From Actinomycetota bacterium (GTDB lineage: Bacteria > Actinomycetota > Thermoleophilia > Solirubrobacterales > 70-9): DNA of 64,000 bases. Made by a program: the position numbers and the translations under genes. Shown piece by piece: positions 1 through 64,000 of this stretch; positions within the stretch are counted from its first letter, which is position 1, and each line of letters starts with the position of its first letter. The stretch lies in the NCBI GenBank assembly GCA_047519745.1, contig JAPVSJ010000109.1:6326-70325 (forward strand), read 5' to 3'. Below the pieces are notes generated by a model. That model had not been told where the DNA came from. It saw nothing but the letters and a program-made list of their open reading frames with translations, and searched no databases.

Positions 1-863
1 GAGGCGACCACTTCCTTGCCGAAGGCGGCGATGAAGGCGCCGGTTGAGGAGAACTCATCGACGCGCAGGTTGGAGCCGCTGACATAGAGGTTGCCGCTTT
101 CCTGGTTGATCGCGATGCCCTGGGGGTTGCCGAGGGCACCGCCGAGGGAGCCGAATTCGCCCGCCTTGCAGGTGTCCCCCGCAGCGCAGATCTCAAAGCC
201 CGTCGCGCCTTCGTTCTGGGTCGCGGTCGAGACCGTTGAGCTTGGGCTGCCACCGGCGAGGCTGACGTTTGCCGCCGTGATCTGTTCGACGTTGGCATGG
301 GCCAGCGGGCCGCCGTCGAAGGTGATCAGGTAGGGCGTGGAGCCGGTCGCGTCGCCGGGACCGCCTGAGACGGTGACCGAGCCACCGCCGGCGCTGATCG
401 TGGAGAGGCTGTTCAGCGCGCTCTGCACTTCTGCCGCCGTGGCGATGGCCGAGAGGTTGGCGGTGGTGGCGGCACCGAAGCCGAGGGTGAAGCTGCCCGA
501 GCTGGCGGCGACGGTCAGGGTCTGGGTCTCGTTTGCCTGGTCGGGGCCCGAGGAGACCACGTCCTGGCCGAAGGCGCGCAGGAAGTTGCCGGAGGAGTCG
601 AACTCGACGACGCGGTTGTTGTTGCCGTCGACGGCGTAGACGTTGCCGCTGGACTGGTTGACCGCCACCCCGCGCGGATTGCTCATCTGCCCGGCGGCTG
701 AGCCGGTCGAGCCGAAGAAGCCGCTGACGCTCTTGGCCGTGAGGGCGAAGGCGGAGGCCGGCGCGATGGCGAGCATCGCCACGGCAGCGACGGCAACGCA
801 GAGCGCCACCGCGCGCAGATGTGAACTCGGTCCCGCGGACGGTGCCTTCGCGTGGCGTCTCAA
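1..863 (-). CDS. secreted NHL-repeat (beta-propeller) protein, N-terminal part; gene continues past the left edge
   Basis: Absent from the ORF track because no stop lies inside the window. My reverse-strand translation (codon first bases at positions = 2 mod 3) stayed open in the stretches I checked (1-120, 279-359, 600-863); the remainder was not checked codon by codon. TTG at 861-863 is preceded by AAGGAGAG. The N-terminus MRRHAKAPSAGPSSHLRAVALCVAVAAVAMLAIAPASAFA looks like a signal peptide. Units such as GQMSNPRGVAVNQSSGNVYAVDGNNNRVVEFDSSGNFLRAFG and GALGNPQGIAINQESGNLYVSGSNLRVDEFSSTGAFIAAFG are typical NHL repeats. Confidence 0.6.
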   Translation of the reverse strand, partial: MRRHAKAPSAGPSSHLRAVALCVAVAAVAMLAIAPASAFALTAKSVSGFFGSTGSAAGQMSNPRGVAVNQSSGNVYAVDGNNNRVVEFDSSGNFLRAFGQDVVSSGPDQANETQTLTVAASSGSFTLGFGAATTANLSAIATAAEVQSALNSLSTISAGGGSVTVSGGPGDATGSTPYLITFDGGPLAHANVEQITAANVSLAGGSPSSTVSTATQNEGATGFEICAAGDTCKAGEFGSLGGALGNPQGIAINQESGNLYVSGSNLRVDEFSSTGAFIAAFGKEVVA

Positions 864-1097
864 CGTAGCTCTCTCCTTGTCGCTTGAGCCCTGTTTGCCG
901 CCTTCCCGTTGGCGACCGATGCGGGCTCGATTTCCCTGTTTGCTGCTTCCCTGCGGCCCTCTTCCCGAGGGCGACGTGGTGCAGCATAAAAGAAACGGTT
1001 TACAAATGCAAGGAGAAGTTTTTGAGATGAAGGTTCGTGGCTTTGAACGCTTTCAGCGATTGCTCGTCCGAACAGCAAATGACCGATACTTATTGTC

Positions 1098-1430
1098 ATG
1101 GAGACCCTGTCTATCTCGTACGTCCAGGCTCATCTCGCGGAGATCGTCGATCGAGTCGAGAGCCAACAACACCGGGTGAAGATCACGCGCGATGGCCGAG
1201 CTGTCGCAGTGCTTCTCAACCCGGACGACCTCGAGAGTCTCGAAGAGACGCTGGCGGTCCTCTCCGATTCCGGGCTGAAGCGACAGGCCAGCCAGAGCGA
1301 GGCGGAATTGAGACGTGGCGAGAAGGGCGTAACGGCCGAAGAGCTGATCGCTCGCTATAAGAACTTGCCTTCCGTCGACTACGAGAAAATGCGCGCGGAG
1401 CTCGACGCAATCATCGATCCGTCGCTGTGA
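1098..1430 (+). CDS. type II antitoxin, Phd/YefM family (no partner toxin)
   Basis: METLSISYVQAHLAEIVDRVESQQHRVKITRDGRAVAVLLNPDDLESLEETLAVL is the classic Phd/YefM N-terminal fold pattern. The next gene is a convergent TetR, so no toxin ORF follows. Confidence 0.8.
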   Translation: METLSISYVQAHLAEIVDRVESQQHRVKITRDGRAVAVLLNPDDLESLEETLAVLSDSGLKRQASQSEAELRRGEKGVTAEELIARYKNLPSVDYEKMRAELDAIIDPSL

Positions 1431-1457
1431 TTGCGAGGTCCGCAAAGCGGTAGACAG

Positions 1458-2132
1458 CTAAGCGGCAACCGCCAGTCGCTTGGCCTCCTCACGGCCCACG
1501 TAGGGGGCGAGGGCGAGCTCAGTCAGATCCGGGAGGAGCTCGGGGAGGCGGGCTGGGCCGGCGGAGTTGAGGCGGCGGACGATCAGGGTGGCGATGCCGC
1601 CGACGAGGGCCTGGTCGCGGACTTCCATGTTCAGCTCCGAGGGGGGCGGCTCGGGGCGCAGGGCGGCGGCGAGGAGCTGCATCGCCTCGCGGTAGCGGGC
1701 CACCACCTCACCCCCGGCGGCAAGCGGCTCGACCAGGAAGCAGCGGGCGACGGCGGCGTCGCGGGAGAGGACGTCGAGCAGGGCGGCGAGGCGGGCGCGC
1801 ACCCGCTCCGGCCACTCCTCCCCCGCTCCCGGCGCCGCCAGCATCGAGTTGAGGACGTGGGCCTCGATCATCTCGTAGGCGGCGGCGAAGCAGTCCTCCT
1901 TGCCCTCGAAGTACTCGTAGAAGGTGCGGCGGGAGATCTTCGCCGCGGCGGTGATCTTGGCGATCGTCGTCGCGTTGTAGCCGTACTCGGCGACCGCTTC
2001 GACGACGCCGTTGAGCAGCCGTTCGCGCTGGTTCTCGGCGACGAAGACGCGGGAGAGGCCGTGGCGGCCGGGGGGCAGGCGACCGCGGCCGGCGGCCGGG
2101 CTCCCGGCGACCTGTGCGCCGCGCTCAGCCAT
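1458..2132 (-). CDS. TetR family transcriptional regulator (paralogue 1)
   Basis: LPPGRHGLSR...QRERLLNGVVEAVAEYGYNATTIAKITAAAKISRRTFYEYFEGKEDCFAAAYE is a TetR N-terminal HTH. 8-nt overlap with the upstream TetR gene. Confidence 0.9.
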   Translation of the reverse strand: MAERGAQVAGSPAAGRGRLPPGRHGLSRVFVAENQRERLLNGVVEAVAEYGYNATTIAKITAAAKISRRTFYEYFEGKEDCFAAAYEMIEAHVLNSMLAAPGAGEEWPERVRARLAALLDVLSRDAAVARCFLVEPLAAGGEVVARYREAMQLLAAALRPEPPPSELNMEVRDQALVGGIATLIVRRLNSAGPARLPELLPDLTELALAPYVGREEAKRLAVAA

Positions 2133-2778
2133 TGCCGAGGTAGGGGGCGAGGGCGATGTCGATCAGTTCGGGGTAGAGCGCCGCCAGCTTCTCGGCGCCG
2201 CCTGTCTCGAGCCGCTCGCGCAGCAGCCAGGCGAGGGCACCGGCGGTCGCTTCCTCATGACTGGCGGGTAGGCCGGCGGAGGCGGTCGGCAGAGCGCGCC
2301 CCTCGCGCAGCTTCGCGGCGAGGCGGTCGAGCGCCGCCTCGTAGTGGCCGTTCAGCTCGGCCCCCCCGGTCTGCGCCTCGACCAGGCAGAGGCGCGCCTT
2401 CTGCGGAGCCTCGGCGATCAGCTTGGTGGTTGTCCGCAGCCCCGTCGCAAGCTGCTCGGGCCAGGAGAGCTCACCCGCCTCGCCGGCCTCGCGGATCGCC
2501 GCCGCCATCCGGTCGACACCCCAGGCCACGGCCCGATCGAAGGCGGCGACGAAGCATGCTTCCTTGCCGCCGAAGAACTCATAGAAGGTGACCGAGGAGA
2601 CGCCGGCCGCCTTGACCATCGCTTCGATTGAGGTGCCGGCGCAGCCGTGCTCGGCGACGAGCTTCTCGGTCGCATCGAGGATCCGCTCCCGTTGCGGGGA
2701 CGGAAGCACCCCGTCAGGCGGCCCTGCCCCCCGCCCCGGAGACGGCTTGGAGGCCAGTCTTTGCGAGAGGTACTGCAT
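2125..2778 (-). CDS. TetR family transcriptional regulator (paralogue 2)
   Basis: QRERILDATEKLVAEHGCAGTSIEAMVKAAGVSSVTFYEFFGGKEACFVAAFD; C-terminal ...LYPELIDIALAPYLG is shared with paralogue 1. Confidence 0.9.
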   Translation of the reverse strand: MQYLSQRLASKPSPGRGAGPPDGVLPSPQRERILDATEKLVAEHGCAGTSIEAMVKAAGVSSVTFYEFFGGKEACFVAAFDRAVAWGVDRMAAAIREAGEAGELSWPEQLATGLRTTTKLIAEAPQKARLCLVEAQTGGAELNGHYEAALDRLAAKLREGRALPTASAGLPASHEEATAGALAWLLRERLETGGAEKLAALYPELIDIALAPYLGNG

Positions 2779-2846
2779 GAGTCGAGGGTAGCCGACTTGA
2801 GAAAGATTTCATATCTGGCAAAAAAGGAGTAGTTTTTATAGGGCGT

Positions 2847-3584
2847 ATGTCAGCGAAAGCCTCAGCAGCCGTCGATCGAGTCGATTCGCTGGGAGCAAAC
2901 CGAGGCTCCGAGCTCGATGTGCGCGAGGGGGCGATGGAAGGTGTGCTGGCGGTCTGCGGCGAGGTCGGCTTCCGCGAGGCGTCCGTGCGCGCGATCCTCG
3001 AGCACAGCGGCGGGCACCGGGCGCAGTTCTACCAGCACTTCGAGAGCAAGGAGGACTGCTTCGCCCAGGCCTACGCGGTCTGGATCGAGCGGCTCTGCGT
3101 CAGCGTGCTCGAAGCGGCGGCGACCACACCCGGCTGGGAGGCCGGCGTGCGCGAGGCGATCGTGCGCCTCTTCCAGTTCGTCACCGCGCGGCCGGCGATC
3201 GCCCGGGCGCTCTTCGTCGAGGTTCAGATCGCCGGCGAGCCGGCGCTGGCCCGCCACGAGGCCGCGATCGAGCGCCTCGCCGCGGCGATCGACAGCGCCC
3301 GCGCCGACATCGAGCCGGCAGAGGCTCCGCCCGAGGCGACCGGCGTCTTCGTCGTCGGCGGGATCGAGTCCTGCGTCTGCGAGGCGCTCGGCGACGGCGA
3401 CCTGGACCGGCTCTGGAACGCCCTCCCCGAGCTGATGCACTTCGCGGCGGGCTCCTACTTCGGCAAGGAGGAGGCCGAAGGCGCCTTCGAGCGGGCGAGC
3501 ATCCTGCTGGAGCGCGAGCAAGCGCGCGAGGCACAGCGGACGCGACTGACCCAACAGGCAGAAGGGGAGTGCGGACCGGGATGA
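2847..3584 (+). CDS. TetR family transcriptional regulator (paralogue 3)
   Basis: GVLAVCGEVGFREASVRAILEHSGGHRAQFYQHFESKEDCFAQAYA. Divergent from paralogue 2 across an AT-rich 68-nt spacer. Confidence 0.85.
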   Translation: MSAKASAAVDRVDSLGANRGSELDVREGAMEGVLAVCGEVGFREASVRAILEHSGGHRAQFYQHFESKEDCFAQAYAVWIERLCVSVLEAAATTPGWEAGVREAIVRLFQFVTARPAIARALFVEVQIAGEPALARHEAAIERLAAAIDSARADIEPAEAPPEATGVFVVGGIESCVCEALGDGDLDRLWNALPELMHFAAGSYFGKEEAEGAFERASILLEREQAREAQRTRLTQQAEGECGPG

Positions 3585-4270
3585 CCGAGTTGCGACTGAT
3601 CGCCGGCACCGCGCTCGCCGAGCCAGCCGAGGTCGAGGCCACGCCGATGCTGCGACTCCCCCCCGGCCGCCACGGCATTCCCGCCGACCTGGTTCGCGCG
3701 CACCAGCGCCTGCGCCTGCTCGAGGCAGCGGCGGCGGCCGTCGCCGAGCAGGGCTACGGCCGCATCACCGCGGCCCGCGTGACCGAGCTGGCCGGCGTCT
3801 CCAGCCGCACCTTCTACCAGCACTTCGAGGACCTTTGGGCATGCCTGCTGGCCGCGTATGAGACCGAGGCGAGCCGGCTCTGCCAGGAGATCGAGGGCGC
3901 CTGCGCGGCGCTGGTCGAGCAGCGCGGACCGATCGTCGAAGCGGACCGGCGCGGCCGGGCGCGGGCCGGCATCGCCGCAGCGCTCGGCTTCCTCGCCGCC
4001 GAGCCCGACGTCGCCCGCCTGCTCAGCGCCGAGCCGCCGCCGCAGATCGCGGCGCTCAGCGGCGCCCGCCGCGACCTGATCGAACGCCTCGGCGCGATGC
4101 TGCGCGAAGTGCTCACCGACCCGGCCGGGGCGACGCCGCTGCCGGGCCTCGAGCGCCGCCTGATCGGCGCCGCGCTGGCGCTGGTCTCGACCCGCGCCGC
4201 CACAGGCGACCCGCAGCGCCTGCGCGACCTCGAGCCGGAGCTGAGCGAGCTCCTCCTCGCCTCGCTCTGA
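3569..4270 (+). CDS. TetR family transcriptional regulator (paralogue 4)
   Basis: LPPGRHGIPADLVRAHQRLRLLEAAAAAVAEQGYGRITAARVTELAGVSSRTFYQHFEDLWACLLAAYE. 16-nt overlap with paralogue 3. Confidence 0.85.
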   Translation: MRTGMTELRLIAGTALAEPAEVEATPMLRLPPGRHGIPADLVRAHQRLRLLEAAAAAVAEQGYGRITAARVTELAGVSSRTFYQHFEDLWACLLAAYETEASRLCQEIEGACAALVEQRGPIVEADRRGRARAGIAAALGFLAAEPDVARLLSAEPPPQIAALSGARRDLIERLGAMLREVLTDPAGATPLPGLERRLIGAALALVSTRAATGDPQRLRDLEPELSELLLASL

Positions 4271-4299
4271 CAGGCGCCTCACGCTGTAAATTTGTCTAA

Positions 4300-4336
4300 G
4301 TGACGAAAGTCACGTATATCCCTTCAGTGTAGAAGC
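4300..4336. repeat. left copy of a 37-bp inverted repeat (partner at 7838-7874)
   Basis: gtgacgaaagtcacgtatatcccttcagtgtagaagc. The reverse complement of 7838-7874 is gtgactttcgtcacgtatatcccatcactgtagaagc. The six mismatches are the 4-nt hairpin loop plus two single bases. Confidence 0.85.
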
Positions 4337-4440
4337 GAAATCCGTCTCTGACGCGCCCTAGCTTCCTTTGCCGTCAACAGAAAAGCGGCCGGGGCGCTGC
4401 GTGAACAGCCCCCGGCCTGGCACAGGAAGGGGTACTTCCC

Positions 4441-4692
4441 ATGCAAGGCCAGCCTAAACGGCGACGCGACAGCGACCTACGCGCACAACGCGTCGTGCTC
4501 AGCTACGTGCTCGACCTGCACCCGGTCAAGCCATCGATCCCGGCCCTCGTCCACGACCTCGTAGAGGATGCAAGCGACACCTACGAGCGCGCCATACGAG
4601 ACCTGACCGGCATAGGGCTGCTCGACTGCGAGGGCGGCATCGTCGCCCCCACGCAGGCAGCCCTTCGCTTCGACCGCATCTCCTCGACGTGA
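4441..4692 (+). CDS. small hypothetical protein (possible winged-helix), coupled to the downstream XRE gene
   Basis: 83-aa ORF whose stop overlaps the GTG start of the next gene (GTGA). No family motif that I can name. Confidence 0.5.
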   Translation: MQGQPKRRRDSDLRAQRVVLSYVLDLHPVKPSIPALVHDLVEDASDTYERAIRDLTGIGLLDCEGGIVAPTQAALRFDRISST

Positions 4693-5003
4693 ACGTCGCA
4701 CGGCGCTTCGGCTCGAACCTCGCCCGCTGTCGTCAGCAGGCAGGGCTGTCTCAGGAAGAGCTTGGCAACCGAGCCAGCCTCCACCGGACCGCCATCGGTC
4801 TACTGGAGAGGGGCGCGCGGATGCCCCGCATCGACACGCTGATCAAGCTGGCCGTCGCGCTCGACATCGACCCCGCCGACTTGCTGAAGGGGATCGACTG
4901 GAAGCCCGGTGAGACCGTCAAGGGGCAGTTCATCGAAACCGACGTGCCGGGTCTGGGCATCGTCCATCGACGGTTTGAGGTGGAGCGGGAGGGCGATGGG
5001 TAG
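4689..5003 (+). CDS. XRE family helix-turn-helix transcriptional regulator
   Basis: LSQEELGNRASLHRTAIGLLERGARMPRIDTLIKLAVALDIDPADLL is a Cro/C1-type HTH. Confidence 0.85.
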   Translation: MNVARRFGSNLARCRQQAGLSQEELGNRASLHRTAIGLLERGARMPRIDTLIKLAVALDIDPADLLKGIDWKPGETVKGQFIETDVPGLGIVHRRFEVEREGDG

Positions 5004-5043
5004 CCGCAGCGGTAGCGCTGCGCTTCATTGCGAGTCGAAGCCC

Positions 5044-5076
5044 AAAAAAGAAACGGACCACCGAGGTGGTCCGTTC
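5044..5076 (-). terminator. intrinsic terminator downstream of tRNA-Thr
   Basis: Read on the minus strand: aacggaccacc-tcg-gtggtccgtt hairpin followed by tttcttttttggg. Confidence 0.7.
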
Positions 5077-5242
5077 CAAGACTGCTCTGAGTGATGTGGT
5101 GAGGCAGTCCGTCGCCGGACGACCCTGCACGCTCAGCCCAGAGACACCTTTCGTAGGTGTCGCCAGTCTATCGAAGATTGACCATTGTCAAGCGAATTGC
5201 AACAATCATTACAAGACAATTTAGGCAGCCGTGCTATATGAA

Positions 5243-5315
5243 TCCGCCCGGCAGGATTCGAACCTGCGACCTCAACCCTACGAAAGGTGCGCTCTGTCCA
5301 CTGAGCTACGGGCGG
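5243..5315 (-). tRNA. tRNA-Thr (anticodon CGT)
   Basis: Manual cloverleaf on the reverse strand: CCGCCCG-TA-GCTC-AGTGGACA-GAGC-G-CACCT-TTCGTAG-GGTTG-AGGTC-GCAGG-TTCGAAT-CCTGC-CGGGCGG-A. Perfect 7-bp acceptor, canonical T arm, U33 and A37. One C-U mismatch in the anticodon stem and an unusual C1-G72 pair. CCA is not encoded. Confidence 0.8.
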
Positions 5316-5626
5316 ACGCTTCACTTCCCTGGTCAGGAAGCTTCTCGATTGTAGTGTGCGTGCAGGGATAAAAGCCAGGAATCAAGTCAAAATTACTGAA
5401 ATTCACCTAGGGGTCAGCCCAAGGTTGAGGGATTTAGGTCGAGGGTTGGTGCCTAGTCTCAGGTAGAGGTTGAGAGTCCTCAAGGAACGCTTGAGACCTC
5501 GAATCGGCAAGCACCGAGGCGCGTAGACTGTGCTTTGCGTGAAGCGGATGCAGAAAACCCAGCCCAAGCAGGGAAAGCCAGTCGAGATTCCGGTCCCCAC
5601 CAAAGGGGACTTCGACGTGGCCCTCT

Positions 5627-5833
5627 CTAAGGTCGCTCCGCCAGCAAGTCGTAAACGCCCTGGCGGGAAAGACCGGCCTCAGAAGCGATCTGGGTAACCG
5701 GGACCCCGGCGTCCTGCGCGTCCTTGCAGTAGCGCTGTAGTTCATCGGTTGCCTTGTGGCGGGCGGCGTCGGCCCGCTCGCGACTCTTGGCGGCTCGCCG
5801 GATGCCCTTGATTGCGGCGGTGGCGTCTTTCAT
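5627..5833 (-). CDS. small HTH protein, stop/start-coupled to the IS1595-family transposase (possible passenger gene)
   Basis: 68 aa. The C-terminal VPVTQIASEAGLSRQGVYDLLAERP resembles a Hin/resolvase-type HTH. Its start overlaps the transposase stop by 4 nt. Confidence 0.55.
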   Translation of the reverse strand: MKDATAAIKGIRRAAKSRERADAARHKATDELQRYCKDAQDAGVPVTQIASEAGLSRQGVYDLLAERP

Positions 5834-6777
5834 CGCGGGGAACGAGCAGCGTTATCGAGCAGGGCGAAGAACATCCCGCGATGGTCGCGGCGCTGGTTGT
5901 AGCGCCAGGCATACTCGTCCAGGTAGGACTGAAGCCACTTCTGCGACACCTTCTTGTAGGTGCCACGCATTCCCGTCTTGAGGTTGCCGAAGAAGCCCTC
6001 GATCGTGTTCGTGTGGATGTCGCCGTGGACGTAGACGCCCGCCGAGTGGTTGATGGTGCTGTGGCCTGCGTACTCGCGGCCAAGCGGCCGGTAGGAGCGC
6101 CAGTCGTCCGTGAAGATGATCGAGTTCGGGTTGACGTTCGCCCGCACGGCTCCACTCAGCGGCTCGCCTCGGCGAGACTTGATCACGCGCAGCTTGACCC
6201 GCCCGCCGCGCTCGACCATGCCGAGTACGGAGACCTGGCGCTCGCGCCAGTTAGCGGCTTCTTTTTTGGTCATTCGCGGCCCGCGTGGGCGACCGTGGAC
6301 GCCGGTCTCGTCAACCTCGACCTTGCCCTTCAACGGTTTGGCGTCGTCTTTCATCAGCTCGTTGCGGATCTTGTTGAACATGCGCCAGGCGGTCTTGTAG
6401 TGGACGCCCAGCTCGCGCTCTAGCTGTTTGGCGGATATGCCGCATCGCGTGCTGGCCATGAGGTACATGGCGTAGAACCAAAGCTGAAGCGAGGTTGAGG
6501 ACTTGTGGAAGATCGTGCCGGCCGTGGGATGGACGTGGTGCCCGCAGCCCGTGCAGGTCCACGACTGCCGCCCCTGCTTGGTCGCGTAGCGCTTGAAGAC
6601 GCGCTCAGAGCCGCACTTGGGGCAATAGGCGTGTTCGCCGTCCGGGGAGTGCCGGGTCCGCCACAGATGCTCCAGGCAGGCGGCGTCGTCGGGGAACTGC
6701 CGCTGGAACTCGGTCAGCGAATACTCGGAGGTCGAGGACTTCGCTCGCTTCGGTTCGTGGCGGTTTGCCGGTGGCAT
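5830..6777 (-). CDS. IS1595-family (ISXO2-like) DDE transposase
   Basis: N-terminal Zn-ribbon CPKCGS...CTGCGHH, then VEVDETGVHG..., IFTDDWRSY..., HSTINHS...HTNTIEGFFGNLKTGMRGTYKKVSQKWLQSYLDEYAWRYNQR. This is the characteristic IS1595 DDE-domain layout. Confidence 0.9.
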   Translation of the reverse strand: MPPANRHEPKRAKSSTSEYSLTEFQRQFPDDAACLEHLWRTRHSPDGEHAYCPKCGSERVFKRYATKQGRQSWTCTGCGHHVHPTAGTIFHKSSTSLQLWFYAMYLMASTRCGISAKQLERELGVHYKTAWRMFNKIRNELMKDDAKPLKGKVEVDETGVHGRPRGPRMTKKEAANWRERQVSVLGMVERGGRVKLRVIKSRRGEPLSGAVRANVNPNSIIFTDDWRSYRPLGREYAGHSTINHSAGVYVHGDIHTNTIEGFFGNLKTGMRGTYKKVSQKWLQSYLDEYAWRYNQRRDHRGMFFALLDNAARSPR

Positions 6778-6817
6778 GGTGTAAAGCTACTTGACAACGA
6801 ACCAGATGTCAAGACGC

Positions 6818-6847
6818 TTGACATAAAGTTTGAAGAGCGCTTAGGCT
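6818..6847 (+). promoter_or_regulatory. candidate promoter for the 6880-7794 gene
   Basis: TTGACA (6818-6823), an 18-nt spacer, then TAGGCT (6842-6847, TAnnnT type). A second TTGACA at 6791-6796 forms the palindrome cttgac-N12-gtcaag. Confidence 0.3.
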
Positions 6848-6879
6848 GTGGCCTGGTGGGGAAGCCTTCGCTAGAGAGC

Positions 6880-7794
6880 GTGGACCTGAAGCTCAACCGG
6901 GCGAAGGATCACTTCTACGCTCTCACGGAAGACATCAAGAAGTTCCAGTCCGATCCAGACAGCTACAGCCTCGCGCTTGAGCGACAGCCGAACCGTGGTG
7001 GCATCTGCAAAGTCGCCGATGTGCATCTTCCCCCAGTCGAGTTGGGGATTCTCATCGGGGAGTGCGTGCATCAATACAGGTCCGCCCTTGACCATCTTCT
7101 GTTTCAACTCGTCCTCGCCAATAGCCGCGGACGCTTGGCCCCCAGAATCGAGAGACGAGCTGAATTCCCGATCTTCAGCAGCGGTCCCAAGTTCAGAGGG
7201 AAGAGAAAGGGAGTGCCGTCGCCAGGTAGCGGACGGGCCAAGATCCAGGACATCGCGCCAGCGGCACAGGCAGCTATCGAGCGGCTCCAGCCGTATCACC
7301 GCCGGAAGAACCCCGGAACGCGCAGTCTTGGGCAACTTCAAGAACTCTCGAACATCGACAAGCACCGGCTCCTCCACGTCACCTATTCGGCGTTTAGGGG
7401 CTCTACTTTCGACTTCGAGACGCGGAACGTTGCGGCGATCGATGGCTTCTACTTCAAGGCCGGGCCATTCAAACGAAATGCAACTATCGCCGCATGGCAG
7501 GCCATTCCTGCTGACCCCCGCTTTGGCGTGGAGGTGCAGATGAAAGCAGAGATCCTGACCGACATAACCTTCGGCAAGGCCAGCCCCGCTAGGTCTGCTC
7601 GGGGGCAGTCGGTAGTGAAGACGCTTTACGACGTCGGCGCTTTCATCGCGTCCGACGTGCTGCCCCCCTTGTGTGGATTGCTCGGCCTCTCCAGCGAGTT
7701 CAAGCCGGGCAAACTGATCGACATGGAGACTGTTCCAGTCGAGGATCGAGACGCCATGTCTGAGAGCGTCCGAGTCGCGAATCTGAGCATCTGA
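6880..7794 (+). CDS. hypothetical protein with an Rx4H (HEPN-like) motif; start uncertain (GTG 6856 or 6880)
   Basis: Lower-GC ORF. The upstream part of the track ORF (from 6505) overlaps the transposase gene and is rejected. Motifs: ECVHQYRSALDHLLFQL (R-x4-H) and LSNIDKHRLLH. Confidence 0.6.
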   Translation: MDLKLNRAKDHFYALTEDIKKFQSDPDSYSLALERQPNRGGICKVADVHLPPVELGILIGECVHQYRSALDHLLFQLVLANSRGRLAPRIERRAEFPIFSSGPKFRGKRKGVPSPGSGRAKIQDIAPAAQAAIERLQPYHRRKNPGTRSLGQLQELSNIDKHRLLHVTYSAFRGSTFDFETRNVAAIDGFYFKAGPFKRNATIAAWQAIPADPRFGVEVQMKAEILTDITFGKASPARSARGQSVVKTLYDVGAFIASDVLPPLCGLLGLSSEFKPGKLIDMETVPVEDRDAMSESVRVANLSI

Positions 7795-7837
7795 TCCCTG
7801 CTCAGACACGCCCTACCTAGCCCTTCCGAGCCGCTGA

Positions 7838-7874
7838 GCTTCTACAGTGATGGGATATACGTGACGAAAGTCAC
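7838..7874. repeat. right copy of the 37-bp inverted repeat (partner at 4300-4336)
   Basis: gcttctacagtgatgggatatacgtgacgaaagtcac; see the left copy. Confidence 0.85.
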
Positions 7875-7913
7875 AGCCGCCCTGCACACCCGCGTTCGAA
7901 GGTAGGCGATTAC

Positions 7914-15869: not shown

Positions 15870-16975
15870 TTCTGCGACCGCCGCAGCGATTCCATCACCA
15901 GCTCAACCGCATGCGGGGCCGCGGTCCGCCCGGGATCGTCGCTGGGCGGCTGGACATCCGGGTGGAAGGCGACGGCGACCGCCAAGGGGCCGCTGGCCAG
16001 ATCGACCACCGCGAACTGGCCGGCCAGAAAGTCACCGTCCAGGGAGCCTCCCCAGCCCGCCTTGTAAGCAGGGTTCAGCCCGGCGAAGGCCTCTCCCGCG
16101 CCCCAGTCGAGCGGGGCCGTCAGTTCGCCCGGCGCAACCTCGCGACTCACCGCTTTGGGAAGGCGCATCTCGGCGAGGACTCGATTCGAAATCGCCTTTC
16201 CGTAGACCCCGGCGGCAAGCGCCCGGGCGAAGCGAACCGCGTCGCCGATTCGCCATTCCGAGGTGCCAAGCAGCACTCCCGGCGCGAGCGGGTCGGCGAT
16301 TTCATGCTGGCTTTCCAGGTATTCGAGGCAGCTCGATTCGGGGGGCTCGACTTCCTCGCTGACCTTGGCCCGGCCCCCGGCGGCACGCAGCACTTCCGCA
16401 ACCGCCCGCCGAGCCCCCGCCGGACCAGCCCCAGTCGCCTGCTGAAGTTCGAGCACCACGCGGCGCTGCCGACAGTTCTCCGAACGGGTGATCGCCCCTT
16501 CCAGCGCGCTCTGCACCTCCGGCGTCAGGGTGTTCCCGGGCACCCCACCCCAACCCTCGGCGCGCAGGAGGCCGACCATGACGACGGCCTTGCTCATGCT
16601 CCACATCCGCATCCAACGCTTGCCGCCGTCTGGCCGGGAGGTAACGATCACGGGGTCTCGCCAGCTGGTGAACGTCGCCGCCGCCTCGACCGAGCCCCCA
16701 AGCGCGGCGGCCTGCTTGACGCCGCGCCTCAGCGCCGCAGCGATCTCAGGGCGATCGCTCTCCGGCGCTTTCCTGAGCGAGGTCGTTACGGCAGCGCCGA
16801 GCACAACGAGCCTCATGTCATGGCTCTGGCTGGCCGCGATCAGGCACATGACCACGGCGATGAGCGCGGTCATGGAGGCAGCGGCGATGCGCCGCTGCCT
16901 CCTGAGCCGCGTCGAGGCTCGGCGCGACCTCGTCAACAGGTCGTCCCAAGCAGCTCGTCGTAGCGCGGTTTCCAA
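15866..16975 (-). CDS. membrane-anchored serine hydrolase / class A beta-lactamase-fold protein
   Basis: N-terminal TM helix MTALIAVVMCLIAA, SxxK (WSMSKAVVMVGLL), SxN (RSENC) and KxG (YKAGWGG) motifs in the canonical order. The start may be a later in-frame codon. Confidence 0.65.
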   Translation of the reverse strand: METALRRAAWDDLLTRSRRASTRLRRQRRIAAASMTALIAVVMCLIAASQSHDMRLVVLGAAVTTSLRKAPESDRPEIAAALRRGVKQAAALGGSVEAAATFTSWRDPVIVTSRPDGGKRWMRMWSMSKAVVMVGLLRAEGWGGVPGNTLTPEVQSALEGAITRSENCRQRRVVLELQQATGAGPAGARRAVAEVLRAAGGRAKVSEEVEPPESSCLEYLESQHEIADPLAPGVLLGTSEWRIGDAVRFARALAAGVYGKAISNRVLAEMRLPKAVSREVAPGELTAPLDWGAGEAFAGLNPAYKAGWGGSLDGDFLAGQFAVVDLASGPLAVAVAFHPDVQPPSDDPGRTAAPHAVELVMESLRRSQK

Positions 16976-19200
16976 GCGCGTTCGCGCGCCCTGGTGGTCG
17001 AGTAGCCGGGGTCATAGCGCCAGATGCCACGTTCGTATTTGGCCCAGGTGAGCCCTGCCCATTCGGTGCACGACGCGCTCGGGTCATACCAGCGCATGCC
17101 CCGCACGTCGACCCGCGCAACGCCATTCGCTTCGAGCTTGTCGATCGCGACCCTCATGCCGTGCGGTTCGAGGTAGGGGGTGAGCGTCGCCTGCGCTCGG
17201 CGCCATTTTCCGAAGCCCCCTTCGCGCTGCGCCTGTCGTTGCTTGCGCTTGCTCAACAAGCGCCAGGCGCGGTTGAATTCGCTGTTGACGACCGCACGGT
17301 GGTAGCCGTAGAGGACCTGGCGTATCTGGCGGGCCATCTGTTCCTTGGAGATGAGCGGGAAGCCCCTGTGGTCGACGGTCGCTTCCGCTTCGGGTTCCGT
17401 TTCGGGCGCTTCTTCTTCGACGAATGATTCCGCCGCCTGTTCGGCTTCCGAGAAGGACGTGGCCGACCCCGAGGCGGAGGCCCCGCCCGCGGAGGTGGAC
17501 CGCGCCAATTGTGCGATCCCGACCGCGACGACGGCCAAGACGGCGATGACGGCCAACGAGGACGCGCCGACTCGCCATGCCCAGCCACCCTGGCCGATCG
17601 GTGTGAAGGTCGCCGCATTGGCGCCAGCCAGGCGCTGGGCGGTCCGTGACGGCTCGAAGGGACGCTGGGCAGGGACGACGCCGCGCCGCGAGAGCAACCA
17701 GAGCAGCGGCTCAGTCGCGCCCCTAGGCTCGAACGCGCTCTTGTCGTCCGCCTCCGGGACACGGCCGAGAGCGCTGCAGGCGAACCACCTGACGTTCCCG
17801 AATTCACCCTCGACGGCACGCACGAAGTTGCCGGCGCCATTGGCCTCGAGCCAGGCACGCGGCGCCTTCTCACCCGCGCTCGCGCGCAGGTTCTCGATCT
17901 CGGCGTCGATGCCGAAGGCGTCGGTCTTGCCGATCGTCACTGCGATCGGCACGTCCTTGGGATCGACGCCACCCTCGACCAGCGCGGCGAGCATCCGCTC
18001 CAGGACACGCATCGGCTCCTCTGGCGAGGGGCGGACCGCTTCGCGGGACTCGCTCAGCTCGCTCGCGTGTTCCTCGGCCACGCGGGGAATCGAGAGTGGG
18101 TCGACGAGGAGAACCAGGCCCGAGGGAACCTCGAGGAAGCGCAGGTTCCTGACCTGGTCGGAGGCCTGGTAGTTCTCGCCGGCGACGTCGTAGGCGTAGA
18201 GCACGCGGGAGCGGTCGTCACCCTGAACCTCGGTGACGAGTGCCGGGTTGCCCGAGATCTGCGTCTTCTGTGGCAACCTGCCCTGGCGCAGACCGCCAAC
18301 AACCTCGCTATAGGCGGTGCTGCTCTCGTCGAGGACGTCGACGGCGAGACGCTTTTCCGCCGCCATCTTCTCGAACTCGAGCATCGCGGCCGCGAGATAG
18401 GTGGTCTTGCCCGCGCTCGGCCCCGCGACCAGGGCGATGCGCAGCGTCTCGGCGAAGCCGATCAGGCCCGACATCGGGTGGCCCGAAGGACAGCGCTGCG
18501 GTACCCGCTGGCGGCCGCCGAGGACGGTCGTCGGCAGGGCGACCAACTCGCAGGAGCATTCTCGCCGGAATATTCCCCAGCGCCCGGGGACGAGATTGCG
18601 ATGCTCGGCGCTGCAGTTGGGACAGACGTATACGGGCAGCGGGAAGCGTTCGTGGTCCTGGGGGCACTCGTAGGCGGTCCGGCGCAGGCGGCGACGGACC
18701 GCCTCGGCCGCGCGCAGGATCCAGACCATCAACCAGGCGCCGGCGATCAGGATCCCGGCGACGAGCATCACCGGCGCCACGACGAGCAGACCAAGCCCAG
18801 CGCCGACGAACGGCGCGATGTAGCCCCCCGCGAGGACACCCCAGGCAAGCGGCGTCGTCACCCCGTCGTTGTATTTGTCGGCAAAGCGGGTGCAGGTCGC
18901 GCGGAAGGTGAGCATCTCGGCCCACGCTTTTTTCAGGGCCGCTTCAAGATCGCTCCTCAGCTGGCCGAGGATGTAGAGCTGGAAGGCCGGCTCCGGCGGC
19001 AGCGGCTGGCGCCGGGATTTACCGCGCGAGCTCACTGAGCCGCCGAGGTCAGAGGCAAAGGCGAGGCTGCCCTGGCCGAGGCCGATCAGGGCCCCGCCCG
19101 CTGCCCCCAGGGCAAAGACCGCGATTGCGGCCGCGATGAGAATCATCACCACGATGGCTCCAATGGCCAGCGCCAGCATGCCTCCGATCAGGTCGTCCAT
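16933..19200 (-). CDS. membrane-embedded zinc-ribbon P-loop GTPase with a C-terminal extracytoplasmic domain (paralogue of 24301-25473)
   Basis: Hydrophobic segments near residues 8-48, 118-163 and 541-566. Cys clusters ECPQDH..CPNC and CSCE..RCPSGH. G1 VAGPSAGKTT, G3 YDVAGE, LVLLVDP, G4 GKTD. Confidence 0.75.
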   Translation of the reverse strand: MDDLIGGMLALAIGAIVVMILIAAAIAVFALGAAGGALIGLGQGSLAFASDLGGSVSSRGKSRRQPLPPEPAFQLYILGQLRSDLEAALKKAWAEMLTFRATCTRFADKYNDGVTTPLAWGVLAGGYIAPFVGAGLGLLVVAPVMLVAGILIAGAWLMVWILRAAEAVRRRLRRTAYECPQDHERFPLPVYVCPNCSAEHRNLVPGRWGIFRRECSCELVALPTTVLGGRQRVPQRCPSGHPMSGLIGFAETLRIALVAGPSAGKTTYLAAAMLEFEKMAAEKRLAVDVLDESSTAYSEVVGGLRQGRLPQKTQISGNPALVTEVQGDDRSRVLYAYDVAGENYQASDQVRNLRFLEVPSGLVLLVDPLSIPRVAEEHASELSESREAVRPSPEEPMRVLERMLAALVEGGVDPKDVPIAVTIGKTDAFGIDAEIENLRASAGEKAPRAWLEANGAGNFVRAVEGEFGNVRWFACSALGRVPEADDKSAFEPRGATEPLLWLLSRRGVVPAQRPFEPSRTAQRLAGANAATFTPIGQGGWAWRVGASSLAVIAVLAVVAVGIAQLARSTSAGGASASGSATSFSEAEQAAESFVEEEAPETEPEAEATVDHRGFPLISKEQMARQIRQVLYGYHRAVVNSEFNRAWRLLSKRKQRQAQREGGFGKWRRAQATLTPYLEPHGMRVAIDKLEANGVARVDVRGMRWYDPSASCTEWAGLTWAKYERGIWRYDPGYSTTRARERAWKPRYDELLGTTC

Positions 19201-19886
19201 CTGTACCTCGCTTCTTTCGTGGGTTTTCTCTCGATGTCGAAGGCCGGGAAGAAGCGCGGCACGACCAGCGAGCCGATGCCGATCGCCACCGTCGCGGCGA
19301 TCGCCAGCCGCGCCTCCGGGCTGCCGAGGTCATGCAGGCTGCCGCCGAGCGCGGTGTAGACGAAGCAGCGGGGCGCGAAGCCAACCGCCGTGCCGATCGC
19401 GATACGCGAGAGGGGGATCGCGGTGAGGCCGCAGGCATAGCTGGTGTAGGTGAATGGGAGGCCGGGGACGAGCCGGGCGAAGATGACGCTGCGCAGGGGG
19501 CGGGCCTCCAGCCAGCGGCCGAGACGGGCGACCCGATCGCCGAGTACCGCGGCCGCGCCGGGGGAGCTGACACCGCGAACGATCAGCACGGCCAGCAACG
19601 CCCCGACGGTCAACCCGGCCAGTGCGACCGGGAAGCCGAGCGCGAGGCCGAGCACGTAACCGGCCGCGGCGGCGAGCAGGCCGGCGGAGACCAGCGCCGG
19701 CGTCAGCACCGCCACCGCAGCGAAGGTCAGGGGCAGCGCCGCCCCGCTTTCGTCGGCGAAGTCGGCCACGCTGTGCGCGTTCAGCGCCAGCCCGATCAGG
19801 ACGCCGACGGCGACCACCGTGACGACGACGAAGAGGATGAAGAGCCGCGTTCGCTCGGCCCGTGGCGAACGGCGCTCGGCGTTCAT
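19188..19886 (-). CDS. TVP38/TMEM64 (DedA superfamily, SNARE-associated) membrane protein
   Basis: ARLVPGLPFTYTSYACGLTAIPLSRIAIGTAVGFAPRCFVYTALG is the family core motif. 4-nt overlap upstream and 13-nt overlap downstream. Confidence 0.8.
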   Translation of the reverse strand: MNAERRSPRAERTRLFILFVVVTVVAVGVLIGLALNAHSVADFADESGAALPLTFAAVAVLTPALVSAGLLAAAAGYVLGLALGFPVALAGLTVGALLAVLIVRGVSSPGAAAVLGDRVARLGRWLEARPLRSVIFARLVPGLPFTYTSYACGLTAIPLSRIAIGTAVGFAPRCFVYTALGGSLHDLGSPEARLAIAATVAIGIGSLVVPRFFPAFDIERKPTKEARYRWTT

Positions 19887-21892
19887 CGCTTCACCAACCC
19901 TTCGCCGGCCAGCTGGCGGGCGATGCCGCGAAAGCCACCGGCCAGGTCGGCGAGGTCGAGGATCTCGCCGTCGACGGTCGCGAGCCGCTCGAGGAAGGCG
20001 AGGTTGGCCCCCTCGACCCCGCGGGCGACGATGTCGACCTCTTCCTCGACGAGGCGCTCGCGGAGGCGCATGGTCGCAGCGGTGTCGTTGGGCTGACCGT
20101 CGGTGAGCAGGACCACGACGCGACGACCGGACTCTCCGGCCAGGCCCTTGCCGGCCACCTCCAGGCCGGCGGCCATGTCAGTGCTGCCGCTGGCGCTCAG
20201 GCCTTTTGCCGCTCGCCGCAGCCGCTTCGGCGAGGCGCCGATCGCGGCCTCGTTCTTGGCGCTGGTCGAGAAGGAGACGAGCGCAATCCGCTCCCCAAGG
20301 CCGGCCTCCTCGAGCACGTCGATGAAGCCGCGCAGCGCGACCTTCGCCTCCTCCAGCTTGCCGCCCGACATGCTGCTGCTGACGTCGACCACGAGCGCGA
20401 CGGCGAGCCCTTCCGCGCCAGCGTGACTGCCGGGCTCCTCGTCGGTCCAGGCGAGGTCCCGTTCGTCGCGGTCGATCACGGGATCGCCGATGCGCTGGCC
20501 CTCGACGCTGGCCGACACCTGGACGATGCCGTCCCGGTCGTACTCGTAGGCAACGTCGACGCTGAGCGTGCCGCTTCGCGTCGCCTCGATCCCCTCGAAC
20601 CGCCAGCAGCCGAGCGGCTGGTTGTCGAGCGGACGTTCGGCCTCCCCCTGCAGCATGTGAACCTCGAGCCTGCCGCCCCCGCCAGCCGGAACGGCGAGGC
20701 TGTGGGGCTTGCTCGCGCGGGCCGGGATCGGCGCGTTGCGGGCGATCATCACCTGGTTGACGTAGCGATCGCCGGCTGCCGAGACGACGACGAAGCCGAG
20801 GGCATGGGCGGTGACGTCGCGGATTCGCGTCAGGGCGCCGCCGCCGTCCGAGGCGGACCCGCTCGCCGGTTCCGCGGCTGCGATCGCCGCGCCGCGGGCC
20901 ACGGCCTCGTCGGGGTCGACGCCGGCCGAAGGCCGCGTCCCGGTAACCCGCTCCAACACATCCGCACATGGCGGCATGCGGGTCGAGCCGCCGACGAGCA
21001 GCACCTCGTCGATCCGGTCGGCGTCACCCACGTCCTCGAGCACGCGAGCGACGATTCCCTCAGTGCGGTCGAAGAGGTGGGCAGTGCGCTCGAAGAACCG
21101 TTGCCGGGTGACCTCGACCCGGCGCAGACCCGCGGCGGTGGCGACGTTGACCGAGCATCGCTCCAACCGCGAGAGCGCGTGCTTGGCCTCGCGAGCGCGC
21201 TCTTCCAGCTCGGCCAGCAGCGCGGCGTCGTCGCGCGGATCGGCCTCCCCGTCGAGCGCTTCGACAAGCAGCTCCGCCATTGCGTCGTCCCAGTCCTTGC
21301 CGCCGAGCCGGTGATCGCCGAGCGTCGCCAGCACCTCGGAGCCGCTTTCCCGATGACGCACGACGGACACGTCGAAGGTGCCGCCGCCGAGGTCGTAGAC
21401 GAGCACGGTCGCGGTGCCCCCGATGCCGTGGCCGAAGCAAGCGGCGGTCGGCTCGTGGATCAGCCCCAGCGGCTCGATGCCGGCGAGGTTCGCGGCCTCG
21501 AGCGTCGCGCGGCGGGCGTCGTCGCCGAAGTAGGCAGGAATGGTCAGGATCGCGCGGGCAACCGGCTCGCCAAAGGTGGTGGCGGCATCGGCGACGAGGG
21601 CACGCAGGACCTCGGCGGAGAGATCCTCGGGTCGCCAGCGCCGCCCCGCCGCGTCGACCTCCCACTCGGTGCCCATCGCCCGCTTGAAGAAGGCAAAGCA
21701 CGATTCGGGGTCCAGCGGCGCCGAGCGCGCGGCCTCCTCGCCGACGAGGACACCGGCCTCCTGCACGGCGACCACCGAGCGAAGCCGGGGACCGCCATCG
21801 CGGGTGGTGGCGAAGTCCACCCGGCCGGTCCCGTCGACCATCGCGAGCATCGAGATCGTCGTGCCCAGGTCGATGCCCACCGGGGCGTCCAT
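19883..21892 (-). CDS. Hsp70-family ATPase fused to a C-terminal von Willebrand factor A domain
   Basis: GIDLGTT, TIPAYFGDDARRATLEAANLAGIEPLGLIHEPTAA, VLVYDLGGGTFDVSVV and VLLVGGSTRMP (actin-fold NBD). A beta-rich middle region. vWA with MIDAS DVSSSMSG ... VVLLTDGQPND. Confidence 0.85.
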   Translation of the reverse strand: MDAPVGIDLGTTISMLAMVDGTGRVDFATTRDGGPRLRSVVAVQEAGVLVGEEAARSAPLDPESCFAFFKRAMGTEWEVDAAGRRWRPEDLSAEVLRALVADAATTFGEPVARAILTIPAYFGDDARRATLEAANLAGIEPLGLIHEPTAACFGHGIGGTATVLVYDLGGGTFDVSVVRHRESGSEVLATLGDHRLGGKDWDDAMAELLVEALDGEADPRDDAALLAELEERAREAKHALSRLERCSVNVATAAGLRRVEVTRQRFFERTAHLFDRTEGIVARVLEDVGDADRIDEVLLVGGSTRMPPCADVLERVTGTRPSAGVDPDEAVARGAAIAAAEPASGSASDGGGALTRIRDVTAHALGFVVVSAAGDRYVNQVMIARNAPIPARASKPHSLAVPAGGGGRLEVHMLQGEAERPLDNQPLGCWRFEGIEATRSGTLSVDVAYEYDRDGIVQVSASVEGQRIGDPVIDRDERDLAWTDEEPGSHAGAEGLAVALVVDVSSSMSGGKLEEAKVALRGFIDVLEEAGLGERIALVSFSTSAKNEAAIGASPKRLRRAAKGLSASGSTDMAAGLEVAGKGLAGESGRRVVVLLTDGQPNDTAATMRLRERLVEEEVDIVARGVEGANLAFLERLATVDGEILDLADLAGGFRGIARQLAGEGLVKR

Positions 21893-24304
21893 CTAGCGCT
21901 CCTCCCCGCGGCGGAACACACCTCGTACCGCCCGCGAAACCGCGCGGCGAGGAGGGTGATCCTCGAGCCAGCGCTCCCAGGCCCGGCCGCGGCGCTCGCC
22001 CAGAATCACGCCGACCTCGTCCAGCTCGGCGAGTGGAAGGTCGCGGGTCGCCCGTGGGAGCGCGACCTCGAGCAACGGCTCGCGACAGCTCTTCGGCGCC
22101 TGCCAGAGAACAAACACGTCGGCGACGAGCTTCGAGGGGTCGAGGCTCTTCGCGATGCGGCGCGCCAGCGCGTCACCCAGCTCCAGGGGCCAGTCCCGAC
22201 CCATGCCACGCAGCAGGACCTCGATCCCCTTCGCGTAGTCGTCCTCGTCCAAGGACTGGATGGCCACCCGAGCCGCGAGGTCGCTCAATTCCCCATCGCG
22301 GGCGGGAGACAGCGACTCTCCTCCTCGCAGCAGGCGATCCGCCGCCACGGCCCAATCGCGAAAGGCCTGGCGTTCCGGCGCCGCCTCGAAGAGCAGGCTC
22401 CAGGCGAGGTACTCGGTGTCGCCGCGCACCGCGCCCGGGCCGTTGCGCAAGACGCCGAACAGCCGCCTCGCCTCCTCGCCCTGCCGAAACGACAGCTCCG
22501 CGAGGCAGTCGAGGGCCCGTTCGTAGTCGAGGTGAGGAGCCTCGCGCCCAGCGGCATCCCAGGCAGTGAGCAGCTCGGCGTTCTCCTCCGCCCCCACCGG
22601 GCCGTCGTCGCCGTAGAGGCCGCGGATCATCGCCTCGTGGCCACGGGTCTCCGCCCGACCCGCGAGGGCCGCCACGGCGGCGCCACGATCGGCGCCGGCG
22701 AAGTCCGCTCGCAGCAACTCCCACGCCGCGATCGCCTCGAAATCGCCCGCCTCGGACGCGTTCGCGCGCACCGCCTCCCGTGCCAGCGGCTGGTCCGCCG
22801 CTCGCCTGAGGAGCTCTAGGCCTTGACCGGAGCCCGCCGCCTCGGCCAGCTTCAGCGCGACTCCTTCGATGACCCGCGCGTTTCCCGACGCGCCGATCAC
22901 CGCGTATGACGCCTGCACGGCCGGGTCGGCGAAGGAGCGAGCGATCGGCTCGACCAGCTCCTTGTCGAGGGCGGTGTTGCAGCCAACCAGGCCCAGCCGC
23001 AGGCCCGCCGTGAGGTAGGGGCCAAAACGCTCGCCCCCGTCCGCCCCCGAGAGCAGACCAAGCCACTTGACGAGCACCGCGGCCGAGGGCGCCGTCGGGC
23101 TGGCCGAGTCCACTTCCGGCAGCGGCGGGGCATCCGGGCCGAGAGACGGGAGAAGCCGCTCGAGCGCGACGTCGACGAGAGCCGTCGCGTCAGGGTCCTC
23201 GCTTCCCCTTGCCGCCGCGAAGAGCTGGGCCCACTCCTCAGACTCCCCCTCCACGCTTCCGCCCTCCGGCAGCTCCGCCGCCATCTCGGCGAGCAGACCA
23301 GCGCCAGTCGTCGCGAGGCAACCGCGCAGAGCCGCGATCGCGTGCGGCAACTCGGCGGGCAGAACAAGCTCGAGCCTGCGCGCCGCCACCGCCAGCTCGG
23401 CGCCCGCGCTGGCGAGGTCGAGACCAGCGGGCACGTCGCGAATCGCGGCCGACACGGCCTCCGCACCGTCACCCGCCAGCGCCGCCAGGGCCCTGCCGTA
23501 AAGCGAGAGCTCAGAGACCGGAGGGGGCGTGGCGGCGTCGACGACGGTGACCGCGCTGCCCAGCTCGTAGGGCGGGAAATCCGTGTCGCAGGCCGGCGTC
23601 GTGACGCACATGCGCACCGACTCGGCGACCCGCGGCCTACCCTCGAAAGTGGCGAAGGTCAGCGCCGTAGCCCGGTCGGGTGGCAGCGTGAAGCTGGCCC
23701 AGGCGACCCAGGCCGCCGCGAGCTCCGCCTCGGCCTCGACGATCACGACCCGCGGGCCGCCGAGGACGGCGCTGAGGGCGGCGTCCGAGACGGCCCCGAG
23801 CGCCGGGGCACCGCGGGAAAGAAGTCGGCCGAGCACCTGATCGAGGTCCACCGGCCCGGGCTCGACCCCCTCGAGAACCGGGAGATCGGTCCGCGTCGAC
23901 TCCGCAGTGGACCAGTGGGGCGCCTCCCAGAGCTCGATCGGCAAGAGGCCACCGAACGGGTCCGGTTCCTCGCCGGCGATGATGTGGGAGAAGTAGTTGC
24001 CGAAGCGCCCGCTGTCGGGCTCCCCTTCCGCGCCGCGAAACTCGCGCCCGACGTAGACGGTCCGCGAGACGACCGGGCCAATGCCCTCCACCGGCAGGTA
24101 GCGCAGGTCGACCGGTAGCGCCGCGATCTCCTCGGGATTGGGTTCCGCCGGCGCATCGGGCGGCGGGCGGTAGCCGGAGTGGTCGGCGGCTAGCCGAGTC
24201 AGCTGCTCAGGCGCGAGCCCGCCGCTCGCGGCGTTGAACTGAAAGCCGGCATGGCCCGAAAGGCCGTTGCGGCAGGAGGTGTGGAACGCCTGGCGGCAGC
24301 TCAT
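21893..24304 (-). CDS. large helical protein with a GAP1-like (GTPase-associated protein) N-terminus
   Basis: N-terminus MSCRQAFHTSCRNGLSGHAGFQFNAASGGL... The rest is Ala/Leu-rich and helical. Flanked by the GTPase gene (4-nt overlap) and the Hsp70-vWA gene (abutting). The family name is from memory, not from a search. Confidence 0.55.
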   Translation of the reverse strand: MSCRQAFHTSCRNGLSGHAGFQFNAASGGLAPEQLTRLAADHSGYRPPPDAPAEPNPEEIAALPVDLRYLPVEGIGPVVSRTVYVGREFRGAEGEPDSGRFGNYFSHIIAGEEPDPFGGLLPIELWEAPHWSTAESTRTDLPVLEGVEPGPVDLDQVLGRLLSRGAPALGAVSDAALSAVLGGPRVVIVEAEAELAAAWVAWASFTLPPDRATALTFATFEGRPRVAESVRMCVTTPACDTDFPPYELGSAVTVVDAATPPPVSELSLYGRALAALAGDGAEAVSAAIRDVPAGLDLASAGAELAVAARRLELVLPAELPHAIAALRGCLATTGAGLLAEMAAELPEGGSVEGESEEWAQLFAAARGSEDPDATALVDVALERLLPSLGPDAPPLPEVDSASPTAPSAAVLVKWLGLLSGADGGERFGPYLTAGLRLGLVGCNTALDKELVEPIARSFADPAVQASYAVIGASGNARVIEGVALKLAEAAGSGQGLELLRRAADQPLAREAVRANASEAGDFEAIAAWELLRADFAGADRGAAVAALAGRAETRGHEAMIRGLYGDDGPVGAEENAELLTAWDAAGREAPHLDYERALDCLAELSFRQGEEARRLFGVLRNGPGAVRGDTEYLAWSLLFEAAPERQAFRDWAVAADRLLRGGESLSPARDGELSDLAARVAIQSLDEDDYAKGIEVLLRGMGRDWPLELGDALARRIAKSLDPSKLVADVFVLWQAPKSCREPLLEVALPRATRDLPLAELDEVGVILGERRGRAWERWLEDHPPRRAVSRAVRGVFRRGEER

Positions 24305-25473
24305 CGGCTCGGCAACGCTCCCCAGCTGTCGAGCATCCAGAGAACCGGGTCCTCCACCCGATGCGGAGCGACCCCGTTGGGCAAGCGCCCCTCGACTGGC
24401 GGTTCGCCGAGCGCGGAGACGCCGAAGTAGGCCATCGTCTCGAACTCCTGCTTGACGAAGGAGTCGAGTCGTTCTCCGAGCCAGCCGGCCAGGTCACTGC
24501 GGACCGCGGCGCTGACGCTGTCCGCCACTTGGCGGTCGAAGCGGCCGTCGTGAGCGGGGAGGGAGAAGACCGGGTGCCCCTCGGGGAGGAGCGGGCGCAC
24601 GGCGTCGAACTTGGAGACGGTCAGCGCCAGGGGGACGTCGATCGGCTTGTTGGCGGGGATGCCACGCGCCTCGCGGATCAAGCCGGTGACCCGGCCCAGC
24701 ATCGTGTAGACGTCGACCGCGTCTTCGGGCAGATCGACCGAGCCGCCGAGCTCATCGCGCACCGCGGCGATCTGCAGGGGGTCGACGAGCAGGACCAGGC
24801 CATGCGACTGGGTGATGTAGCGGGCCTCGCGTTCGAGTACGTCGAGGGACTGCAGGTCCTCGCCGGCGCTGTCGAAGAAGACAAGATTGCTGTGCGAGCC
24901 CCCGCCAGCGCCGACGCTGAGGCGGGCTACGAGCGGGACGCGGACGTCGGCGCCAATTTGACGTGCGGATTGCGTCGGAGCGAGTACGACCCCTTCGCGG
25001 TAGAGCCTCGGCATCAGCTCCCTGTCGACCCGGTTCCGGGTCGCGTCGTCGAGCAGCATCAGCGAGCCGTCGAAGCGAGGGCCGACGCGGTGTTCGAGCT
25101 CGTGCAGGGCGACCGCGATGAAGTTGCTCTTGCCGGCCGCCTTGGTCCCGATCAAGCCCATCGAGCGGCTCGGCGCTTCGGCGAAGCGCTGCGGCAGGTC
25201 GGAGTGGCAGTTGGGGCAGACCGGGCGCGCGGCCGCACCGCACTCGCAGCGCACCGGATGACCCTTCTTCACCTCGAAGGAGCGGCCGAGGCGGCCCTGT
25301 CGTCGCAGCACCCGGCCGGCAAGCGGAGCATCGGTGCCTCGAAAGCGCCCCTGCGCCTCGTCCGGTTCGCGGGGGCAGCGTTGCTCATCGCTGCCGGTGC
25401 ACCGGAACGCCGCGATCTTGGTCGACCAGGGCTGGAAGCAATACGGGCACAGCACTGATCGTGGCGCCGCCAT
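24301..25473 (-). CDS. soluble zinc-ribbon P-loop GTPase (paralogue of 16933-19200)
   Basis: CPYC...CP and CECG...CPNC. G1 GTKAAGKS, G3 FDSAGE, LVLLVDP, G4 SKFD. C-terminal FGVSALG...PVLWML is shared with the 755-aa paralogue. Confidence 0.8.
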   Translation of the reverse strand: MAAPRSVLCPYCFQPWSTKIAAFRCTGSDEQRCPREPDEAQGRFRGTDAPLAGRVLRRQGRLGRSFEVKKGHPVRCECGAAARPVCPNCHSDLPQRFAEAPSRSMGLIGTKAAGKSNFIAVALHELEHRVGPRFDGSLMLLDDATRNRVDRELMPRLYREGVVLAPTQSARQIGADVRVPLVARLSVGAGGGSHSNLVFFDSAGEDLQSLDVLEREARYITQSHGLVLLVDPLQIAAVRDELGGSVDLPEDAVDVYTMLGRVTGLIREARGIPANKPIDVPLALTVSKFDAVRPLLPEGHPVFSLPAHDGRFDRQVADSVSAAVRSDLAGWLGERLDSFVKQEFETMAYFGVSALGEPPVEGRLPNGVAPHRVEDPVLWMLDSWGALPSR

Positions 25474-25475
25474 GG

Positions 25476-28400
25476 TCAGTCGATCAGGAGCTGGTCGGCC
25501 ATTGGGTCGAAGAGGACGAAGCCGCTCGCCGCGCTCGCCGAGTCGAGGAAGAGCCGCACCGCGAGTGGCCGCGAGAGCCCACGCAGCTCGAGGCTCGAGT
25601 GGCGCGGGCCGTCGCCGCCGAGCCGCGCCAGCACCGCCCCGTCCGCCGCGCTGCGGGGCAGGATCTCCCCCTCGCGCCCGACCAGCACCAGCTCGGGCAG
25701 CCCCCCGTTGGCGGGCTCGGAGACCTCGACCTCGAGGCGCTTCTGCAACATCCCGGCAAGCCGCACCGAGTAGCGCAACTCGGTCTTGTCCTCGGTCCTC
25801 AGAGTCGCTCGGGTGCCCTTGCCGCCGCTGCTGCCATAGGCAACGTCAGCGCCCAGACGAGTCGCCGGGAAGACCGCGACGAACAGCGAGCGCTGGTCAC
25901 CGAGGTCGATCGAGCAGCCGCCGCGATCACGGTACTCCCCCAGCCTGTAGTCGATGGCGTGGGCACTCGCGTCCTCGGGCCCGGCTGGTTGGCGGTCATG
26001 GCGCCAAACGATCCGGGCGAGGGTGATGCCGGCGGGCCAGGTCCAGGTGACCTGAGCCTGGCGACCGTTGGCGACGGCGCGCACGTTCGAGATCTCGGGC
26101 AAGGCCACGTGGCGAACCGCCGCGCCGGCAACCGCGGTCGTGCCAGCGACAGTGACCGCCTGATAGAAGCAGGGGCCCGTTGGCGGTTCGGGGTCGACGG
26201 CGGCCGATCCACTTACCTCAAGCGCCTGGCCCAGCCCGGACAGCTCGGCAAGCTCGAGCTCAGCCCCTGGCTTCAGCTCCGGATCCTCAGCGCACCTGAA
26301 GATCGAGAGGGTGCCGTTCTCCGGCGGCTCGAAGCCGAGAGCGACGCCAGTCGACCGCGCGAGCACGATCAGCTCACCGAGCGGCTTGGGTCGTTCAACC
26401 GGCTGGGCGAACGCCGTCAGGCCCGGGGTTCGGACCGCCTCCCCACCCGGCACCGGGTATTCGACCCGCACGAAATAGGTGTAGCGACGGCCGTTGACGA
26501 CGAAGCGATCGGTGACGCCCGCGGCATCGGGGTCGAGCGTGATCTCGGAACGATCCGACTCGTCGCGGCGGCGGACCTCGACCCGGCCCGTCTCTGCACG
26601 GGCCGTCCAGGACAGGCGCACCTCGCCATCACCCTCGCTGACGGCGAGGTCTCCCACCTCGTGCGCCGCGACCGCCGGTGCCGAGGTCGCAATAGTGGAG
26701 CGTGCTCCGCCCCGGACGGCCTCGACTGAGTAACGGACGACCGCCCCAGGTGCGGCCCCGTCGTCCTCGATCTCGAGCCCGTCGGTTTCCCCGACGAGCA
26801 CCCTGCCCTTACCGCGGATGTCCCGGAAGACCACGTAGGCAACGCCTCTGGTCAGCGATGGCGCCCAGCCGATCATCATCGCCGTCCCGCCCGCGACCGC
26901 CTCCACGGCGCTGGGCGGCTCGAGCGGCAGCTTCTCCAGCTCGCGCTCCGCCTCGGCACAATCGGCCGCGAAGTTGAGTGCCTCCAGCAGCAACTGCTCC
27001 CTCGACGCTCCCTGGAGCCCGAGCGCCTTCGCCAGTGCCACCTCGGCTTCACCCACCCGCTCGCGCGAGGCTTCCAGCGCCCCTGCAGGCAGTTCCCCGG
27101 TAGGCCCGGGGAAATCTTTGGCGGCCTTCTCGAGCTCCCCGAGCAGCCGGCGCGCGGCATAGTGGCGACGCTCGCCTCGTGCCTCATCGACTTCCGCCCA
27201 GGCGCGTTTGGCGCCTTCCACGGCTGCCGTAACGCGGCGTGCCGCGGCCTGCAGCTCGGCGTTCGAGCTGCCGAGGATCTGCGTCGCCTCCTCGAGCTCG
27301 GACCGCGCCCGGCCCACCCTCCCCTCGTCGACCAACTCGGGCAGCCGAGAGACGGTGCGGATCGCGGCCGCGTGCCGGTGGAGGTCGGCGCCGCAGGTGG
27401 CGCAACGCGCCGCCGTCGCGTCGCTGCGCTGACCGCAGCCGTTCGGGCACTGGACGAAGAGCGCCGTGGCGCAGCGCTCGCAGCGCTCGTGACCAGCGTC
27501 GCGCGGATGGGGGTGATTGCACAGCGGGCAGGCGACGAAATCGACCGCCGCTCCGGTGCGAAGGCTGGCGCCGTGTTCGCGGGCGAGCTCGGCCACCACG
27601 CGCTGCGCCAGCTCGGTCGTGAGGCCCAGCTCCAGCCCCCCGCGGAGAAGCTGCTCCGCCTCCAGCTCGTCGATCTCGCCATCGTCGGCGACGGCCTTCA
27701 TCGCCCGCAGGTCGAGTGCTTCGCGAACGTCCAGCATCAGCCCGTGCACGTAGGCACGGGGATCGTTATCGAGCAGATGGATCTTGGCCAGTGAGAGCAC
27801 CGACTCCCAGTTCGCCTTGGTATTGCCGTGGGGCCGAACACGGTTTGCCTGAACCTGCTCCGCGTACCGGGCGTCGATCGCAGCTCGGTCAGCGGTGATC
27901 TCCAAGCCAAAGGCGTGGAAGAGGCTGAGGCCGGCCCGAGGTTCGGCAAGGTCACGGGCGAGGTTGGTGAGAGCGCTGGCCACCAGCGCCCGCTGGCCCT
28001 GATCGAGGATCTCCGGCTCAGCGGCGACCGGTGCGGCGTCGAGTTTCGCCTGCACCTCGGGGCCGGCGATTCCGGTGCTGGCGGCCATCCTCTCCAGGCG
28101 CGCGCGCTGGGTCGGGTCGAGTCCGCCCGCCGAGCGGACCGTCTGCGCCAACAGCTCGTCCCACTCCTTCACGGCCCGCGCCGACGCCTCGGCGCGCTCG
28201 TGCATGCGCTGGCGCATCTCGTCCGCAAGCCGCTCCCGCTCGCGGGCATCGCCGAGGGTCAGCTTTGCCTCGGGGTGCTTTTCGACCAGGTTCCTGATCG
28301 CCGCCCCGTACCGGGGGTGCTCTGATTTCTTGTCCCAGTAGCGCTTGACCTCTTCGAGGCGAGCCTCGATTGCCGCTTCGTCGGAATCGTCGACATCAAT

Positions 28401-28493
28401 CAGGTACCGGTCGAACAGGTTCGGCAGCTCAGCCGAATCGATGCACGGGGCGAGCACGTCGCCCAGGTACGACTTTGGGTCGAACGGTCGCAC
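25476..28493 (-). CDS. 1005-aa multidomain protein: two J-domain-like helical modules, a Cys-rich zinc-ribbon cluster, a coiled coil and C-terminal beta-sandwich repeats
   Basis: NLFDRYLIDVDDSDEAAIEARLEEVKRYWDKKSEHPRYG... and SLFHAFGLEITADRAAIDARYAEQVQANRVRPHGN...IHLLDNDPRAYV. CPLCNHPH..CERC..CPNGC..CATC. Repeats such as GEVRLSWTARAETGRVEVRRRD and AQVTWTWPAGITLARIVWRHD. Confidence 0.6.
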   Translation of the reverse strand: MRPFDPKSYLGDVLAPCIDSAELPNLFDRYLIDVDDSDEAAIEARLEEVKRYWDKKSEHPRYGAAIRNLVEKHPEAKLTLGDARERERLADEMRQRMHERAEASARAVKEWDELLAQTVRSAGGLDPTQRARLERMAASTGIAGPEVQAKLDAAPVAAEPEILDQGQRALVASALTNLARDLAEPRAGLSLFHAFGLEITADRAAIDARYAEQVQANRVRPHGNTKANWESVLSLAKIHLLDNDPRAYVHGLMLDVREALDLRAMKAVADDGEIDELEAEQLLRGGLELGLTTELAQRVVAELAREHGASLRTGAAVDFVACPLCNHPHPRDAGHERCERCATALFVQCPNGCGQRSDATAARCATCGADLHRHAAAIRTVSRLPELVDEGRVGRARSELEEATQILGSSNAELQAAARRVTAAVEGAKRAWAEVDEARGERRHYAARRLLGELEKAAKDFPGPTGELPAGALEASRERVGEAEVALAKALGLQGASREQLLLEALNFAADCAEAERELEKLPLEPPSAVEAVAGGTAMMIGWAPSLTRGVAYVVFRDIRGKGRVLVGETDGLEIEDDGAAPGAVVRYSVEAVRGGARSTIATSAPAVAAHEVGDLAVSEGDGEVRLSWTARAETGRVEVRRRDESDRSEITLDPDAAGVTDRFVVNGRRYTYFVRVEYPVPGGEAVRTPGLTAFAQPVERPKPLGELIVLARSTGVALGFEPPENGTLSIFRCAEDPELKPGAELELAELSGLGQALEVSGSAAVDPEPPTGPCFYQAVTVAGTTAVAGAAVRHVALPEISNVRAVANGRQAQVTWTWPAGITLARIVWRHDRQPAGPEDASAHAIDYRLGEYRDRGGCSIDLGDQRSLFVAVFPATRLGADVAYGSSGGKGTRATLRTEDKTELRYSVRLAGMLQKRLEVEVSEPANGGLPELVLVGREGEILPRSAADGAVLARLGGDGPRHSSLELRGLSRPLAVRLFLDSASAASGFVLFDPMADQLLID

Positions 28494-28500
28494 TCGGTCC

Positions 28501-30195
28501 TCAGGTGCGGCTCACCGAGGCGACCCGCTCCGCCGCGGCCGCAACCTTCTCCTGCGACATCACCGCACCCTCGGCTTCGACCTCAAACTCGAGGTTCGAG
28601 CCGCTGCTGTGTGACGCCTTGACCTTCAACACGCCGTTTTCGGCCATCGCGAGGGTCACCTGGATCGGCGCCCCCACCGGGTCGTTCCCGGGCAGCGCGA
28701 TCACCCCATGTCCGATGTTTTCGTTGTGGGCGAGCTCTTCGGAGAGCTCGGAGCCCGACTGTTGCCAGAGCTCGATGCGCACGGTCTGCTGATTGGGAAT
28801 CGTGGTGCCGTACGTCTCCGGGTCCGGATCGCCCGGCAACGGGGTGTTCGGCTTGATCACGTGATCGATCCAGAAGTCCGCGGGATCGGTCGAGCTGGGA
28901 TCGTGGCCGTCACGTAGGAGCTTTACGCCGAAGCCCCGGGAGCAAACGTTCGTCACCTCGGTGTCCTTGATCCGCTGCAAGGTGCTGAGCTCGAGTCCCA
29001 TCTCCTCGGCGACCTTCTTCTCGATCTCGGCGCTCGAGGACGGCACGCCGTCGGATTCCGCCTGCGCGGTCTCTTCGCTCAGCTTCGCCCTCAGCTCCGC
29101 CTGAAAGCCGAGCAGCGCCGCGCCCTTCGCCACCGCCTGGTTCGCGTCCTCCAGCTCCGGCACCCAGCCGGGGAAGGCCTCCGCCAGGCGCTCCGCTACC
29201 GCAGGCATGAAAGACGACCCACCGACCAGGAGAACCCGATCGATCTCGGGAGCACCGAGCTCCTTTGCTTTCTCCACGGTTTCCCGCGTGAACTCGATCG
29301 TCTGGTCGAGCAGCTCGCGGGTCGCCTGCTCGAACTCGTCCCTGGTCAGCTCAACGTTGTCGCGCGCTTCCCCCGAGACCACGATTTGGGTCAGCGAGTC
29401 GCGCAGGCTCAGCCCCCGCTTCGCCTCCTCCGCGGCGAGCCGCAGCTCGGCCGTCGCGATGTCGTCGTCGAGGGGATCGGGGGCCTCGGGGTGCGCTTCG
29501 GAGAATTTCCGCGCCAGCAGGTTGACCACACGTTCGTCCCACTGAGCGCCGCCGAGGCGCGCGTTTCCCCCCGTCGCGACAACGCGGATGTGACTCCCGG
29601 ACTCGACTGGTTCGAGCCGGATCACGGTGACGTCAAAGGTCCCGCCACCGAGGTCGTAGACGAGAACCGTTTCGTCGACATCAGCCCCCTGGGCGAAGCC
29701 GTAGGACATCGCTGCGGCGGTCGGCTCGTTGACCACGTCGACCACATCGAGCCCGGCGATCTTCCCCGCCGCGATCGTCGCCTCGCGCTCGACGATGCCG
29801 AAATAGGCGGGCACCGTGATCACGACTTTCTCGACTTTCTCGCGCGTCTGCAGCTCCGCGTCCTCGCACAGCGCCTTGAGAATGTGAGCGGATACCTCGG
29901 GCGCGCTCCACTCCTCCCCATGTGCCTCGAAGCGCCAGTCGGACTCACCCATGTGACGCTTGACCAGCTCCGACACATTTTCCGGGTCGAGCAGCATCTG
30001 GCGCTTTGCCTCCTTGCCGACCTGGATGTCGTCGGAACCGACGAACATCACGACCGAGGGGGTGACAGGGTCACCGTCGCGGTTGTTGATCACTATCGGC
30101 CGGCCGAACTCGTCAACCCGCGAGATGCACGAGTACGTGGTGCCGAGATCAATGCCCCAAACCGTCGTCGAGTTTTCACCGTTGCCGTTCCCCAT
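28501..30195 (-). CDS. Hsp70-family chaperone (DnaK paralogue, short C-terminus without an obvious helical lid)
   Basis: GIDLGTTYS, VITVPAYFGIVEREATIAAGKIAGLDVVDVVNEPTAAA, LVYDLGGGTFDVTVI and VLLVGGSSFMPAV. 564 aa in total. Confidence 0.9.
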   Translation of the reverse strand: MGNGNGENSTTVWGIDLGTTYSCISRVDEFGRPIVINNRDGDPVTPSVVMFVGSDDIQVGKEAKRQMLLDPENVSELVKRHMGESDWRFEAHGEEWSAPEVSAHILKALCEDAELQTREKVEKVVITVPAYFGIVEREATIAAGKIAGLDVVDVVNEPTAAAMSYGFAQGADVDETVLVYDLGGGTFDVTVIRLEPVESGSHIRVVATGGNARLGGAQWDERVVNLLARKFSEAHPEAPDPLDDDIATAELRLAAEEAKRGLSLRDSLTQIVVSGEARDNVELTRDEFEQATRELLDQTIEFTRETVEKAKELGAPEIDRVLLVGGSSFMPAVAERLAEAFPGWVPELEDANQAVAKGAALLGFQAELRAKLSEETAQAESDGVPSSSAEIEKKVAEEMGLELSTLQRIKDTEVTNVCSRGFGVKLLRDGHDPSSTDPADFWIDHVIKPNTPLPGDPDPETYGTTIPNQQTVRIELWQQSGSELSEELAHNENIGHGVIALPGNDPVGAPIQVTLAMAENGVLKVKASHSSGSNLEFEVEAEGAVMSQEKVAAAAERVASVSRT

Positions 30196-30249
30196 GCGTC
30201 CTCCCCAGGCGTAGTTGGCTAGTTGCGATCAGTTCTTTTTTGACGTGTC

Positions 30250-30882
30250 TTACGTCGCGTCTCGGTATCGGTAGGCACGAACCTCGGCGACCCGAATCAC
30301 GTCACCGGACTCCCATTGGAATCCCCATCTGACGATCTCGACCACGGTCTTGTCGAGCGACTCGTCCGTGGTCGGCTCGGTTCCCGCGGCAGCGTGCAGG
30401 CGTGGATCGAACTCCTCACCATTCCCCGGGGCGTACGCCTCGACGCCGTTGCGGGCCAAGGTGTCGAGCAGGCTCTCCTGCACCACCCGCAGGTCGTCGT
30501 CTCCCTCGCCGGCAACGGCCCGCATGCGCCCCACGTCGTCGTGGAGGCGAATCAGGTCGCGAACCAGGGGCAGTTGCGCATCGCGCAGCTCACCTGCGCG
30601 CAGACTCAGGTTCTCCGCGTGCAGCCGATCGACGAGATCGGACTGACGCGCAAGCAGGCGCTGTGACTCCTCGAGCCGCGCATCGAACCTTGCCACCGCC
30701 TCCCCCAGCTCGGGTGCGCCAGTGGGGGCCACTTCGTCGGCAGCAAGCAGAGTGGACTCAGCTTCCCCTCCCTCCACGCTGCTTGGCTCTGGGGTGACCG
30801 TCTCGTCGCCGCCGGGGTTAGAGCCATCACCGGCGCGTTGCGCCTTGGCCTCCCCAACCGTCTCCTCGAACGACCTTTCCAT
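30250..30882 (-). CDS. GrpE-like nucleotide exchange factor (first gene of the operon)
   Basis: LPLVRDLIRLHDDVGR..., LLDTLARNGVEAYAPGNGEEFDPRLHAA..., VVEIVRWGFQWESGDVIRVAEVRAY follow the GrpE C-terminal pattern. Confidence 0.8.
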   Translation of the reverse strand: MERSFEETVGEAKAQRAGDGSNPGGDETVTPEPSSVEGGEAESTLLAADEVAPTGAPELGEAVARFDARLEESQRLLARQSDLVDRLHAENLSLRAGELRDAQLPLVRDLIRLHDDVGRMRAVAGEGDDDLRVVQESLLDTLARNGVEAYAPGNGEEFDPRLHAAAGTEPTTDESLDKTVVEIVRWGFQWESGDVIRVAEVRAYRYRDAT

Positions 30883-31024
30883 GGCGTCTCCCCAACCGGG
30901 GTCGCGACAATACCTGATCTGTACCTCACTTGATAATTAGAGAGACTAAATTGGGTACCGAAGATTCTCCATAGTTCTAAGAGTATGGGTAGGCAAGGGC
31001 CAACCGGCGTCGAAGTAGGCGCGG
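30883..31024. promoter_or_regulatory. AT-rich divergent intergenic region (promoter region for the GrpE-led operon and the ion-channel gene)
   Basis: Marked local GC drop (cacttgataattagagagactaaattgggtaccgaagattctccatagttctaagagtatggg) between divergent starts. No specific -35/-10 pair could be assigned with confidence. Confidence 0.35.
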
Positions 31025-31831
31025 ATGAGCGCTGAGGTTGCCGAGAAGCTCGTGCCCTACGGGCCGGGGATGGACGCGCGCAGCACGCGCGTCGCCGAAC
31101 GGCTCAACACGCCGATGCTGTTCGCGGCGGCGCTGACGATCCCAGCCGTGGCGATCAACGAGTCCCACCCCGGGGGGTGGCTGCTGAACGTCGCCCACGC
31201 GCTCAACTGGGTCATCTGGCTCGCCTTCCTCACCGAGCTGGTGGTGATGCTGGCGGTCGTGCCGGAGCGGTGGACCTGGCTCAGGCACCACCCGCTCGAC
31301 CTGATCATCGTCGTCTTCACGCCGCCGGTGCTGCCTGCCGGCCTGCAGAGCCTGCGGGTCCTGCGCCTGCTCCGCCTGCTGCGGCTGCTGCGCCTGGCAC
31401 AGCTCTCGCGTGAGGCCTTCTCGCTGCGCGGCCTCCACTACGCGGCGCTGCTCGCCGTGCTTACCGCGGTCGCCGGCGGCGCCCTCTTCGTCGGCTTCGA
31501 GAAGCACAGCCAGCACCTGACCGCCTGGGACGGGATCTACTGGGCGGTCACCTCGATGACCACGCTCGGCTCGAACATCTACCCGATGACGACCGGCGGC
31601 GAGATCGTCGGCGTCGTCGTCGTGATCGTCGGCATCTCCTTCGTCGCGCTGCTGACCGGCGCGATCGCCCAGCGCTTCCTCGGCCCCGAGATCGCCGAGG
31701 TGGAGGCTGAGCTGGAGGAGGAGCATGCGTCGGCCGAGGCGATAGCGCTGCGTGAGCTGCGCAACGTCCGCGAGCAGCTCGAGGCGCTCGAGGTCGCCGT
31801 CGAGCGCATGGTCGACGAGCGCGCCGCCTGA
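31025..31831 (+). CDS. voltage-sensor-containing ion transport protein with a non-canonical pore filter
   Basis: S4-like LRVLRLLRLLRLLRLAQL. Pore region YWAVTSMTTLGSNIYPMT. C-terminal coiled coil. Confidence 0.75.
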   Translation: MSAEVAEKLVPYGPGMDARSTRVAERLNTPMLFAAALTIPAVAINESHPGGWLLNVAHALNWVIWLAFLTELVVMLAVVPERWTWLRHHPLDLIIVVFTPPVLPAGLQSLRVLRLLRLLRLLRLAQLSREAFSLRGLHYAALLAVLTAVAGGALFVGFEKHSQHLTAWDGIYWAVTSMTTLGSNIYPMTTGGEIVGVVVVIVGISFVALLTGAIAQRFLGPEIAEVEAELEEEHASAEAIALRELRNVREQLEALEVAVERMVDERAA

Positions 31832-31885
31832 CCGCCCCTATTGATTGCAGTGTTTGCCCACCCATAGTGGGGAAAAAGCTGCAAC

Positions 31886-33868
<1,983 letters not shown>

Positions 33869-33923
33869 CGCGCTCCCTTCCTCGGCCGCTACCCTGAGCG
33901 ACGAACGGTACCCGTTCGCTCGA

Positions 33924-35303
33924 ATGCTCTTCCGGCAGATAATCCACGAGGATCTCGGTTGCGCCTCCTACCTGGTCGGCGATTCCGGCGCGGGCGTCGC
34001 CGCGGTTGTCGACCCGCAGTGGGACATCGACCCCTACGTCAACCTCGCCCGCCTGCACGGGGTGCGGATCGAGCATGTGCTGGAGACCCACAACCACGCC
34101 GACCACGTCTCCGGGCACGGCCGCCTCGCCCGCGCCACCGGGGCGACGATCCACGTCAACGCGCTGGCCGGGGCCGAGTACGAGCACGAGGCGTTCGGCG
34201 ACGGCTGGACGCTGGCCCTCGGCGAGGCGGTGACGATCGAGGCGATCCACACGCCCGGGCACCGGCCCGAGCACACCTCCTTCCTGCTGCGCGACGCCGA
34301 GCGCGGCGGCGACCCGGTTGCGGTGCTGAGCGGCGACTCGCTCTTCGTCGGCGACGTCGCCCGCCCCGACCTCGCGGTCGAGCCGCGCGAGGGCGCCGCC
34401 GGCATCTTCCGCTCGCTGCACGAGCGGCTGCTCTCGCTGCCCGACGAGGTCGAGGTCTGGCCCGGGCACCTCGGCGGCTCGCTCTGCGGCAGCTCCGGCA
34501 TCGACCTCAAGACCTCATCGACGATCGGCTTCGAGCGCCGCCACAACCGGGCGTTGGCGCTGACCGACGAGGCCGAGTTCATCGAGGACGCGGTCGCCAG
34601 CATCGGCGAGCGGCCGCCCAACGTCGAGCACATCGTCGCGCTCAACCGCGGCCCCTTGGTCGAGTCGATCGGCTCGCCCGCGTCGCTGACGCCGCGCCGC
34701 TTCGAGGCGGCGATCGCCGCCGGCGCCTTCGCCGTCGACTCGCGCACCAACGAGCAGTTCGACGAGGCCCACATCCCCGGCGCGATCAGCGCCTCGGGCT
34801 ACGACACGGGCTTCGCGACCAAGGTCGCCCAGGTCGTCCCGCCCGACGGCGAGATCGTCGTCGTCGCCGCCTCGGACGGCAACGAGCTCGAGGCGGCGGA
34901 GCTGCTCGCCGCCGTCGGTCTGCGCGTGCGCGGCTTCCTCGGCGGCGGGATGAGCGCCTGGCGGGCGGAGGAGCGGCCGGTCGCGCGGATCGAGCCGATC
35001 GGGCCCGACGATCTCGCAGGGCTGCTCGAGGGCGACGAGCCGCCCCTGGTCCTCGACGTGCGCGGCGCCGGCGAGTACGCCGAAGGGCACATCGCCGGCT
35101 CGCTCCACATCCCCTATGGGGAGCTGGCGCGGCGGCTCGACGAGCTGCCGCGGGATCGGGCTTTGGCGACTATCTGCAAGGGGGGGAAACGGAGCGGGCT
35201 TGCGGCTTCGGTGTTGCAGCGTGAGGGCTTTGAGACGATCCACGTCGCTCGGGGGGGCGTTGGCACGTGGCAGCAGGAAGGCCGCCCGGTCGAAAGTGGA
35301 TGA
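33924..35303 (+). CDS. MBL-fold hydrolase (persulfide dioxygenase-like) fused to two rhodanese domains
   Basis: LETHNHADHVSGH. C-terminal rhodanese active-site loop ICKGGKRSG. Confidence 0.8.
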   Translation: MLFRQIIHEDLGCASYLVGDSGAGVAAVVDPQWDIDPYVNLARLHGVRIEHVLETHNHADHVSGHGRLARATGATIHVNALAGAEYEHEAFGDGWTLALGEAVTIEAIHTPGHRPEHTSFLLRDAERGGDPVAVLSGDSLFVGDVARPDLAVEPREGAAGIFRSLHERLLSLPDEVEVWPGHLGGSLCGSSGIDLKTSSTIGFERRHNRALALTDEAEFIEDAVASIGERPPNVEHIVALNRGPLVESIGSPASLTPRRFEAAIAAGAFAVDSRTNEQFDEAHIPGAISASGYDTGFATKVAQVVPPDGEIVVVAASDGNELEAAELLAAVGLRVRGFLGGGMSAWRAEERPVARIEPIGPDDLAGLLEGDEPPLVLDVRGAGEYAEGHIAGSLHIPYGELARRLDELPRDRALATICKGGKRSGLAASVLQREGFETIHVARGGVGTWQQEGRPVESG

Positions 35304-35304
35304 G

Positions 35305-35377
35305 AGCCCCATCCAGTAGGGCTCGCCAAGGAGACCATCCGGGCAGGGCTCGCTGGGAAGCCCCATCCGGTAGGGCT
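35305..35377. repeat. three tandem 19-nt hairpin units spaced 27 nt apart (35305, 35332, 35359)
   Basis: agccccatccagtagggct / agaccatccgggcagggct / agccccatccggtagggct. The third unit is the left terminal repeat of the MITE-like element. Confidence 0.8.
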
Positions 35378-35471
35378 TTCACTTAACTTGTTTCGGTGGA
35401 TCGCCTGTGGGCTGGCGCCCGGAGCCCACACCGAAAAAGTACAAGACGTTTCAGCCCTACCGGATGGGGCT
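35359..35471. repeat. MITE-like hairpin element, copy A
   Basis: Terminal inverted repeats agccccatccggtagggc / gccctaccggatggggct, with nested internal inverted repeats (tttcggtg/caccgaaa, tgtgggct/agcccaca). Near-identical to the reverse complement of copy B. Confidence 0.8.
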
Positions 35472-36790
35472 TACGCGGGGCGCGTTTGGGGGGACGGCTT
35501 GAGGGCGCTGGCGATTGCCGCCGCGAGGGGCTTAGCCTCGCGAGCTTGCAAGGTGCTGATCGTGACCCGGATGGCTGGGCTGGCTTGTAGGCGGAAGGGG
35601 GCTCCTGGCGCTACCGACCAGCCCTGCTCTCGGAGAGCTTGAATGACTCCGGTCTCGTCGGGGACTGGGATCCATACGTTCAGACCGCTCGAAGCCTCGG
35701 CTTCGATGCCATGCTTTGAGAGCGCTGAGGCGAAAGCTTCGCGGCGCTTACTGTAGGTCGCGGTGGCTTTCTCCAGGTTGCGGGTGGTCTTTGGGTCTGC
35801 CCAGAGCGTGGCCGCGGTGCGCTGGAGTAGGTGGCTTACCCAGCCGGGGCCTACCGCTTGGCGGCCGCGGACTCTGTTGATCGTCTGGGGGTCGCCTGCC
35901 AGGACCGCCAGGCGGAGGTCGGGGCCTAGGGACTTGGCCAGCGAGCGGGCTGCGGCCCAGCGCTTACGGCCCGCGGTCAGGGTCAGCCGGGGGGAGCCGG
36001 CGATCGGTCCGAGGTGGTCGTCCTCCAGGACCATCGCCTCCGGGTGTCGGTCGAGGACGCGCTTCAGCTCCGCGGCGCGCTCCTCGTCGAGCGAGGCGCC
36101 GGTCGGGTTCTGGCCGCGCGGGTTGAGCACGACCGCGTCGACGCCCTCGGCGAGAGCTTCGGCGAGGGCCGCCGGCAGCATGCCCTTGGCGTCGATTGCA
36201 ACCGGGCGAAGCGCGAGTCCCAGCGTGCGCAGCAGATCGAAGAGCCCGGCAAAGCCCGGGTCTTCGACGGCGACCACGTCTCCCTGTCGCAGCTGCGCCT
36301 GCAGGGCACGCTCGATCCCGTCGAGGGCGCCGCTGACCACGGCGAGGTCCCCGGCGGCGATCCCGGCCTCGCCGAGCTCGATCCGGGCCAGCTCGAGCAG
36401 CTGGGGGTCGGCTGGGTCGCCGCCGTAGAGCTGGCGCGGCGGCTCGATCCGGCGCAGGACCGGAGCCAGGTCGGGCAGCAGCGCCGGGTCGGGGTTGCCG
36501 CTGGCCAGGTCGCGGACCCCCGCCGGGGCCCACGCACCCTGCCACGCCCCGGCGACCGGCGGTCGCCAGCTCACCTGGGCGCCGCTGCGCGATCGCGTCA
36601 CGACGAGCCCGCGCGAGCGCAGGTCCTTGAACGCAGCAGCCACGGTCGTCGGGCTGACGCCGAGCTCGCTCGCGAGCGCTCGCACCGCCGGCAGCGGAGC
36701 GCCTGGGCACAACGCGCCCTCCTCTATGCCGCGCTCGATGCTGGCGGCGATCTCTGCGGCGCCGTCGCCGCTGATTCGATACTGTGTCAC
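35471..36790 (-). CDS. MocR/GntR-family PLP-dependent transcriptional regulator (PdxR-like)
   Basis: GntR HTH LPAVRALASELGVSPTTVAAAFKDLRSRGLVV followed by an aminotransferase-fold domain. I prefer the in-frame GTG at 36790 to the track start at 36862, which would overlap the divergent gene. Confidence 0.8.
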   Translation of the reverse strand: MTQYRISGDGAAEIAASIERGIEEGALCPGAPLPAVRALASELGVSPTTVAAAFKDLRSRGLVVTRSRSGAQVSWRPPVAGAWQGAWAPAGVRDLASGNPDPALLPDLAPVLRRIEPPRQLYGGDPADPQLLELARIELGEAGIAAGDLAVVSGALDGIERALQAQLRQGDVVAVEDPGFAGLFDLLRTLGLALRPVAIDAKGMLPAALAEALAEGVDAVVLNPRGQNPTGASLDEERAAELKRVLDRHPEAMVLEDDHLGPIAGSPRLTLTAGRKRWAAARSLAKSLGPDLRLAVLAGDPQTINRVRGRQAVGPGWVSHLLQRTAATLWADPKTTRNLEKATATYSKRREAFASALSKHGIEAEASSGLNVWIPVPDETGVIQALREQGWSVAPGAPFRLQASPAIRVTISTLQAREAKPLAAAIASALKPSPQTRPA

Positions 36791-36833
36791 CTCAAAAGGC
36801 ACATCTGTACTGTAACAGAATTCAGGAGACACG

Positions 36834-37484
36834 ATGGCAACGAAGCCGAGGACCAGGGTCACGAGGATGCCCAGCCGCGCCGACTACGAGCGCGAGACGA
36901 TCGAGGCGATCCTCGACGAGGCGCTCGTCTCCCACGTCGGCACGGTCTCCCCCGAGGGCCATCCGGTCGTCATTCCCACCCTGCACGCCCGGGCCGGAGA
37001 TTGGCTCTACATCCACGGCTCGGCGGCAAGCCCGACCCTGCGCCGCGCCGAGCAGGCCGAGATCTGCCTGACCGCGACCCTGCTCGACGGCCTCGTCCTC
37101 GCCCGCTCGGCCGTCCACCACTCGGTCAACTACCGCTCCGTCGTCGTCTTCGGCCAGGCAGAGAAGATCGACTCGACCGCCGACAAAAGCGAGGCGCTCC
37201 GAGCCTTCACCGAAAAGCTGATCCCGGGCCGCTGGGGCGACGCCCGCCTGCCCACCGAGAAGGAGCTGCGTGCGGTCGGGGTGCTGCGGCTGCCACTGGA
37301 CGAGGCTTCAGCCAAGGTACGAACCGGTGGCCCGCTGGACGACGAGGAGGACTACAAGCTGCCCGTCTGGGCGGGCACCGTCGACCTGCGCATCACCGCC
37401 AGCTCCCCAAAGCCCGACAGCCGCCTCCTACCTGACGTGAAATGTCCCAGCTATGTCACGAAGCTCACCCGCGCCCGGGCTTGA
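36834..37484 (+). CDS. pyridoxamine 5'-phosphate oxidase family (FMN-binding split-barrel) protein
   Basis: YERETIEAILDEALVSHVGTVSPEGHPVVIPTLHARAGDWLYIHGS... Divergent from the MocR regulator, the usual PdxR-type arrangement. Confidence 0.7.
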   Translation: MATKPRTRVTRMPSRADYERETIEAILDEALVSHVGTVSPEGHPVVIPTLHARAGDWLYIHGSAASPTLRRAEQAEICLTATLLDGLVLARSAVHHSVNYRSVVVFGQAEKIDSTADKSEALRAFTEKLIPGRWGDARLPTEKELRAVGVLRLPLDEASAKVRTGGPLDDEEDYKLPVWAGTVDLRITASSPKPDSRLLPDVKCPSYVTKLTRARA

Positions 37485-37598
37485 GAGCCCATCCGGTAGG
37501 GCTGGAACGTCTTGTACTTTTTCGGTGTCGGCTCCGGGCGCCAGCCCACAGGCGATCCACCGAAAGAAGTTAAGTGGAAGCCCTACCGGGTGGGCTCT
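37484..37598. repeat. MITE-like hairpin element, copy B (inverted relative to copy A)
   Basis: agagcccatccggtagggct ... agccctaccgggtgggctct. It exactly fills the gap between two convergent stop codons (37482-37484 and 37598-37600). Confidence 0.8.
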
Positions 37599-38809
37599 CA
37601 ATACCCAGCCGGGTGACGAGCAATAAACCCTTCCGGGGAGTCCACGAGTTCCGGGTGCCAGCGCGGCCCCGGACCACCGACGGTGTCGAAAGCGAGGCCG
37701 GCGATGATCATCCAGGCGTGTTCGGCGTTGGCGTAGACGGTGATCCACTGGCCGGGGCCGGGGTCGCCCCAGGTCTCCAGCCCGGTCGAGTCGAGCGGGC
37801 TGGAGAGGAAGCCGCCGCCGTTGAGGGCGAAGCTGACTGCGCCCGAGCAGTCGTAGCCTTCAGATTCGAAGGAGCCGTGACCGCCGCCCCAGATGTAGGG
37901 GGTGGTGGCGATCGAGTTGGCGGCTTCGATCGCCGCCTGCACCGCGGGTGGCGCCGCGCTCGGCACGCTCGCCTGGCTTTCGGAGATGAATTCGGCGCTC
38001 TCGCCCGGCGTCAGCGGCGCCGGCGTCCCGGTCGAGACCGGCGCACCGGCGCTGGCGAGCTGTTCTGAGATCGCCGAGAGGTTGTCGCTGAGCGCCTGTT
38101 CGCGCGACTCGAGCGATTCGAGCTCCGCCTGGCGCTGCGCCTGGGCTTCCTTCAGGTCGGCAAAGCGTGCCGCCGCTTCGGCCCGCGCATCGGCCGCTTC
38201 GTGCTCCTTGGCGGCGATTTCGTCGCGCGCGGCCTTCAGCTGCAGGCGGATCGCGGCCATCCGCTTGACCGCCGCCTTGGCTTCGTTGCGCAATCCCTTG
38301 ACGCGATCGGCGACCGAGTTGTCGTAGTCCTGAACCCGGCTGAGATATTCGGCGCGGGCGCTGGCCTGCGACCAGGTCTCCGATTCGAGCACGACGCTGA
38401 GCACGTCGGGGCTGCCCGCCTCATACATCGAGACGAGCCTTTGGCGCAGCATGCCGAGGGCTCGCTGCAGGCGGGCGCGGATCAGCGCCAGCCGGTGCTT
38501 CTCGGCCTTCAGCTTGGCGGTGGCGCTGTCCAGTTCGCCCTGCTTTTCTTCGAGTTCCCCCTCGAGCGCCTGCTGTTCCTGGCGCAGCCGCGAGACTTCG
38601 CCGAGCATCGAGTCGATCGCCTTGTTCTGTTCTTCGATCGTCGCCGAGAGCGCGCTCGAGCTTTCGTGGACATGGTCGAGCTTGCCCTGGGTCGAGTCGA
38701 GCTTTTCGCTCAGGGTCTTGGCCGGCGCGCTCGCGACGAGGCAGAGCACGATCAGCAGCAGGGTGGCCGGGAGCAACAGCCACCGGGAGGTACCGGCAGG
38801 AGGACGCAT
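37598..38809 (-). CDS. secreted coiled-coil NlpC/P60 peptidoglycan endopeptidase (RipA/PcsB-like)
   Basis: Signal/TM segment WLLLPATLLLIVLCLVASAPA, a long coiled coil, and C-terminal TTPYIWGGGHGSFESEGYDCSGAVSFAL...H. Confidence 0.8.
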   Translation of the reverse strand: MRPPAGTSRWLLLPATLLLIVLCLVASAPAKTLSEKLDSTQGKLDHVHESSSALSATIEEQNKAIDSMLGEVSRLRQEQQALEGELEEKQGELDSATAKLKAEKHRLALIRARLQRALGMLRQRLVSMYEAGSPDVLSVVLESETWSQASARAEYLSRVQDYDNSVADRVKGLRNEAKAAVKRMAAIRLQLKAARDEIAAKEHEAADARAEAAARFADLKEAQAQRQAELESLESREQALSDNLSAISEQLASAGAPVSTGTPAPLTPGESAEFISESQASVPSAAPPAVQAAIEAANSIATTPYIWGGGHGSFESEGYDCSGAVSFALNGGGFLSSPLDSTGLETWGDPGPGQWITVYANAEHAWMIIAGLAFDTVGGPGPRWHPELVDSPEGFIARHPAGY

Positions 38810-38891
38810 CGGCGGCGCACGCTAACGAAGTCGCCTAAAGATTGTTAGGAGTTGCTCACAACTTGCAACTCCTCTTGCAGAATTGCGGGAC

Positions 38892-38931
38892 TTGCAGGAG
38901 AAACCGCCGCCGCACCGAGGCACGGCGGCGG
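38892..38931 (-). terminator. intrinsic terminator after the PLDc_N/SHOCT gene
   Basis: ccgccgccg-N10-cggcggcgg stem, followed on the minus strand by tttctcc. Confidence 0.5.
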
Positions 38932-38942
38932 TCAGAATCGAG

Positions 38943-39338
38943 CTAGGCGAGCAGCTTCGCCTTGGCCTTGTCGAACTCCTCGTTCGAGAGCGCGCCCTTT
39001 TCCTTCAGCTCGTTGAGCTTGTGCAGTTCGTCCGCGGGCGAGCCACCGTGGGCCTGCTCGCGCACGTAGGTATCGAAATGCTGTTTCGCCTCCGCCTGCG
39101 CCTTGATCGCCCGTTCGCGCATGCCGGCGCCGCGAGCGATCAGGTAGATCAGCGCGGTGAGGAACGGGATGAAGACGAGGAACAGCACCCAGGCGGCCTT
39201 GGCCCAGCCGGAGAGCGCGTGGTCACGGAAGAGGTCGGTGAGGATCGTGATCAGGATCCAGATCCAGATGACGAAGAAGAACACCTCGAAGGCGACGAGG
39301 AGCGCTTCGCCGAAATTGATATCCGCAAACGGCAGCAA
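38943..39338 (-). CDS. PLDc_N / SHOCT domain membrane protein
   Basis: FFFVIWIWILITILTDLFRD...AKAAWVLFLVFIPFLTALIYLIARG and C-terminal ELHKLNELKEKGALSNEEFDKAKAKLL. Confidence 0.8.
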   Translation of the reverse strand: MLPFADINFGEALLVAFEVFFFVIWIWILITILTDLFRDHALSGWAKAAWVLFLVFIPFLTALIYLIARGAGMRERAIKAQAEAKQHFDTYVREQAHGGSPADELHKLNELKEKGALSNEEFDKAKAKLLA

Positions 39339-39415
39339 GGGTGGTTCCTTTCGGTCGGTGATGCGGCAGGCGCCGCAGATCGGGTGTTTCGCACGTTAGA
39401 GCCGACTCCTGCCGT

Positions 39416-40246
39416 CTACATCCGTGAAATCCCGAAAAGGACCGCAGCGACGGCGGTCGCGAGGTTGAGGCTGGAGACGCCCTCGCGCATCGGGATGCCG
39501 AGACGGACATCGGCGCGGCCGAGCAGCTCGTCGCTGAGGCCGTATCGCTCGGTGCCGAAGGCGAGGATCGCGCGCGGCGGCAGATCGGCTGGGTGGAGAT
39601 CCTCACCACCGGGGTCGATCGCGACGAGCGGCCGGTCGCTCGCCGGCAGCTTCTCGACCCCGACCACCGGCAGGGCGAAGTGGAGCCCGGCCGCGCCGCG
39701 CAGCGCGTCGGGATGCCAGGGATCGTTGGGACCGGTGGTCAACACTCCGGCCGCGTCGGCGGCGGCGGCGACCCGCACACAGGCTCCCATGTTGCCCATC
39801 GTGCGCGGGTCCTCGAGCAGGACGATGGGGGCCCGCGCCTGTCCGGCGAGCACCGCGACCAAATCGATCGCCGGTCGAGAGGCGATCGCGACGACGCCGG
39901 TGCGAGGCGCCTGCGGCACAAGCTCGGCGATCAGCTCCGCCGAGACCGGGGAGGCGCGCTCGGCGAGCGTGCTGGCCAGGTCGGGGGCCAGCTCGCCGGC
40001 CAGCTCGCGCAGCTCGGCGGGGTCGGCGGCAACCGCCTCGAGCACCTCGGCGCCGAAGCGCAGCGCGTGCTTGAGGACATGAAACCCCTCGAGCACGGCG
40101 AGCTGCGGATCGCGCCGTGCCGTGCGGTAGCGCCGGATCAGCGCCTGTTCCTCAGCGGTGCTCACCCCGGCATGATGACCCGATCGGGAGAGCGCCGCGG
40201 TCGAGCTGCGGCTTTTCCCCGATGGCCGGACACGCGCACGTCGCAA
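39416..40246 (-). CDS. TrmH/SpoU family RNA 2'-O-methyltransferase (start uncertain)
   Basis: VLLEDPRTMGNMGACVRVAAAADAAGV..., AILAFGTERYGLSDELL..., IPMREGVSSLNLATAVAAVLF. Confidence 0.85.
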   Translation of the reverse strand: MRRARVRPSGKSRSSTAALSRSGHHAGVSTAEEQALIRRYRTARRDPQLAVLEGFHVLKHALRFGAEVLEAVAADPAELRELAGELAPDLASTLAERASPVSAELIAELVPQAPRTGVVAIASRPAIDLVAVLAGQARAPIVLLEDPRTMGNMGACVRVAAAADAAGVLTTGPNDPWHPDALRGAAGLHFALPVVGVEKLPASDRPLVAIDPGGEDLHPADLPPRAILAFGTERYGLSDELLGRADVRLGIPMREGVSSLNLATAVAAVLFGISRM

Positions 40247-40295
40247 TGATCAGACGAGTGGAACTGCTGGTCGGTTACGACGGAAGCGAGGGTGC

Positions 40296-41369
40296 GTGAT
40301 GGAGACGATGAAGGCCGCCGTGTTCGAGGGCCACGAGAAGATCCAGCTGGAGGAGAAGCCGCTGCCGCAGTGCGGCCCCAGCGACGCGATCGTGAAGATC
40401 TCGCTGACGACGATCTGCGGCACCGACGTCCACATCTGGCGCGAGGAGTACCCGGTCGAGCAGGGACGCATCGTCGGCCACGAGCCGGTCGGCACGATCC
40501 ACCAGCTCGGCGGCGCCGTGACCGGCTATGAGGTCGGCGAGCGGGTGCTGGTCGGCGCGATCACCCCCTGCGGCACCTGCTTCTACTGCCAGTCCCACAA
40601 CGAGGCCCAGTGCTCGGGCTACGAGGACGACTGGAAGATGATCGGCGGCTGGCAGCTCGGCAACTCGATCGACGGCGTCCAGGCCGAGTACTTCCGCGTC
40701 CCCTACGCACAGGCCAATCTGGCCAAGATCCCCGACGACCTCACCGACGAGCAGTGCGTGCTGCTCGCCGACATCGCCTCGACGGGCATCTCGGCGGCGG
40801 AGACCGCCAACGTGCGGATCGGCCAGACCGTCGCCGTCTTCGCCCAGGGGCCGATCGGCCTCTGCGCGACCGCCGGGGCGCGGCTGATGGGCGCCTCGCT
40901 GGTGATCGGCGTCGACCGGATCGCGGGGCGGCTGGAACTGAGCAAGAAGATGGGCGCCGACGAGACGATCGACTTCTCCGAAGAAGACCCGATCGCGGCG
41001 ATCAAGCGGCTGACCGGCGGCCGCGGCGTCGATGTCGCGATCGAGGCGCTGGGCACCCAGCAGACCTTCGAAGCCTGCCTCGACGCGACCCGGCCGGGCG
41101 GGATCGTCTCCAGCCTCGGCGTCTACGGCGGCAAGCTCGAGGTGCCGCTGGAGTCCTTCGTCTACGGCATCGGCGACAAGCAGATCCTCACCACCCTCTG
41201 CCCCGGTGGCAAGGAGCGGATGCGCAAGCTGATGGAGATGGTGCGCCACGGCCGCCTCGACCTCTCCCCCCTGATAACCCACCGCTTCTCGCTTGACCAG
41301 ATCGAGGAGGCCTACGACCTCTTCGGCAACCAGCGCGAAGGCGTGGTCAAGGTCGGCCTGACGCCATAG
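40296..41369 (+). CDS. zinc-dependent alcohol dehydrogenase (MDR family)
   Basis: CGTDVHIWREEYP...GHEPVG..., CGTCFYCQ and VFAQGPIGL (Rossmann fold). Confidence 0.9.
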   Translation: MMETMKAAVFEGHEKIQLEEKPLPQCGPSDAIVKISLTTICGTDVHIWREEYPVEQGRIVGHEPVGTIHQLGGAVTGYEVGERVLVGAITPCGTCFYCQSHNEAQCSGYEDDWKMIGGWQLGNSIDGVQAEYFRVPYAQANLAKIPDDLTDEQCVLLADIASTGISAAETANVRIGQTVAVFAQGPIGLCATAGARLMGASLVIGVDRIAGRLELSKKMGADETIDFSEEDPIAAIKRLTGGRGVDVAIEALGTQQTFEACLDATRPGGIVSSLGVYGGKLEVPLESFVYGIGDKQILTTLCPGGKERMRKLMEMVRHGRLDLSPLITHRFSLDQIEEAYDLFGNQREGVVKVGLTP

Positions 41370-41538
41370 ATGTCTCTTCGGTGCCGAGTGGTCGATTGGC
41401 CCACGCATACGATGGTAAATCGACCAGTCAGGCACCCCGCCGACGCGAAGGGCGAGCCCGACAGCCGCATCCACCTCGCCCCGCGGGCTCAACGACAGAC
41501 TCGGCCGTGCAAGCCGCGCCCTAGTCGACCACCTCGGG

Positions 41539-41907
41539 TCAAGATCCGCCCGCCGTGCGCCTCTCTCTGCGCATCGCATGCAGCTCGTCGTAAGCGAGTG
41601 ACAGGGCCTCGTCCTCGTCAGCTGGCCTCAGGGCAGGCCGTCCATCACCCTTGCGCTCGCGGTGCTTGCAGCCCGGCCAGCAACAGGGGCGGCGCTGGCC
41701 TGCCTCGAGCTCTTCGCTGGTGCGGCGAATGCGCCGTTCCCGGGTGGTCTGTTGTTTGGCATTCTCGACCCAGCAGATGAACTCGTTGCGGGCAAGGGGC
41801 GTGATGTCCCGCCAGGCGTCGAGTGCCTCGGCGCTCGCGATCAGCGCCCTGCGCAGATCCGCGGGCAGTCGATGCACAACCCCACCGGACAATCTCGGTC
41901 CGCTCAT
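41539..41907 (-). CDS. YdeI/OmpD-associated family protein
   Basis: LDAWRDITPLARNEFICWVENAKQQTTRERRIRRTSEELEAGQRRPCCWPGCKHR. Confidence 0.75.
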   Translation of the reverse strand: MSGPRLSGGVVHRLPADLRRALIASAEALDAWRDITPLARNEFICWVENAKQQTTRERRIRRTSEELEAGQRRPCCWPGCKHRERKGDGRPALRPADEDEALSLAYDELHAMRRERRTAGGS

Positions 41908-41924
41908 AGGGCCATGGTAGGAGC

Positions 41925-42941
41925 TCAGAGCTGCCAGTAGCGGCCGAGGTGGGAGGCGGCGCGGGAGGTGAAGATCGGGTCCGGGGCAACGGACTCCGCC
42001 TCCCCCTCGCCGCCCAGCGCCCGCATCGTCTCCTCGACCGACTCGGCGAGGGCCGCGGGGGCGTAACCGCCCTCCAGCACTGCGCCTAGGGGAACCCGAA
42101 GCGACCGGGCCAGCTCGCGCACGTGACAGGCCATGCGGCCGAAGGAGGCCGATTCGAGCCGGCAGCCGGCGAGCGGGTCGTCGACGTGGGCGTCGAAGCC
42201 GGCCGAGACGAGGATCAGCTGCGGCTCGAAGACGGTCGCGATTGGGACTATCGCGTGCTCCAGCAGCGAGAGCCAGAGGTCCTCTTCGGAGCCGGCCGGC
42301 ACCGGCAGGTTGATCGTGTAGCCCTCGCCGGGCCCGGAGCCGACGTCGGCGATCGAGCCGCTCCCCGGGTAGATCCCCTGCTGGTGGATGCCGGCGACGA
42401 GGACGTCGCGGCGCTGCCGGAAGGCCTCGACCGTGCCGTTGCCGTGGTGCACGTCCCAGTCGAGGATCAACACGCGCTCGAGTCCGAGCTCCTCGATCGC
42501 CAGCGCCGCCGCGACCGCGACGTTGTCGAAGAGGCAGAAGCCCATCGCCCGATCGGGCTCGGCATGGTGGCCGGAGGGCCGCACCGCGCAGAACCCGACT
42601 TCGGCGTCGCCGGCAAGCAGGGCTCCGGTCATCTCACAGGCGCCACCGGCCGCGTGCAGCGCGGCGCGGAAGGAAGCCTCGCCGACGACGGTGTCGGGAT
42701 CGATCGCGCCGCCGCCGGCGGCGCTGAGGTCGCGGATCGACTCGACCAGGCGAGGCGTGTGGACCAGTTCCAACTGCGCCTCAGTGGCGGCGGGCGCCTC
42801 GCGCTGCTCCCAGCCGAGCCAATCGACCGCCTCCAGCCGCGCCTCGAGCGCCTGCAGGCGCTCGGGCGTGTCGGGGTGCGCCGGCATCCGCACGCGCGGG
42901 TCGTGCTCGAGGCAGGCGGGGTGGCTGAGATACAGGCCCAT
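41925..42941 (-). CDS. histone deacetylase-family (AcuC/Hda-like) deacetylase
   Basis: Start moved to the ATG at 42939-42941 (MGLYLSHPACLEHD...). RPSGHHAEPDRAMGFCLFDNVAVAA and ILDWDVHHGNGT. Confidence 0.85.
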   Translation of the reverse strand: MGLYLSHPACLEHDPRVRMPAHPDTPERLQALEARLEAVDWLGWEQREAPAATEAQLELVHTPRLVESIRDLSAAGGGAIDPDTVVGEASFRAALHAAGGACEMTGALLAGDAEVGFCAVRPSGHHAEPDRAMGFCLFDNVAVAAALAIEELGLERVLILDWDVHHGNGTVEAFRQRRDVLVAGIHQQGIYPGSGSIADVGSGPGEGYTINLPVPAGSEEDLWLSLLEHAIVPIATVFEPQLILVSAGFDAHVDDPLAGCRLESASFGRMACHVRELARSLRVPLGAVLEGGYAPAALAESVEETMRALGGEGEAESVAPDPIFTSRAASHLGRYWQL

Positions 42942-42973
42942 CGCGCCGACTGTAGAGGGCCTACCATCGGGGC

Positions 42974-45583
42974 GTGGGTACCGACTACCCCGCCCACCGG
43001 GAAGCGGACGTGGTGCTGCGCGACGGCTCGACCGTCCATTTGCGCCCGGTTCGCGCCGAGGACGAGGCGGCGCTGCTGCTGCTGTTCGAGAGCCTCGGCG
43101 CCGACTCGCGGATGTTCCGCTTCTTCTCGGGCGCAAGCGACCTCGCCGCCGCCGCGGAGCAGCTCTCCGACGTCGATCACGAACGGCGCTACGGCCTGGT
43201 CGCGACGCGCGGCGACGGCGGCCGCCTGGTCGGCCACGGCACCTATATGGCGACCGCGCCCGGCCGCGCCGAGGTCGCCTTCGCGATCTCCGACGAGCTG
43301 CAGGGGCAGGGACTGGGGACGATCCTGCTCGCCCACCTGGCCGAGGTCGCCGGGGAGAACGGCGTCGATGTCTTCTTCGCCGAAGTGCTGCCCCAGAACC
43401 ACCGCATGATCGAGGTCTTCCGCGAGAGCGGCTTCCCGGTCGAGACGTCCTCGGAACCGGGCGCGATCCACGTGGAGCTGCCGACCGCCTTCGACGGCGA
43501 CGCGGTCGAGAGCTTCGAGGAGCGCGACCGGCTGGCGGCCGAGGCGGCGGTGCGGCGCTTCCTGCGGCCGCGTTCCGTCGCCGTGATCGGCGCCTCGCGG
43601 CGCCGCGGCACGGTCGGCGGCGAGGTCTTCCACAACCTGCTCGAATCTCGCTTCGAGGGAGTCGTCCACCCGGTCAACCCGGCCAGCGACGTGGTCCAGT
43701 CGGTTCGCGCGTACCGGCACGTCGCCGACGTGCCGGGCGAGGTCGACCTGGCGGTGATCGCGGTGCCGCCGCAAGCGGCGATCGAAGCGGCACGGGAATG
43801 CGGCTCCAGGGGCGTCTCCTCGCTGGTCGTCCTCTCCGCCGGCTTCGCCGAGGTCGGCGAGGAGGGAGGCGAGCTGCAGCAGCGGCTCATCGAGACCTGC
43901 CGCGAGGCGGGCATGCGGCTGATCGGCCCCAACTGCCTCGGCGTGATCGCCAACGGCGAGGGCGGCGGACTCAACGCCAGCTTCTCCCCGGCCACGCCGC
44001 CGCCCGGCAACGTCGGCTTCGTCACCCAGAGCGGCGCCCTGGGCCTCGCCCTGATCGACCTGGCCGCCGACCGCGGCCTCGGCGTCTCCTCCTTCGCCTC
44101 GATCGGCAATCGCGCCGACATCACCGGCAACGACCTGCTCGAGTACTGGGAGGGCGACCCGGCTACCGACGTCGCGCTGCTCTACATCGAGTCCTTCAGC
44201 GACCCGGCGCGCTTCTCGCGGGTCGCGCGGCGGGCTGGGCGGGAGATGCCGATCGTGGTCGTCAAGAGCGGCCGCTCGGTGGCCGGCGAGCGAGCGACCG
44301 GCTCGCACACCGGCGCCCTGCTCTCCGCCTCCGACGTCACCGTCGACGCCCTCTTCGAACAGGCCGGCGTGATCCGCACCGAGACCCTGGCCGAGCTGCT
44401 CGACGTCGCCTCGCTGCTGAGCAGCCAGCCTTTGCCGGCCGGGCCGCGTGTGGGGATCCTGACCAACGCCGGCGGACCGGGGATCATGTGCGCCGACGCA
44501 TGCGAGGCGGCGGGGCTGGAGGTGCCGGAGCTGCCCGCGGAGGTTCGCGCGGCGCTCGCTGAGCACCTGCCGGCGGAGGCCGGCCTGGCCAATCCGGTCG
44601 ACATGATCGCCACCGCCAGCGCCGAGCAGTACCGGCGCTCGATCGCCACCCTCTCGGCCTGGGACGGGATCGACGCTCTGATCGTGATCTTCATCCGGCC
44701 CTTGCTGACCCGCGCCGAGGAGGTCGCCGGGGCGGTCCGCGCGGCGCTGGGCGAGATGGGGCGGCAAATCCCCGTCCAGGCCGTCTTCATGTCGAGCGGC
44801 GACCGCGAGACGATCGCGGCGGGCGGCGGCGTCCCCACCTACGTCTACCCCGAGGACGCGGCGCGGACCCTCGGCCGGGTGATGAAGCACGTGCGCTGGC
44901 GGGCGCGGCCGGCCGAACAGCCACCCGACTTCGCCGACGCCCGCCGCGACGAGGCCGCGGCGACGATCGCCAGGGCGCTCACCGATGAGAGCGAGTGGCT
45001 GAACATGGAAGACACGGCGCAGTTGCTCGACTGCTACGGGATCGCGACGCCGCCCTGGCGGCTCGCCGCGGACCCGGCAGCGGCGGGGCACGCGGCCGAG
45101 GCGCTCGGCGGCCCGGTCGCGCTCAAGGCCCAGGGGGCCGGGATAGTCCACAAGACCGAGCTCGGCGCGGTGCGGACCGGCCTCGCCGACCCCACCGCAG
45201 TCGCCGGCGCCGCCGTGGAGATGGACGAGGCCCTTGCCGCCTCGGGGGCCGAGCGCGAGAACTTCCTCGTCCAGGCGATGGTCGAGGACGGCGTCGAGCT
45301 GCTGGTCGGGATCGCGAGCGACCCCTCCTTCGGGCCGGTGCTGGCCTGCGGCGCCGGCGGCACGCGGGGCAATGACAAAGCCCGCCTATCGGCGGATAGT
45401 CAGGCGGTGAGGCGGCGCTCGTCGCTCGGGGCCGGACGAAGGATCAGGACCTCGGCTGGGGCCTTCTCGAGCAGCCAGACCAGGTCTTCGCCCGAGAGGC
45501 CGGCCTGGCCGGTCGCGGTCGCCGAGACGACGACCCGGTCGAACTCCTCGCGCTCGAGCAGTCGCCGCAGCGCGTGGCGGTAG
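42974..45583 (+). CDS. Pat-type protein acetyltransferase (N-terminal GNAT plus NDP-forming acyl-CoA synthetase-like domains); 3' end appears truncated or replaced
   Basis: GNAT QGQGLGTILL. CoA-binding SVAVIGASRRRGTVGGEVF, GPNCLGVI and GFVTQSGALG. The ATP-grasp part runs to ...FGPVLACGAGGT near 45370; after that the frame reads Arg/Ser-rich sequence antisense to the next gene. Confidence 0.75.
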   Translation: MGTDYPAHREADVVLRDGSTVHLRPVRAEDEAALLLLFESLGADSRMFRFFSGASDLAAAAEQLSDVDHERRYGLVATRGDGGRLVGHGTYMATAPGRAEVAFAISDELQGQGLGTILLAHLAEVAGENGVDVFFAEVLPQNHRMIEVFRESGFPVETSSEPGAIHVELPTAFDGDAVESFEERDRLAAEAAVRRFLRPRSVAVIGASRRRGTVGGEVFHNLLESRFEGVVHPVNPASDVVQSVRAYRHVADVPGEVDLAVIAVPPQAAIEAARECGSRGVSSLVVLSAGFAEVGEEGGELQQRLIETCREAGMRLIGPNCLGVIANGEGGGLNASFSPATPPPGNVGFVTQSGALGLALIDLAADRGLGVSSFASIGNRADITGNDLLEYWEGDPATDVALLYIESFSDPARFSRVARRAGREMPIVVVKSGRSVAGERATGSHTGALLSASDVTVDALFEQAGVIRTETLAELLDVASLLSSQPLPAGPRVGILTNAGGPGIMCADACEAAGLEVPELPAEVRAALAEHLPAEAGLANPVDMIATASAEQYRRSIATLSAWDGIDALIVIFIRPLLTRAEEVAGAVRAALGEMGRQIPVQAVFMSSGDRETIAAGGGVPTYVYPEDAARTLGRVMKHVRWRARPAEQPPDFADARRDEAAATIARALTDESEWLNMEDTAQLLDCYGIATPPWRLAADPAAAGHAAEALGGPVALKAQGAGIVHKTELGAVRTGLADPTAVAGAAVEMDEALAASGAERENFLVQAMVEDGVELLVGIASDPSFGPVLACGAGGTRGNDKARLSADSQAVRRRSSLGAGRRIRTSAGAFSSSQTRSSPERPAWPVAVAETTTRSNSSRSSSRRSAWR

Positions 45584-45942
45584 GAGCGCCCGCGCTCGAT
45601 CCGAGCGTCGACCGGCACCGCCTGGGCGCTGGCGCGCTGCTCGATCGCCTCCAGCATCGGCATCGCCTTCGACGCCTCGGCCGGAATCGCGCACTCGAGC
45701 GGCAGCTGCTTGGGAACGGCCGCCAGGTAGGCCGGCATCAGGGTCGCGTTCTCCGCCCGGGCGAGGCGCAGCGCCGCGTCGACAGCCCGGCGGGAGATCT
45801 CGGTGCCGGTGAAGGGCAGCAGGATCTGGTGGACCTCCTCGGGCCGCTCCGAGCGCTTGCCACGCCACCTGGAGCTGGCGATCAGGTACCCCCCACCGAG
45901 GCCGAGCAGCAGCGCAAAGCCGACGAGGAAGTGCTCGATCAC
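45400..45942 (-). CDS. membrane-anchored universal stress protein (Usp) domain protein
   Basis: N-terminal TM helix FLVGFALLLGLGGGYLIA, then the Usp pattern ILLPFTGTE...RVVVSATA. Confidence 0.7.
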   Translation of the reverse strand: MIEHFLVGFALLLGLGGGYLIASSRWRGKRSERPEEVHQILLPFTGTEISRRAVDAALRLARAENATLMPAYLAAVPKQLPLECAIPAEASKAMPMLEAIEQRASAQAVPVDARIERGRSYRHALRRLLEREEFDRVVVSATATGQAGLSGEDLVWLLEKAPAEVLILRPAPSDERRLTA

Positions 45943-47063
45943 GAGCCGCCCTCCTTCTGGCTGCGGTGGGCGACGATCCGCACGTCGACCCCGGGCGGGG
46001 TCGCGCGCATCAGCGCCTGGGGCAGCGGGGCCCGCAGCCGCGCCAGGCCGCGTGGCGGGTTGGACTCGCCGACCATCACGTAGGTGGACCCGCGCTCCGC
46101 GATCACCCGGGCGGCGGCGGCGACCAGGTCGTCGTGCTCCTCGATCAGCAGCGTCGCGCCGAGCACCGAGGCGAGCTGGCGCAGCGCCGTCACCTGGCGC
46201 TCCTCCTCCCCCTCGATCGGCCGCCCCGGCGGCTTCACCCAGAGCAGGTCGAGGCCGGTGCCGAGCCGCTGGGCCGAGCGCCAGGCGCGGCGCACGAGGC
46301 GCTGCGAGCTCGGCCGCGGCCGCACCAGGGCGAGCAGCCGCTCGCCGACGGCCTTGGGCGCGTCGGTGACGACGCGCTCTTCGCGCGTCCCGACGTGCTC
46401 CACCTGGTGCAGGGTCAGGCGCTTGGACTCGACGTCCTCGGCGACCTGGCGCAGGCTGACCTCGCGCAGGGCGGCGAGGTTCTCGATGCGGAAGAAGTTG
46501 TCGAGCGCCGCCTGGATGTTCTCGCCGGGGTAGATCTTGCCGGCGCGCAGGCGCCCGATCAGCGCCTCCGGGGTGAGGTCGATGAGGACGACCTCGTCGG
46601 CGCTGCCGAGCACCGAGTCGGGCACGGTCTCGCGCACCGTGACGCCGGTCAGCTCGGCGACCCTGTCGTTGAGCGACTCGAGGTGCTGGACGTTGACGGT
46701 GGAGTAGACGTCGATGCCGGCCGCGAGCACGTCCGCGATGTCTTCGTAACGCTTGCCGTGCTCGAGCCCGGGCGGGTTGGTGTGGGCGAGCTCGTCGATC
46801 AGGGCCAGGTCCGGGCGGCGTGCGAGCAGCGCCGGCAGGTCCATCTCCTCGACGCCGACGTCGCGGTAGTCGACGCTGCGCCGCGGGATGACCTCCAGCC
46901 CACGAGCCTGATCGCTCGTCTCCTGGCGCTTGTGCGGCTCCAGGTAGCCGATCGCGACGTCGCGCCCGGCGGCAGCCTCGGCCTGGCCCTCCTGCAGCAT
47001 CCGGTAGGTCTTGCCGACGCCGGCCGCCATGCCGAGGAAGATCTTGTAGTGGCCGCGGCTCAC
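45939..47063 (-). CDS. KdpD N-terminal sensor domain plus Usp domain protein (no kinase module)
   Basis: YKIFLGMAAGVGKTYRMLQEG...IDELAHTNPPG..KRYEDI..LL.AGIDVYSTVNVQHLESLND is the KdpD_N signature. It ends without TM, HisKA or HATPase regions. Confidence 0.85.
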   Translation of the reverse strand: MSRGHYKIFLGMAAGVGKTYRMLQEGQAEAAAGRDVAIGYLEPHKRQETSDQARGLEVIPRRSVDYRDVGVEEMDLPALLARRPDLALIDELAHTNPPGLEHGKRYEDIADVLAAGIDVYSTVNVQHLESLNDRVAELTGVTVRETVPDSVLGSADEVVLIDLTPEALIGRLRAGKIYPGENIQAALDNFFRIENLAALREVSLRQVAEDVESKRLTLHQVEHVGTREERVVTDAPKAVGERLLALVRPRPSSQRLVRRAWRSAQRLGTGLDLLWVKPPGRPIEGEEERQVTALRQLASVLGATLLIEEHDDLVAAAARVIAERGSTYVMVGESNPPRGLARLRAPLPQALMRATPPGVDVRIVAHRSQKEGGS

Positions 47064-47074
47064 GGCGGGCTCCG

Positions 47075-49141
47075 TCAGGCTCCCAGCAGGTTGTGGACCA
47101 CGAGGTCGATCAGCTTGATGCCGATGAAGGGGGTGACGATCCCGCCGAGGCCGTAGATCAGCATGTTGCGGCGCAGCAGCGCCGTCGCGCCGATCGGCCG
47201 GTAGCGGACGCCGCGCAGGGAGAGCGGGATCAGCAGCGGGATGATCAGCGCGTTGAAGATCACCGCCGAGAGGATCGCCGATTCCGGCGTGCCCAGCGAC
47301 ATGATGTTGAGCGCGTCGAGCGGGCCCTTGCCGCCGGCCGAGAGCGCGTAGGTGGCGGCGAACATCGCCGGCAGGATCGCGAAGTACTTGGCGATGTCGT
47401 TGGCGATCGAGAACGTGGTCAGGGCGCCGCGCGTGATCAGCAGCTGCTTGCCGACCTCGACGATCTCGATCAGCTTGGTCGGATTGGAGTCGAGGTCGAC
47501 CATGTTGCCCGCCTCGCGCGCCGCCTGGGTGCCGGTGTTCATCGCCACGCCGACGTCGGCCTGGGCCAGCGCGGGTGCGTCGTTGGTGCCGTCGCCGGTC
47601 ATCGCGATCAGGCGGCCGTCGGACTGCTGCTCGCGGATCAGCTCGAGCTTGCGCTCCGGGGTCGCTTCGGCGAGGAAGTCGTCTACTCCCGCCTCCTTGG
47701 CGATCTTCGCCGCGGTCAGCTTGTTGTCGCCGGTGACCATGATCGTGCGGATGCCCATCGCCCGCAGCTGGTCGAAGCGAGCCTGCATCCCTTCCTTGAC
47801 CACGTCCTTGAGGTAGATAACGCCGAGCACCCGCTCGTTGCGCGCGACGGCCAGAGGGGTCCCCCCCTCGCGCGCGATCCGGTCGAGCTGTGCCCGCAGC
47901 TCCGCCGGCGTACGCCCGCCCTCGGAGGTGACCCAGCCCTCGATCGCGTCGCCGGCGCCCTTGCGCAAACGGGTGCCGTTGAAGTCGACGCCGCTCATCC
48001 GCGTCTCGGCGCTGAAGGGGACGAAGGCCGGCTCATGCCCGGCGAAGTCGTGCTCGCGGATGCCGAAGCTCTTGGCGAGGACGACGATCGAGCGGCCCTC
48101 GGGAGTCTCGTCGGCGAGCGAGGACATCTGCGCCGCCTCGGCCAGGTCCTCCGCCTCGACCCCGGGCATCGGCACGAACTCGACCGCCTCGCGGTTGCCG
48201 AGCGTGATCGTGCCGGTCTTGTCGAGCAGCAGCACGTCGCAGTCGCCGGAGGCCTCGACCGCGCGCCCGGAGAGGGCGAGCACGTTGCGACGGACGAGGC
48301 GGTCCATGCCGGCGATCCCGATCGCCGAGAGCAGCGCCCCGATCGTGGTCGGGATCAATGCGACGAGCAGGGCGATCAGAGTCGTCTCGGAGAGTTCGGT
48401 GCCGGCGAAGAGCGCGAAAGGGCGCAACGAGACGACGACCAGCACGAAGACCAGCGTGAGGCCGGCGAGGAGGATCCCGAGTGCGATCTCGTTCGGCGTC
48501 TTGTTCCGCTCGGCCCCCTCGACCAGGGCGATCATGCGGTCGAGGAAGGACTTGCCCGGTTCCTGGGTTATCTCGACCACGATCCGGTCCGAGAGCACCT
48601 TGGTGCCGCCGGTGACGGCGCTGCGGTCGCCGCCGGCCTCGCGGATGACCGGCGCCGACTCGCCCGTGATCGCCGACTCGTCGACCGAGGCGATGCCCTC
48701 GATCACGGTGCCGTCGCCGGGGATCGGCTCGCCCGCCTCGACCACGACGACGTCGCCGCGGAGGAGCTCGGAGGCAGGCTTCTCGCCGCCGTCGCGCAGG
48801 CGGGCGCTGGTCTCGGTGCGCATCGCCCGCAGGCTCGCCGCCTGGGCACGGCCGCGGCCCTCGGCGAGCGCCTCGGCGAGATTGGCGAAGACGACGGTGA
48901 GCCAGAGCCAGACGGTGATGCTGAAGCTGAACCAGGAGGGCTCGTGACCGCCGCCGAGCGGCTTGCCGCCGAACAGCTGGATCAGCCAGGCGACGGTGGT
49001 GATCAGGGCGCCGACCTCGACCACGAACATGACCGGGTTGCGCGCCTGCACGCGCGGGTCGAGCTTGCGCAGGGACTCCAGCAGCGCCGGGCGCAGGATC
49101 TCGGGGTCGAAAAGCGAGCGGGCCTGGGTCTCGGTGGTCAT
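47075..49141 (-). CDS. kdpB: K+-transporting P-type ATPase subunit KdpB
   Basis: DKTGTIT, MVTGDN and [16 protein letters not shown] motifs, with a KdpB-type N-terminus. Confidence 0.95.
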
Positions 49142-49731
49142 GGCGCTTCCCTGGCCAGATCGTCGAGGGCGATGTTGAGCTTCAGGACGTTGACGCCGGG
49201 CTCGCCGAGCAGGCCGAGGGCGCGGCCGTCGGTGTGGGCCGAGATCAGCTCTTCGACCTTGGCCAGCGACAGCCGGCGGATCGCGGCGACGCGGTGGGCC
49301 TGGATCCGCGCGTTCGCCTGCGAGATGTGCGGGTCGACCCCCGAAGCCGATTCGGTCACCGCGTCGACCGGGACCTGGTCCTTGGTGAGGCTGTGATCGA
49401 AGGGCTTCTCCAGCGCCACGTAGGCGGCGAGGTTCTCCCGCACCGCGTCGCGCGCTTCGACGCTGTTGGGGCCGAGGTTCGAGAAGTAGGTGACATCGGG
49501 CGCGTAGCCGGTTGCCGAGGGGCGCGACTGGAAGTAACGCGGGTCCCCCTTGAAGTCCTGGCCGATCAGGCTCGAGCCGACGACCTTGCCGTCGACGCTC
49601 AGCTTCGACCCGTTCGCCCTGCCGGGGAAGACGAGCTGGGAGACGCCGGTGATCGCCAGCGGGTAGACCACACCGAGCAGCAGGGTCAGCACGACGACGG
49701 CGAGCAGCGAGGTGGTCAGGTCGCGCTTCAT
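49138..49731 (-). CDS. kdpC: K+-transporting ATPase subunit KdpC
   Basis: Single N-terminal TM helix; [21 protein letters not shown] and QAHRVA motifs. Confidence 0.9.
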
Positions 49732-51488
49732 CAGAACAACCTCGTGGTCAGGCTCTGGACGACCGGTCCGAGCAGCAGGGCGGGGAAGAAGGTGAGGGCG
49801 CCGACGAGGATCACGACGCCGACCAGCAGGAAGACAAAGGTCGGGTTGTCGGTCCGCATCGTCCCCAGACCGGGGCGCGAGACCTTCTTGCCGGCGAGCG
49901 CACCGGCGATCGCGAGGACGAAGAGGATCGGCGCGAAGCGGGCGCCGACCATCACCACCCCGCCCAGCAAGTCGGCGAAGCTGATCCCGTAGGAGCCCGC
50001 GTTGCCGGGCGGATGGGGCTGGACGAAGCCGGTGTAGCCGGCGAAGGCCGAGCCGTTGTTGTTGGCCTGCGAGAGGTAGGCATAGAGGGTCTCCGAGAAG
50101 CCCTGCGGGTTGACCCCGGCGAACAGCGAGCGCTTGCCGAGCGTCGTCGCCGAGGCAACTCCGGCCGAGAGCAGCACGACCAGGGGCGTGAAGAGGACGC
50201 CGAGCGAGACCAGCTTGATCTCACGCGCCTGGATCTTCTTGCCGAGGTACTCAGGGGTGCGGCCGACCATCAGGCCGCCGATGAAGACGGCGAGCAGGAC
50301 GTAGAGCAGCATCGAGTAGAGGCCCGCCCCCACCCCGCCGAAGATCACCTCGCTGAAGCCGAGGTTGGCAAAGGGCACGGCGCCGCCGAGCCCGCTGAGC
50401 GACTCGAAGGCAGCGTTGACCGCGCCGCAGGAGGTGACGGTCGTCACCGCCGTCCACAACGAAGAGTTGGCGATGCCAAAGCGCTGCTCCTTGCCCTCGA
50501 GGTTGCCGCCGGTGGAGCCCGCGAAGGCGTGCGTGTGCAGGCCGGCGGCGTGCTGGGCCAGGGTGCCGTGCTGCTCGGCCATGTAGACGACGACTACGCC
50601 GGCGACGAAGAGGACGAACATCGCGGCGAAGATCGCCCAGCCCTGGCGCTGGCTGCCGACCATGCGGCCGTAGGTGTAGGTGAGGGCAGCGGGGATGACG
50701 AGGATCAGCAGCAGCTCGAAGAAGTTGGTCAGGCCGGTCGGGTTCTCGAACGGCATCGCCGAGTTGACGTTGAAGAAGCCGCCGCCGTTGGTGCCCAGCT
50801 CCTTGATCACCTCCTGCGAGGCGACCGGCCCACCCGGAAGCGTCTGGACGCCGCCGGTCAGCGTGTGGATCGCCGTGTAATGGCCGAGGTTCTGGATCAC
50901 GCCCTGGGAGACGAGGAAGAGCGCGCCCACGATCGAGACCGGCAGCAGGATGTAGAGGAGGATGCGGACCAGGTCCTGCCAGAAGTTGCCGATCTCGCGC
51001 CCGCTGCGAGCGACGATGCCGCGGATCAGGGCGATGACGACGGCGATCCCGACCGCGGCCGAGACGAAGTTCTGCACCGCCAGCCCGGCCATCTGGGCGA
51101 AGTAGGTGAGCGTCGTCTCACCGCCGTAGTACTGCCAGTTGGTGTTGGTGATGAAGGAGGAGGTCGTGTTGAAATTGAGGTCCCAGGGCGCGGAGTGGAA
51201 GCCCTGCGGGTTGAACGGCTGGACGCCCTGCGTGCGCAGGATCAGGTACAGCGCGATCCAGAAGAACAGCGAGAAGACGACGAGGCTGCGGGCATAGGCC
51301 TTCCAGTCCTGCCCCTCCTCGGGCCCCACGCGCAACACCCGGTAGGTGAGGCGCTCGATTGGCCCGACGAGAGGAGACAGGAAGACGCGCCGGCCGGTGA
51401 AGACGCGCGCCATGTAGATGCCGACCGGTTTGACCAGCGCGACCAGCACGGCGATGAAGGCGGCGATCTGCAGCCAGCCCTGGAGCAC
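49731..51488 (-). CDS. kdpA: K+-transporting ATPase subunit KdpA
   Basis: [30 protein letters not shown]..., [10 protein letters not shown] and GTNGGGFF motifs. GTG start. Confidence 0.95.
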
Positions 51489-51602
51489 CTAGAGCTTCTC
51501 CCCGCGCAGCAGCGCGTAGACGAGGTAGACGCAGACCAGCGCCGAGACGATCAGGCCGAAGAGGTCGGCGCCGGAGAGCGAGGCGAGGGGCAGCGCGCTC
51601 AT
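51489..51602 (-). CDS. kdpF: KdpF small subunit
   Basis: My translation: MSALPLASLSGADLFGLIVSALVCVYLVYALLRGEKL (37 aa). The stop abuts the kdpA GTG. Too short to appear in the ORF track. Confidence 0.7.
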   Translation of the reverse strand: MSALPLASLSGADLFGLIVSALVCVYLVYALLRGEKL

Positions 51603-51724
51603 ATCCGGTCGATCAGGTCGATCGCCCAGTAGAGGAGGGCGAAGAGGCCGACCGCGATCGCTATCGAGAGGACGTCCGCGAGCGGTCCGCCGCCGCCGGG
51701 AAAGATGTCCGCGAGGGGGAGCAA
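51599..51724 (-). CDS. possible additional small membrane peptide upstream of kdpF
   Basis: My translation from the TTG at 51722-51724: MLPLADIFPGGGGPLADVLSIAIAVGLFALLYWAIDLIDRI (41 aa). Its TGA overlaps the kdpF ATG (ATGA). Confidence 0.35.
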   Translation of the reverse strand: MLPLADIFPGGGGPLADVLSIAIAVGLFALLYWAIDLIDRI

Positions 51725-51877
51725 GACATGGCGATCATCCGCCCGACCCCGTCAAGGCCGCGTGAACTCTGCGGCTTCCCGCATACAGATTTCGTGAAGA
51801 CGCGCAGCTCACTGCCAGAGTGGTGTTAGCGCCGCGATAATTGAGCTAATTTGAGTCATAATTAGCACAACTATGCC

Positions 51878-52933
51878 ATGATTAGCCCGATGCAGAGCTT
51901 CGTCAACCTCGACAAGACTTTCAGCGGGCAGCCTCGAGACCTCGGGCCCATCCTGGCCAGCATCGACGCCGGGAAAGGCCGGGAGCGACTCTTCGAGGAT
52001 CGGGTCCCCGAGCTTCTGGGAGAGCTCTCCGAGCACGCGCGCATCGCCTCGATTACCGCATCCAACGCAATCGAGGGCGTCATCGTCGGGAGCGAGCGCG
52101 CGGAGCGAATTGCCGAGGGCGCACGTCGCTATCGCAATCGCAACGAGCGCGAGTTCGCGGGCTACAGAGATGCGATGGACATGCTCATGCGCCTCGACTC
52201 ATACGACCCGTTGAATATCCCCTTCGTCCTGCACCTGCACCGGCTGCTCTTTCACCACACCGATGGCAACGGCGGCCACCTGAAGACCGACCAGAACCTG
52301 ATCGTCTCTTCTGAGAGCGGGCGGCGGGAGGTCGTCTTCACTCCTCCCCCTCCCGAGGAAACCGAGTTCCTCCTCGGCGAGCTGCTGGTCCGCTACGAAG
52401 CTGCGAAGCGCGAGGGTCGCACGCATCCGCTCCTCCTGATCGCCGCGTTGATCTTGGACTTCCTGGCCATCCATCCCGTCGCCGACGGCAACGGGCGACT
52501 GGCCCGGCTCCTGACCACCTACGAGATGCTCTCTCAGGGATACGGCGTGGCGCGCTACGTCAGTGTCGAGCAGCGCATCTTCGAATCGAAGAACAGCTAC
52601 TACGCGAGCCTCTACGAGTCTCAACGAGACTGGCGCGAGGGCAAACACGACGTTTGGCCGTGGATCTCCTATCTCGCCCGCATCCTCGCCGCCGCTTACG
52701 AGGACTTCGAGCAGCGGGTGATCGCCGCGGGCGAGAGGACAGGCAGCAAGCAGGACAGGGTTCGCAGCTACATCCTGGACCAGGCGCCCGCGGTGTTCCG
52801 GCGGCGCGACGTCGAACGCGCTCTGCCCGGGATCAGCCTTGCAACGATAAGACTCGTCCTCAACGACCTGCGTGACACCGGGCGGATCAAGTCGGAGGGC
52901 TCAGGTCCAGGCGCCCGCTGGCACAAGCTCTGA
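51878..52933 (+). CDS. Fic family protein (class II, N-terminal inhibitory motif) with a C-terminal wHTH
   Basis: Fic motif HPVADGNGRLARLL. Inhibitory-helix motif (S/T)xxxE(G/N) seen as SNAIEG. The upstream region is lower in GC. Confidence 0.9.
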   Translation: MISPMQSFVNLDKTFSGQPRDLGPILASIDAGKGRERLFEDRVPELLGELSEHARIASITASNAIEGVIVGSERAERIAEGARRYRNRNEREFAGYRDAMDMLMRLDSYDPLNIPFVLHLHRLLFHHTDGNGGHLKTDQNLIVSSESGRREVVFTPPPPEETEFLLGELLVRYEAAKREGRTHPLLLIAALILDFLAIHPVADGNGRLARLLTTYEMLSQGYGVARYVSVEQRIFESKNSYYASLYESQRDWREGKHDVWPWISYLARILAAAYEDFEQRVIAAGERTGSKQDRVRSYILDQAPAVFRRRDVERALPGISLATIRLVLNDLRDTGRIKSEGSGPGARWHKL

Positions 52934-53083
52934 CCGCCGACAAGCTGCTGCTCGGTGACAGGTGCGGGGGCTGACTCATCTGAAAACCTTTCGATTCGCA
53001 GGCACTCGACGGGAGCGACGGGGCAGGAGTCCGGCAAGGACACCGAATTGAGATTCGGGGCCGAGCGGGTGCTGCGCGTGCTG

Positions 53084-53458
53084 CTACCCGGATTGGCCTT
53101 CCTGGGCCGCCTGCTCCTTGACGCGACGGGCGGCCTTGGTGTAGGCGATCATCTGGTCGCGGCGGCCGATGGCTAGGACGACGCTCGTCGCCGGGGCGCC
53201 ATCGGCGGGCTCGTTGCGATAGACGAAGCGGTAGCGTGGCTTGCCACGCCAGCCCGGCTCGTCGAAGCGGACCTTGCGGCAACCCTTCAGCACACGGGGA
53301 GGCTTGTCCCCCATCAACTCACCGTAATGCGGGTTGCGGTGTAGCTCGACCACGATGCGCGCGACCTCGCGCTTCAGGGCTTCGTCGAGTTTGTTCGCGT
53401 CGGCCGTGGCCTCTGCGAGGGCTTCGACCCCGTGCTCAGCCTCCGGGGAGCTGCTCAA
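53084..53458 (-). CDS. RelE/ParE family type II toxin
   Basis: KVRFDEPGWRGKPRYRFVYRNEP....SVVLAIGRRDQMIAY pattern. Overlaps the upstream antitoxin gene. Confidence 0.75.
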   Translation of the reverse strand: MSSSPEAEHGVEALAEATADANKLDEALKREVARIVVELHRNPHYGELMGDKPPRVLKGCRKVRFDEPGWRGKPRYRFVYRNEPADGAPATSVVLAIGRRDQMIAYTKAARRVKEQAAQEGQSG

Positions 53459-53792
53459 CGAACTCCCCCATCCCGATCTCGGTCAGGAAATCGCCGGCGC
53501 TCAGCCGCTCACCGTCGCTCTCTGCGAAACGCTGCTGCAGGAACAACGCAAGGCCGGCATTCTCGAGCTCCTCTTCCAGCTCCTCGATCCGGTCCTTGGC
53601 GGCAACCAGGTCAACGGTGGGGACCAGTGACGCCGACCCCTCCTGGCCCCGCGTAGCAATCCGGACCACGTTGCTCTCCAGGTCAGGAGAGGGCTTGCGC
53701 CGCGAGGACGCCTTCTTGACGAGCTGCGGCAAGCTGCGTCGCGCCTCGCTCGTTCCGAGCGCTGTCGGCTTCTCACCTCGGGCGGCTGCCAT
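53436..53792 (-). CDS. Phd/YefM-type antitoxin
   Basis: GTSEARRSLPQLVKKA...VVRIATRGQEG.ASLVP..DL; lies upstream of the RelE/ParE gene. Confidence 0.65.
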   Translation of the reverse strand: MAAARGEKPTALGTSEARRSLPQLVKKASSRRKPSPDLESNVVRIATRGQEGSASLVPTVDLVAAKDRIEELEEELENAGLALFLQQRFAESDGERLSAGDFLTEIGMGEFVEQLPGG

Positions 53793-54075
53793 GCGACAAG
53801 GGTACCACTAGTTGTACGAGTCGCTCACGGTCGAATCGAGTGAGCCCGGTGATAATCGCCCCCCCCGGCGGACTCGAGCGCAAGGAGCCAGGCGAAGGTC
53901 GCCTGATTGGGGGCCGAGGAGGGTCGGGTGTGGCCAGCGAGTCGAGTGTTGCAACGAGCGAGGCCTGTGAACCGGGGCTTGCGCGGTGAGACCTTTCTCA
54001 CCGCGACGTTAGAGATGCGTTAGGTGGCAAAAATAGCTTCGCGCGCTCTGATCAACCGACCAAGGGAATGAAACT

Positions 54076-54618
54076 TTGAACCGGATATTGATGAAGGGCA
54101 TGGTGGGGTCACTCGTCATCGCGGCCACCGCGCTGGCGATCGCGGGTTGCGGTGGCAGCTCTGCGACGGGTGCCTCGACGGCAGCAAGCACGGCAAGCGG
54201 GACCCAGGCCGCCGCGAAGTCGGCGCCGTCGCTGGTCATCGGGACCTACAAGACTGCCGAAGATGGCACGCTCATCACCGGCGCCAACAACAGGACGCTC
54301 TACGTGTTCAAGCCGGACGAAAAGTCCACGTCCGCGCACGAGAAGTTGAGCACCTGCAAGGGCGCCTGCGCAGCGGTGTGGCCACCGGTGCTCGCCTCCA
54401 GCACTCCGGCGGTGGCTGGTGAAGCCAACGCGTCCCTCATCGGCTTGACGACGCGCACCGACGGCAAGAAGCAGGTCACCTACAACGGCCTCCCTCTTTA
54501 CTACTACACGGCCGACAAGAAGGCGGGCCAGGCCACGGGCAACCATCTCAAGGACGGCTTCGGGCTCTGGACCGGAATGCTCCCGAGCGGCAAGCTCGCT
54601 CCGGACGGCGCCGATTGA
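54076..54618 (+). CDS. lipoprotein with Yx(FWY)xxD repeats (COG4315-type)
   Basis: Lipobox IAGCGG. Repeats RTLYVFKPDEK and LPLYYYTADKKAGQATGN. Confidence 0.8.
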   Translation: MNRILMKGMVGSLVIAATALAIAGCGGSSATGASTAASTASGTQAAAKSAPSLVIGTYKTAEDGTLITGANNRTLYVFKPDEKSTSAHEKLSTCKGACAAVWPPVLASSTPAVAGEANASLIGLTTRTDGKKQVTYNGLPLYYYTADKKAGQATGNHLKDGFGLWTGMLPSGKLAPDGAD

Positions 54619-54721
54619 GGTAGGCGGAAGCAAGCAGCGGGTCGGGGGTACCGACGGGGCCCCCGGCGCTGCTGCGTCTCCGTCAAACCCGACCCAAGCC
54701 GGGATCTACCCCTTGACGAAG

Positions 54722-54783
54722 CGGGAGCGACGGGGCTCGAACCCGCAACCTCCAGCGTGACAACCTGAGGTTTCGGCGTTCCC
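54722..54783 (-). pseudogene. decayed tRNA-Asp(GTC)-like remnant
   Basis: Reverse strand reads GGGAACG-CC-GAAACCTCAGG-TTGTCAC-GCTGGAGGTT-GCGGG-TTCGAGC-CCCGT-CGCTCCC-G. The T arm, acceptor 3' strand and a GTC anticodon loop are intact. The D arm is missing and there are mismatches in the acceptor and anticodon stems. Confidence 0.55.
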
Positions 54784-54791
54784 GAGCCCGC

Positions 54792-55493
54792 TTACGCCGC
54801 GAAGCGGTAGCCGACGCCGGGATCGGTGCGAATGTAATGGGGGCCACCGGGGGGCTCGATCTTGCGGCGCAGGTTGGCTACGTGGGCGCGGAGGACCTGG
54901 AGGTCGTCGGCGTAGGCCGGGCCCCAGACCTCGGCGAGCAGGACGCTGTGCGTCATCAGCCGGCCCCTGTTCTGGGCGAGGGTGCGCAGCAGCTCGAACT
55001 CGGTCGGCGTCAGGTGGACCGGCTCGCCGTCGCGACGGACGCTGCGCGCCGCGAGGTCGATCTCGAGGCCCTCGGCGACGATCTTCGGCTCCGAGGCCTC
55101 TGGCTTGGCCCGCCGCAGCACGGCCTCGAGCCGCGCCACCAGCTCCGGCGGGCCGAAGGGCTTGGTCACGTAGTCGTCGGCGCCGGCGGCGAGGGCGCGC
55201 ACCTTCGCCTCCTCCTCGCCGACCGCGGAGAGGACGATGATCGGCATCTCGCTCCACTCGCGCAGCCGCTCGGTCACCTCGACCCCGTCGATGTCGGGCA
55301 GCATCAGGTCGACGATCGCCGCGGCCGGTGGCTTGACCGCGGCGCTGTCGAGCGCCTCCTCCCCGCTGGCCACCGGGACCGCCTCGTAGCCGGCGTCGCG
55401 GAGGATGACCTTGAGCGCGCGGAGGATCTGCGGCTCGTCGTCGCAGACGAGGACCCGCGCGGCGCCGTTCACGCGGCGGCCCGCTCGCCGCAC
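54792..55493 (-). CDS. OmpR-family response regulator (KdpE-like)
   Basis: Receiver VLVCDDEPQI...DLMLPDIDG plus the winged-helix output LTPTEFELLRTLAQNRGRLMTHSVLL..VWG. 25-nt overlap with the upstream kinase gene. Confidence 0.9.
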   Translation of the reverse strand: MRRAGRRVNGAARVLVCDDEPQILRALKVILRDAGYEAVPVASGEEALDSAAVKPPAAAIVDLMLPDIDGVEVTERLREWSEMPIIVLSAVGEEEAKVRALAAGADDYVTKPFGPPELVARLEAVLRRAKPEASEPKIVAEGLEIDLAARSVRRDGEPVHLTPTEFELLRTLAQNRGRLMTHSVLLAEVWGPAYADDLQVLRAHVANLRRKIEPPGGPHYIRTDPGVGYRFAA

Positions 55494-56623
55494 GGAAAGC
55501 CGACGACGAAGCTCGACCCCTGGCCGACCACCGACTCAACCGCGATCTCGCCGCCGTTGGCCTCGACGAAGCCCCTGGCGATCGCCAGTCCTAGACCAGA
55601 GCCTGCCCCCGCCCCGTTCGCCGCCCCGCTCTGGAAGGGCTCGAAGATCCGCTCCCACTCGCTCTCCGGTATGCCCGGGCCCTGGTCGACCACGCGGATC
55701 GCGATCTTCTCACCGACCAGCCGCGAGCGCACGGTGACCGGCCTGCCGCCGCCATGCCGGATCGCGTTCTCGAGCAGGTTGGCGAAGGCGCGCTCGAGCT
55801 GGGCGGCGTCTGCCTCGACGGCCGGCAGGTCGCGATCGAGGACCAGCCGCACCAGCTCGGGCCGGGTGACGGCCTCGCGGGCGACGTCGAGCACCTCGCC
55901 GAGGTCGGTCTGCTCGCGGTGCGGCTTGGCCTTGCCCGCCTCCAGCCGCGACATGTCGAGCAGGTTCTCGACCAGGCGCGAGAGCCGCTCGCCCTCGGCG
56001 ACGATCGCCGCGCTCAGCTCCGCCCTCTCTGCGTCGGTGAGCGTTGCCGAGCCAAGCGCCGTGCCACCGGCGATGATCGAGGTGAGTGGGGTGCGCAGGT
56101 CGTGGGAGATCGAGCGCAGCAGCGCCGTCTTCAGCTCGTCGCTGCGCCGCAGCGCCTCGGCCTCGACCATCTCCTCCTGCATCCGGTCGCGCTCGCGGGA
56201 GAGGGCGGCGAGCTCGGCCAGCGCCCGGTCGGCGTCCTCGCGCCGCCGCTCAGCCTCGAGGGCCTGGCCCCGCGCCAACCCGGCGAGCGCGCTGCTGGCC
56301 ACCGCGACGATCGCGAAGATCGCCAGCGCGACCCAGTTCTGGTCGCTGCCGATCGTGAAGCGGTGCAGCGGCGGGATGTGGAAGAAGTTGAAGGCGACGA
56401 CGCTGACGAGCGAGGCGAGCAGGCCGAGCCGCAGCCCCCAGAAGATCGAGATCGCCAGGATCGCGGGCAGGTAGACGACGCCGAGCGAGACGACCGGCGA
56501 GATCGGCTTCAGCAGGTAGACGATCAGCGTGCTCGCCGCGACCGCGACGAGCGTCGCCAGCAAGCCGAGCCAGAGCGGGGGCGGCTCGCCCCCGAGGCCA
56601 AGTGACCATTCGCGCCGGTGCAT
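55469..56623 (-). CDS. sensor histidine kinase with a DUF4118-type membrane domain (KdpD C-terminal-half-like)
   Basis: Membrane region LKPISPVVSLGVVYLPAILAISIFWGLRLG..., H-box LRSISHDLRTPLTSI, and ATPase motifs NLLENAIRH and GSGLGLAIARGF. Confidence 0.85.
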   Translation of the reverse strand: MHRREWSLGLGGEPPPLWLGLLATLVAVAASTLIVYLLKPISPVVSLGVVYLPAILAISIFWGLRLGLLASLVSVVAFNFFHIPPLHRFTIGSDQNWVALAIFAIVAVASSALAGLARGQALEAERRREDADRALAELAALSRERDRMQEEMVEAEALRRSDELKTALLRSISHDLRTPLTSIIAGGTALGSATLTDAERAELSAAIVAEGERLSRLVENLLDMSRLEAGKAKPHREQTDLGEVLDVAREAVTRPELVRLVLDRDLPAVEADAAQLERAFANLLENAIRHGGGRPVTVRSRLVGEKIAIRVVDQGPGIPESEWERIFEPFQSGAANGAGAGSGLGLAIARGFVEANGGEIAVESVVGQGSSFVVGFPCGERAAA

Positions 56624-56672
56624 CGCGCCTACAGCGTACGGCGAGGCCGGACCTGCCCCGCGGCGAGAATGC

Positions 56673-58634
56673 CTACACCTCGATCAGCGAGCCCATGATC
56701 ACGGTGCGGTCGCGGGGCAGGCCGAAGTATTCGGCGGCGTCGGCGGTGATGTGCGACATCGCAACGAAGAGGCGCTTGCGCCAGCGGGTCATGCCGGGGG
56801 CGTCGCCGGGCCGCAGCTCGATCGTCGAGAGGAAGTAGGAGGCTTCGTCGACCTCGAGCGGGCACTCGAGCCCCGCCGCGTCGGCCAGGCGCAGGGCGCC
56901 CGGGACGTCGGGCTGCTGCATGTAGCCGAAGCGGGCCGTGACGTGGCTGATGCCGTCGTCGCCGTAGCCGAGATCGTCGACCGCAAGGCGCTCGGCGGCC
57001 GCGACCTGGGGAACCGGCAGCGTCTCGATCGAGAGGATGACGACGTGCTCGTGCAAGATCCGGTTGTGCTCGACATTGGCCCGCATCGCCAGCGGCGTCG
57101 TCGTCTTGTTGCGGTTGAGGAAGACCGCCGTGCCGGGGGTCCGCTGCAACGGCGGGCGGCGCTCGTGCAGCGCGTCGACGAACTCGCGCAGCGAGCCCTC
57201 CTCGCGCTCGCGCCGCGCCGTCACCAGCTCGCGCCCGCGCTGCCAGGTCGTCAGCGCGGTGAACACGGTCACGGCGATCAGCAGCGGCAGCCAGGCGCCG
57301 TGCGCGATCTTGGTCGTGTTCGCGGCGAGGAAGAGCAGGTCGACGGTGAGCAGCGCTCCCGCCCCGCCGAGGACCAGCCAGAGCGGTTTCCCCCACTGGC
57401 GGCGGACGATGTAGAAGAAGAGCAGCGTCGTGATCGTGATCGTCCCCGTCACCGCCATGCCGAAGGCGAAGGCGAGCGCGGCCGAGCTCTCGAAGGCGAA
57501 GACGAGGGTCAAGACCGATACCATCAGCAGCCAGTTGATCCAGGGCACGTAGATCTGCCCGACGGTCTCGCTCGAGGTGTGGGCGATCCGCAGCCGCGGC
57601 AGGTAGCCGAGCTGCACCGCCTGGTGGGCGACCGAGAAGGCGCCGGTGATCACCGCCTGGGAGGCGATCACGGTCGCCGCGGTGGCGAGGAAGACCATCG
57701 GCAGGCGCCCCCAGTGGGGCACGAGGAGGAAGAACGGGCTGGCGATGTTGGCGCCCGGGTTGCCGAGGATCAGCGCCCCCTGGCCCATGTAGTTGAGGAT
57801 CAGGGCCGGGAAGACGAGCAGCAGCCAGGCGCGCGTGATCGGCGCCCGGCCGAAGTGGCCCATGTCGGCGTAGAGCGCCTCGGCGCCGGTGATCGCGAGG
57901 ACGACGGCCGCCAGTGAGAAGAAGGCGGTCGAGAAGTGGCCGCCGAGGAACCCGAGGGCGTAAGTCGGTGAGAGCGCCTTGAGGATCTCGGGGTGCAGCG
58001 CGATGCCGGAGATGCCGCAGGCGCCGATCACCGTGAACCAGACGACCATCACCGGCCCGAACATCCGCCCGACCGCCGCGGTCCCGAGCCGCTGGGTGGC
58101 GAAGAGGACGACGATGATCGCCGCCGTGATCGGCACGATCAGGTGCTGCAGCGAGGGCTGCACGACCTTCAGCCCTTCAACCGCCGAGAGCACCGAGATC
58201 GCCGGCGTGATCATGCTGTCGCCGAAGAAGAGCGAGGCGCCGAAGATGCCGAGCGCGGCGAGCGCCAGCTTAGTCCGCCGCCCGCCGGTGATCCCGCCGC
58301 GCCGGATCAGCGTGATCAGCGCCATGATCCCGCCCTCGCCCTCGTTGTCGGCGCGCATCACCAGCAGCACGTAGGTCAGCGTGACGACGATCGTCACGCT
58401 CCAGAAGATCAGCGAGATGACGCCGAAGATGCTCTCGGTGTTCGCCGAGACCGGGTGCGGATCGCTCGGGTTGAAGACGGTCTGGACGGTGTAGAGCGGG
58501 CTGGTGCCGATGTCGCCGAAGACGACCCCGAGCGCGCCGAGGACGAGCGCCGCCCGCGCCGGATTGCGCAAGGTCGCGCCGGGGGTGTCGGTATCTCTGC
58601 TCACTGGCGCCCTCGAAGCCGGGGGCGCCAGCAC
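56673..58634 (-). CDS. kup: KUP/HAK/KT family potassium transporter
   Basis: LGALGVVFGDIGTSPLYT..., a polytopic body and a cytosolic C-terminal domain. Confidence 0.95.
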   Translation of the reverse strand: MLAPPASRAPVSRDTDTPGATLRNPARAALVLGALGVVFGDIGTSPLYTVQTVFNPSDPHPVSANTESIFGVISLIFWSVTIVVTLTYVLLVMRADNEGEGGIMALITLIRRGGITGGRRTKLALAALGIFGASLFFGDSMITPAISVLSAVEGLKVVQPSLQHLIVPITAAIIVVLFATQRLGTAAVGRMFGPVMVVWFTVIGACGISGIALHPEILKALSPTYALGFLGGHFSTAFFSLAAVVLAITGAEALYADMGHFGRAPITRAWLLLVFPALILNYMGQGALILGNPGANIASPFFLLVPHWGRLPMVFLATAATVIASQAVITGAFSVAHQAVQLGYLPRLRIAHTSSETVGQIYVPWINWLLMVSVLTLVFAFESSAALAFAFGMAVTGTITITTLLFFYIVRRQWGKPLWLVLGGAGALLTVDLLFLAANTTKIAHGAWLPLLIAVTVFTALTTWQRGRELVTARREREEGSLREFVDALHERRPPLQRTPGTAVFLNRNKTTTPLAMRANVEHNRILHEHVVILSIETLPVPQVAAAERLAVDDLGYGDDGISHVTARFGYMQQPDVPGALRLADAAGLECPLEVDEASYFLSTIELRPGDAPGMTRWRKRLFVAMSHITADAAEYFGLPRDRTVIMGSLIEV

Positions 58635-58663
58635 GTATACCGGATCGGGTAGATGATCCCAGC

Positions 58664-59665
58664 ATGGAACTGGCGCTTGCCATCGCCTTCTCCATCGCCT
58701 TCGCGCTGACCAACGGGTTCCACGACGCCGCCAACGCGATCGCCACCCTGGTCGCGACGCGGGGTGCGCGACCCGGCCAGGCGATCGTCCTCTCCGCCAC
58801 GTTCAACATGCTCGGGGCGCTGCTGGTCGGCACCGCCGTCGCCGACACGATCGCCGGGATCGTGCAGGTACCGCCCGCGCAGGCGATCGAGGTAATCGGC
58901 TCCGGCGTGCTCGCGGCGACGCTGTGGAACCTGCTGACCTGGTGGCGCGGCCTGCCCTCGAGCTCCGCCCACGCGCTGGTCGGGGGGCTCGTCGGCGCCG
59001 CGATCGTCGAGGCCGGCAGCGGCGCCGTCCAGTGGGGAGGCCTCGACGGGATCAAGCCGGTCGGCGTCTTCGGGGTGCTGATCGCGCTCGCGGTCTCGCC
59101 GGTCCTGGGGCTGGGCTTCGGACTCCTCCTCGCCCGCCTCGACCGGCGGGCGCTGCGGCGCGCGACCAAACGCGTCAAGGGGCCGATCCGCGGCGCCGAG
59201 TGGGCGATGTCGGCGGCGCTCTCCTTCGGCCACGGCGCCAACGACGGCCAGAAGGCGATGGGGGTGATCGCGGCGCTGCTGCTGGCCAGCGGCCACATCG
59301 ACACCCTCACCGTGCCGCTCTGGGTCAAGTTCGCCTGCGGCGGCGCGCTGACGCTCGGCACGGCGATGGGCGGCTGGCGGATCATCCGCACGATCGGGCG
59401 GCGCATCTTCCGCCTGGCGCCGCTCGACGGCTTCGCCAGCCAGAGCGCCTCGACCGCGGTGATCCTGCCAGCCACCTACCTCGGCGCACCGGTCTCGACG
59501 ACGCAGGTCGTCGCCTCCTCGGTCGTCGGCGTCGGCGGCGGACGGCGGCGCTGGCATCACGTACGCTGGGCCGTCGTCCGCTCGATCGCCTTCGCCTGGG
59601 TCCTGACCCTGCCCGCCGCAGCGGCGATCGGAGCGATAATGCTCGTCATCTGGAGGGCGATTTGA
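58664..59665 (+). CDS. inorganic phosphate transporter, PiT (PHO4) family
   Basis: ALTNGFHDAANAIATLV and SFGHGANDGQKAMG repeats. Confidence 0.9.
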   Translation: MELALAIAFSIAFALTNGFHDAANAIATLVATRGARPGQAIVLSATFNMLGALLVGTAVADTIAGIVQVPPAQAIEVIGSGVLAATLWNLLTWWRGLPSSSAHALVGGLVGAAIVEAGSGAVQWGGLDGIKPVGVFGVLIALAVSPVLGLGFGLLLARLDRRALRRATKRVKGPIRGAEWAMSAALSFGHGANDGQKAMGVIAALLLASGHIDTLTVPLWVKFACGGALTLGTAMGGWRIIRTIGRRIFRLAPLDGFASQSASTAVILPATYLGAPVSTTQVVASSVVGVGGGRRRWHHVRWAVVRSIAFAWVLTLPAAAAIGAIMLVIWRAI

Positions 59666-60288
59666 GCAAGGGCTCCAAGCGCACGCACTGGTTCCTCCCG
59701 CGTTCGGCGGACGTGCTGGGAATGCTGCGCCGGCAGGCCGCGATCACGGTCGAGGGGATGGACGAGCTGGTCGCCTGGGCAAGCGGCGAGGATGCGGCGG
59801 CCGAACGCCTGCGCCTCTGCGAGCACCGAGGGGACAAGAGCAAGCGCGAGCTGCGCGAAGCGCTGACCGACGCCTTCTCGACCCCGCTCGAGCTGGAGGA
59901 CATCTTCGAGCTCTCGCGCGGCATCGACGAAATCCTCAACGACGCCAAGAACACGGTCGGCGAGGCGGAGGCGATGGAGACCGCGCCCGACGAGGCGATC
60001 GCCGAGATGGCCGCCCAGCTCGCCGCCGGCACGCGGCAGCTGGCGCATGCCCTGGAACTGCTCGAGGCGGACGACCGCGCCGCGGCCACGGATGCCGCCG
60101 ACCGCGCGGTCAAGGAGCAGCGCCACCTCCAGCACACCTACCGGGCCGCGATGTCGGCCCTGATCGAGGTCGAGGACCAGCGCGAGCTCGCCGCCCGTCG
60201 CGAGCTATACCGGCGCATGGCCCGTGCCGGCGACGAACTCGTCGCGGTCGCCGAGCGGGTCTGGTACTCGGTCCTGAAGGAAAGCTGA
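59662..60288 (+). CDS. DUF47 / PhoU-like Pit accessory protein
   Basis: In-frame TTG at 59662 overlaps the Pit stop. FLPRSADVLGMLRRQAAITVEG... and a four-helix-bundle-like sequence to ...AERVWYSVLKES. Confidence 0.75.
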   Translation: MSKGSKRTHWFLPRSADVLGMLRRQAAITVEGMDELVAWASGEDAAAERLRLCEHRGDKSKRELREALTDAFSTPLELEDIFELSRGIDEILNDAKNTVGEAEAMETAPDEAIAEMAAQLAAGTRQLAHALELLEADDRAAATDAADRAVKEQRHLQHTYRAAMSALIEVEDQRELAARRELYRRMARAGDELVAVAERVWYSVLKES

Positions 60289-60315
60289 GCCAGCGCCGGG
60301 TGGCGCGCCGGCGAA

Positions 60316-61611
60316 TCAAAGTACGGCCAGGACGCCAAGGGCGAGGACCGAGGCGGCGACCACGCCCAGCGCCAGCGCCGTGCTGATGCGATCGAAGCGC
60401 CCGAGGGCGTTCTCGCCCATCAGCTCGCGGTCCTTGGCGAGCGAGCGGACGAAGGGCAGGAAGACGAGCAGCAGGACGGCGTTGAGCGCCTGGGAGAGGA
60501 AGAGGATCTGGATCAGCGGTGCGCCCGGGATGAGGACCACGCCGGCGGCGACGACGACCACGGCGCCGAAGCTGAGGTAGAAGGTGCGCGCCTCGGCGAA
60601 GCTGTCGTCTACGTCGGCGCGGCGGCCAAAGGTCTCGGAGACCGAGTAGGCGGTCGAGAGCGGCACGATCGCCGCGGCGAGCAAAGCCGCGCCGAGGAAG
60701 CCGACGCCGAACAGCGTCGCCGCGGCGTCGCCGGCCAGCGGTTCGAGCGCGCGGGCCGCGTCGGCGGCGGAGTTGACGTCGATGCCGCCTGCGTGCAGCG
60801 TCGCCGCGCAGGCGATGACGACGAAGAAGCCGATCACGCCGGTCAGCACGGCGCCGACGATCACGTCGGCGCGCTCGTAGCGCAGGTCTTTCAGATGCAG
60901 GCGCTTGTCGACCGCGTAGGACTGGATGAAGGCCAGACCCCACGGCGCCAGCGTCGTGCCGACCGTGGCCACCGCGACCAGCACTGCGTCGCGGTTCACC
61001 GGGATGCTGGGAACCACGAGGCCCTTGGCGGCGGCGCCCCAATCGGGGTGGGCGAGCACGCCGGCGACGACGTAGGAGACGAAGACCGAGCTGAGCAGGA
61101 GGAGGAAGTGCTCGACGTAGCGGAAGCTGCCGCGCAGGACCAGCGCCGACACTCCGGCGGCTGCCAGGGGCACGCTGACGTACTTGCTCATCCCGCCGAG
61201 CAGGTCCATCCCGGCGGCGACGCCGGCGAACTCGGCGCACATCGTCCCGGTGTTGGCGACGACCAGCGCGGCGAGCACGACCCCCGCGGCGCGCGCCCCG
61301 AAGCGCTCGCGCACCAGCGTCAGCAGCCCCTTGCCGGTGACGATGCCGAGCCGCACCCCGACCTCGTGGAAGACGATCAGCGCGGCGGTGGAGACGGCCA
61401 GGACCCAGAGCAGCTCGTAGCCGTAGCGGGCGCCGAGGATCGAGTAGGTGGCGATCCCGGCCGGGTCGTCGTCGGAGAGGCCGGCCAGGACGCCGGGGCC
61501 GACGACCGCCAGTAGCGCCGCGACGCCCCCGGCGCGGAGCAGCGCATGGCGCCGCCGCGCGACCCGCCAGTGCGTGTGGCGACCGGGGGTGCGATGGGCG
61601 CGGGCGGGCAC
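60316..61611 (-). CDS. NRAMP family divalent metal transporter (MntH-like); start uncertain
   Basis: GPGVLAGLSDDDPAGIATYSILGARYGYELLWVL and VGTTLAPWGLAFIQS. Confidence 0.85.
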   Translation of the reverse strand: MPARAHRTPGRHTHWRVARRRHALLRAGGVAALLAVVGPGVLAGLSDDDPAGIATYSILGARYGYELLWVLAVSTAALIVFHEVGVRLGIVTGKGLLTLVRERFGARAAGVVLAALVVANTGTMCAEFAGVAAGMDLLGGMSKYVSVPLAAAGVSALVLRGSFRYVEHFLLLLSSVFVSYVVAGVLAHPDWGAAAKGLVVPSIPVNRDAVLVAVATVGTTLAPWGLAFIQSYAVDKRLHLKDLRYERADVIVGAVLTGVIGFFVVIACAATLHAGGIDVNSAADAARALEPLAGDAAATLFGVGFLGAALLAAAIVPLSTAYSVSETFGRRADVDDSFAEARTFYLSFGAVVVVAAGVVLIPGAPLIQILFLSQALNAVLLLVFLPFVRSLAKDRELMGENALGRFDRISTALALGVVAASVLALGVLAVL

Positions 61612-61683
61612 GGCCGCCCTACATTGACCGCAGCCGACGACGGAGGCCGCGCGCCGATCGAGTTCCCGATTGCGGGGCTCCGC

Positions 61684-62460
61684 TTAGGAGATGTCGCGAC
61701 GGTCGAAGAGGACCGCCCCGATCGCCGCCACGGCCACGGCGGCGGCGGTGACCCCGACGAAGGCGAGCGGGTCGATGCCGTCTTCGATCGCCTTGCCGTA
61801 GTAGCGGAAGACCGAGCCGTAGCGGATCCAGTCGAGGCTCGTGTCGAGGCGGCCGATCAGGTCCGCCACGTACATCGCGACGAGCAGCCCGGCCACCGAG
61901 CCGGTGACGACGCTGGTGCGCAGCGACCACGCCGTCGCGAGCACGCCGAAGCCGGCGAAGAGCAGCGCCAGCGGCCAGACGTTGGCGTAGCCGGCCAGGG
62001 CGAGGCCGAAGGAGAGCCCGGCGCCGGCCAGCAGGCTGCCGAGCACGCAGATCAGCAGGCCGACGAGGAGCACGGCGGCGAGCTCGACCGCGGCGGCGGC
62101 GAAGCCGGAGGCGACGAGGCGGCGGCGCGAGACCGGCGCCGAGAGCAGCACGTCGAGGCGGCCGCTTTCGGCGGCCCCCGACAGGCCGCTGGCGACCGAG
62201 CGAACGGCCAGGTAGCCGACCGCGAGCGGCACGATCAGGCTCAGCATCTCGGCGTTCAGGTACTGCTCGACGCTGGTCAGTTCGGCGATGCCAAATGCTT
62301 CCTTCAGCGCTTCGGGGTAGGAGGCGACCGCCTTGTTGAGCGCGTCTTCGACCGAGGGGTAGATGGCGACGACGAAGGCCGACCAGAGGCCGATCGGCAA
62401 GCCCCAGGAGAGCAGCGAGCGGCGGCGCTCGCGCAGCTGGTCGATTGCCAGGGCGATCAC
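61684..62460 (-). CDS. ABC-2 type transporter permease
   Basis: Six hydrophobic segments. 4-nt overlap with the upstream ATPase gene. Confidence 0.7.
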   Translation of the reverse strand: MIALAIDQLRERRRSLLSWGLPIGLWSAFVVAIYPSVEDALNKAVASYPEALKEAFGIAELTSVEQYLNAEMLSLIVPLAVGYLAVRSVASGLSGAAESGRLDVLLSAPVSRRRLVASGFAAAAVELAAVLLVGLLICVLGSLLAGAGLSFGLALAGYANVWPLALLFAGFGVLATAWSLRTSVVTGSVAGLLVAMYVADLIGRLDTSLDWIRYGSVFRYYGKAIEDGIDPLAFVGVTAAAVAVAAIGAVLFDRRDIS

Positions 62461-63293
62461 GGCTTCCCCCCCTCCTCCTCGTAGTAGGTGAGGAAGACCT
62501 CCTCCAGGGTCGGGTGGACGTACTCGGCCTTGCTGACCCCGGGAAGGCCCCGCACGTCCTCGAGGTCGACGGGATCGGCGAACTCGACCTCGACCCTGTT
62601 GCGGCGCAGGGTCTTGCCGAGCAGGTCGGCGACCCGCTCGACCGCGATCAGGCTGCCGCCGCGAATGATCCCGACCCGATCGCAGACGCGCTCGACCTCG
62701 TCGAGCTCGTGCGAGGAGAGGAAGACGGCGCAGCCGCGCTCGCGTTCCTCGCGCACCAGCGAGAGGAACTCCTCCTGCATCAGCGGGTCGAGGCCGCTGG
62801 TCGGCTCGTCGAGGATCAGCAGCTCGGGCCGGTGGAAGACGGCGAGGATCAGGCCGACCTTCTGCCGGTTGCCGCGTGAGAGCTGCCCCAGCGGCCGCTC
62901 GAGGTCGGCGCGGAAGCGGCGTGCCAGCTCCTCGGCGCGGTCGGTGTCGGCGATCCCGCGCAGCCGCGTGAGCAGCGAGAGGGCCTCGCGCCCGCTGGCG
63001 TGCTTGCCGTAGCCGAAGTCGCCGGGCAGGTTGCCGAGCCGGGCGCGGATCGCGACGCTGTCGCGGCGGCTGTCGAGGCCGAAGAGGCGCGCCTTGCCGC
63101 GCGTCGGGTGGAGCAGGTCGAGCAGCGTCCGGATCGTCGTCGTCTTGCCCGCCCCGTTGGGCCCGAGGAAGCCGAAGACCTCGCCCGGCTCAACCGCCAG
63201 GGTGACGTCCTCGATGCCGCGCTCGGCGCCGTAGAACTTGGAGAGGCGCTCGGTCTCGATTACCGGCACGGGGCTAACCCGGAGCGACGCCAC
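62457..63293 (-). CDS. ABC transporter ATP-binding protein
   Basis: Walker A GPNGAGKTT, signature LSRGNRQKV, Walker B LLILDEPTSGLD. Confidence 0.95.
   Translation of the reverse strand: MASLRVSPVPVIETERLSKFYGAERGIEDVTLAVEPGEVFGFLGPNGAGKTTTIRTLLDLLHPTRGKARLFGLDSRRDSVAIRARLGNLPGDFGYGKHASGREALSLLTRLRGIADTDRAEELARRFRADLERPLGQLSRGNRQKVGLILAVFHRPELLILDEPTSGLDPLMQEEFLSLVREERERGCAVFLSSHELDEVERVCDRVGIIRGGSLIAVERVADLLGKTLRRNRVEVEFADPVDLEDVRGLPGVSKAEYVHPTLEEVFLTYYEEEGGKP

Positions 63294-64000: not shown

Follow-up and report, generated by a model that had tools for sequence, protein, structure and literature searches.

Evidence for an IS1595-family unit transposon inserted in a native palindrome upstream of a PAS/MBL operon in an Actinomycetota genome

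What kind of DNA lies between the two 37-nt inverted arms found at 4300-4336 and 7838-7874 in a window of 64,000 nucleotides (the whole stretch analysed, to which all coordinates refer)? The first-pass annotation had reported these arms as matching at 31 of 37 positions, and had offered three explanations, namely ends of a defunct composite or integrative element, recombination sites of an invertible segment, or two copies of an operator module. The arms were located at those positions (31/37, 84% complementary), and the pair is beyond chance, as the 28-nt core, present twice in the window, is absent from all 100 dinucleotide-preserving shuffles. Allowing up to 3 mismatches, the core is found nowhere else in the 2.54-Mb assembly (93.8% complete), which holds a single full element copy; nor is the motif an intergenic repeat scattered without relation to the boundaries. 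A looser scan added one solo diverged end (G000 C37:31652-31677). The segment also differs from its surroundings in composition, as had been described, with a G+C of 0.51-0.69 inside and 0.70-0.80 in the flanks. The assembly is sound here, with a 7,701-nt contig of run X1, which may be the source sample, covering this entire stretch with 0 differences.

The region from 4311 to 7863 (3,553 bp, ~3.55 kb) is best read as one IS1595-family unit transposon inserted in a native palindrome upstream of a host operon, a reading that we hold with a probability of about 0.93. Its features and those of the adjacent host DNA are as follows.

3569..4270, plus strand: second TetR-family gene of the left flank, host core (Pfam TetR_N E=3.5e-08), which adjoins the PAS gene in element-free relatives
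4300..4302, no strand: host GTG, outer left of the target palindrome, also present at the element-free site in 6 relatives
4303..4310, no strand: left target-site duplication ACGAAAGT, same as 7864-7871 and present once in empty sites
4311..4336, plus strand: left terminal inverted repeat CACGTATATCCCTTCAGTGTAGAAGC, 24/26 against the reverse complement of 7838-7863
4441..4692, plus strand: ORF83, small conserved element protein, with homologues (tblastn) beside the same element end in 8/9 other element-bearing loci
4689..5003, plus strand: XRE-family HTH regulator (Pfam HTH_3 E=1.7e-13)
5004..5626, minus strand: middle cargo slot, with a tRNA-like gene and a terminator-like hairpin (ARAGORN, Rfam, terminator scan)
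5627..5833, minus strand: ORF68, small HTH protein (PHROG 686 'HTH DNA binding protein' E=3.5e-08)
5830..6777, minus strand: IS1595-family DDE transposase, 315 aa, uninterrupted ORF
6856..7794, plus strand: right cargo slot, ORF310, Rx4H (HEPN-like) protein, start uncertain (6856 or 6880)
7838..7863, minus strand: right terminal inverted repeat, inward reading CACGTATATCCCATCACTGTAGAAGC
7864..7871, no strand: right target-site duplication ACGAAAGT
7872..7874, no strand: host CAC, outer right of the target palindrome, from the empty-site comparison
7914..9213, plus strand: host operon of the right flank, PAS gene 7914-8327 and MBL-fold hydrolase gene 8329-9213 (Pfam PAS, Lactamase_B_2)

Each 37-mer combines 26 nt of transposon end with the 8-nt duplication and 3 nt of host flank, and this composition explains how a direct hairpin comes to lie within an inverted repeat. 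The directly repeated part, already noticed in the first pass, is real and reads TAAGTGACGAAAGTCAC at 4297-4313 and TACGTGACGAAAGTCAC at 7858-7874. As in the IS1595 family, there are terminal inverted repeats, here of 26 bp with 24/26 identical and tips CAC...GTG, and an 8-bp target-site duplication, ACGAAAGT, identical on both sides (4303-4310 and 7864-7871). The 4311-4336 repeat also bounds transposase-bearing elements of relatives. Since the tips of the element equal the outer triplets of the preferred target, a complete GTGACGAAAGTCAC is rebuilt at each junction. The GNRA-type loop to which attention had been drawn is incidental, because the central 6-mers at other insertion sites are unrelated to it.

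The insertion is demonstrated by the empty sites of relatives, which have the same gene order and lack both repeats and the insert. The flanks are TetR genes on the left and PAS and MBL genes on the right, as annotated, and the PAS/MBL operon, which begins 40 nt downstream of the palindrome, is kept beside the TetR genes in relatives; the corresponding distance from the left arm to the 4441 gene is 105 nt, and both spacings agree with those given earlier. Without the element, the gap between the TetR and PAS flanks measures 150-390 bp in G017, G008, G005 and G004. A single copy of the palindrome is present at the empty site of each of these four genomes and of G013 and G023, its context being gctgtaaattgcctaa-GTGACGAA(A/C)GTCAC-agcc. 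The proposal that the arms are two copies of an operator module thus holds for their outer 14 bp, a native conserved palindrome that was duplicated on insertion, and fails for the remainder.

At the identical site beside the PAS/MBL operon, G007 and G009 carry the element in reversed orientation. The closest relatives are empty (G023, flank 93% identical; G017, 91%) and more distant ones are filled, and since closer relatives have empty sites, the flipped copies in other species are attributed to independent insertion into a symmetric target. A second recurrent site lies in the tetR-mmpL spacer, which is free of the element in 11 relatives and in G000 itself. G000 and 9 of these relatives have a native GTGA-N6-TCAC there, and the remaining 2 a GTGC variant. 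The element occupies this spacer in G012, G016 and G024, where its duplications are species-specific and both orientations are seen. Both recurrent sites are intergenic and are filled in several species in either orientation; the intergenic bias of insertions may partly reflect purifying selection instead of target choice.

Target choice was examined by a scan for the ends in Solirubrobacterales MAG contigs, covering at least 137 loci; all counts of ends are among the matches listed and are partly non-independent, some of these loci being in the same genomes as those named with G handles. Among the ends listed, the inward 8-mers of same-contig end pairs are exact reverse complements in 25 of 26, and the 26th is a tandem arrangement. 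One pair (L093/L116) occupies a non-canonical target with outer triplets CCG and GTC and no outer GTG, yet has a perfect 8-bp duplication, and two others (L039/L150 and L051/L073) have deviant first or last bases that are mirrored at the opposite end. From these three pairs the duplication must be exactly 8 bp long and the tips of the element CAC...GTG. The terminal repeat is conserved, with CAC at the start of 128/138 ends among those listed. For the 116 distinct listed flanks that do not abut another copy, GTG is found at -11 to -9 in 107, A at -8 in 100 and T at -1 in 105; the full GTGA..T pattern is present in 92/116, and T precedes GTGA in 62/116. The target consensus among the ends listed is (T/C)GTGA-N6-TCAC. 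Of 126 distinct ends among those listed, 10 abut the end of another copy over one shared 8-mer (for example L151/L152 and L173). The 25/26 perfect duplications and the GTG in 107/116 flanks together indicate that GTGA-N6-TCAC is the target of the family, restored at both junctions and then used again. Such a preference of IS1595-type elements was not found described in the literature searched.

The contents listed in the first-pass annotation were all recovered: the tRNA maps to 5242-5316 (minus strand), the IS1595 transposase and the XRE HTH protein are present, and the Rx4H motif of the 6856-7794 product is RSALDH, at residues 75-80. The transposase matches the whole catalytic domain model (Pfam DDE_Tnp_IS1595 PF12762, E=1.4e-36, positions 1-153 of 153) and NCBIfam transpos_IS1595 (NF033547, 196.8 bits against a cut-off of 75), and is 96% identical to the copy in G007. 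Residues 52-78 contain an N-terminal CPKC...CTGC, which zinc-ribbon HMMs score just below cut-off (Pfam PF12760, 24.0 against 25.4; NCBIfam IS1_IS1595_Zn, 18.3 against 28), and an E-x6-K read by eye after NTIEGFF suggests a DDEK-type motif. The start of ORF68 overlaps the transposase stop (ATGA), and by tblastn both genes are present, ORF68 after the transposase, in 9/9 other element-bearing loci. At the left end the stop of ORF83 overlaps the XRE start (GTGA). ORF83 has no match in Pfam, NCBIfam, PADLOC or PHROGs, and the XRE gene is matched in 8/9 other element-bearing loci, being unmatched in G007 and interrupted in L024. Regulatory roles may be proposed for ORF83, the XRE protein and ORF68.

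The middle slot contains the tRNA-like gene at 5242-5316 (minus strand, anticodon CGT), an aberrant module predicted by ARAGORN and by Rfam tRNA (57.6 bits), and the terminator-like hairpin at 5050-5077. The final ~85 nt of this slot match two other element copies, and the flanks of the tRNA matched none of the other genomes (151 searched in the genus). In other copies the slot holds GAF or RelA_SpoT genes. With at least 4 extra genes and a tRNA between its ends, the element is a transposon, or an 'IS with passengers', and not a plain insertion sequence, in which strictly the transposase would be the single gene.

ORF310 carries the R75-S-A-L-D-H80 motif, which has the Rx4-6H form of HEPN proteins, and has homologues in two other element copies. 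Over 41 sequences, L78 and D79 are invariant, S76 and A77 almost so, and R75 and H80 are the majority residues, outside the columns listed at ≥90%. An AF2 model (mean pLDDT 87.5) places HEPN domains at the top in VIA-align, with 4nqf_B at Z 8.8 (rmsd 3.3, 128 aligned), where Z below ~13 is weak for helical bundles, and several more HEPN entries at Z 6-7.6, likewise in the weak range. A Foldseek search of the model against the PDB gave nothing at E<=0.001.

Judging from family membership, the DDE transposase (5830-6777, minus strand) would recognise the 26-bp ends with their tips 5'-CAC...GTG-3' and join them to target DNA at cuts staggered by 8 bp, repair of which would duplicate the 8 bp. The landing site was the pre-existing palindrome GTG-ACGAAAGT-CAC, with the TetR gene on one side and the PAS/MBL operon on the other. 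The family as a whole prefers GTGA-N6-TCAC targets 5' of genes, inserts in both orientations and re-uses the palindromes that it regenerates, and its architecture comprises three conserved accessory genes (ORF83 and XRE at one end, and ORF68) and two cargo slots. The suggestion that the repeats are ends of a defunct composite or integrative element was right in taking them for mobile-element ends; they belong to a single IS1595 unit transposon that looks intact, given the full 315-aa transposase, the 24/26 end identity and the perfect 8-bp duplication. It may be currently active; contigs of the probable source runs X1-X3 carry the filled site only.

The reversed copies in G007 and G009 could instead mean that the 37-bp repeats are crossover sites, at which a site-specific invertase or homologous recombination flips 4337-7837 as a switch. 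A 287-nt contig from the unrelated soil run X4 (one contig, depth 3.5) links 4323 to 7852 on opposite strands, with 5 other letters and 1 gap across the 135 nt aligned to 4323-4457, and ORF68 has weak matches to resolvase/invertase HTH models (Pfam HTH_7 E=0.0086; PHROG 125 E=0.0021). However, those ORF68 matches are to the HTH only, no serine or tyrosine recombinase catalytic domain was found among the scanned ORFs, and the X1-X3 contigs, which would drop rare variants, have one orientation. Empty sites in the closest relatives and filled ones in more distant genomes fit independent insertions, and both orientations, expected of a symmetric target, occur at the tetR-mmpL site too. An invertible segment, one of the original explanations, is therefore improbable.

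It is more improbable still that the element owns the entire 37-mer, GTGA-N6-TCAC included, as a long terminal repeat with a variable spacer, and has no target preference. Nearly every end among those listed reads GTGA-N6-TCACG, resembling a conserved terminus, but this reading is already contradicted by the full palindrome in empty sites at both recurrent loci, by 8-mers that are direct and not inverted within each element, and by L093/L116, where the 8-bp duplication is perfect without an outer GTG at either end. The tRNA gene inside the segment and the patchy G+C profile would suit the remains of an integrative element that targeted tRNA genes, or of a composite transposon, with the tRNA as old attachment site and the repeats as decayed att or IS ends. 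Against this, the scanned ORFs include no integrase, there is one transposase gene with one pair of ends, and the transposase ORF and the duplication are intact and perfect, respectively. Moreover, the tRNA sits in a variable slot, where GAF or RelA_SpoT genes replace it in other copies, and its flanks are unmatched in the 151 genomes searched; we consider such a relic scarcely credible.

Within the transposon reading, the target motif resembles the operator of CRP. The CRP/GlxR-type operator consensus is TGTGA-N6-TCACA, to which the element target (T/C)GTGA-N6-TCAC is similar, and the site upstream of the PAS/MBL operon reads AGTGA...TCACA. The host encodes a CRP orthologue (ORF on G000 C21, 233 aa), whose top matches among solved structures are 4ev0 (2.9e-33) and M. 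tuberculosis Crp 3i54 (1.6e-31), and whose recognition helix GTSRESVSRF contains an R-E-x-x-x-R that we take to be GTGA-reading. GTGA-N6-TCAC is not enriched in the host genome (49 sites genome-wide, inside the permuted-control range of 0-64), and the transposase alone could impose the preference. It is conceivable, if rather doubtful, that the family seeks out CRP-type operators, (T)GTGA-N6-TCAC(A), 5' of host genes, choosing them via DNA-bound or bending host CRP or via ORF68, and acts as a cargo shuttle. With tips CAC...GTG and a duplicated central 8 bp, insertion would then leave an intact operator before the host gene and gain one at the other element end. Damage by insertion would be limited, the genes of the element would be placed under a host global regulator, and new landing pads for further copies would arise. 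The element would serve as a shuttle for conflict-type genes, HEPN-like and aberrant tRNA here, RelA/SpoT-like and GAF elsewhere.

Subgroups of the IS1595 family with passenger genes include ISNwi1+, ISPna2+ and ISNha5. Excerpts of PMC8101967 describe 8-bp duplications as the usual flanks of the family, along with an N-terminal zinc finger, the zinc ribbon being present in all groups except IS1016. The present element is like those with passenger genes in its DDE_Tnp_IS1595 transposase with a putative N-terminal Cys4 ribbon (HMMs just sub-cut-off here), inverted repeats, 8-bp duplication and extra genes. It differs from them in that ORF83, XRE and ORF68 recur across copies, in its two defined cargo slots, in its tips CAC...GTG, and in its strong preference for GTGA-N6-TCAC. 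IS30, also a DDE element, targets symmetric hot spots and its own inverted repeats, giving abutted end-to-end copies, and the family described here likewise prefers a palindromic consensus and inserts at sites similar to, or next to, its own ends. However, its transposase is of another family, the core of its target is 4 + 4 fixed bases around a free 6-mer, and it makes an 8-bp duplication with the palindrome rebuilt on both sides. Insertion sequences that home to REP palindromes, as far as excerpts of PMC1525189 and PMC12288879 describe them, similarly use short intergenic palindromes and recurrently use orthologous sites. The targets here differ from theirs in being palindromes that occur in single copy, 40-125 nt upstream of genes, and that vary in their centres, and not a dispersed repeat family; they are used by a DDE transposase, not by an IS110-type recombinase.

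The 37-nt arms at 4300-4336 and 7838-7874 are 84% complementary, as the first-pass annotation had described, and repeat-family detection indicates that the direct repeat nested within this inverted repeat is also real. Two copies of the 28-nt core are present in the window compared with none in 100 shuffles, and allowing up to 3 mismatches no further copy is found in the 2.54-Mb, 129-contig source assembly (G000). The patchy base composition noted earlier is likewise evident, with a G+C content of 0.51-0.69 within the segment and 0.70-0.80 in the flanks. A looser scan of G000 detected a third end, solo and diverged, at C37:31652-31677 (CACGCTTATCCCTTCTTTGTAGAAGC), which adjoins GTG-ACCCAGAT-CAC. 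Neither a partner end nor a transposase was found near it, and this end is probably the remnant of a different family member.

The origin of the repeats was determined by BLAST comparison of 2800-9300 with 40 relatives, followed by reading of the spacers. In G017, G008, G005 and G004, the TetR flank is separated from the PAS/MBL flank by only 150-390 bp, and each of these genomes, together with G013 and G023, contains one copy only of gctgtaaattgcctaa-GTGACGAA(A/C)GTCAC-agcc...cgcgttcgagggta. The G019 spacer has a diverged version of this palindrome context. The window has ...gtctaa-GTGACGAAAGT|CACGTATATCCC at the left junction and GGGATATACGTG|ACGAAAGTCAC-agcc at the right. Taken with the spacers of the relatives, the junctions therefore define the element as 4311-7863. 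The features of the element and its target, the latter from comparison of junctions with empty sites, are as follows.

4300-4302, outer GTG of the target, host DNA
4303-4310, duplicated target ACGAAAGT, left copy
4441-4692, plus strand, ORF83
4689-5003, plus strand, XRE gene
5004-5626, middle slot, containing a tRNA-like gene and a strong terminator-like hairpin
5050-5077, the strong terminator-like hairpin, 165 nt downstream of the tRNA-like gene
5242-5316, minus strand, tRNA-like gene, called tRNA-Thr(CGT) by ARAGORN
5627-5833, minus strand, ORF68
5830-6777, minus strand, transposase gene
6856-7794, plus strand, right slot, ORF310, a 312-aa protein of an actinobacterial family without a name
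7864-7871, duplicated target ACGAAAGT, right copy
7872-7874, outer CAC of the target, host DNA

The plus strand shows GTGAC-GAAA-GTCAC at both ends because the 8-mer is a direct duplication, and the CAC/GTG tips of the element, being identical to the target's outer triplets, rebuild the palindrome at both junctions. The odd inverted repeat with its direct hairpin thus provides exact transposon boundaries for annotation, and the tRNA and the Rx4H gene become cargo rather than core genome.

The 315-aa product of the minus-strand gene matches Pfam DDE_Tnp_IS1595 (E = 1.4e-36) and NCBIfam transpos_IS1595 (196.8 bits, cut-off 75). Its N-terminus carries four cysteines (Cys4), and zinc-ribbon HMM scores for it are slightly below cut-offs. 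According to PMC8101967, members of this family generally lie between 8-bp duplications and have a zinc finger at the N-terminus. Elsewhere in the genus, too, transposase genes are bounded by the terminal repeat found in the window. Using tblastn, the transposase and ORF68 were matched in all 9 other element-bearing loci, and ORF83 and XRE in 8 of 9 each. These loci share the order end, ORF83, XRE, variable DNA, ORF68 and transposase, variable DNA, end, with ORF68 and the transposase reading back, opposite to ORF83-XRE. Genes of each pair overlap by 4 bases (GTGA for ORF83/XRE, ATGA for transposase/ORF68). Pairs resembling ORF83-XRE are also found elsewhere in G000, at C84:11296-11768 and C92:4019-4497 (41-43% and 62-63% identity). 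No IS1595 transposase accompanies them, and the module therefore exists outside this transposon also.

An exact-pattern scan using one genome per species detected at least 137 loci. Among the matches listed, nearly all are in metagenome-assembled genomes (MAGs) of soil Solirubrobacterales, and the few from unrelated taxa have no CAC tip and appear to be fortuitous. A duplication was scored when the 8-mers, each end being read inward, were exact reverse complements. By this measure, 25 of the 26 same-contig end pairs among the matches listed have a perfect 8-bp direct duplication, the 26th being a tandem arrangement. The extent of the duplication is fixed by deviant cases. In L039/L150 and L051/L073, an unusual base at the start or end of the 8-mer recurs in mirrored form at the opposite end; the mutated tip GAC of L079 has no mirror in the flank of its partner; and L093/L116 has a non-canonical target with outer triplets CCG and GTC around an 8-mer that is still perfect. 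The duplication is therefore exactly 8 bp, the element starts with CAC (seen in 128 of 138 ends among the matches listed), and the outer GTG belongs to the target. The target rule was tallied over the 116 distinct flanks, among the matches listed, that do not abut another copy. GTG occupies positions -11 to -9 in 107, A is at -8 in 100, T is at -1 in 105, and 92 have the complete GTGA..T pattern; a T directly precedes GTGA in 62. The central six positions are unconstrained, so the GNRA-type loop at the window's insertion site, to which the first-pass annotation had drawn attention, is incidental.

At the window's insertion site (site 1, the TetR-PAS spacer), G007 and G009 also carry the element, flipped relative to the window, and the site is likewise occupied, judged by flanks, in several more MAGs. 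It is empty in closer relatives (BLAST flank identity 93% for G023 and 91% for G017). Insertion also recurs at a second site, in the spacer that separates a TetR gene from an MMPL transporter gene and 42 nt upstream of where the latter starts. Of 11 relatives with no element there, 9 have a native GTGA-N6-TCAC, as does G000, which is likewise empty (C37:5440), and the remaining 2 have a GTGC variant. G012, G016 and G024 do carry the element at this site, with a local 8-mer particular to each genome and with both orientations represented. Two more insertions are upstream of a MarR-MFS pair and upstream of a DUF1802 gene. Inversion of a single resident segment, one of the explanations offered earlier, would also produce both orientations, and a flipped junction at site 1 is indeed present on a low-depth contig of an unrelated soil run (X4), which also includes a relative with 1,521 other letters replacing the element. 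However, profile searches of the ORFs detected no recombinase among the genes of the segment. Contigs of the probable source runs (X1-X3) have only the window arrangement, with no empty site or inverted form found, though contigs cannot exclude rare variants. Recurrent filling in both orientations is attributed to independent insertions at a symmetric target rather than to a switch. Rebuilt targets are also re-used. Of 126 distinct ends among the matches listed, 10 adjoin an end of another copy, with one shared 8-mer between the two; L151/L152 are tandem elements with the same duplication common to both, and at L173 two ends point apart around a single palindrome. Abutting ends would be expected if a copy inserted into a palindrome rebuilt at a junction.

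At site 1, the palindrome and approximately 16 nt upstream are kept in six relatives and the remaining spacer is not, suggesting from conservation that the palindrome is a cis-regulatory element. In the relatives' spacers between TetR2 and the palindrome (L027, L028, L031, L032, L033), most have on the opposite strand a stretch of ∼0.3-0.4 kb with repeated GTCGAAGCGCTTGTCGAC-type units. This stretch, which may be a putative gene for a small repeat-rich protein, is absent from G000 and present as fragments in G005 and G004. The pattern (T/C)GTGA-N6-TCAC resembles the CRP/GlxR operator consensus, and G000 encodes a CRP orthologue (helix GTSRESVSRF) whose best solved relatives are the CRP proteins of T. 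thermophilus and M. tuberculosis. The 49 occurrences of GTGA-N6-TCAC in G000 are, however, within the permuted-control range of 0-64 and show no genome-wide enrichment; the 24 of 49 scored as intergenic are unusable, as the ORF/GC3 proxy called only 55% of G000 coding. Upstream of the CRP gene, a search allowing up to 2 mismatches found no palindrome, and just a half-site-like TGTGAG is present. The symmetric preference could come from the transposase by itself. That the target palindromes are CRP operators is accordingly a tentative and rather doubtful proposal, and a mechanistic role of CRP or ORF68 in targeting is rated lower still. If the palindromes were CRP operators, this would be a naturally occurring example of a transposon tied into a global regulon. 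A promoter scan gave a single sigma-70-like match (5178-5206), no more than in shuffles, and found no outward promoter.

The MBL-fold protein encoded downstream of the palindrome, at 8329-9213, has a weak, sub-threshold likeness to cyclic-nucleotide phosphodiesterases (Pfam PDEase_II, E = 0.0029; NCBIfam cyc_nuc_deg_phdiest, 28.1 bits, cut-off 400), which is exceeded by its likeness to RNase Z. An upstream CRP-type operator would make sense if this protein were a cAMP phosphodiesterase.

For the tRNA-like gene, ARAGORN gives the Thr(CGT) call with an acceptor stem of 8 bp. The acceptor, D and T arms share 82-85% identity with host tRNA-Arg(CCG/TCT), and the anticodon stem is irregular, with one mismatch and one wobble. 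A normal, dissimilar tRNA-Thr(CGT) is encoded separately on C73 of G000. An Rfam scan of 3500-9000 placed only the tRNA above threshold. Across the 151 genomes of the genus that were searched, the tRNA flanks have no match in any other genome, the final ∼85 nt of the slot, beside ORF68, match two other element copies, and other genomes match the tRNA body only, as tRNA-Val(GAC) or tRNA-Arg(CCG) at no more than 88% identity.

ORF310 carries an RSALDH motif, and its AF2 model (mean pLDDT 87.5) has HEPN domains as best structural matches (4nqf_B, Z 8.8, rmsd 3.3, 128 aligned), a weak score for a helical bundle. Foldseek returned nothing from the PDB at E≤0.001, and ESM Atlas matches are to Actinomycetota clusters without a name only. 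Given this HEPN-like protein in the same element, the tRNA-like gene could conceivably be a decoy or replacement tRNA. Other copies have different cargo. Their middle slot encodes either a small alarmone-synthetase-like RelA_SpoT-domain protein (E = 1.8e-15) or a GAF-domain protein, as seen at L023 (G012:C1, 4307-5089) and L022 (G014:C107, 1358-2143). The G007 copy at the TetR-PAS site is 5.6 kb, and a gene for a group II intron reverse transcriptase/maturase (L021, G007:C1, 3091-4794; RVT_1 1.9e-36, GIIM 1.3e-17) stands between its element end and ORF83; tblastn found no XRE match in this copy. Together, the HEPN-like and RelA_SpoT/GAF genes suggest conflict or signalling cargo.

Passenger genes are already known in IS1595-family elements, and the 8-bp duplication and end repeats are textbook features; the finding is therefore an ordinary transposon boundary. 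The element departs from the ordinary in its conserved set of accessory genes, its two cargo slots and, most of all, a sharp GTGA-N6-TCAC target rule combined with regeneration and re-use of the target. Searches of the full text of open articles found no description of GTGA-N6-TCAC targeting by the IS1595 family, nor any account of a transposase that targets CRP sites. The simple, readable target code and defined cargo slots make this a natural system for target-capture studies. IS1595-family DDE transposases are usually regarded as weakly selective, and the unusual traits here are a sharp, symmetric 14-bp target rule, independent repeat hits on orthologous promoter-proximal sites across different Solirubrobacterales of soil, and a target regenerated at both junctions.

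Follow-up and report, generated by a model that had tools for sequence, protein, structure and literature searches.

Results

Gene content of the locus

The window, by which we mean the whole 64-kb stretch of DNA analysed here, comes from a Solirubrobacterales genome and carries a 15.6-kb run of ten genes between positions 30882 and 15243. All lie on the minus strand and either overlap or stand no more than 7 nt apart, save for 54 nt after the GrpE gene; the start of GAP1 overlaps the stop of the soluble GTPase gene by 4 nt. From the shared strand and tight spacing, one operon can reasonably be inferred, as an earlier sequence-only reading of this DNA had supposed. Scans for promoters and terminators across the operon returned counts at or below shuffled expectation and are uninformative in this 70% G+C DNA, and no second copy of the system was found within the window. 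In gene order along the minus strand, the run comprises:

30250..30882, minus: GrpE-like nucleotide-exchange factor, 210 aa, first gene of the run (Pfam GrpE, E=5e-14)
28501..30195, minus: Hsp70-family ATPase, 564 aa (Pfam HSP70, E=3e-89)
25476..28493, minus: FNIII-repeat component, 1005 aa (AF2 model and Foldseek)
24301..25473, minus: soluble DO-GTPase, 390 aa (family by hhalign and close homologues)
21893..24304, minus: GAP1 of the N2 type, 803 aa (Pfam GAP1-N2, E=2.8e-30; GAP1-M, E=2.7e-12)
19883..21892, minus: Hsp70-vWA fusion (NBD and part of the SBD), 669 aa, accessory (Pfam HSP70 and VWA)
19188..19886, minus: VTT/DedA-family membrane protein, 232 aa, lineage-specific accessory (Pfam VTT_dom, E=3e-18)
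16933..19200, minus: membrane-embedded DO-GTPase, 755 aa (Pfam DO-GTPase2, 39.6 bits)
15866..16975, minus: single-pass membrane protein, 369 aa as longest ORF, lineage-specific accessory (one TM at residues 28-51)
15243..15869, minus: small Pro-rich two-TM protein, 208 aa, last gene of the run (hydropathy)

The public gene call shortens the last two products to 335 aa (start 16873) and 193 aa, respectively. The sequence-only reading had singled out the 390-aa and 755-aa products as paralogous GTPases, one soluble and one built into the membrane, and had placed both open reading frames correctly (24301-25473 and 16933-19200, minus strand).

Architecture of the two GTPases

The soluble GTPase consists of the following parts:

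25207..25449, minus: zinc ribbons, residues 9-89 (CxxC..C..C, CxC..CxxC), eight invariant Cys
24304..25176, minus: GTPase domain, residues 100-390 (G1 GTKAAGKS, G3 DSAGE, G4 SKFD, G5 SALG)

Across 27 sequences of the soluble family, the ribbon cysteines C9, C12, C25, C33, C76, C78, C86, and C89 are invariant, as are G114, K115, D201, G204, E205, K288, D290, S353, A354, L355, and G356 of the GTPase domain. The protein scores 20.1 bits against Pfam DO-GTPase2, under the cut-off of 27, and a PDB sequence search with it gave no match. We nevertheless place it in the DO-GTPase family because many of its close homologues carry PF19993 and because its family aligns to the membrane family with an hhalign probability of 99.5%.

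The membrane GTPase is more elaborate:

18691..19200, minus: N-terminal membrane module, residues 1-170, two hydrophobic stretches of ~45 residues around a basic loop
18466..18678, minus: zinc ribbons, residues 175-245 (C179/H183/C193/C196 and C215/C217/C237/H241)
17665..18453, minus: GTPase domain, residues 250-512 (G1 GPSAGKT, G3 DVAGE, G4 GKTD, G5 SALG)
17491..17583, minus: fifth TM helix, residues ~540-570 (hydropathy; AF2 helix at 537-567)
16936..17358, minus: extracytoplasmic alpha+beta domain, residues 615-755, hypervariable, with a conserved terminal Cys (AF2)

It reaches 39.6 bits against DO-GTPase2 (cut-off 27) and 24.9 bits against DO-GTPase1. Hydropathy marks three hydrophobic regions, at about residues 1-44, 121-168, and 540-570, and none in the 390-aa copy, in agreement with the assignment of one soluble and one membrane form. 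Between the two N-terminal stretches lies a conserved basic loop, RG..RR.P..PEPAF.LY, in which R59, G60, R64, P69, E70, P71, A72, and Y76 are invariant. Judged by the length of the stretches and by the charge of this loop, each stretch would form a hydrophobic hairpin, giving a putative four N-terminal TM helices; the AF2 model (mean pLDDT 85.2) draws each as one long helix, two in all. The ribbons and GTPase domain are cytoplasmic, between the hairpins and the fifth TM helix, and the hypervariable domain lies outside.

Conservation is distributed unevenly along this protein. The ribbons, each with a Cys3His ligand set and with all eight ligands invariant in 32 sequences, are its most conserved part (median identity 80%), and the outside domain has a median identity of 24% versus 54% for the GTPase domain. 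AF2 folds residues 615-755 with pLDDT above 90 into four helices and a four-stranded sheet. Pfam finds no match in this domain taken by itself, and the modelled secondary structure gives only an impression of a possible NTF2-like fold. C-terminal domains differ among family members, with SH3_3 as one example.

The two GTPases are ancient paralogues

BLASTP aligns the two proteins at 26% identity over 311 columns (E=7e-15) and pairs GTKAAGKS with GPSAGKT, FFDSAGED with AYDVAGEN, GLVLLVDPL with its identical counterpart, SKFD with GKTD, and SALG..LWML with SALG..LWLL. These are the same blocks that had been matched by eye, and they persist when the families are compared as profiles (hhalign probability 99.5%, E=1.4e-22, 279 columns). 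Both proteins have the second zinc ribbon and the full set of G motifs (P-loop, DxxGE, KxD, SAL), and the Cys clusters that had been noted directly before each P-loop are two zinc ribbons, invariant within each family. Across 121 sequences of both families the motifs GK[ST], DxxGE, KxD, and SAL are invariant, together with G264, K265, D338, G341, E342, K425, D427, L478, and G479 in the numbering of the 755-aa protein. The pair are paralogues of ancient origin, and each retains all five G motifs.

Among the best 50 Foldseek PDB matches of the 755-aa model there is no ATPase; nearly every one is a TRAFAC GTPase or a complex that includes such a GTPase, and the E values against solved GTPases, ~1e-5 to 1e-3, mark these relationships as distant. 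The proposal that the pair are not translation or ribosome-assembly GTPases holds: no Pfam or NCBIfam model of that kind matches, and both proteins match DO-GTPase2, the soluble copy below its cut-off. Membership of the EF-Tu/EF-G, Era, Der, Obg, or HflX groups was considered and rejected on the same searches, with EF2 and eRF3 seen solely among the distant structural neighbours.

We next compared related loci, 80 in number and mostly from Streptomyces, which were retrieved by soluble-type motifs. The split between soluble and membrane types is a bipartition in 200 of 200 NJ bootstraps of 155 domains. Both types occur in 68 of the 70 loci that have at least 6 kb of downstream sequence, and GAP1 in 69 of them, counts that come from non-independent samples. 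The suggestion that the copies form two co-occurring orthologous groups is therefore borne out with few exceptions: the soluble and membrane types are two old orthologous clades that, in Actinomycetota, Chloroflexota, and Bacillota alike, accompany each other, the FNIII protein, and GAP1. Their stoichiometry is not always 1:1. Loci L006 and L009-L011 have two membrane copies and one soluble copy, and in L013 and L014 the membrane copy is divergently oriented, lying upstream on the opposite strand.

Partner and accessory proteins

GAP1 directly follows the soluble GTPase in 69 of 70 related loci; in the 803-aa protein encoded here, Pfam detects no GAP1-C domain. The FNIII protein is modelled by AF2 (mean pLDDT 85.8) as a helical region (residues 1-306), a double zinc ribbon (319-368), a second helical region (371-520), and about five beta-sandwich domains (528-1005), with human fibronectin FnIII repeats 7-10 as its best Foldseek match (E=4e-12). 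Eight Cys lie at residues 322-367, where close homologues give weak DZR matches, and conservation within the protein is lowest in FNIII repeats 1-3. Its N-terminus has a J-like helix pattern with a conserved H-[PA]-[RK]-Y motif (here H-P-R-Y), and hhalign against a small, approximate J-domain alignment gives a probability of 1.5%. Pfam searches of the N-terminal part and its homologues found neither DnaJ nor TPR, save for one weak TPR_19 match in a homologue.

The 564-aa Hsp70 has a clear nucleotide-binding domain and a divergent C-terminal region of ~200 aa; residues 11-362 match NCBIfam DnaK models, far below their equivalog cut-offs. Of 70 related loci, 16 encode a GrpE homologue upstream of Hsp70. 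The Hsp70-vWA fusion combines an HSP70 match at residues 5-468 (E=7e-93) with a VWA match at residues 498-642 (E=9e-16); it is missing from the close relatives L001, L003, and L005 and present in L004 and L015 and in Bacillota and Chloroflexota loci.

The remaining genes are more sporadic. VTT/DedA is found in only 5 of 70 loci, a gene for the single-pass protein follows the membrane GTPase in L001, L003, L004, L013, and L015, and weak homologues of the Pro-rich two-TM protein lie upstream of GrpE in L007, L008, L010, and L011. The 369-aa single-pass protein has no Pfam match and only chance-level matches in a PDB sequence search; SMSK and KAG motifs seen by eye had made it a candidate beta-lactamase/PBP-like hydrolase, which we rejected, as neither search supports it.

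Genomic surroundings

Similarity to related loci ends at ~15.87 and ~30.77 kb, beyond which the flanks are unrelated. No flank synteny with relatives was found, and the genomic position is therefore variable; it differs even among relatives whose soluble GTPases are 76-89% identical, and the set of accessory genes changes from one close relative to another. The fastest-evolving elements are GAP1, the FNIII protein, and the outside domain of the membrane GTPase, the first two being the least conserved components of the operon; the ribbons and the soluble GTPase are the most conserved. The neighbouring genes are housekeeping genes, with no integrase or transposase among them. No toxic enzyme is recognisable at the locus, and a PADLOC-DB 2.0 scan of seven core proteins, in gene order those that begin with Hsp70 and end with the membrane GTPase, gave no match.

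On its downstream side the operon is followed closely by an 8/4 "allo-tRNA"(GAG)-like gene. Because related loci are without the tRNA, it is unlikely to serve as a mistranslation effector of the system.

Discussion

The locus is almost certainly a GAP1-N2-type GTPase-centric (DO-GTPase) system with an HSP70/GrpE theme. The two zinc-ribbon GTPases are the known "double-GTPase" pair of a ten-gene GAP1/FNIII/Hsp70 operon, a type described in 2020 by Kaur, Burroughs, Iyer, and Aravind (eLife 2020) and modelled in Pfam as PF19993, PF19975, PF20013, and PF20014. The sequence-only reading had presented the pair as a novelty standing by itself and had overlooked its partners; with GAP1-N2, the FNIII protein, two Hsp70s, GrpE, and vWA surrounding the pair, the locus is an ordinary member of the published system.

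The correspondence is close. As in the published systems, the paralogous TRAFAC GTPases have a Glu in Walker B and two N-terminal zinc ribbons, and the second GTPase bears TM helices at its N-terminus and a single one towards its C-terminus, beyond which lies the outside domain; for the GAP1-N2 type, Kaur et al. (eLife 2020) give four helices before the GTPase and one after it, often followed by an extracytoplasmic domain. The GAP1-N2/M gene immediately follows a GTPase gene, and the FNIII-repeat protein, Hsp70, GrpE, second Hsp70, and actinobacterial host are also shared. In the HSP70 theme of Kaur et al. (2020), Hsp70 and GrpE are joined by an optional second Hsp70 without its peptide-binding domain, and the FNIII protein is fused to a DnaJ domain or TPR repeats. 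Differences from this scheme are in details only. The second Hsp70 is here a vWA fusion, whereas the text of Kaur et al. (2020) describes only the missing peptide-binding domain; the present lineage adds VTT/DedA and two small membrane proteins; and the published GAP1 comprises N2, M, and C parts, the last of which has no Pfam match at this locus.

Kaur et al. (eLife 2020) predicted such systems to be NTP-gated biological-conflict apparatus, acting against invaders or in programmed death, and judged this type of operon likely anti-invader from comparative genomics. Our literature search found no experimental test, biochemical or genetic, of any DO-GTPase system, so that their function is a prediction from genomic context. 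Considered as a whole, the locus is probably best explained as a GAP1-N2 DO-GTPase system with a GTP-gated switch, the predicted conflict apparatus; an immune role in particular is plausible, at slightly less than even odds.

We propose that the pair would form, with GAP1, a membrane-anchored GTP-dependent switch, for which the FNIII and outside domains would act as sensors and Hsp70/vWA as output. Both GTPases would bind and hydrolyse GTP, and they may pair across their nucleotide sites, holding the soluble copy and GAP1 at the membrane. The FNIII repeats, inside, and the C-terminal domain, outside, would sense an invader or envelope damage, bias the GTPase cycle, and set its threshold. The output could be an ATP-driven action or assembly of Hsp70, GrpE, and Hsp70-vWA, in which the membrane accessories possibly take part, and its result would be arrested growth or a change in the envelope. 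For the heterodimeric switch itself we regard the case as evenly balanced. A bolder version makes the membrane paralogue a transmembrane receptor GTPase, whose outside domain would respond to an attaching phage or a damaged cell wall and relay this via the fifth TM helix to the cytoplasmic GTPase, with GTP-dependent pairing with the soluble copy and GAP1 then driving Hsp70-vWA assembly. We consider this version speculative and rather improbable; if true, it would give bacteria a G-protein-based pathway of innate immunity that works from the outside in.

In SRP54(Ffh)-FtsY and in the eukaryotic Rag heterodimers, a pair of related GTPases with reciprocal control of hydrolysis serves as a single switch at a membrane, a mechanism of the heterodimeric, recruitment type that the sequence-only reading had suggested for the present pair. 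SRP and FtsY are SIMIBI-class proteins with an RNA partner, and the Rag pair works via roadblock domains; the proteins described here differ as a separate TRAFAC family with zinc ribbons, and their dimer is putative. Atlastin and GIMAP proteins are activated by nucleotide-dependent dimerisation on membranes. Atlastin, GIMAP7, and MglA are among the Foldseek neighbours and share the TRAFAC fold, but they are distant (E ~1e-4, 10-16% identity) and are without the zinc ribbons, DxxGE motif, and GAP1 partner of the present GTPases. The MoxR-vWA "ternary" conflict systems (VMAP/iSTAND; Kaur et al. 2020) follow the same logic: an NTPase acts as the switch, a third component is conserved, the sensor repeats are hypervariable and non-enzymatic, and a vWA domain is present. 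Like GAP1-N2 systems, they are enriched in multicellular bacteria. Their switch is, however, an AAA+ ATPase and not a GTPase pair, neither GAP1 nor an FNIII protein belongs to them, and they mostly use enzymatic effectors. Kaur et al. (eLife 2020) note mutual exclusion between VMAP systems and tubulin-theme GAP1-N2 systems in actinobacteria.

An alternative that we consider unlikely keeps the same DO-GTPase/GAP1 machinery and assigns it to envelope or developmental housekeeping: the outside domain would read the cell wall, and the pair would direct Hsp70/vWA and DedA-like proteins to remodel or repair the envelope of filamentous or multicellular bacteria. Peptidoglycan-binding domains in other family members (SH3_3 in our comparison; SH3/PEGA as listed by Kaur et al. 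eLife 2020) agree with such a role, as do the housekeeping genes in the flanks, the VTT/DedA and two further membrane proteins linked to the locus, and the lack of a toxin-like effector or PADLOC match. GAP1-N2 systems are also strongly tied to a multicellular habit (601 of 904 organisms; Kaur et al. eLife 2020, Table 1). Against this, the position of the locus is not conserved even among the relatives with 76-89% soluble-GTPase identity, accessory content differs between close relatives, the spread across phyla is patchy, and the presumed sensor parts diverge fast, four features that are seen more typically in conflict systems than in the core machinery of the envelope.

It is distinctly unlikely that the GTPases are unpaired, each working alone or as a homodimer and giving GAP1 parallel inputs, outside signals from the membrane copy and inside signals from the soluble one. 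Single-GTPase systems do predominate among DO-GTPase systems (62%, against 38% with two; Kaur et al. eLife 2020), some related loci, as described above, have two membrane copies or place the membrane copy on the opposite strand, and the complete catalytic motifs of both proteins make neither look like a dedicated regulatory pseudo-GTPase. In this subtype, however, 68 of 70 loci have both types, and the clades separated before the operon was passed among the phyla, by exchange or inheritance, and have stayed apart since, which is what obligate partners should show. That the resemblance is a generic P-loop one and the proteins are ATPases or inactive scaffolds is highly improbable: the G4 motif is [S/G]KxD where NKxD is canonical, the soluble copy is under the Pfam cut-off, and solved GTPases match distantly (E ~1e-5), but the other motifs and KxD itself are invariant in 121 sequences, the alignment covers the whole domain and one zinc ribbon, and the best 50 structural neighbours include no ATPase.

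As a discovery the locus adds little, since the pair, its ribbons, the membrane copy, GAP1, and the Hsp70/FNIII partners were all published in 2020 and modelled in Pfam. What makes it valuable is that it presents, cleanly and compactly, a complete instance of a system for which we found no experimental study in the literature. Our comparison adds support for testing the pair together, in the form of ancient, separate orthologous groups that co-occur almost throughout and a fast-evolving outside domain, FNIII repeats, and GAP1. If the predicted function is true, soil actinobacteria would have in these operons a GTPase-gated switch for immunity or death.

Operon organization and family assignment

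The G+C content of the window is ~70%, its top protein matches are Solirubrobacterales metagenome-assembled genomes, and the 755-aa protein has an identical copy in NCBI assembly GCA_047519805.1. Ten genes lie head to tail on the minus strand (30882 to 15243); neighbours either overlap or are separated by at most 7 nt, except for 54 nt behind the first gene, GrpE.

Genes of the minus-strand run, first to tenth
30250-30882 (-): GrpE (by Pfam)
28501-30195 (-): Hsp70
25476-28493 (-): 1005-aa protein (FNIII)
24301-25473 (-): 390-aa GTPase (soluble)
21893-24304 (-): 803-aa protein (GAP1)
19883-21892 (-): Hsp70-vWA fusion
19188-19886 (-): VTT/DedA membrane protein
16933-19200 (-): 755-aa GTPase (membrane)
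15866-16975 (-): small membrane protein, 369 aa
15243-15869 (-): small membrane protein, 208 aa

The sequence-only reading covered 16933-25473, which takes in both GTPases and the three intervening genes. Pfam identifies the 755-aa protein as DO-GTPase2 (39.6 bits; cut-off 27), matches the 390-aa protein weakly to the same family (20.1 bits; cut-off 27), and finds GAP1-N2 (E=2.8e-30) and GAP1-M in the 803-aa protein. No significant Pfam match was found for the 1005-aa protein; its AF2 model (pLDDT 85.8) runs from an N-terminal helical region through a double zinc ribbon and a further helical region to about five beta-sandwich domains, and its closest PDB match is to fibronectin type III repeats 7-10 (E=4e-12). 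The 755-aa model (pLDDT 85.2) has a Ras-like core, and its best 50 PDB matches listed are distant and solely TRAFAC GTPases or complexes with one, including EF2, eRF3, Rap1, M-Ras, atlastin, MglA, and GIMAP7 (E 1e-5 to 1e-3).

This nomenclature is that of Kaur, Burroughs, Iyer, and Aravind (eLife 2020, PMC7159879), who described DO-GTPases as a new TRAFAC family with Glu in Walker B and a GAP1 gene immediately downstream. In their GAP1-N2 type, the GTPase bears two N-terminal zinc ribbons and a linked protein carries fast-evolving FNIII repeats; a theme with HSP70 and GrpE accounts for 14% of the neighbourhoods and is found in actinobacteria and firmicutes, in some cases with an additional HSP70 that lacks the peptide-binding domain (PMC7159879). 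Our operon agrees feature by feature and is an ordinary and complete GAP1-N2/HSP70-theme DO-GTPase system. Scanning seven core proteins against PADLOC gave no model match, and a literature search found no experimental work on DO-GTPase systems after the 2020 paper.

Two further assignments were not supported. Profile comparison did not support homology to a J domain for residues ~25-98 of the 1005-aa protein (window 28200-28420), a segment that could be a degenerate Hsp70-binding module. In the single-pass 369-aa protein, the motifs SMSK and KAG recall serine beta-lactamase/PBP-like hydrolases, yet sequence searches of Pfam and PDB gave no match in support.

Paralogy of the two GTPases

BLASTP aligns the soluble and membrane GTPases over 311 columns (26% identity, E=7e-15), pairing every motif on which a motif-for-motif correspondence had been proposed. 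Comparison of family profiles (27 soluble-type and 32 membrane-type sequences) gives 99.5% probability (E=1.4e-22, 279 columns) across the second zinc ribbon and the entire GTPase domain. The P-loop G-K, D-x-x-G-E, K-x-D, and the L-G of S-A-L-G are invariant in the joint alignment (n=121), as are four zinc-ribbon ligands. The paired Cys clusters are real: all eight Cys are invariant in the 27-sequence soluble family, and two Cys3His sites are kept in the 32-sequence membrane family. Hydropathy finds no hydrophobic segment in the soluble GTPase, whereas the membrane GTPase is hydrophobic at about 1-44, 121-168, and 540-570, as expected of one soluble and one membrane copy. The original observation is confirmed in full.

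Conservation and variability across loci

Searching one genome per species with soluble-family motifs returned 221 relatives; 80 loci with 10-kb flanks were retained, from Solirubrobacterales, Streptomyces, Catenulispora, Nocardiopsis, Bacillota, Chloroflexota, and one alphaproteobacterial MAG. The recurrent gene order is FNIII protein, soluble GTPase, GAP1, membrane GTPase. The sample is rich in Streptomyces and was recovered via the soluble type. Seventy of its loci extend 6 kb or more downstream of the soluble GTPase gene; with types assigned by best BLAST match, 68 of these contain a membrane-type paralogue and 69 contain GAP1. BLAST detects the FNIII protein in 49/70, Hsp70 in 20/70, GrpE in 16/70, and the Hsp70-vWA fusion in 14/70. 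In a neighbour-joining tree built from 155 GTPase domains, the split between the soluble and membrane types is present in 200/200 bootstraps, and same-locus paralogues share 18-30% identity, so the duplication is old and its products have been kept or transferred jointly. The phylogenetic check suggested in the sequence-only reading is thereby answered.

The ratio of the types is not always 1:1, since some Solirubrobacteraceae loci carry two membrane-type genes per single soluble copy.

Duplicate membrane-type DO-GTPase genes, by locus
L006: 1049-3295 and 18708-21017
L009: 15781-17970 and 19332-21170
L010: 15729-18059 and 19423-21168
L011: 15831-18086 and 19451-21172

In L006, the Hsp70 and FNIII genes (5082-6953, 7376-11161) are split over several frames, perhaps by pseudogenisation or through errors in long-read assembly. 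In L013 (1899-4274, -) and L014 (1944-4301, -), the membrane-type gene lies on the opposite strand upstream of GrpE rather than at the operon end, so separate transcription is expected.

When the window is compared in translation with its 16 nearest loci, similarity ends at about 15.87 and 30.77 kb, and none of the window's flanking genes was found next to the operon in other loci. Hsp70-vWA (19883-21892) is absent from the close relatives L001, L003, and L005 and present in L004 and L015; full-length fusions also occur in Bacillota, Chloroflexota, and the alphaproteobacterial MAG, there 5' of the FNIII gene. Conservation is highest for the soluble GTPase and Hsp70 and lowest for GAP1 and the FNIII protein; within the membrane GTPase, median identity is 80% in the ribbons, 54% in the GTPase domain, and 24% in the outside C-terminal domain. 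These observations fit a mobile system that diversifies, its switch components conserved and its sensor components variable, as Kaur et al. proposed (2020, PMC7159879). The small Pro-rich membrane protein (15243-15869) has weak homologues (31-32% identity) in L007, L008, L010, and L011, located at about 3400-4470, upstream of GrpE rather than at the operon end, so it may be part of the system in either arrangement.

A tRNA-like gene beside the system

In the interval that separates a MarR gene (14352-14804) from the last operon gene, ARAGORN calls a tRNA-Leu(GAG) at 14930-15018 (+). The Rfam tRNA model does not match it; its top Rfam match is tRNA-Sec (40.2 bits, under the cut-off of 47). The MFE structure combines an acceptor stem of 8 bp and a T stem of 4 bp with a long variable arm and a D stem of 6 bp that carries a 4-nt loop; the discriminator is G. 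This predicted fold shares the 8/4 shape of allo-tRNAs, of which an (8/4) allo-tRNA-GAG places Ser at CUC codons and is toxic in E. coli, and whose genes are frequently near toxin-antitoxin loci (Mukai et al., PMC5389517). This gene is absent from the related loci; L043, a Streptomyces DO-GTPase locus, has two ARAGORN-called tRNA-Leu(GAG) genes (5335-5422, 7289-7376) directly upstream of its FNIII gene.

Proposed mechanism

Both GTPases look catalytically competent, as all motifs are intact. The basic loop at 48-118 and the RRRLRR run after residue 168 would place the ribbons and GTPase domain of the membrane copy in the cytoplasm and favour two N-terminal hairpins (four helices), although the AF2 model has two long helices there, not four. 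Beyond the anatomy and linkage of the components, which are shown here, we infer that the soluble and membrane GTPases would pair with GAP1 at the membrane to form a thresholded switch, with FNIII repeats and outside domain as its inputs and Hsp70/GrpE/vWA as its output. The heterodimeric, recruitment-type switch suggested by the sequence-only reading was reasonable but incomplete, and is already in print as a prediction. The main rivals, neither of them negligible, are that the same machinery serves an envelope or developmental role, or that the two GTPases act independently of each other. As a discovery the value of this locus is small; as a candidate for a first experimental test it is moderate.

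Follow-up and report, generated by a model that had tools for sequence, protein, structure and literature searches.

A widely conserved bacterial Hsp70 with a vWA domain in place of the lid, encoded in an operon that matches a GAP1-N2-type GTPase-centric system

Gene organization of the Hsp70-vWA locus

The window, the whole stretch of 64,000 nucleotides from an Actinomycetota bacterium that was analysed, contains a minus-strand operon in which an Hsp70 fused to a vWA domain (hereafter Hsp70-vWA) is encoded together with a GrpE-like factor, a second Hsp70, a J-like/zinc-ribbon/FNIII protein, two DO-GTPases, a GAP1 protein and a VTT/DedA-family membrane protein (Table 1). The junctions between the genes range from gaps of 0-7 nt to overlaps of 4-43 nt, with a 54-nt gap after the GrpE gene as the sole exception, and an otherwise uninformative promoter/terminator scan found no minus-strand terminator-like site inside the operon. 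The GAP1 gene lies directly downstream of the gene for the 390-aa GTPase, and its stop codon abuts the start codon of the Hsp70-vWA gene, whose own stop codon is overlapped by the VTT/DedA gene by 4 nt. The 369-aa membrane-anchored protein, possibly encoded by a tenth gene of the operon, has no match in Pfam or the PDB; an initial impression of an SxxK serine-hydrolase motif in this protein proved unsupported.

Table 1. Features of the Hsp70-vWA locus, with positions numbered along the window
Feature	Position	Strand	Basis
GrpE-like nucleotide exchange factor (210 aa), operon gene 1	30250..30882	-	Pfam GrpE E 5.2e-14
Second Hsp70 paralogue (564 aa)	28501..30195	-	Pfam HSP70 E 2.7e-89
J-like/zinc-ribbon/FNIII protein (1005 aa)	25476..28493	-	Profile vs PDB, AF2, Foldseek
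Soluble DO-GTPase (390 aa), N-terminal zinc ribbons	24301..25473	-	Walker A GTKAAGKS, Walker B DSAGE
GAP1 protein (803 aa), GAP1-N2 and GAP1-M domains	21893..24304	-	Pfam PF20013 E 2.8e-30, PF20014 E 2.7e-12
Hsp70-vWA fusion gene (669 aa)	19883..21892	-	Single ORF, ATG start
Hsp70 nucleotide-binding domain, residues 1-345	20858..21892	-	Alignment to DnaK
Hsp70 beta substrate-binding domain, residues 359-475	20468..20818	-	Pfam, AF2, Foldseek
vWA domain, residues 497-663	19904..20404	-	Pfam VWA/VWA_2, complete MIDAS
VTT/DedA-family membrane protein (232 aa)	19188..19886	-	Pfam VTT_dom E 3.2e-18
Membrane DO-GTPase (755 aa)	16933..19200	-	Pfam DO-GTPase2 (PF19993) E 6e-10, 39.6 bits, cut-off 27
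369-aa membrane-anchored protein	15866..16975	-	65% identical to counterpart at same downstream position in L005, L010

The second Hsp70 combines an intact nucleotide-binding domain with a long linker and a divergent beta substrate-binding domain, the lid being absent; against the PDB, its nucleotide-binding domain aligns over residues 12-362 and a weak beta-domain match covers residues 445-551. With the nucleotide-binding domain of Hsp70-vWA it shares 42% identity. The 1005-aa protein comprises two J-like domains devoid of the HPD motif, zinc ribbons (CxxC pairs at positions 322, 338 and 364), a helical region and tandem FNIII-like beta-sandwich repeats. A profile built from nine orthologues matches more than 25 J-domain chains in the PDB (E 1.5e-3 to 0.1). 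The AF2 model (pLDDT 83.4) is all-beta from residue 528 to 1005 and matches fibronectin FN7-10 in Foldseek (E 2.4e-12); Pfam detects no FN3 domain in the protein.

The soluble DO-GTPase, with CxxC motifs at positions 9 and 86, scores 20.1 bits against Pfam DO-GTPase2 (E 5e-4), which is under the cut-off of 27, but its orthologues do match this family, and identity to the GTPase domain of the 755-aa protein is 26-28%. The 755-aa protein consists of N-terminal transmembrane helices, a zinc ribbon, the GTPase domain (GPSAGKT, DVAGE), a C-terminal transmembrane helix and an extracytoplasmic domain; the transmembrane segments were located by a TM scan at residues 1-44, 121-168 and 540-570, and the C-terminal domain has no match in the PDB. 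The GAP1 protein scores 105.6 bits for PF20013 and 47.2 bits for PF20014 (cut-off 24). No AAA+/MoxR domain was found by Pfam in any protein of the operon, and no recognisable toxic effector is encoded there.

Domain architecture of Hsp70-vWA

The original prediction described an Hsp70 nucleotide-binding domain, a beta-rich middle region and a vWA domain with an intact MIDAS, a division that both Pfam and the AF2 model bear out, the middle region being the beta substrate-binding domain of an Hsp70. All of the motifs on which it relied are present in the 669-aa translation: GIDLGTT at residue 6, EPTAA at 147, DLGGGTFDVSVV at 167, LLVGGSTRMP at 298, DVSSSMSG at 503 and TDGQPN at 597. The Pfam HSP70 profile (PF00012) matches residues 5-468 through profile positions 2-490 of 599 (E 6.6e-93), thus spanning the nucleotide-binding and beta substrate-binding domains without the lid, and in a phmmer search against the PDB residues 4-465 align with residues 4-461 of Geobacillus DnaK. 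The C-terminal region passes the vWA profile, with a Pfam VWA/VWA_2 match over residues 498-642 (E 9e-16). Searched alone against the PDB, the vWA domain returned weak generic vWA matches only (PTMP1, BchD), which do not pinpoint a partner.

The AF2 model, with a mean pLDDT of 89.3, places beta strands at residues 365-474 and the alternating alpha/beta fold of a vWA domain at residues 497-663, and contains no long lid helices. The ATP-state DnaK structures 4jn4 and 4b9q superpose on this model in Foldseek with an rmsd of about 3 Å, a fit which suggests that docking of the beta domain onto the nucleotide-binding domain is feasible.

At the residue level, D8, K70, E147, D167, T172 and D174 of Hsp70-vWA correspond to the DnaK catalytic residues D8, K70, E171, D194, T199 and D201, respectively. 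The equivalents of the interdomain residues P143 and R151 of DnaK are also kept in the nucleotide-binding domain, and D452 in the beta substrate-binding domain apparently aligns with DnaK D481. One hydrophobic residue, I357, is left of the VLLL linker of DnaK, and the position equivalent to DnaK R167, a J-domain contact, is variable across the family. The MIDAS is complete, comprising D503-x-S505-x-S507, T571 and D598.

Conservation of the fusion and of its functional sites

The same architecture is common to more than 190 full-length homologues at 26-86% identity; the fusion forms a large family, already catalogued under the label 'Hsp70 family protein'. PF00012 together with PF00092/PF13519 is present in all of the independent proteins compared from metagenomes and genomes, which measure 660-712 aa and whose identities run from 86% to 36%. 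Among the top 150 representatives (clusters at 50% identity) retrieved with the C-terminal half alone, 71 are proteins of 650-780 aa in which both the beta and vWA domains are covered. The single split copy (P0087, 610 aa) comes from locus L011 of a long-read MAG, where the genes next to it are fragmented as well. A frameshift or assembly artefact joining two genes was rejected, since the architecture is conserved across independent assemblies, and the fusion is therefore real. Hsp70-vWA is thus confirmed as a genuine, widely conserved bacterial Hsp70 in which the lid is replaced by a vWA domain.

Both functional sites are strongly conserved. Each of the six catalytic residues is unchanged in no fewer than 188 of the 194 homologues, with K70 kept in 192 and E147, D167, T172 and D174 each in 193. 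Within the MIDAS, D503 is kept in every homologue (194/194), S505 in 191, S507 in 192 and D598 in 192, and the threonine at the T571 position in 118. In the short connector that leads from the beta domain to the vWA domain, W482 is kept in 164/194. A literature search for Hsp70-vWA or DnaK-vWA fusions found no papers, and a broader search returned nothing relevant.

Recurrence of the gene cluster

The comparison covered about 15 neighbourhoods, including loci located with a seven-sequence C-terminal alignment, and each contains the Hsp70-vWA gene. The original prediction had proposed looking for the fusion in other genomes and recording its neighbours; the outcome is that the gene set recurs with it: every locus with enough flanking sequence (L001, L002, L005, L008-L013, L034 and L039) holds the same set, and these loci derive from Solirubrobacterales, an 'Actinomycetes' MAG, Selenomonas (L013) and unplaced metagenome contigs. 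Orthologues of the GrpE gene occupy the same position in L001, L009, L010, L013, L034 and L039, and orthologues of the 755-aa GTPase occur in L002, L005, L009, L010 and L013; the VTT/DedA gene is kept only in the closest loci (L005, L010, L011).

Several neighbourhoods depart from this arrangement. In L031, GrpE, Hsp70 and Hsp70-vWA occur together but neither a GTPase nor GAP1 lies close by, so coupling to the GTPases is not obligatory, and L040 likewise holds the triad in a non-GTPase context. In L037, a TIR_2 gene accompanies a GAP1-N2 gene, as expected for an immune-type system, and related neighbourhoods also contain HerA/DUF87-like ATPases and other conflict-type genes. The operon genes in the window have a GC3 of 0.84-0.90, compared with 0.94-0.97 for the flanking housekeeping genes, and the genes that flank the cluster differ between genomes; both features fit a mobile cassette.

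[quoted passage not shown] The systems so defined have one or two TRAFAC DO-GTPases with a Walker B glutamate, and in the HSP70 theme the FNIII-repeat protein is joined to a DnaJ domain or TPR. In the text of that paper, the theme is characterised by 'HSP70 and GrpE', with a subset having a second Hsp70 'sans its peptide-binding domain', and the GTPase-centric systems are treated as analogues of MoxR-vWA systems. By its predicted gene content, the window operon matches the HSP70 theme as described there (PMC7159879). A protein with GAP1-N2 and GAP1-M domains is encoded beside a DO-GTPase; the DO-GTPases form a pair, one with N-terminal zinc ribbons and the other with N- and C-terminal transmembrane helices; a protein with FNIII repeats and J-like domains is present, though its J-like part has no HPD; and an Hsp70 and GrpE are linked (28501-30195 and 30250-30882). 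The operon differs from the theme as described there in that both Hsp70s keep the beta domain, both are without a lid and one bears a vWA domain. The text of PMC7159879 devoted to the HSP70 theme makes no mention of an Hsp70-vWA fusion.

Searches of defence and phage resources returned little. None of the eight operon proteins examined has a match in PADLOC-DB 2.0 at E <= 0.01, and PHROGs yielded a generic Hsp70 family and weak vWA matches only, the other operon components being unmatched. The window contains no recognisable defence island, the remainder of it consisting of housekeeping genes.

Proposed mechanism

Few molecular machines have been studied as thoroughly as Hsp70s, whose helical lid is held to be central to client trapping. 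In this setting, Hsp70-vWA is probably a specialised Hsp70, predicted to be catalytically competent, that carries a MIDAS-bearing vWA domain in place of the lid and forms one of the core subunits in an HSP70-theme DO-GTPase system of the GAP1-N2 type. Its most likely mode of action is that of a dedicated ATP-driven clamp, whose vWA domain would dock one specific partner through the MIDAS. In characterised vWA domains, a near-invariant MIDAS signifies metal-mediated binding of a ligand carboxylate, and the MIDAS of Hsp70-vWA may coordinate an acidic residue of that partner, for which GAP1, the FNIII scaffold, the partner Hsp70 and an invader protein are candidates. As ATP drives the beta domain to dock and undock, the bound protein would then be remodelled, assembled or released.

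The GrpE, the two Hsp70s and the J-like/FNIII scaffold would form a self-contained chaperone machine. Canonical J-stimulated cycling is doubtful, because the J-like domains have no HPD and the residue at the R167-equivalent position varies. The docking step could be gated by the two membrane-associated DO-GTPases as they bind and hydrolyse GTP, and the output would most likely be a thresholded response at the membrane to invasion or envelope damage. By analogy, Hsp70-vWA may combine in one chain what MoxR AAA+ ATPases and vWA co-chaperones do together in related 'ternary' systems. For a functional test of the cluster, K70 and T172 (ATPase) and D503, S505 and S507 (MIDAS) offer mutational handles.

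Alternative interpretations

The cluster could instead be a housekeeping module rather than an immune one, acting in membrane or cell-envelope homeostasis or in a cytoskeleton-like assembly, with the membrane GTPase controlling Hsp70-vWA as it assembles or repairs a complex associated with the envelope. The VTT/DedA protein and the multi-TM DO-GTPase with its extracytoplasmic domain lend themselves to such a role, as does a window with neither defence neighbours nor PADLOC matches nor a toxin domain; the patchy distribution of an apparently mobile cassette, the confinement of the VTT gene to the closest relatives, and the TIR, HerA/DUF87-like and other conflict-type genes of related neighbourhoods speak against it, and we regard it as rather unlikely.

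A more far-reaching proposal, which we advance tentatively and with low confidence, is that GrpE, the lidless Hsp70 and Hsp70-vWA constitute an autonomous two-Hsp70 machine of an unrecognised chaperone class, in which the vWA/MIDAS, rather than a lid-covered hydrophobic cleft, would pick a single client bearing an acidic motif and the second Hsp70 would cooperate. The triad would have been recruited as an ATP-dependent trigger by the DO-GTPase/GAP1-N2 systems and separately by ABC/FtsX- and TIR-containing clusters. The proposal is allowed by the occurrence of the triad alone in L031 and in a non-GTPase context in L040, and by the strong constraint on both ATPase sites and on the MIDAS; the Hsp110-Hsp70 and Ssz1-Ssb pairs provide a loose likeness for cooperation between paralogous Hsp70s. 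If true, bacterial immunity would have in the triad an Hsp70 equivalent of MoxR-vWA thresholding.

It is improbable that the vWA domain works within its own chain, standing in for the lid or serving as an autoinhibitory pseudo-substrate for the beta substrate-binding domain there, rather than as an adaptor for a separate protein. The domain does occupy the exact place usual for the lid, behind a short conserved connector with a near-invariant tryptophan, and the fusion is fixed across the family, the split form occurring in one error-prone MAG only; against this, an almost invariant MIDAS indicates the binding of a ligand carboxylate.

An ordinary DnaK/HscA/HscC-type stress chaperone with an extra domain, for which the best sequence and fold matches (DnaK) and the JGI label of the homologues ('molecular chaperone DnaK') would speak, is highly implausible given the absent lid, the dedicated operon and scores below all NCBIfam equivalog cut-offs, at less than half of the DnaK (311.8 bits against 648) and HscA (283 against 708.55) values, and the assembly artefact that could be invoked alongside it is refuted by the homologues from independent assemblies. 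These scores, together with placement in a conserved operon with its own GrpE, second Hsp70, J-like protein, two DO-GTPases and GAP1-N2 protein, argue for a dedicated rather than general chaperone; this conclusion, which the original prediction had reached from the fusion itself, is well supported.

Significance and comparison with known systems

A large natural family in which a metal-dependent adhesion domain has taken the place of the lid, and which has its own GrpE, a second lidless Hsp70 and J-like partners without HPD, amounts to a natural experiment in rewiring Hsp70 allostery for one specific client. This family, moreover, constitutes the conserved core of a GTPase-centred cluster that is widespread and for which a thresholded role against invaders has been predicted in actinobacteria and firmicutes.

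With the canonical DnaK/HscA/HscC, DnaJ and GrpE machinery, Hsp70-vWA has in common the nucleotide-binding domain, the catalytic residues, the beta domain and a GrpE partner. It differs in bearing a vWA domain where canonical Hsp70s have a helical lid, in the loss of most of the VLLL linker and in the variable R167-equivalent, and the J-like domains of its operon, unlike DnaJ, are without HPD. The components shared with the GAP1-N2/HSP70 theme, as described in the paper cited above, are the DO-GTPase pair, the GAP1 protein with N2 and M domains, the FNIII/J-like protein, and Hsp70 with GrpE, and the occurrence in actinobacteria and firmicutes is likewise common to both.

MoxR AAA+/vWA pairs, such as RavA-ViaA, CbbQ-CbbO and the 'ternary' systems, likewise couple an NTP-driven remodelling ATPase to a vWA adaptor with a MIDAS. 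The ATPase there is an AAA+ ring, whereas in Hsp70-vWA it has the actin fold and the vWA domain is fused in cis, with no MoxR gene in the operon, so the resemblance is a functional analogy only. CoCoNuT type IV restriction systems (Bell et al., eLife 2024; PMC11090510) also combine, in predicted defence operons, an Hsp70-like module with a GTPase and vWA (TerY-like) genes. In CoCoNuTs, the Hsp70-like unit, fused either to a McrB GTPase or to McrC, has degenerate ATPase motifs and a predicted RNA-binding function, and the vWA domain belongs to a separate TerY-type protein; in the window operon, by contrast, the vWA domain is fused to the Hsp70, the ATPase site is intact and the GTPases are of the DO type.

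Domain architecture of the Hsp70-vWA protein

In the window, whose G+C content is about 70%, the gene for the Hsp70-vWA protein is a single open reading frame of 669 codons with an ATG start. The original prediction, an Hsp70 ATPase fused to a vWA (MIDAS) domain, proved real and correct at the domain level: all its quoted motifs were located, at residues 6, 147, 167, 298, 503 and 597, and Pfam identified both domains, HSP70 (E 6.6e-93; residues 5-468, profile positions 2-490 of 599) and VWA/VWA_2 (about E 9e-16; residues 498-642). The HSP70 match spans the nucleotide-binding domain and the β substrate-binding domain without the lid, and residues 4-465 aligned with residues 4-461 of Geobacillus DnaK (phmmer against the PDB). 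The AF2 model, built from 37 family members (mean pLDDT 89.3, pTM 0.74), comprises an actin-fold domain, a β sandwich (365-474), two short helices (481-490) and an alternating β/α vWA fold (497-663), with no long lid helices. Using FoldSeek, the Hsp70 part was best superposed on ATP-bound, domain-docked DnaK (4jn4, 4b9q, 7krt) at approximately 3 Å rmsd. Since neither a transmembrane segment nor a signal-like N-terminus was predicted, the protein is cytoplasmic.

The protein departs from canonical chaperones in several respects. In NCBIfam it scores below half of the DnaK and of the HscA equivalog cut-off, the helical lid of DnaK is missing, and a single position (I357) of the DnaK VLLL interdomain linker is still hydrophobic. 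The position equivalent to DnaK R167, a known J-domain contact, is variable in the family (E, R, A, K and Q, among others). Family-specific invariant residues are H363 and Y451 in the β domain and W482 in the connector.

Conservation of the fusion

When the full protein was searched against 5.8 billion clustered proteins, the exact sequence was recovered (NCBI, 73-kb contig) along with more than 115 clusters of 660-712-aa relatives, with identities from 86% down to 36%, all carrying PF00012 plus PF00092/PF13519; those with a named source belong to Solirubrobacterales/Solirubrobacteraceae MAGs, except for one belonging to Isosphaeraceae. When only the C-terminal 318 residues (β domain and vWA) were searched against 1.84 billion representatives, 478 matches were obtained at E ≤ 1e-10, and 71 among the best 150 were proteins of 650-780 aa matching in one stretch over both domains (positions ~360-700).

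Conservation was assessed in 194 Hsp70-vWA proteins whose identity to the window protein ranges from 26% to 86%, with a median of 44%. The ATPase residues are near-invariant (K70, 192/194; E147, D167, T172 and D174, each 193/194), G169-171 is kept in all 194, and P119 and R127, corresponding to the interdomain P143 and R151 of DnaK, are likewise near-invariant. In the MIDAS, D503 is present in every member, S505 in 191, S507 in 192 and D598 in 192. Given this near-invariance of ATPase and MIDAS residues, both predicted activities are under purifying selection. The MIDAS threonine T571 (nt 20180-20182) is retained in 118/194 and replaced by glycine in a subclade of 46, where the motif reads, for example, GxGGGN or GYGN. 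DxSxS and the distal Asp remain invariant; metal or ligand coordination may be altered in the subclade. A frameshift origin of the fusion is ruled out by the same architecture across homologues and the conserved ATPase and MIDAS residues.

Operon organization and genomic context

Hsp70-vWA is gene 6 of a closely packed minus-strand unit, with junctions ranging from gaps of 0-7 nt to overlaps of 4-43 nt, except for a 54-nt gap after GrpE.

Features of the Hsp70-vWA operon and of the surrounding window
Feature	Position	Strand	Basis
Four adjacent TetR-family regulator genes	1458-4270	2 -, 2 +	
IS1595-family (ISXO2-like DDE) transposase	5830-6777	-	
208-aa protein	15243-15869	-	
Membrane-anchored protein, 369 aa, probable operon member	15866-16975	-	ORF
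Membrane DO-GTPase, 755 aa	16933-19200	-	Pfam
VTT/DedA membrane protein	19188-19886	-	Pfam
Hsp70-vWA	19883-21892	-	Pfam
GAP1-N2/GAP1-M protein	21893-24304	-	Pfam
GTPase, 390 aa	24301-25473	-	ORF and Walker motifs
1005-aa protein	25476-28493	-	ORF
Hsp70 paralogue, 564 aa	28501-30195	-	Pfam
GrpE	30250-30882	-	Pfam
AMP-forming acetyl-CoA synthetase	31886-33868		
Pat-like acetyltransferase, divergent from histone-deacetylase-family gene	41925-45583		
Kdp K+-ATPase genes and KdpD sensor domain	45939-51488		
Fic/DOC-family protein	51878-52933	+	
DUF4118-HisKA-HATPase kinase	55469-56623		

In the second Hsp70, an intact nucleotide-binding domain (42% identity with its counterpart in the fusion protein) precedes a long linker and a divergent β domain, and there is no lid. 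With a nine-orthologue profile, region 175-244 of the 1005-aa protein matched more than 25 J-domain structures (E 1.5e-3 to 0.1) and region 17-82 matched one (E 0.05); the HPD motif occurs in 0/9 orthologues. This protein also contains zinc ribbons (CxxC at 322, 338 and 364), and its AF2 model (pLDDT 83.4) shows a helical block and then, from 528 to the C-terminus, β-sandwich repeats resembling fibronectin type III tandems (FoldSeek, E 2.4e-12). Both operon GTPases possess a Walker A and a Glu-ending Walker B motif.

Two small membrane-anchored ORFs with overlapping junctions follow the operon. The 369-aa protein is 65% identical to its counterpart at the same downstream position in L005 and L010 (Solirubrobacterales MAG loci) and has no match in Pfam or PDB; the 208-aa protein, whose N-terminus is rich in Pro and which has two hydrophobic segments, was found in none of the related loci.

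The operon is flanked by MFS transporter and MarR regulator genes on one side and ion channel and acetyl-CoA synthetase genes on the other, unlike the flanking genes in related genomes. The GC3 of its genes (16933-30882) is 0.84-0.90, versus 0.94-0.97 for flanking core/housekeeping genes. The lower GC3 and differing flanks are compatible with horizontal acquisition of the cassette.

Elsewhere in the window, the transposase gene lies in a lower-G+C stretch (0.61-0.63 over 4001-8000), and local G+C is also lower (0.66) at the Fic/DOC gene. The Pat-like protein (GNAT and CoA-ligase-like domains, 869 aa as listed) and histone-deacetylase-family ORFs overlap by ~160 nt as listed, so one start probably lies further downstream; together with the acetyl-CoA synthetase gene 8 kb away, they may make up a module that controls lysine acetylation. 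After KdpA and KdpB comes a KdpD sensor domain (374 aa) that stands alone and lacks the histidine-kinase part; the separate kinase, ~8 kb from the Kdp genes, adjoins a Kup transporter gene.

Partners in other genomes

Aside from the variants described below, the same partners accompany full-length Hsp70-vWA in every locus with enough flank, including Solirubrobacterales MAGs (L001/L007, L005, L008, L009, L010), an 'Actinomycetes' MAG (L011) and a metagenome contig (L002). In Selenomonas (L012, L013) the order is DO-GTPase, GrpE, Hsp70, Hsp70-vWA, FNIII, DO-GTPase and GAP1-N2, as it is in L034 and L039. The VTT/DedA gene is limited to the closest relatives.

The variant L037/L038 combines Hsp70-vWA with DUF4384, a 1311-aa vWA protein, a TIR_2 protein, a TPR/YfiO-like protein, three unannotated proteins, ABC ATPase, FtsX and GAP1-N2, which links the family to a putative TIR-type effector. 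In L040, Hsp70-vWA and another Hsp70 occur together with a vWA protein and an ABC-FtsX fusion, and no GTPase is encoded in 17.6 kb; L031/L032 retain just GrpE, Hsp70 and Hsp70-vWA between housekeeping genes. What constantly accompanies the fusion is therefore a second lidless Hsp70, in most cases along with GrpE, and the DO-GTPase/GAP1-N2/FNIII set is its usual company.

The L031 triad (~7378-12052) encodes Hsp70 and Hsp70-vWA proteins of 551 and 683 aa; FtsEX/CtpB-type genes and a shikimate dehydrogenase gene border the L031/L032 triads, and no DO-GTPase/GAP1 gene lies within 10 kb upstream. L002 carries an extra 722-aa gene within the system (929-3097), whose product has a guanylate-cyclase domain and shares similarity with two other proteins of the system, the FNIII protein (N-terminal, J-like part) and the partner Hsp70 (C-terminal part), suggesting a nucleotide-signaling variant. 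In the long-read MAG locus L011 (~1015-5310 and 8927-10922), the partner Hsp70, FNIII protein and Hsp70-vWA all appear fragmented, the last split near residue 467-471 to give P0087 (610 aa, without vWA), probably through indel errors or as a decaying copy.

Proposed mode of action

Computation shows a predicted ATPase and MIDAS that are both intact and conserved, a retained β domain that, in the model, can dock as in ATP-state DnaK, and fixed synteny with genes for a dedicated exchange factor, the Hsp70 paralogue, the J-like/FNIII scaffold, both GTPases and GAP1. Precedents include integrin I domains, the Rea1 MIDAS and MoxR-associated vWA proteins, together with Hsp70 allostery. By analogy, the vWA domain would capture the carboxylate of one specific partner, and the ATP cycle, reset by the operon GrpE, would put conformational work on that partner or on a client in the lidless cleft. 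Hsp70-vWA would then be the Hsp70 counterpart, in cis, of the MoxR-vWA couple. The output may be immunity or envelope homeostasis, and the HPD-less J-like domains may either stimulate hydrolysis or serve just as a scaffold. We consider the architectural and contextual assignment very probably correct and the mode of action evenly poised; taken together, they merit moderate confidence.

Comparison with published systems

The GAP1-N2, GAP1-M and DO-GTPase Pfam families go back to the study by Kaur, Burroughs, Iyer and Aravind (eLife 2020, PMC7159879). Its text describes GTPase-centric neighborhoods that contain two DO-GTPases, one bearing a zinc ribbon and the other four transmembrane helices at the N-terminus and one at the C-terminus, as well as a GAP1 protein whose N-terminal domain is of the N2 type and a rapidly evolving FNIII-repeat protein. 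In ~14% of GAP1-N2 neighborhoods, in actinobacteria and firmicutes, HSP70 and GrpE occur and the FNIII protein is fused to DnaJ or TPR; some of these also have another Hsp70, without the peptide-binding domain. These systems were predicted computationally to be NTP-thresholded biological-conflict systems acting near the membrane, and the MoxR-vWA couple was treated as their functional equivalent. That text does not mention an Hsp70-vWA fusion within this HSP70 theme, our literature search found no paper that names an Hsp70-vWA protein, and PADLOC has no model for any operon component. A partial parallel is offered by CoCoNuT type IV restriction systems (PMC11090510), which have TerY-type vWA genes alongside fusions of McrB/McrC to Hsp70-like NBD/SBD units whose ATPase motifs are degenerate. 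The window operon is of exactly the kind described by Kaur et al., an instance of a published, computationally predicted system; the observation added here is that its conserved core includes an Hsp70 in which a vWA domain replaces the lid.

Follow-up and report, generated by a model that had tools for sequence, protein, structure and literature searches.

Kaur, Burroughs, Iyer & Aravind (eLife 2020; PMC7159879) described GAP1-N2 GTPase systems with an 'Hsp70/GrpE theme' on computational grounds. Their text defines the theme by an FNIII-repeat protein that is typically a fusion with DnaJ or TPR and is encoded with Hsp70 and GrpE genes, and it notes an FNIII protein fused to DnaJ in such operons. 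Defence against invaders was proposed there as the role of these systems, their assignment as bacterial conflict systems being a computational prediction (PMC7159879). A literature search on the whole GAP1-N2/DO-GTPase class found no experiment. The mitochondrial protein Pam16/Tim16 offers an example of a J fold without the HPD tripeptide. It works alongside its own dedicated Hsp70 and an exchange factor of the GrpE type, with a regulatory or tethering function instead of a stimulating one, and has as its partner the true J protein Pam18. Specialised bacterial Hsp70/J pairs include HscA-HscB and HscC-DjlB/DjlC (PMC8215388).

The window, by which we mean the whole 64-kb stretch of DNA analysed here, originates from an actinobacterium, as does the theme of Kaur et al. 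It shares with that theme a GAP1-N2/GAP1-M protein, DO-GTPases (a putative one beside GAP1), Hsp70, GrpE, Hsp70-vWA and an FN3 protein with a J-related N-terminus encoded together with Hsp70 and GrpE (PMC7159879, section 29). The FN3 protein, 1005 aa long and with homologues from Solirubrobacterales, is a further member of a kind already predicted in silico. We consider it fairly probable that a GAP1-N2-type double-GTPase (DO-GTPase) system with the Hsp70/GrpE theme has this protein as its FN3-repeat component, most likely in the role of a dedicated adaptor coupling a bound target to the non-canonical Hsp70s of the operon. Where Kaur et al. say plain 'DnaJ', however, the window protein has a tandem pair of modules, both without HPD and undetected by Pfam DnaJ (PMC7159879). 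Its predicted double zinc ribbon and fixed five-FN3 layout, and the loss of the residue equivalent to DnaK R167 from the system-linked Hsp70s, are absent from the main text of Kaur et al. (PMC7159879), and the R167 loss appears to be a new detail.

The genes follow the order GrpE, lid-less Hsp70, target protein, DO-GTPase, GAP1-N2, Hsp70-vWA, DedA/VTT and DO-GTPase (Table 1), and overlaps between genes, 4 to 13 nt long, show them to belong to a single operon. The stop codon of the partner Hsp70 gene lies 7 nt ahead of the target start, while the 390-aa putative DO-GTPase gene, located immediately upstream of GAP1, begins 2 nt past the target stop; its counterpart in a related locus (L014) matches Pfam DO-GTPase2. 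A search of eight operon proteins against PADLOC-DB v2 gave no matches at E ≤ 0.01. The adjacent Hsp70 and GrpE genes named in the initial annotation were found in place, and the second Hsp70 paralogue corresponds to Hsp70-vWA. The wider DO-GTPase/GAP1-N2 operon had been overlooked there.

Table 1. Features of the target gene and of the surrounding operon (nucleotide positions within the window; aa, residues of the 1005-aa target protein)
Feature	Position	Strand	Basis or remark
Target gene, 1005-aa protein	25476..28493	minus	ORF list and translation; GTG start, stop codon 25476-25478
J-like module 1, aa 21-95	28209..28433	minus	AF2 DSSP and hhalign
H59-P60-R61, probable HPD remnant	28311..28319	minus	C-terminal end of module 1 II-III loop
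Small helical hairpin 1, aa 123-153, GGLDPTQRARLERMAASTGI...	28035..28127	minus	separated from module 1 by long helix
J-like module 2, aa 189-262	27708..27929	minus	AF2 DSSP and hhalign
Small helical hairpin 2, aa 272-306, GEIDELEAEQLLRGGLELGLTTELAQRVV...	27576..27680	minus	hhalign with hairpin 1
Predicted double zinc ribbon, aa 317-372	27378..27545	minus	Cys pairs C322/C325, C338/C341, C349/C353, C364/C367
Helical-repeat region, aa 373-522	26928..27377	minus	AF2: seven helices
Five tandem FN3-like beta-sandwich domains	25479..26927	minus	AF2 strands, Foldseek
GrpE-like nucleotide exchange factor, 210 aa	30250..30882	minus	Pfam GrpE E 5.2e-14, 52.7 bits vs cutoff 25.8
Partner Hsp70, 564 aa	28501..30195	minus	Pfam HSP70 E 2.7e-89
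Putative DO-GTPase, 390 aa	24301..25473	minus	Pfam DO-GTPase2 E 5.4e-4, 20.1 bits, under cutoff 27
GAP1, 803 aa, GAP1-N2 and GAP1-M	21893..24304	minus	PF20013 E 2.8e-30, PF20014 E 2.7e-12
Hsp70-vWA, second Hsp70 paralogue, 669 aa	19883..21892	minus	HSP70 E 6.6e-93, C-terminal VWA E 9.3e-16
DedA/VTT membrane protein gene	19188-19886		between Hsp70-vWA and 755-aa DO-GTPase; VTT_dom E 3.2e-18
Second, larger DO-GTPase, 755 aa	16933..19200	minus	Pfam DO-GTPase2 E 6e-10, 39.6 bits, above cutoff 27

The open reading frame reported for the target protein proved to be real and to lie on the minus strand, which the initial annotation had not stated. Its GTG start was backed by 27 full-length homologues (37-92% identity, with the same length) starting at the same MRPFDP... 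position. All of the motif strings quoted previously were recovered in the translation: LFDRYLIDVDD...HPRYG...LTLGDARERERL in module 1 (aa 26-89), LFHAFGLE...RVRPHGN...LLDNDPRAYV in module 2 (aa 191-249), and CPLC, CERC, CPNGC and CATC, which supply, in this order, the four Cys pairs of Table 1. The domain order is two J-like modules, predicted double zinc ribbon, helical repeats and five FN3 domains, and the AF2 model of the whole protein had a mean pLDDT of 82.

The proposal of two J-domain-like modules without HPD was borne out by the AF2 layout and by profile comparison against shuffled controls. In the AF2 model of the N-terminus (pLDDT 88.9), both modules displayed helices I and II, a loop and then helices III and IV, as in a J domain, with helix I at aa 26-29, helix II at 39-55, the loop at 56-62, helix III at 63-81 and helix IV from 83 in module 1, and at aa 191-194, 203-218, 219-223, 224-242 and from 245, respectively, in module 2 (DSSP), so that the refuting outcome named earlier, a structure prediction showing no J-like three-helix arrangement, did not occur. 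When 79-sequence module alignments were compared by hhalign with a J-domain alignment, all ten members of which (10/10) match Pfam DnaJ, similar values were obtained for module 1 (prob 94.8%, E 4.9e-8, score 39.3) and module 2 (prob 94.7%, E 6.1e-8, score 39.0), in both cases over 64 columns and without loss of register across helices I to IV. Column shuffles (100 per module) reached a maximum prob of 1.4% for module 1 and 2.2% for module 2 (maximum scores 13.5 and 14.3), and reversed alignments scored 10.6 and 7.1, likewise with prob ≤ 2.2%. Prediction and profile match thus assign to both modules the J fold of four helices, in which helices II and III form an antiparallel hairpin. Residues conserved in module 2 include L191 (78/79), Y/F192, F194, L195 and Y248 (77/79).

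Pfam DnaJ (PF00226) did not match the window protein or six homologues at E ≤ 10, nor any of 48 distant relatives at E ≤ 0.01, and with a narrow 24-sequence alignment the J resemblance was near noise (hhalign prob 0.4% and 9.4%). The profile and Foldseek check put forward in the initial annotation had a mixed outcome: a PDB profile search with the target protein gave no J-domain match, while Foldseek against PDB returned J domains as the sole compact, low-rmsd matches to the N-terminal model (4wb7_A, prob 0.85, rmsd 3.3; 6rzy_A, prob 0.77, target TM 0.66; 2dmx, prob 0.69; 2och, prob 0.66), although these were statistically insignificant (best E 2.7) and the output names neither module as the one matched. 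The negative Pfam and PDB searches and the Foldseek E-values above 1 would be expected of an unrelated helical fold mimicking the J layout by chance. Such a coincidence is nevertheless highly improbable, given that two independent modules align in register at ~ 95% prob against controls of ≤ 2.2%, that the compact Foldseek matches are J domains only, and that distant family members show near-canonical J strings (NYYLLLGLDP...; SLYDFLGL...R..YD..L).

A tandem duplication makes up the N-terminus, as aa 18-160 could be aligned to aa 186-318 (hhalign prob 98.1%, E 1.1e-13). Each of the two units consists of a degenerate J domain followed by a long helix and then by a small helical hairpin. Separate hhalign comparisons gave a prob of 92.7% for module 1 versus module 2, and of 94.4% (E 8.4e-8) for hairpin 1 (AF2 helices 127-140 and 145-153) versus hairpin 2 (276-288 and 293-306).

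J domains normally switch on Hsp70 chaperones. All J proteins tested depend on the HPD for their function, and canonical contacts run from D35 of the J domain to DnaK R167/Q378 and from basic residues of helix II to E206/D211/E217 (PMC8215388). The HPD that is invariant in the II-III loop of J domains was seen in neither module. Judging from the sequence, H59-P60-R61 of module 1 is probably a remnant of the J-domain HPD with Asp swapped for a basic residue. In the 79 relatives, position 59 was occupied by H (23) or N (20), position 60 by P (54) and position 61 by K (32), R (17) or T (11), and the HPR reading of the initial annotation gained support from one relative, P0187, which carries a literal NHPDK at this point of the loop. 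Its correspondence in position to the DnaJ motif is uncertain, since hhalign sets DnaJ H33-P34-D35 against D54-K55-K56. Just three of 195 family proteins contained the tripeptide HPD in their first 340 residues, P0187 being the only one with HPD in the module 1 loop. Module 2 displayed neither HPD nor an HP remnant (RPHGN in the window sequence), and RPH, previously read as an HPD replacement, is not a conserved motif. The basic face of helix II (DnaJ R22, K26, R27) was not conserved across the 79 relatives, its place being taken in the window protein by E43, E47 and E48.

Alignment of the 564-aa Hsp70 to PDB structures delineated an NBD (12-362) and a weak SBD-beta (445-551); the protein has a ~ 55 aa insert, a linker-like VTNV and a divergent SBD-beta, and is without the alpha-helical lid. 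Aligned to E. coli DnaK, it keeps the catalytic K70, E171 and T199, with R167 replaced by D153 (nt 29737-29739), E206 by R193, E217 by R204 and Q378 by L, while Hsp70-vWA has G in place of R167 and H in place of N170. Of the 21 system-linked Hsp70s examined, not one kept R167; the position was occupied by D in ten, G in three, H in two and A in two, and by Y, Q, K or H in one further paralogue each. In DnaK it is R167 that receives the aspartate of the HPD; with both the HPD and R167 lost, neither side of the canonical contact is left. Since the HPD is essential in tested J proteins and R167 is missing from the partners, canonical ATPase stimulation is unlikely, and any ATPase stimulation would therefore need a rewired interface.

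An active co-chaperone of this sort, in which module 1 would stimulate ATP hydrolysis by the private Hsp70 via a co-evolved, charge-inverted interface orthogonal to housekeeping DnaK/DnaJ, seems to us rather unlikely. The proposed pairing would set the basic residue of HP[R/K] against D153 of the Hsp70, with the acidic E43, E47 and E48 facing R193 and R204. It agrees with the D at the R167 position of the adjacent Hsp70 in the window and nine same-lineage loci (extending as far as Frankia, Pseudofrankia and the Ter-linked locus L012), with the R or K always found at position 61 of module 1 in the same lineage, and with the opposed charges in the window, where the Hsp70 carries R in place of both E206 and E217 and module 1 helix II has E opposite DnaJ R22, K26 and R27. 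P0187 shows, in addition, that a literal HPD can occupy the HP[x] site, and the retention of GrpE suggests that the nucleotide cycle matters. However, neither D167 nor K/R61 varies within the lineage, so that there is no true covariation signal, and outside the lineage the pattern fails (H167 with K in L013, G167 with no HP motif in L014, Y167 in L016, G167 in L017). The acidic helix II is also limited to the Solirubrobacterales clade, and the hhalign pairing of HPD with D54-K55-K56, instead of H59-P60-R61, speaks against the arrangement as well.

In 15 of 16 readable gene copies from the window and related loci, an Hsp70 gene directly precedes the target-family gene (window, L001-L004, L006, L008-L010, L012-L015, L017 and one L011 copy). 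A 399-aa gene lies between the two in L016, and L011 has a second target-family copy, which follows a DO-GTPase. The GrpE-Hsp70-J-like/FN3 triad was kept in L012 and L013 without GTPase and GAP1 genes. These data bear on whether the modules contact an Hsp70 at all, as they might instead serve as a structural or oligomerisation unit (e.g. by mutual packing like that of J-like/J heterodimers) or bind GAP1/GTPases, with the Hsp70s acting elsewhere in the system. We regard this as distinctly unlikely: the disappearance of HPD, of the basic helix II face and of the Hsp70 receptor residues R167 and Q378, the occurrence of the modules as a tandem pair within one chain and the second L011 copy would all fit, but the consistent position behind an Hsp70 gene would not, and survival of the triad without GTPase and GAP1 argues for the Hsp70 as the obligate partner rather than the GTPase pair. 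Surface residues of module 1 are, moreover, strongly conserved among the 79 relatives despite 20-30% identity (W53 in 76, P60 in 54, K/R61 in 49, D82 in 63 and R86 in 76).

A dedicated Hsp70 adaptor role is plausible, gene order being what suggests a physical interaction with either Hsp70, and adjacency to the Hsp70 gene, together with the absence of a canonical J domain from the window, makes it plausible that the protein completes a private chaperone cycle as a non-standard J partner, as the initial annotation had it. As an adaptor, the protein would be docked onto the co-encoded Hsp70(s) by its J-like modules, the FN3 array, perhaps with the zinc ribbon and helical region, would bind a client or the GTPase/GAP1 switch, and the Hsp70 would be reset by GrpE. 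With the aspartate of the HPD and the residues that receive it (DnaK R167, Q378) absent together, two alternatives are left: docking may occur without stimulation of ATP hydrolysis, making the protein a tether or regulator like HPD-less J-like proteins, or a co-evolved interface may insulate the partner Hsp70 from housekeeping DnaJ/DnaK.

Canonical DnaJ/Hsp40 (PF00226) shares with the target protein the four helices, the II/III hairpin, the helix I motif (Y/F)xxLG(L/V), the helix III-IV motif LxDPxxRxxY and a gene position beside Hsp70 and GrpE, but differs in its HPD, conserved basic helix II, G/F region, CxxCxGxG zinc finger and Pfam match. The G/F linker and four CxxCxGxG repeats of class A DnaJ (type I Hsp40) were likewise missing, with no CxxCxGxG motif in the target protein and a G + F fraction of ≤ 0.10 throughout aa 1-450. 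The likeness to Pam16/Tim16, drawn from its description, consists of a J fold without HPD alongside a dedicated Hsp70 and GrpE; unlike in the Pam16 system, no canonical, HPD-bearing J domain is encoded anywhere within the window, and the tandem J-like/zinc ribbon/FN3 architecture is unrelated. HscA-HscB and HscC-DjlB/DjlC resemble the locus in that a private Hsp70 is served by a dedicated J partner of class-C type, which is encoded with it and has its own client-binding domain, but those J partners keep the HPD, whereas here both the HPD and its receptor on the Hsp70 are missing and the Hsp70 is lid-less.

The four-pair Cys cluster recognised earlier does contain eight Cys, all of them invariant in 79 diverse relatives, and its best Pfam match was Double zinc ribbon (PF12773), found in 43 of 48 relatives at E ≤ 0.01 (best E 2.2e-8) and weak in the window protein itself (E 0.092, 13.4 bits vs cutoff 27.3); AF2 pLDDT over this region was just 60-75. 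The 'coiled coil' claimed to follow it was not upheld, as AF2 gave a helical-repeat or bundle region, with helices 8-29 residues long and pLDDT of about 82-94 (10-residue blocks 381-520), and no single long coiled coil. Pfam TPR families were matched by 2/48 relatives (counted over the whole protein).

The beta-rich half (aa 523-1005) was confidently modelled by AF2 as five beta-sandwiches with approximate boundaries at aa 523-612, 613-703, 704-800, 801-903 and 904-1005. In agreement with the Ig/FN3-like repeats noted initially, FN3 arrays topped the Foldseek list (1fnf, E 4.9e-12; 3t1w, E 4.1e-11), and 13/48 relatives matched Pfam fn3. No signal peptide or TM segment was found (maximum Kyte-Doolittle 19-residue mean 1.49), so that the FN3 domains are cytoplasmic. 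Mean pairwise identity was 0.24-0.32 in the FN3 domains versus 0.20-0.31 in the rest of the protein; being no more variable than the remainder, they fit poorly with a rapidly evolving sensor, and the lack of conspicuously fast evolution sets them apart from the FNIII component as described in the text of Kaur et al.

The minus-strand ORF that encodes the 1005-aa target protein begins with GTG (ORF list and translation), and a common MRPFDP... start is found in 27 full-length homologues (37-92% identity, all about 1005 aa), hosted mostly by Solirubrobacterales metagenome-assembled genomes. The family proved far larger than the first search had implied: an exhaustive HMMER search (E<1e-30) yielded 1314 representatives at 50% identity, a count that takes in some generic FN3 arrays; many of the representatives are full-length relatives of ~1000 aa with 20-30% identity. 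The initial annotation had described two J-domain-like modules without the His-Pro-Asp (HPD) motif followed by a cluster of Cys pairs, and all the strings it quoted were located, the first J-like segment spanning aa 26-89 and containing H59-P60-R61, the second spanning aa 191-249 and containing R220-P221-H222, and the four pairs at C322/C325, C338/C341, C349/C353 and C364/C367.

Searches with the Pfam DnaJ model gave no match at E<=10 in the window protein and six homologues, and none at E<=0.01 in 48 distant relatives. Likewise, no J domain was reported by Pfam, NCBIfam and PADLOC scans of the target or by profile searches of modules 1 and 2 against PDB sequences; the only NCBIfam match, a phosphatase model, was dismissed as a spurious match to the zinc ribbon. 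Comparison by hhalign with narrow 24-sequence module alignments, too shallow to decide, returned near-noise probabilities of 0.4% and 9.4%, and was superseded by module slices of a 79-sequence alignment. As J reference we used an alignment of ten textbook J domains, each of which matches Pfam DnaJ (E down to 1.6e-31). Against it, module 1 reached a probability of 94.8% (E 4.9e-8) and module 2 of 94.7% (E 6.1e-8), each over 64 columns with helix I to helix IV in register. Column shuffles (100 per module) never exceeded 2.2% probability or a score of 14.3, versus observed scores of 39, while reversed alignments scored 10.6 and 7.1; a resemblance to the J domain arising by chance is, in our estimation, very improbable.

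In distant members of the family the J character is plain by eye, module 1 reading (R/P)NYYLLLGLDP ... W(S/N)(K/R)..NHP(T/K)(K/R)G ... (V/I)(L/M).DP..R and module 2 SLYDFLGL ... R..YD..L. AlphaFold2 modelling of the whole protein (27-sequence alignment, mean pLDDT 82) and, separately, of aa 1-320 (pLDDT 88.9) produced the J-domain order of helices I and II, loop, helices III and IV in both modules. Foldseek returned no significant match for the N-terminal model; its compact, low-rmsd matches were J domains only (4wb7_A, prob 0.85, rmsd 3.3 A; 6rzy_A, prob 0.77, target-normalised TM 0.66; 2dmx, 2och and the J protein HscB), low in E-value rank and high in probability. Mainly from the profile comparison, with consistent but weak structural support, we conclude that modules 1 and 2 are divergent J domains, as the initial annotation had correctly read them. 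The two N-terminal halves (aa 18-160 and 186-318) also align with each other (98.1% probability, E 1e-13), which marks this region as a tandem duplication. A small helical hairpin comes after each module, with a pattern reminiscent of repeats in TerB-like domains, for instance DjlA's N-terminal domain. Separately, one relative (L012) has TerD and Ter-cluster genes around its locus.

The eight Cys are invariant across 79 diverse relatives, and the Pfam Double zinc ribbon model matches 43 of 48 relatives (best E 2.2e-8), the window protein itself being sub-threshold; the cluster is not a DnaJ-type CxxCxGxG finger. The coiled coil predicted downstream held up as a helical segment (aa 373-522), not as one coiled coil: AlphaFold2 places seven helices there, which makes it a helical-repeat region. 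The predicted beta-sandwich repeats were borne out as five beta-sandwich domains (aa 523-1005), with FN3 arrays first in Foldseek (1fnf, E 4.9e-12). The target protein has neither a transmembrane segment nor a signal peptide, so the FN3 array is cytoplasmic. By per-domain identity the FN3 domains evolve no faster than the rest of the protein; the idea that they are hypervariable sensors was thus unsupported, and a fixed partner fits this rate better than an arms-race sensor. In relatives P0032, P0041, P0164 and others, precomputed Pfam annotation names the FN3 domains Fn3_SaeA_2nd to Fn3_SaeA_5th (PF25832-PF25835), models absent from the Pfam copy used in our scans. If SaeA is a studied member of the target family, it would be the closest characterised relative; the sole literature match for 'SaeA' was an unrelated mBio 2025 article on 'SaEAS', an exported alarmone synthetase (PMC12691689).

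HPD is missing from both modules. To our knowledge, this motif is treated as a universal and indispensable signature of Hsp70 co-chaperones. No conserved motif occupies the module 2 loop. Module 1 displays a signature of W53 (76/79) followed after 5-6 residues by H/N59, P60 (54/79) and K/R/T61 (60/79), and D82 and R86 of helices III-IV are also conserved. One relative, P0187, carries NHPDK exactly at the H59-P60-R61 position, which suggests that HP[R/K/T] is probably a remnant of HPD with the Asp replaced; hhalign sets DnaJ H33-P34-D35 against D54-K55-K56 of the target, not H59-P60-R61, and the positional equivalence is therefore uncertain. Nor does the family conserve the basic residues through which J helix II docks on Hsp70; the window protein has E43, E47 and E48 there.

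Partner Hsp70s were compared with an E. coli DnaK sequence, whose landmark residues (K70, R167, E171, T199, E206, D211, E217, Q378, L391, P419 and D477) agree with the numbering of PMC8215388. In DnaK, R167 hydrogen-bonds D35 of HPD, while E206 and E217 receive J helix II (PMC8215388). In the 564-aa Hsp70 the catalytic residues K70, E171 and T199 are retained, an insert of ~55 residues separates the NBD from a linker-like VTNV, the SBD-beta is divergent and the lid is missing. This Hsp70 presents Asp (D153) at the R167 position, Leu at Q378 and Arg at both E206 and E217. Hsp70-vWA has Gly at R167, His at N170 and a linker reading IRDV. None of the 21 system-linked Hsp70 paralogues read has Arg at position 167 (D in 10, G in 3, H in 2, A in 2, and Y, Q, K and H once each in further paralogues). 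The HPD-R167 contact is thus lost on both sides, which, as far as we have seen, seems absent from the published description. Within the window's lineage, K/R61 and D167 are both invariant and an acidic helix II accompanies R206 and R217, a combination suggestive of a hypothetical charge inversion. We rejected a strict family-wide swap from HPD/R167 to HP(K/R)/D167, which is confined to the actinobacterial lineage and breaks in other branches. An active, rewired co-chaperone strikes us as unlikely.

The Hsp70 and GrpE to which the initial annotation pointed as neighbours lie in the same operon as the target gene, which is tightly packed on the minus strand, with gaps of +7 to -43 nt between genes from Hsp70 onward.

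Features of the operon and of the target protein (nucleotide positions in the window; modules in amino acids of the target protein)
Feature	Position	Strand	Remarks
249-aa ORF	30977-31726	-	no family
GrpE	30250-30882	-	
Hsp70	28501-30195	-	564 aa
Target protein	25476-28493	-	
Module 1	short helix 26-29; helix 39-55; loop 56-62; helix 63-81; long helix 83-122		AlphaFold2; HPR in loop
Module 2	short helix 191-194; helix 203-218; loop 219-223; helix 224-242; helix 245-271		AlphaFold2
Helical hairpins after each module	28035-28127 and 27576-27680	-	pattern G-(L/I)-x3-(E/Q)-x3-L-x6-G-(L/I)
Putative DO-GTPase	24301-25473	-	390 aa
GAP1	21893-24304	-	GAP1-N2 + GAP1-M
Hsp70-vWA	19883-21892	-	
DedA/VTT membrane protein	19188-19886	-	PF09335, E 3.2e-18
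DO-GTPase	16933-19200	-	755 aa
Two small ORFs	15866-16975 and 15243-15869	-	369 and 208 aa

This operon is a GAP1-N2-type double-GTPase system of Kaur et al. 2020 (PMC7159879), a purely computational study which predicted such systems to be conflict systems of multicellular bacteria, and to which our literature search found no experimental follow-up. Its authors noted an FNIII protein fused to DnaJ within the Hsp70/GrpE theme of these systems; architecture strings with DnaJ or GrpE were not found in the supplementary file consulted. None of the operon genes has a PADLOC model, and the 64-kb window encodes no canonical J domain. The DedA/VTT gene overlaps both of its neighbours inside the operon, which hints at a membrane-proximal function of the system.

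Directly upstream of the target gene lies an Hsp70 gene in the window, in 8 of 10 genome loci (reaching Frankia/Pseudofrankia at about 29% identity, with L005 and L007 being contig-end fragments) and in 6 of 7 readable metagenome loci; at locus L016 a 399-aa gene intervenes. Loci L014 and L017 repeat the order GrpE, Hsp70, adaptor, GTPase, GAP1, and L016 has the same gene set with Hsp70-vWA and the 399-aa gene inserted ahead of the adaptor. Two further loci contain the GrpE-Hsp70-adaptor triad without DO-GTPase or GAP1, namely L012 (7080-13051), where it adjoins TerD, ATP-grasp, PRTase and PELOTA 'Ter-dependent' genes, and L013 (7496-13066), where it adjoins WD40, NACHT and FGE-sulfatase genes and two more Hsp70 genes with a second GrpE. 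Hsp70 is therefore the most constant neighbour, and the triad gives the impression of a portable module. Loci L011 and L015, of a more distant branch, have Hsp70-vWA instead of GrpE-Hsp70 immediately upstream of the adaptor gene. Locus L011 (665-19206 of GCA_037147235.1) has two paralogous adaptor/GTPase/GAP1 cassettes in tandem and three GAP1-N2 genes in total. A pseudo-J scaffold that no longer touches Hsp70 appears quite unlikely.

The analysis establishes the fold and homology, domain map, synteny and loss of HPD and R167. We consider it probable that the target is a dedicated adaptor, and the initial idea of a co-chaperone or client adaptor was a reasonable one. The tandem degenerate J domains would dock the protein on the Hsp70(s) encoded in the operon, a target or the GTPase/GAP1 switch would be held by the FN3 array and zinc-ribbon/helical region, and GrpE would recycle Hsp70; we infer the docking, the client binding and the direction of information flow. 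A bolder extension, whose chances we rate as low, is that the J fold couples to Hsp70 independently of HPD through a rewired, partly charge-inverted interface, in which HP[K/R] and the acidic helix II of the adaptor would face a lid-less Hsp70 in which Asp takes the place of R167 and Arg that of E206 and E217. Such a chaperone cycle, with its own GrpE, would be orthogonal to the housekeeping DnaK/DnaJ and might serve to load or remodel targets bound by FN3 within a GTPase-gated machine for conflict or assembly. Kaur et al. 2020 (PMC7159879) proposed defence as the system's role; envelope or developmental assembly in filamentous actinobacteria is a possible alternative.

Architecturally, the protein falls in a class that has been described in silico and is experimentally untouched, to which the present analysis adds the tandem HPD-less J pair and the matching R167 loss in partner Hsp70s, two details which make the class testable. 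In this widespread bacterial family the J fold is retained along with a dedicated Hsp70 and GrpE, but HPD has disappeared and so has the residue that receives it. Should adaptor and Hsp70 still communicate, they would offer a natural case of an orthogonal J-Hsp70 interface, useful for understanding the evolution of Hsp70 specificity and for engineering insulated chaperone circuits; if they do not, the family would be a bacterial counterpart of eukaryotic J-like regulators. The target is also the least understood core part of the DO-GTPase/GAP1-N2 systems, and the domain map and concrete point mutants render the 2020 conflict-system prediction testable.

Three ORFs of 249, 369 and 208 aa flank the operon on the same strand, none with a convincing family match, the 208-aa ORF having only weak matches to proline-rich and Cys-rich models. 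The downstream 369- and 208-aa ORFs, which overlap adjacent genes, are possible members of the operon. Upstream, on the same strand, an acetate-CoA ligase gene (31886-33868, minus strand; NCBIfam E 2.3e-292) is probably unrelated housekeeping.
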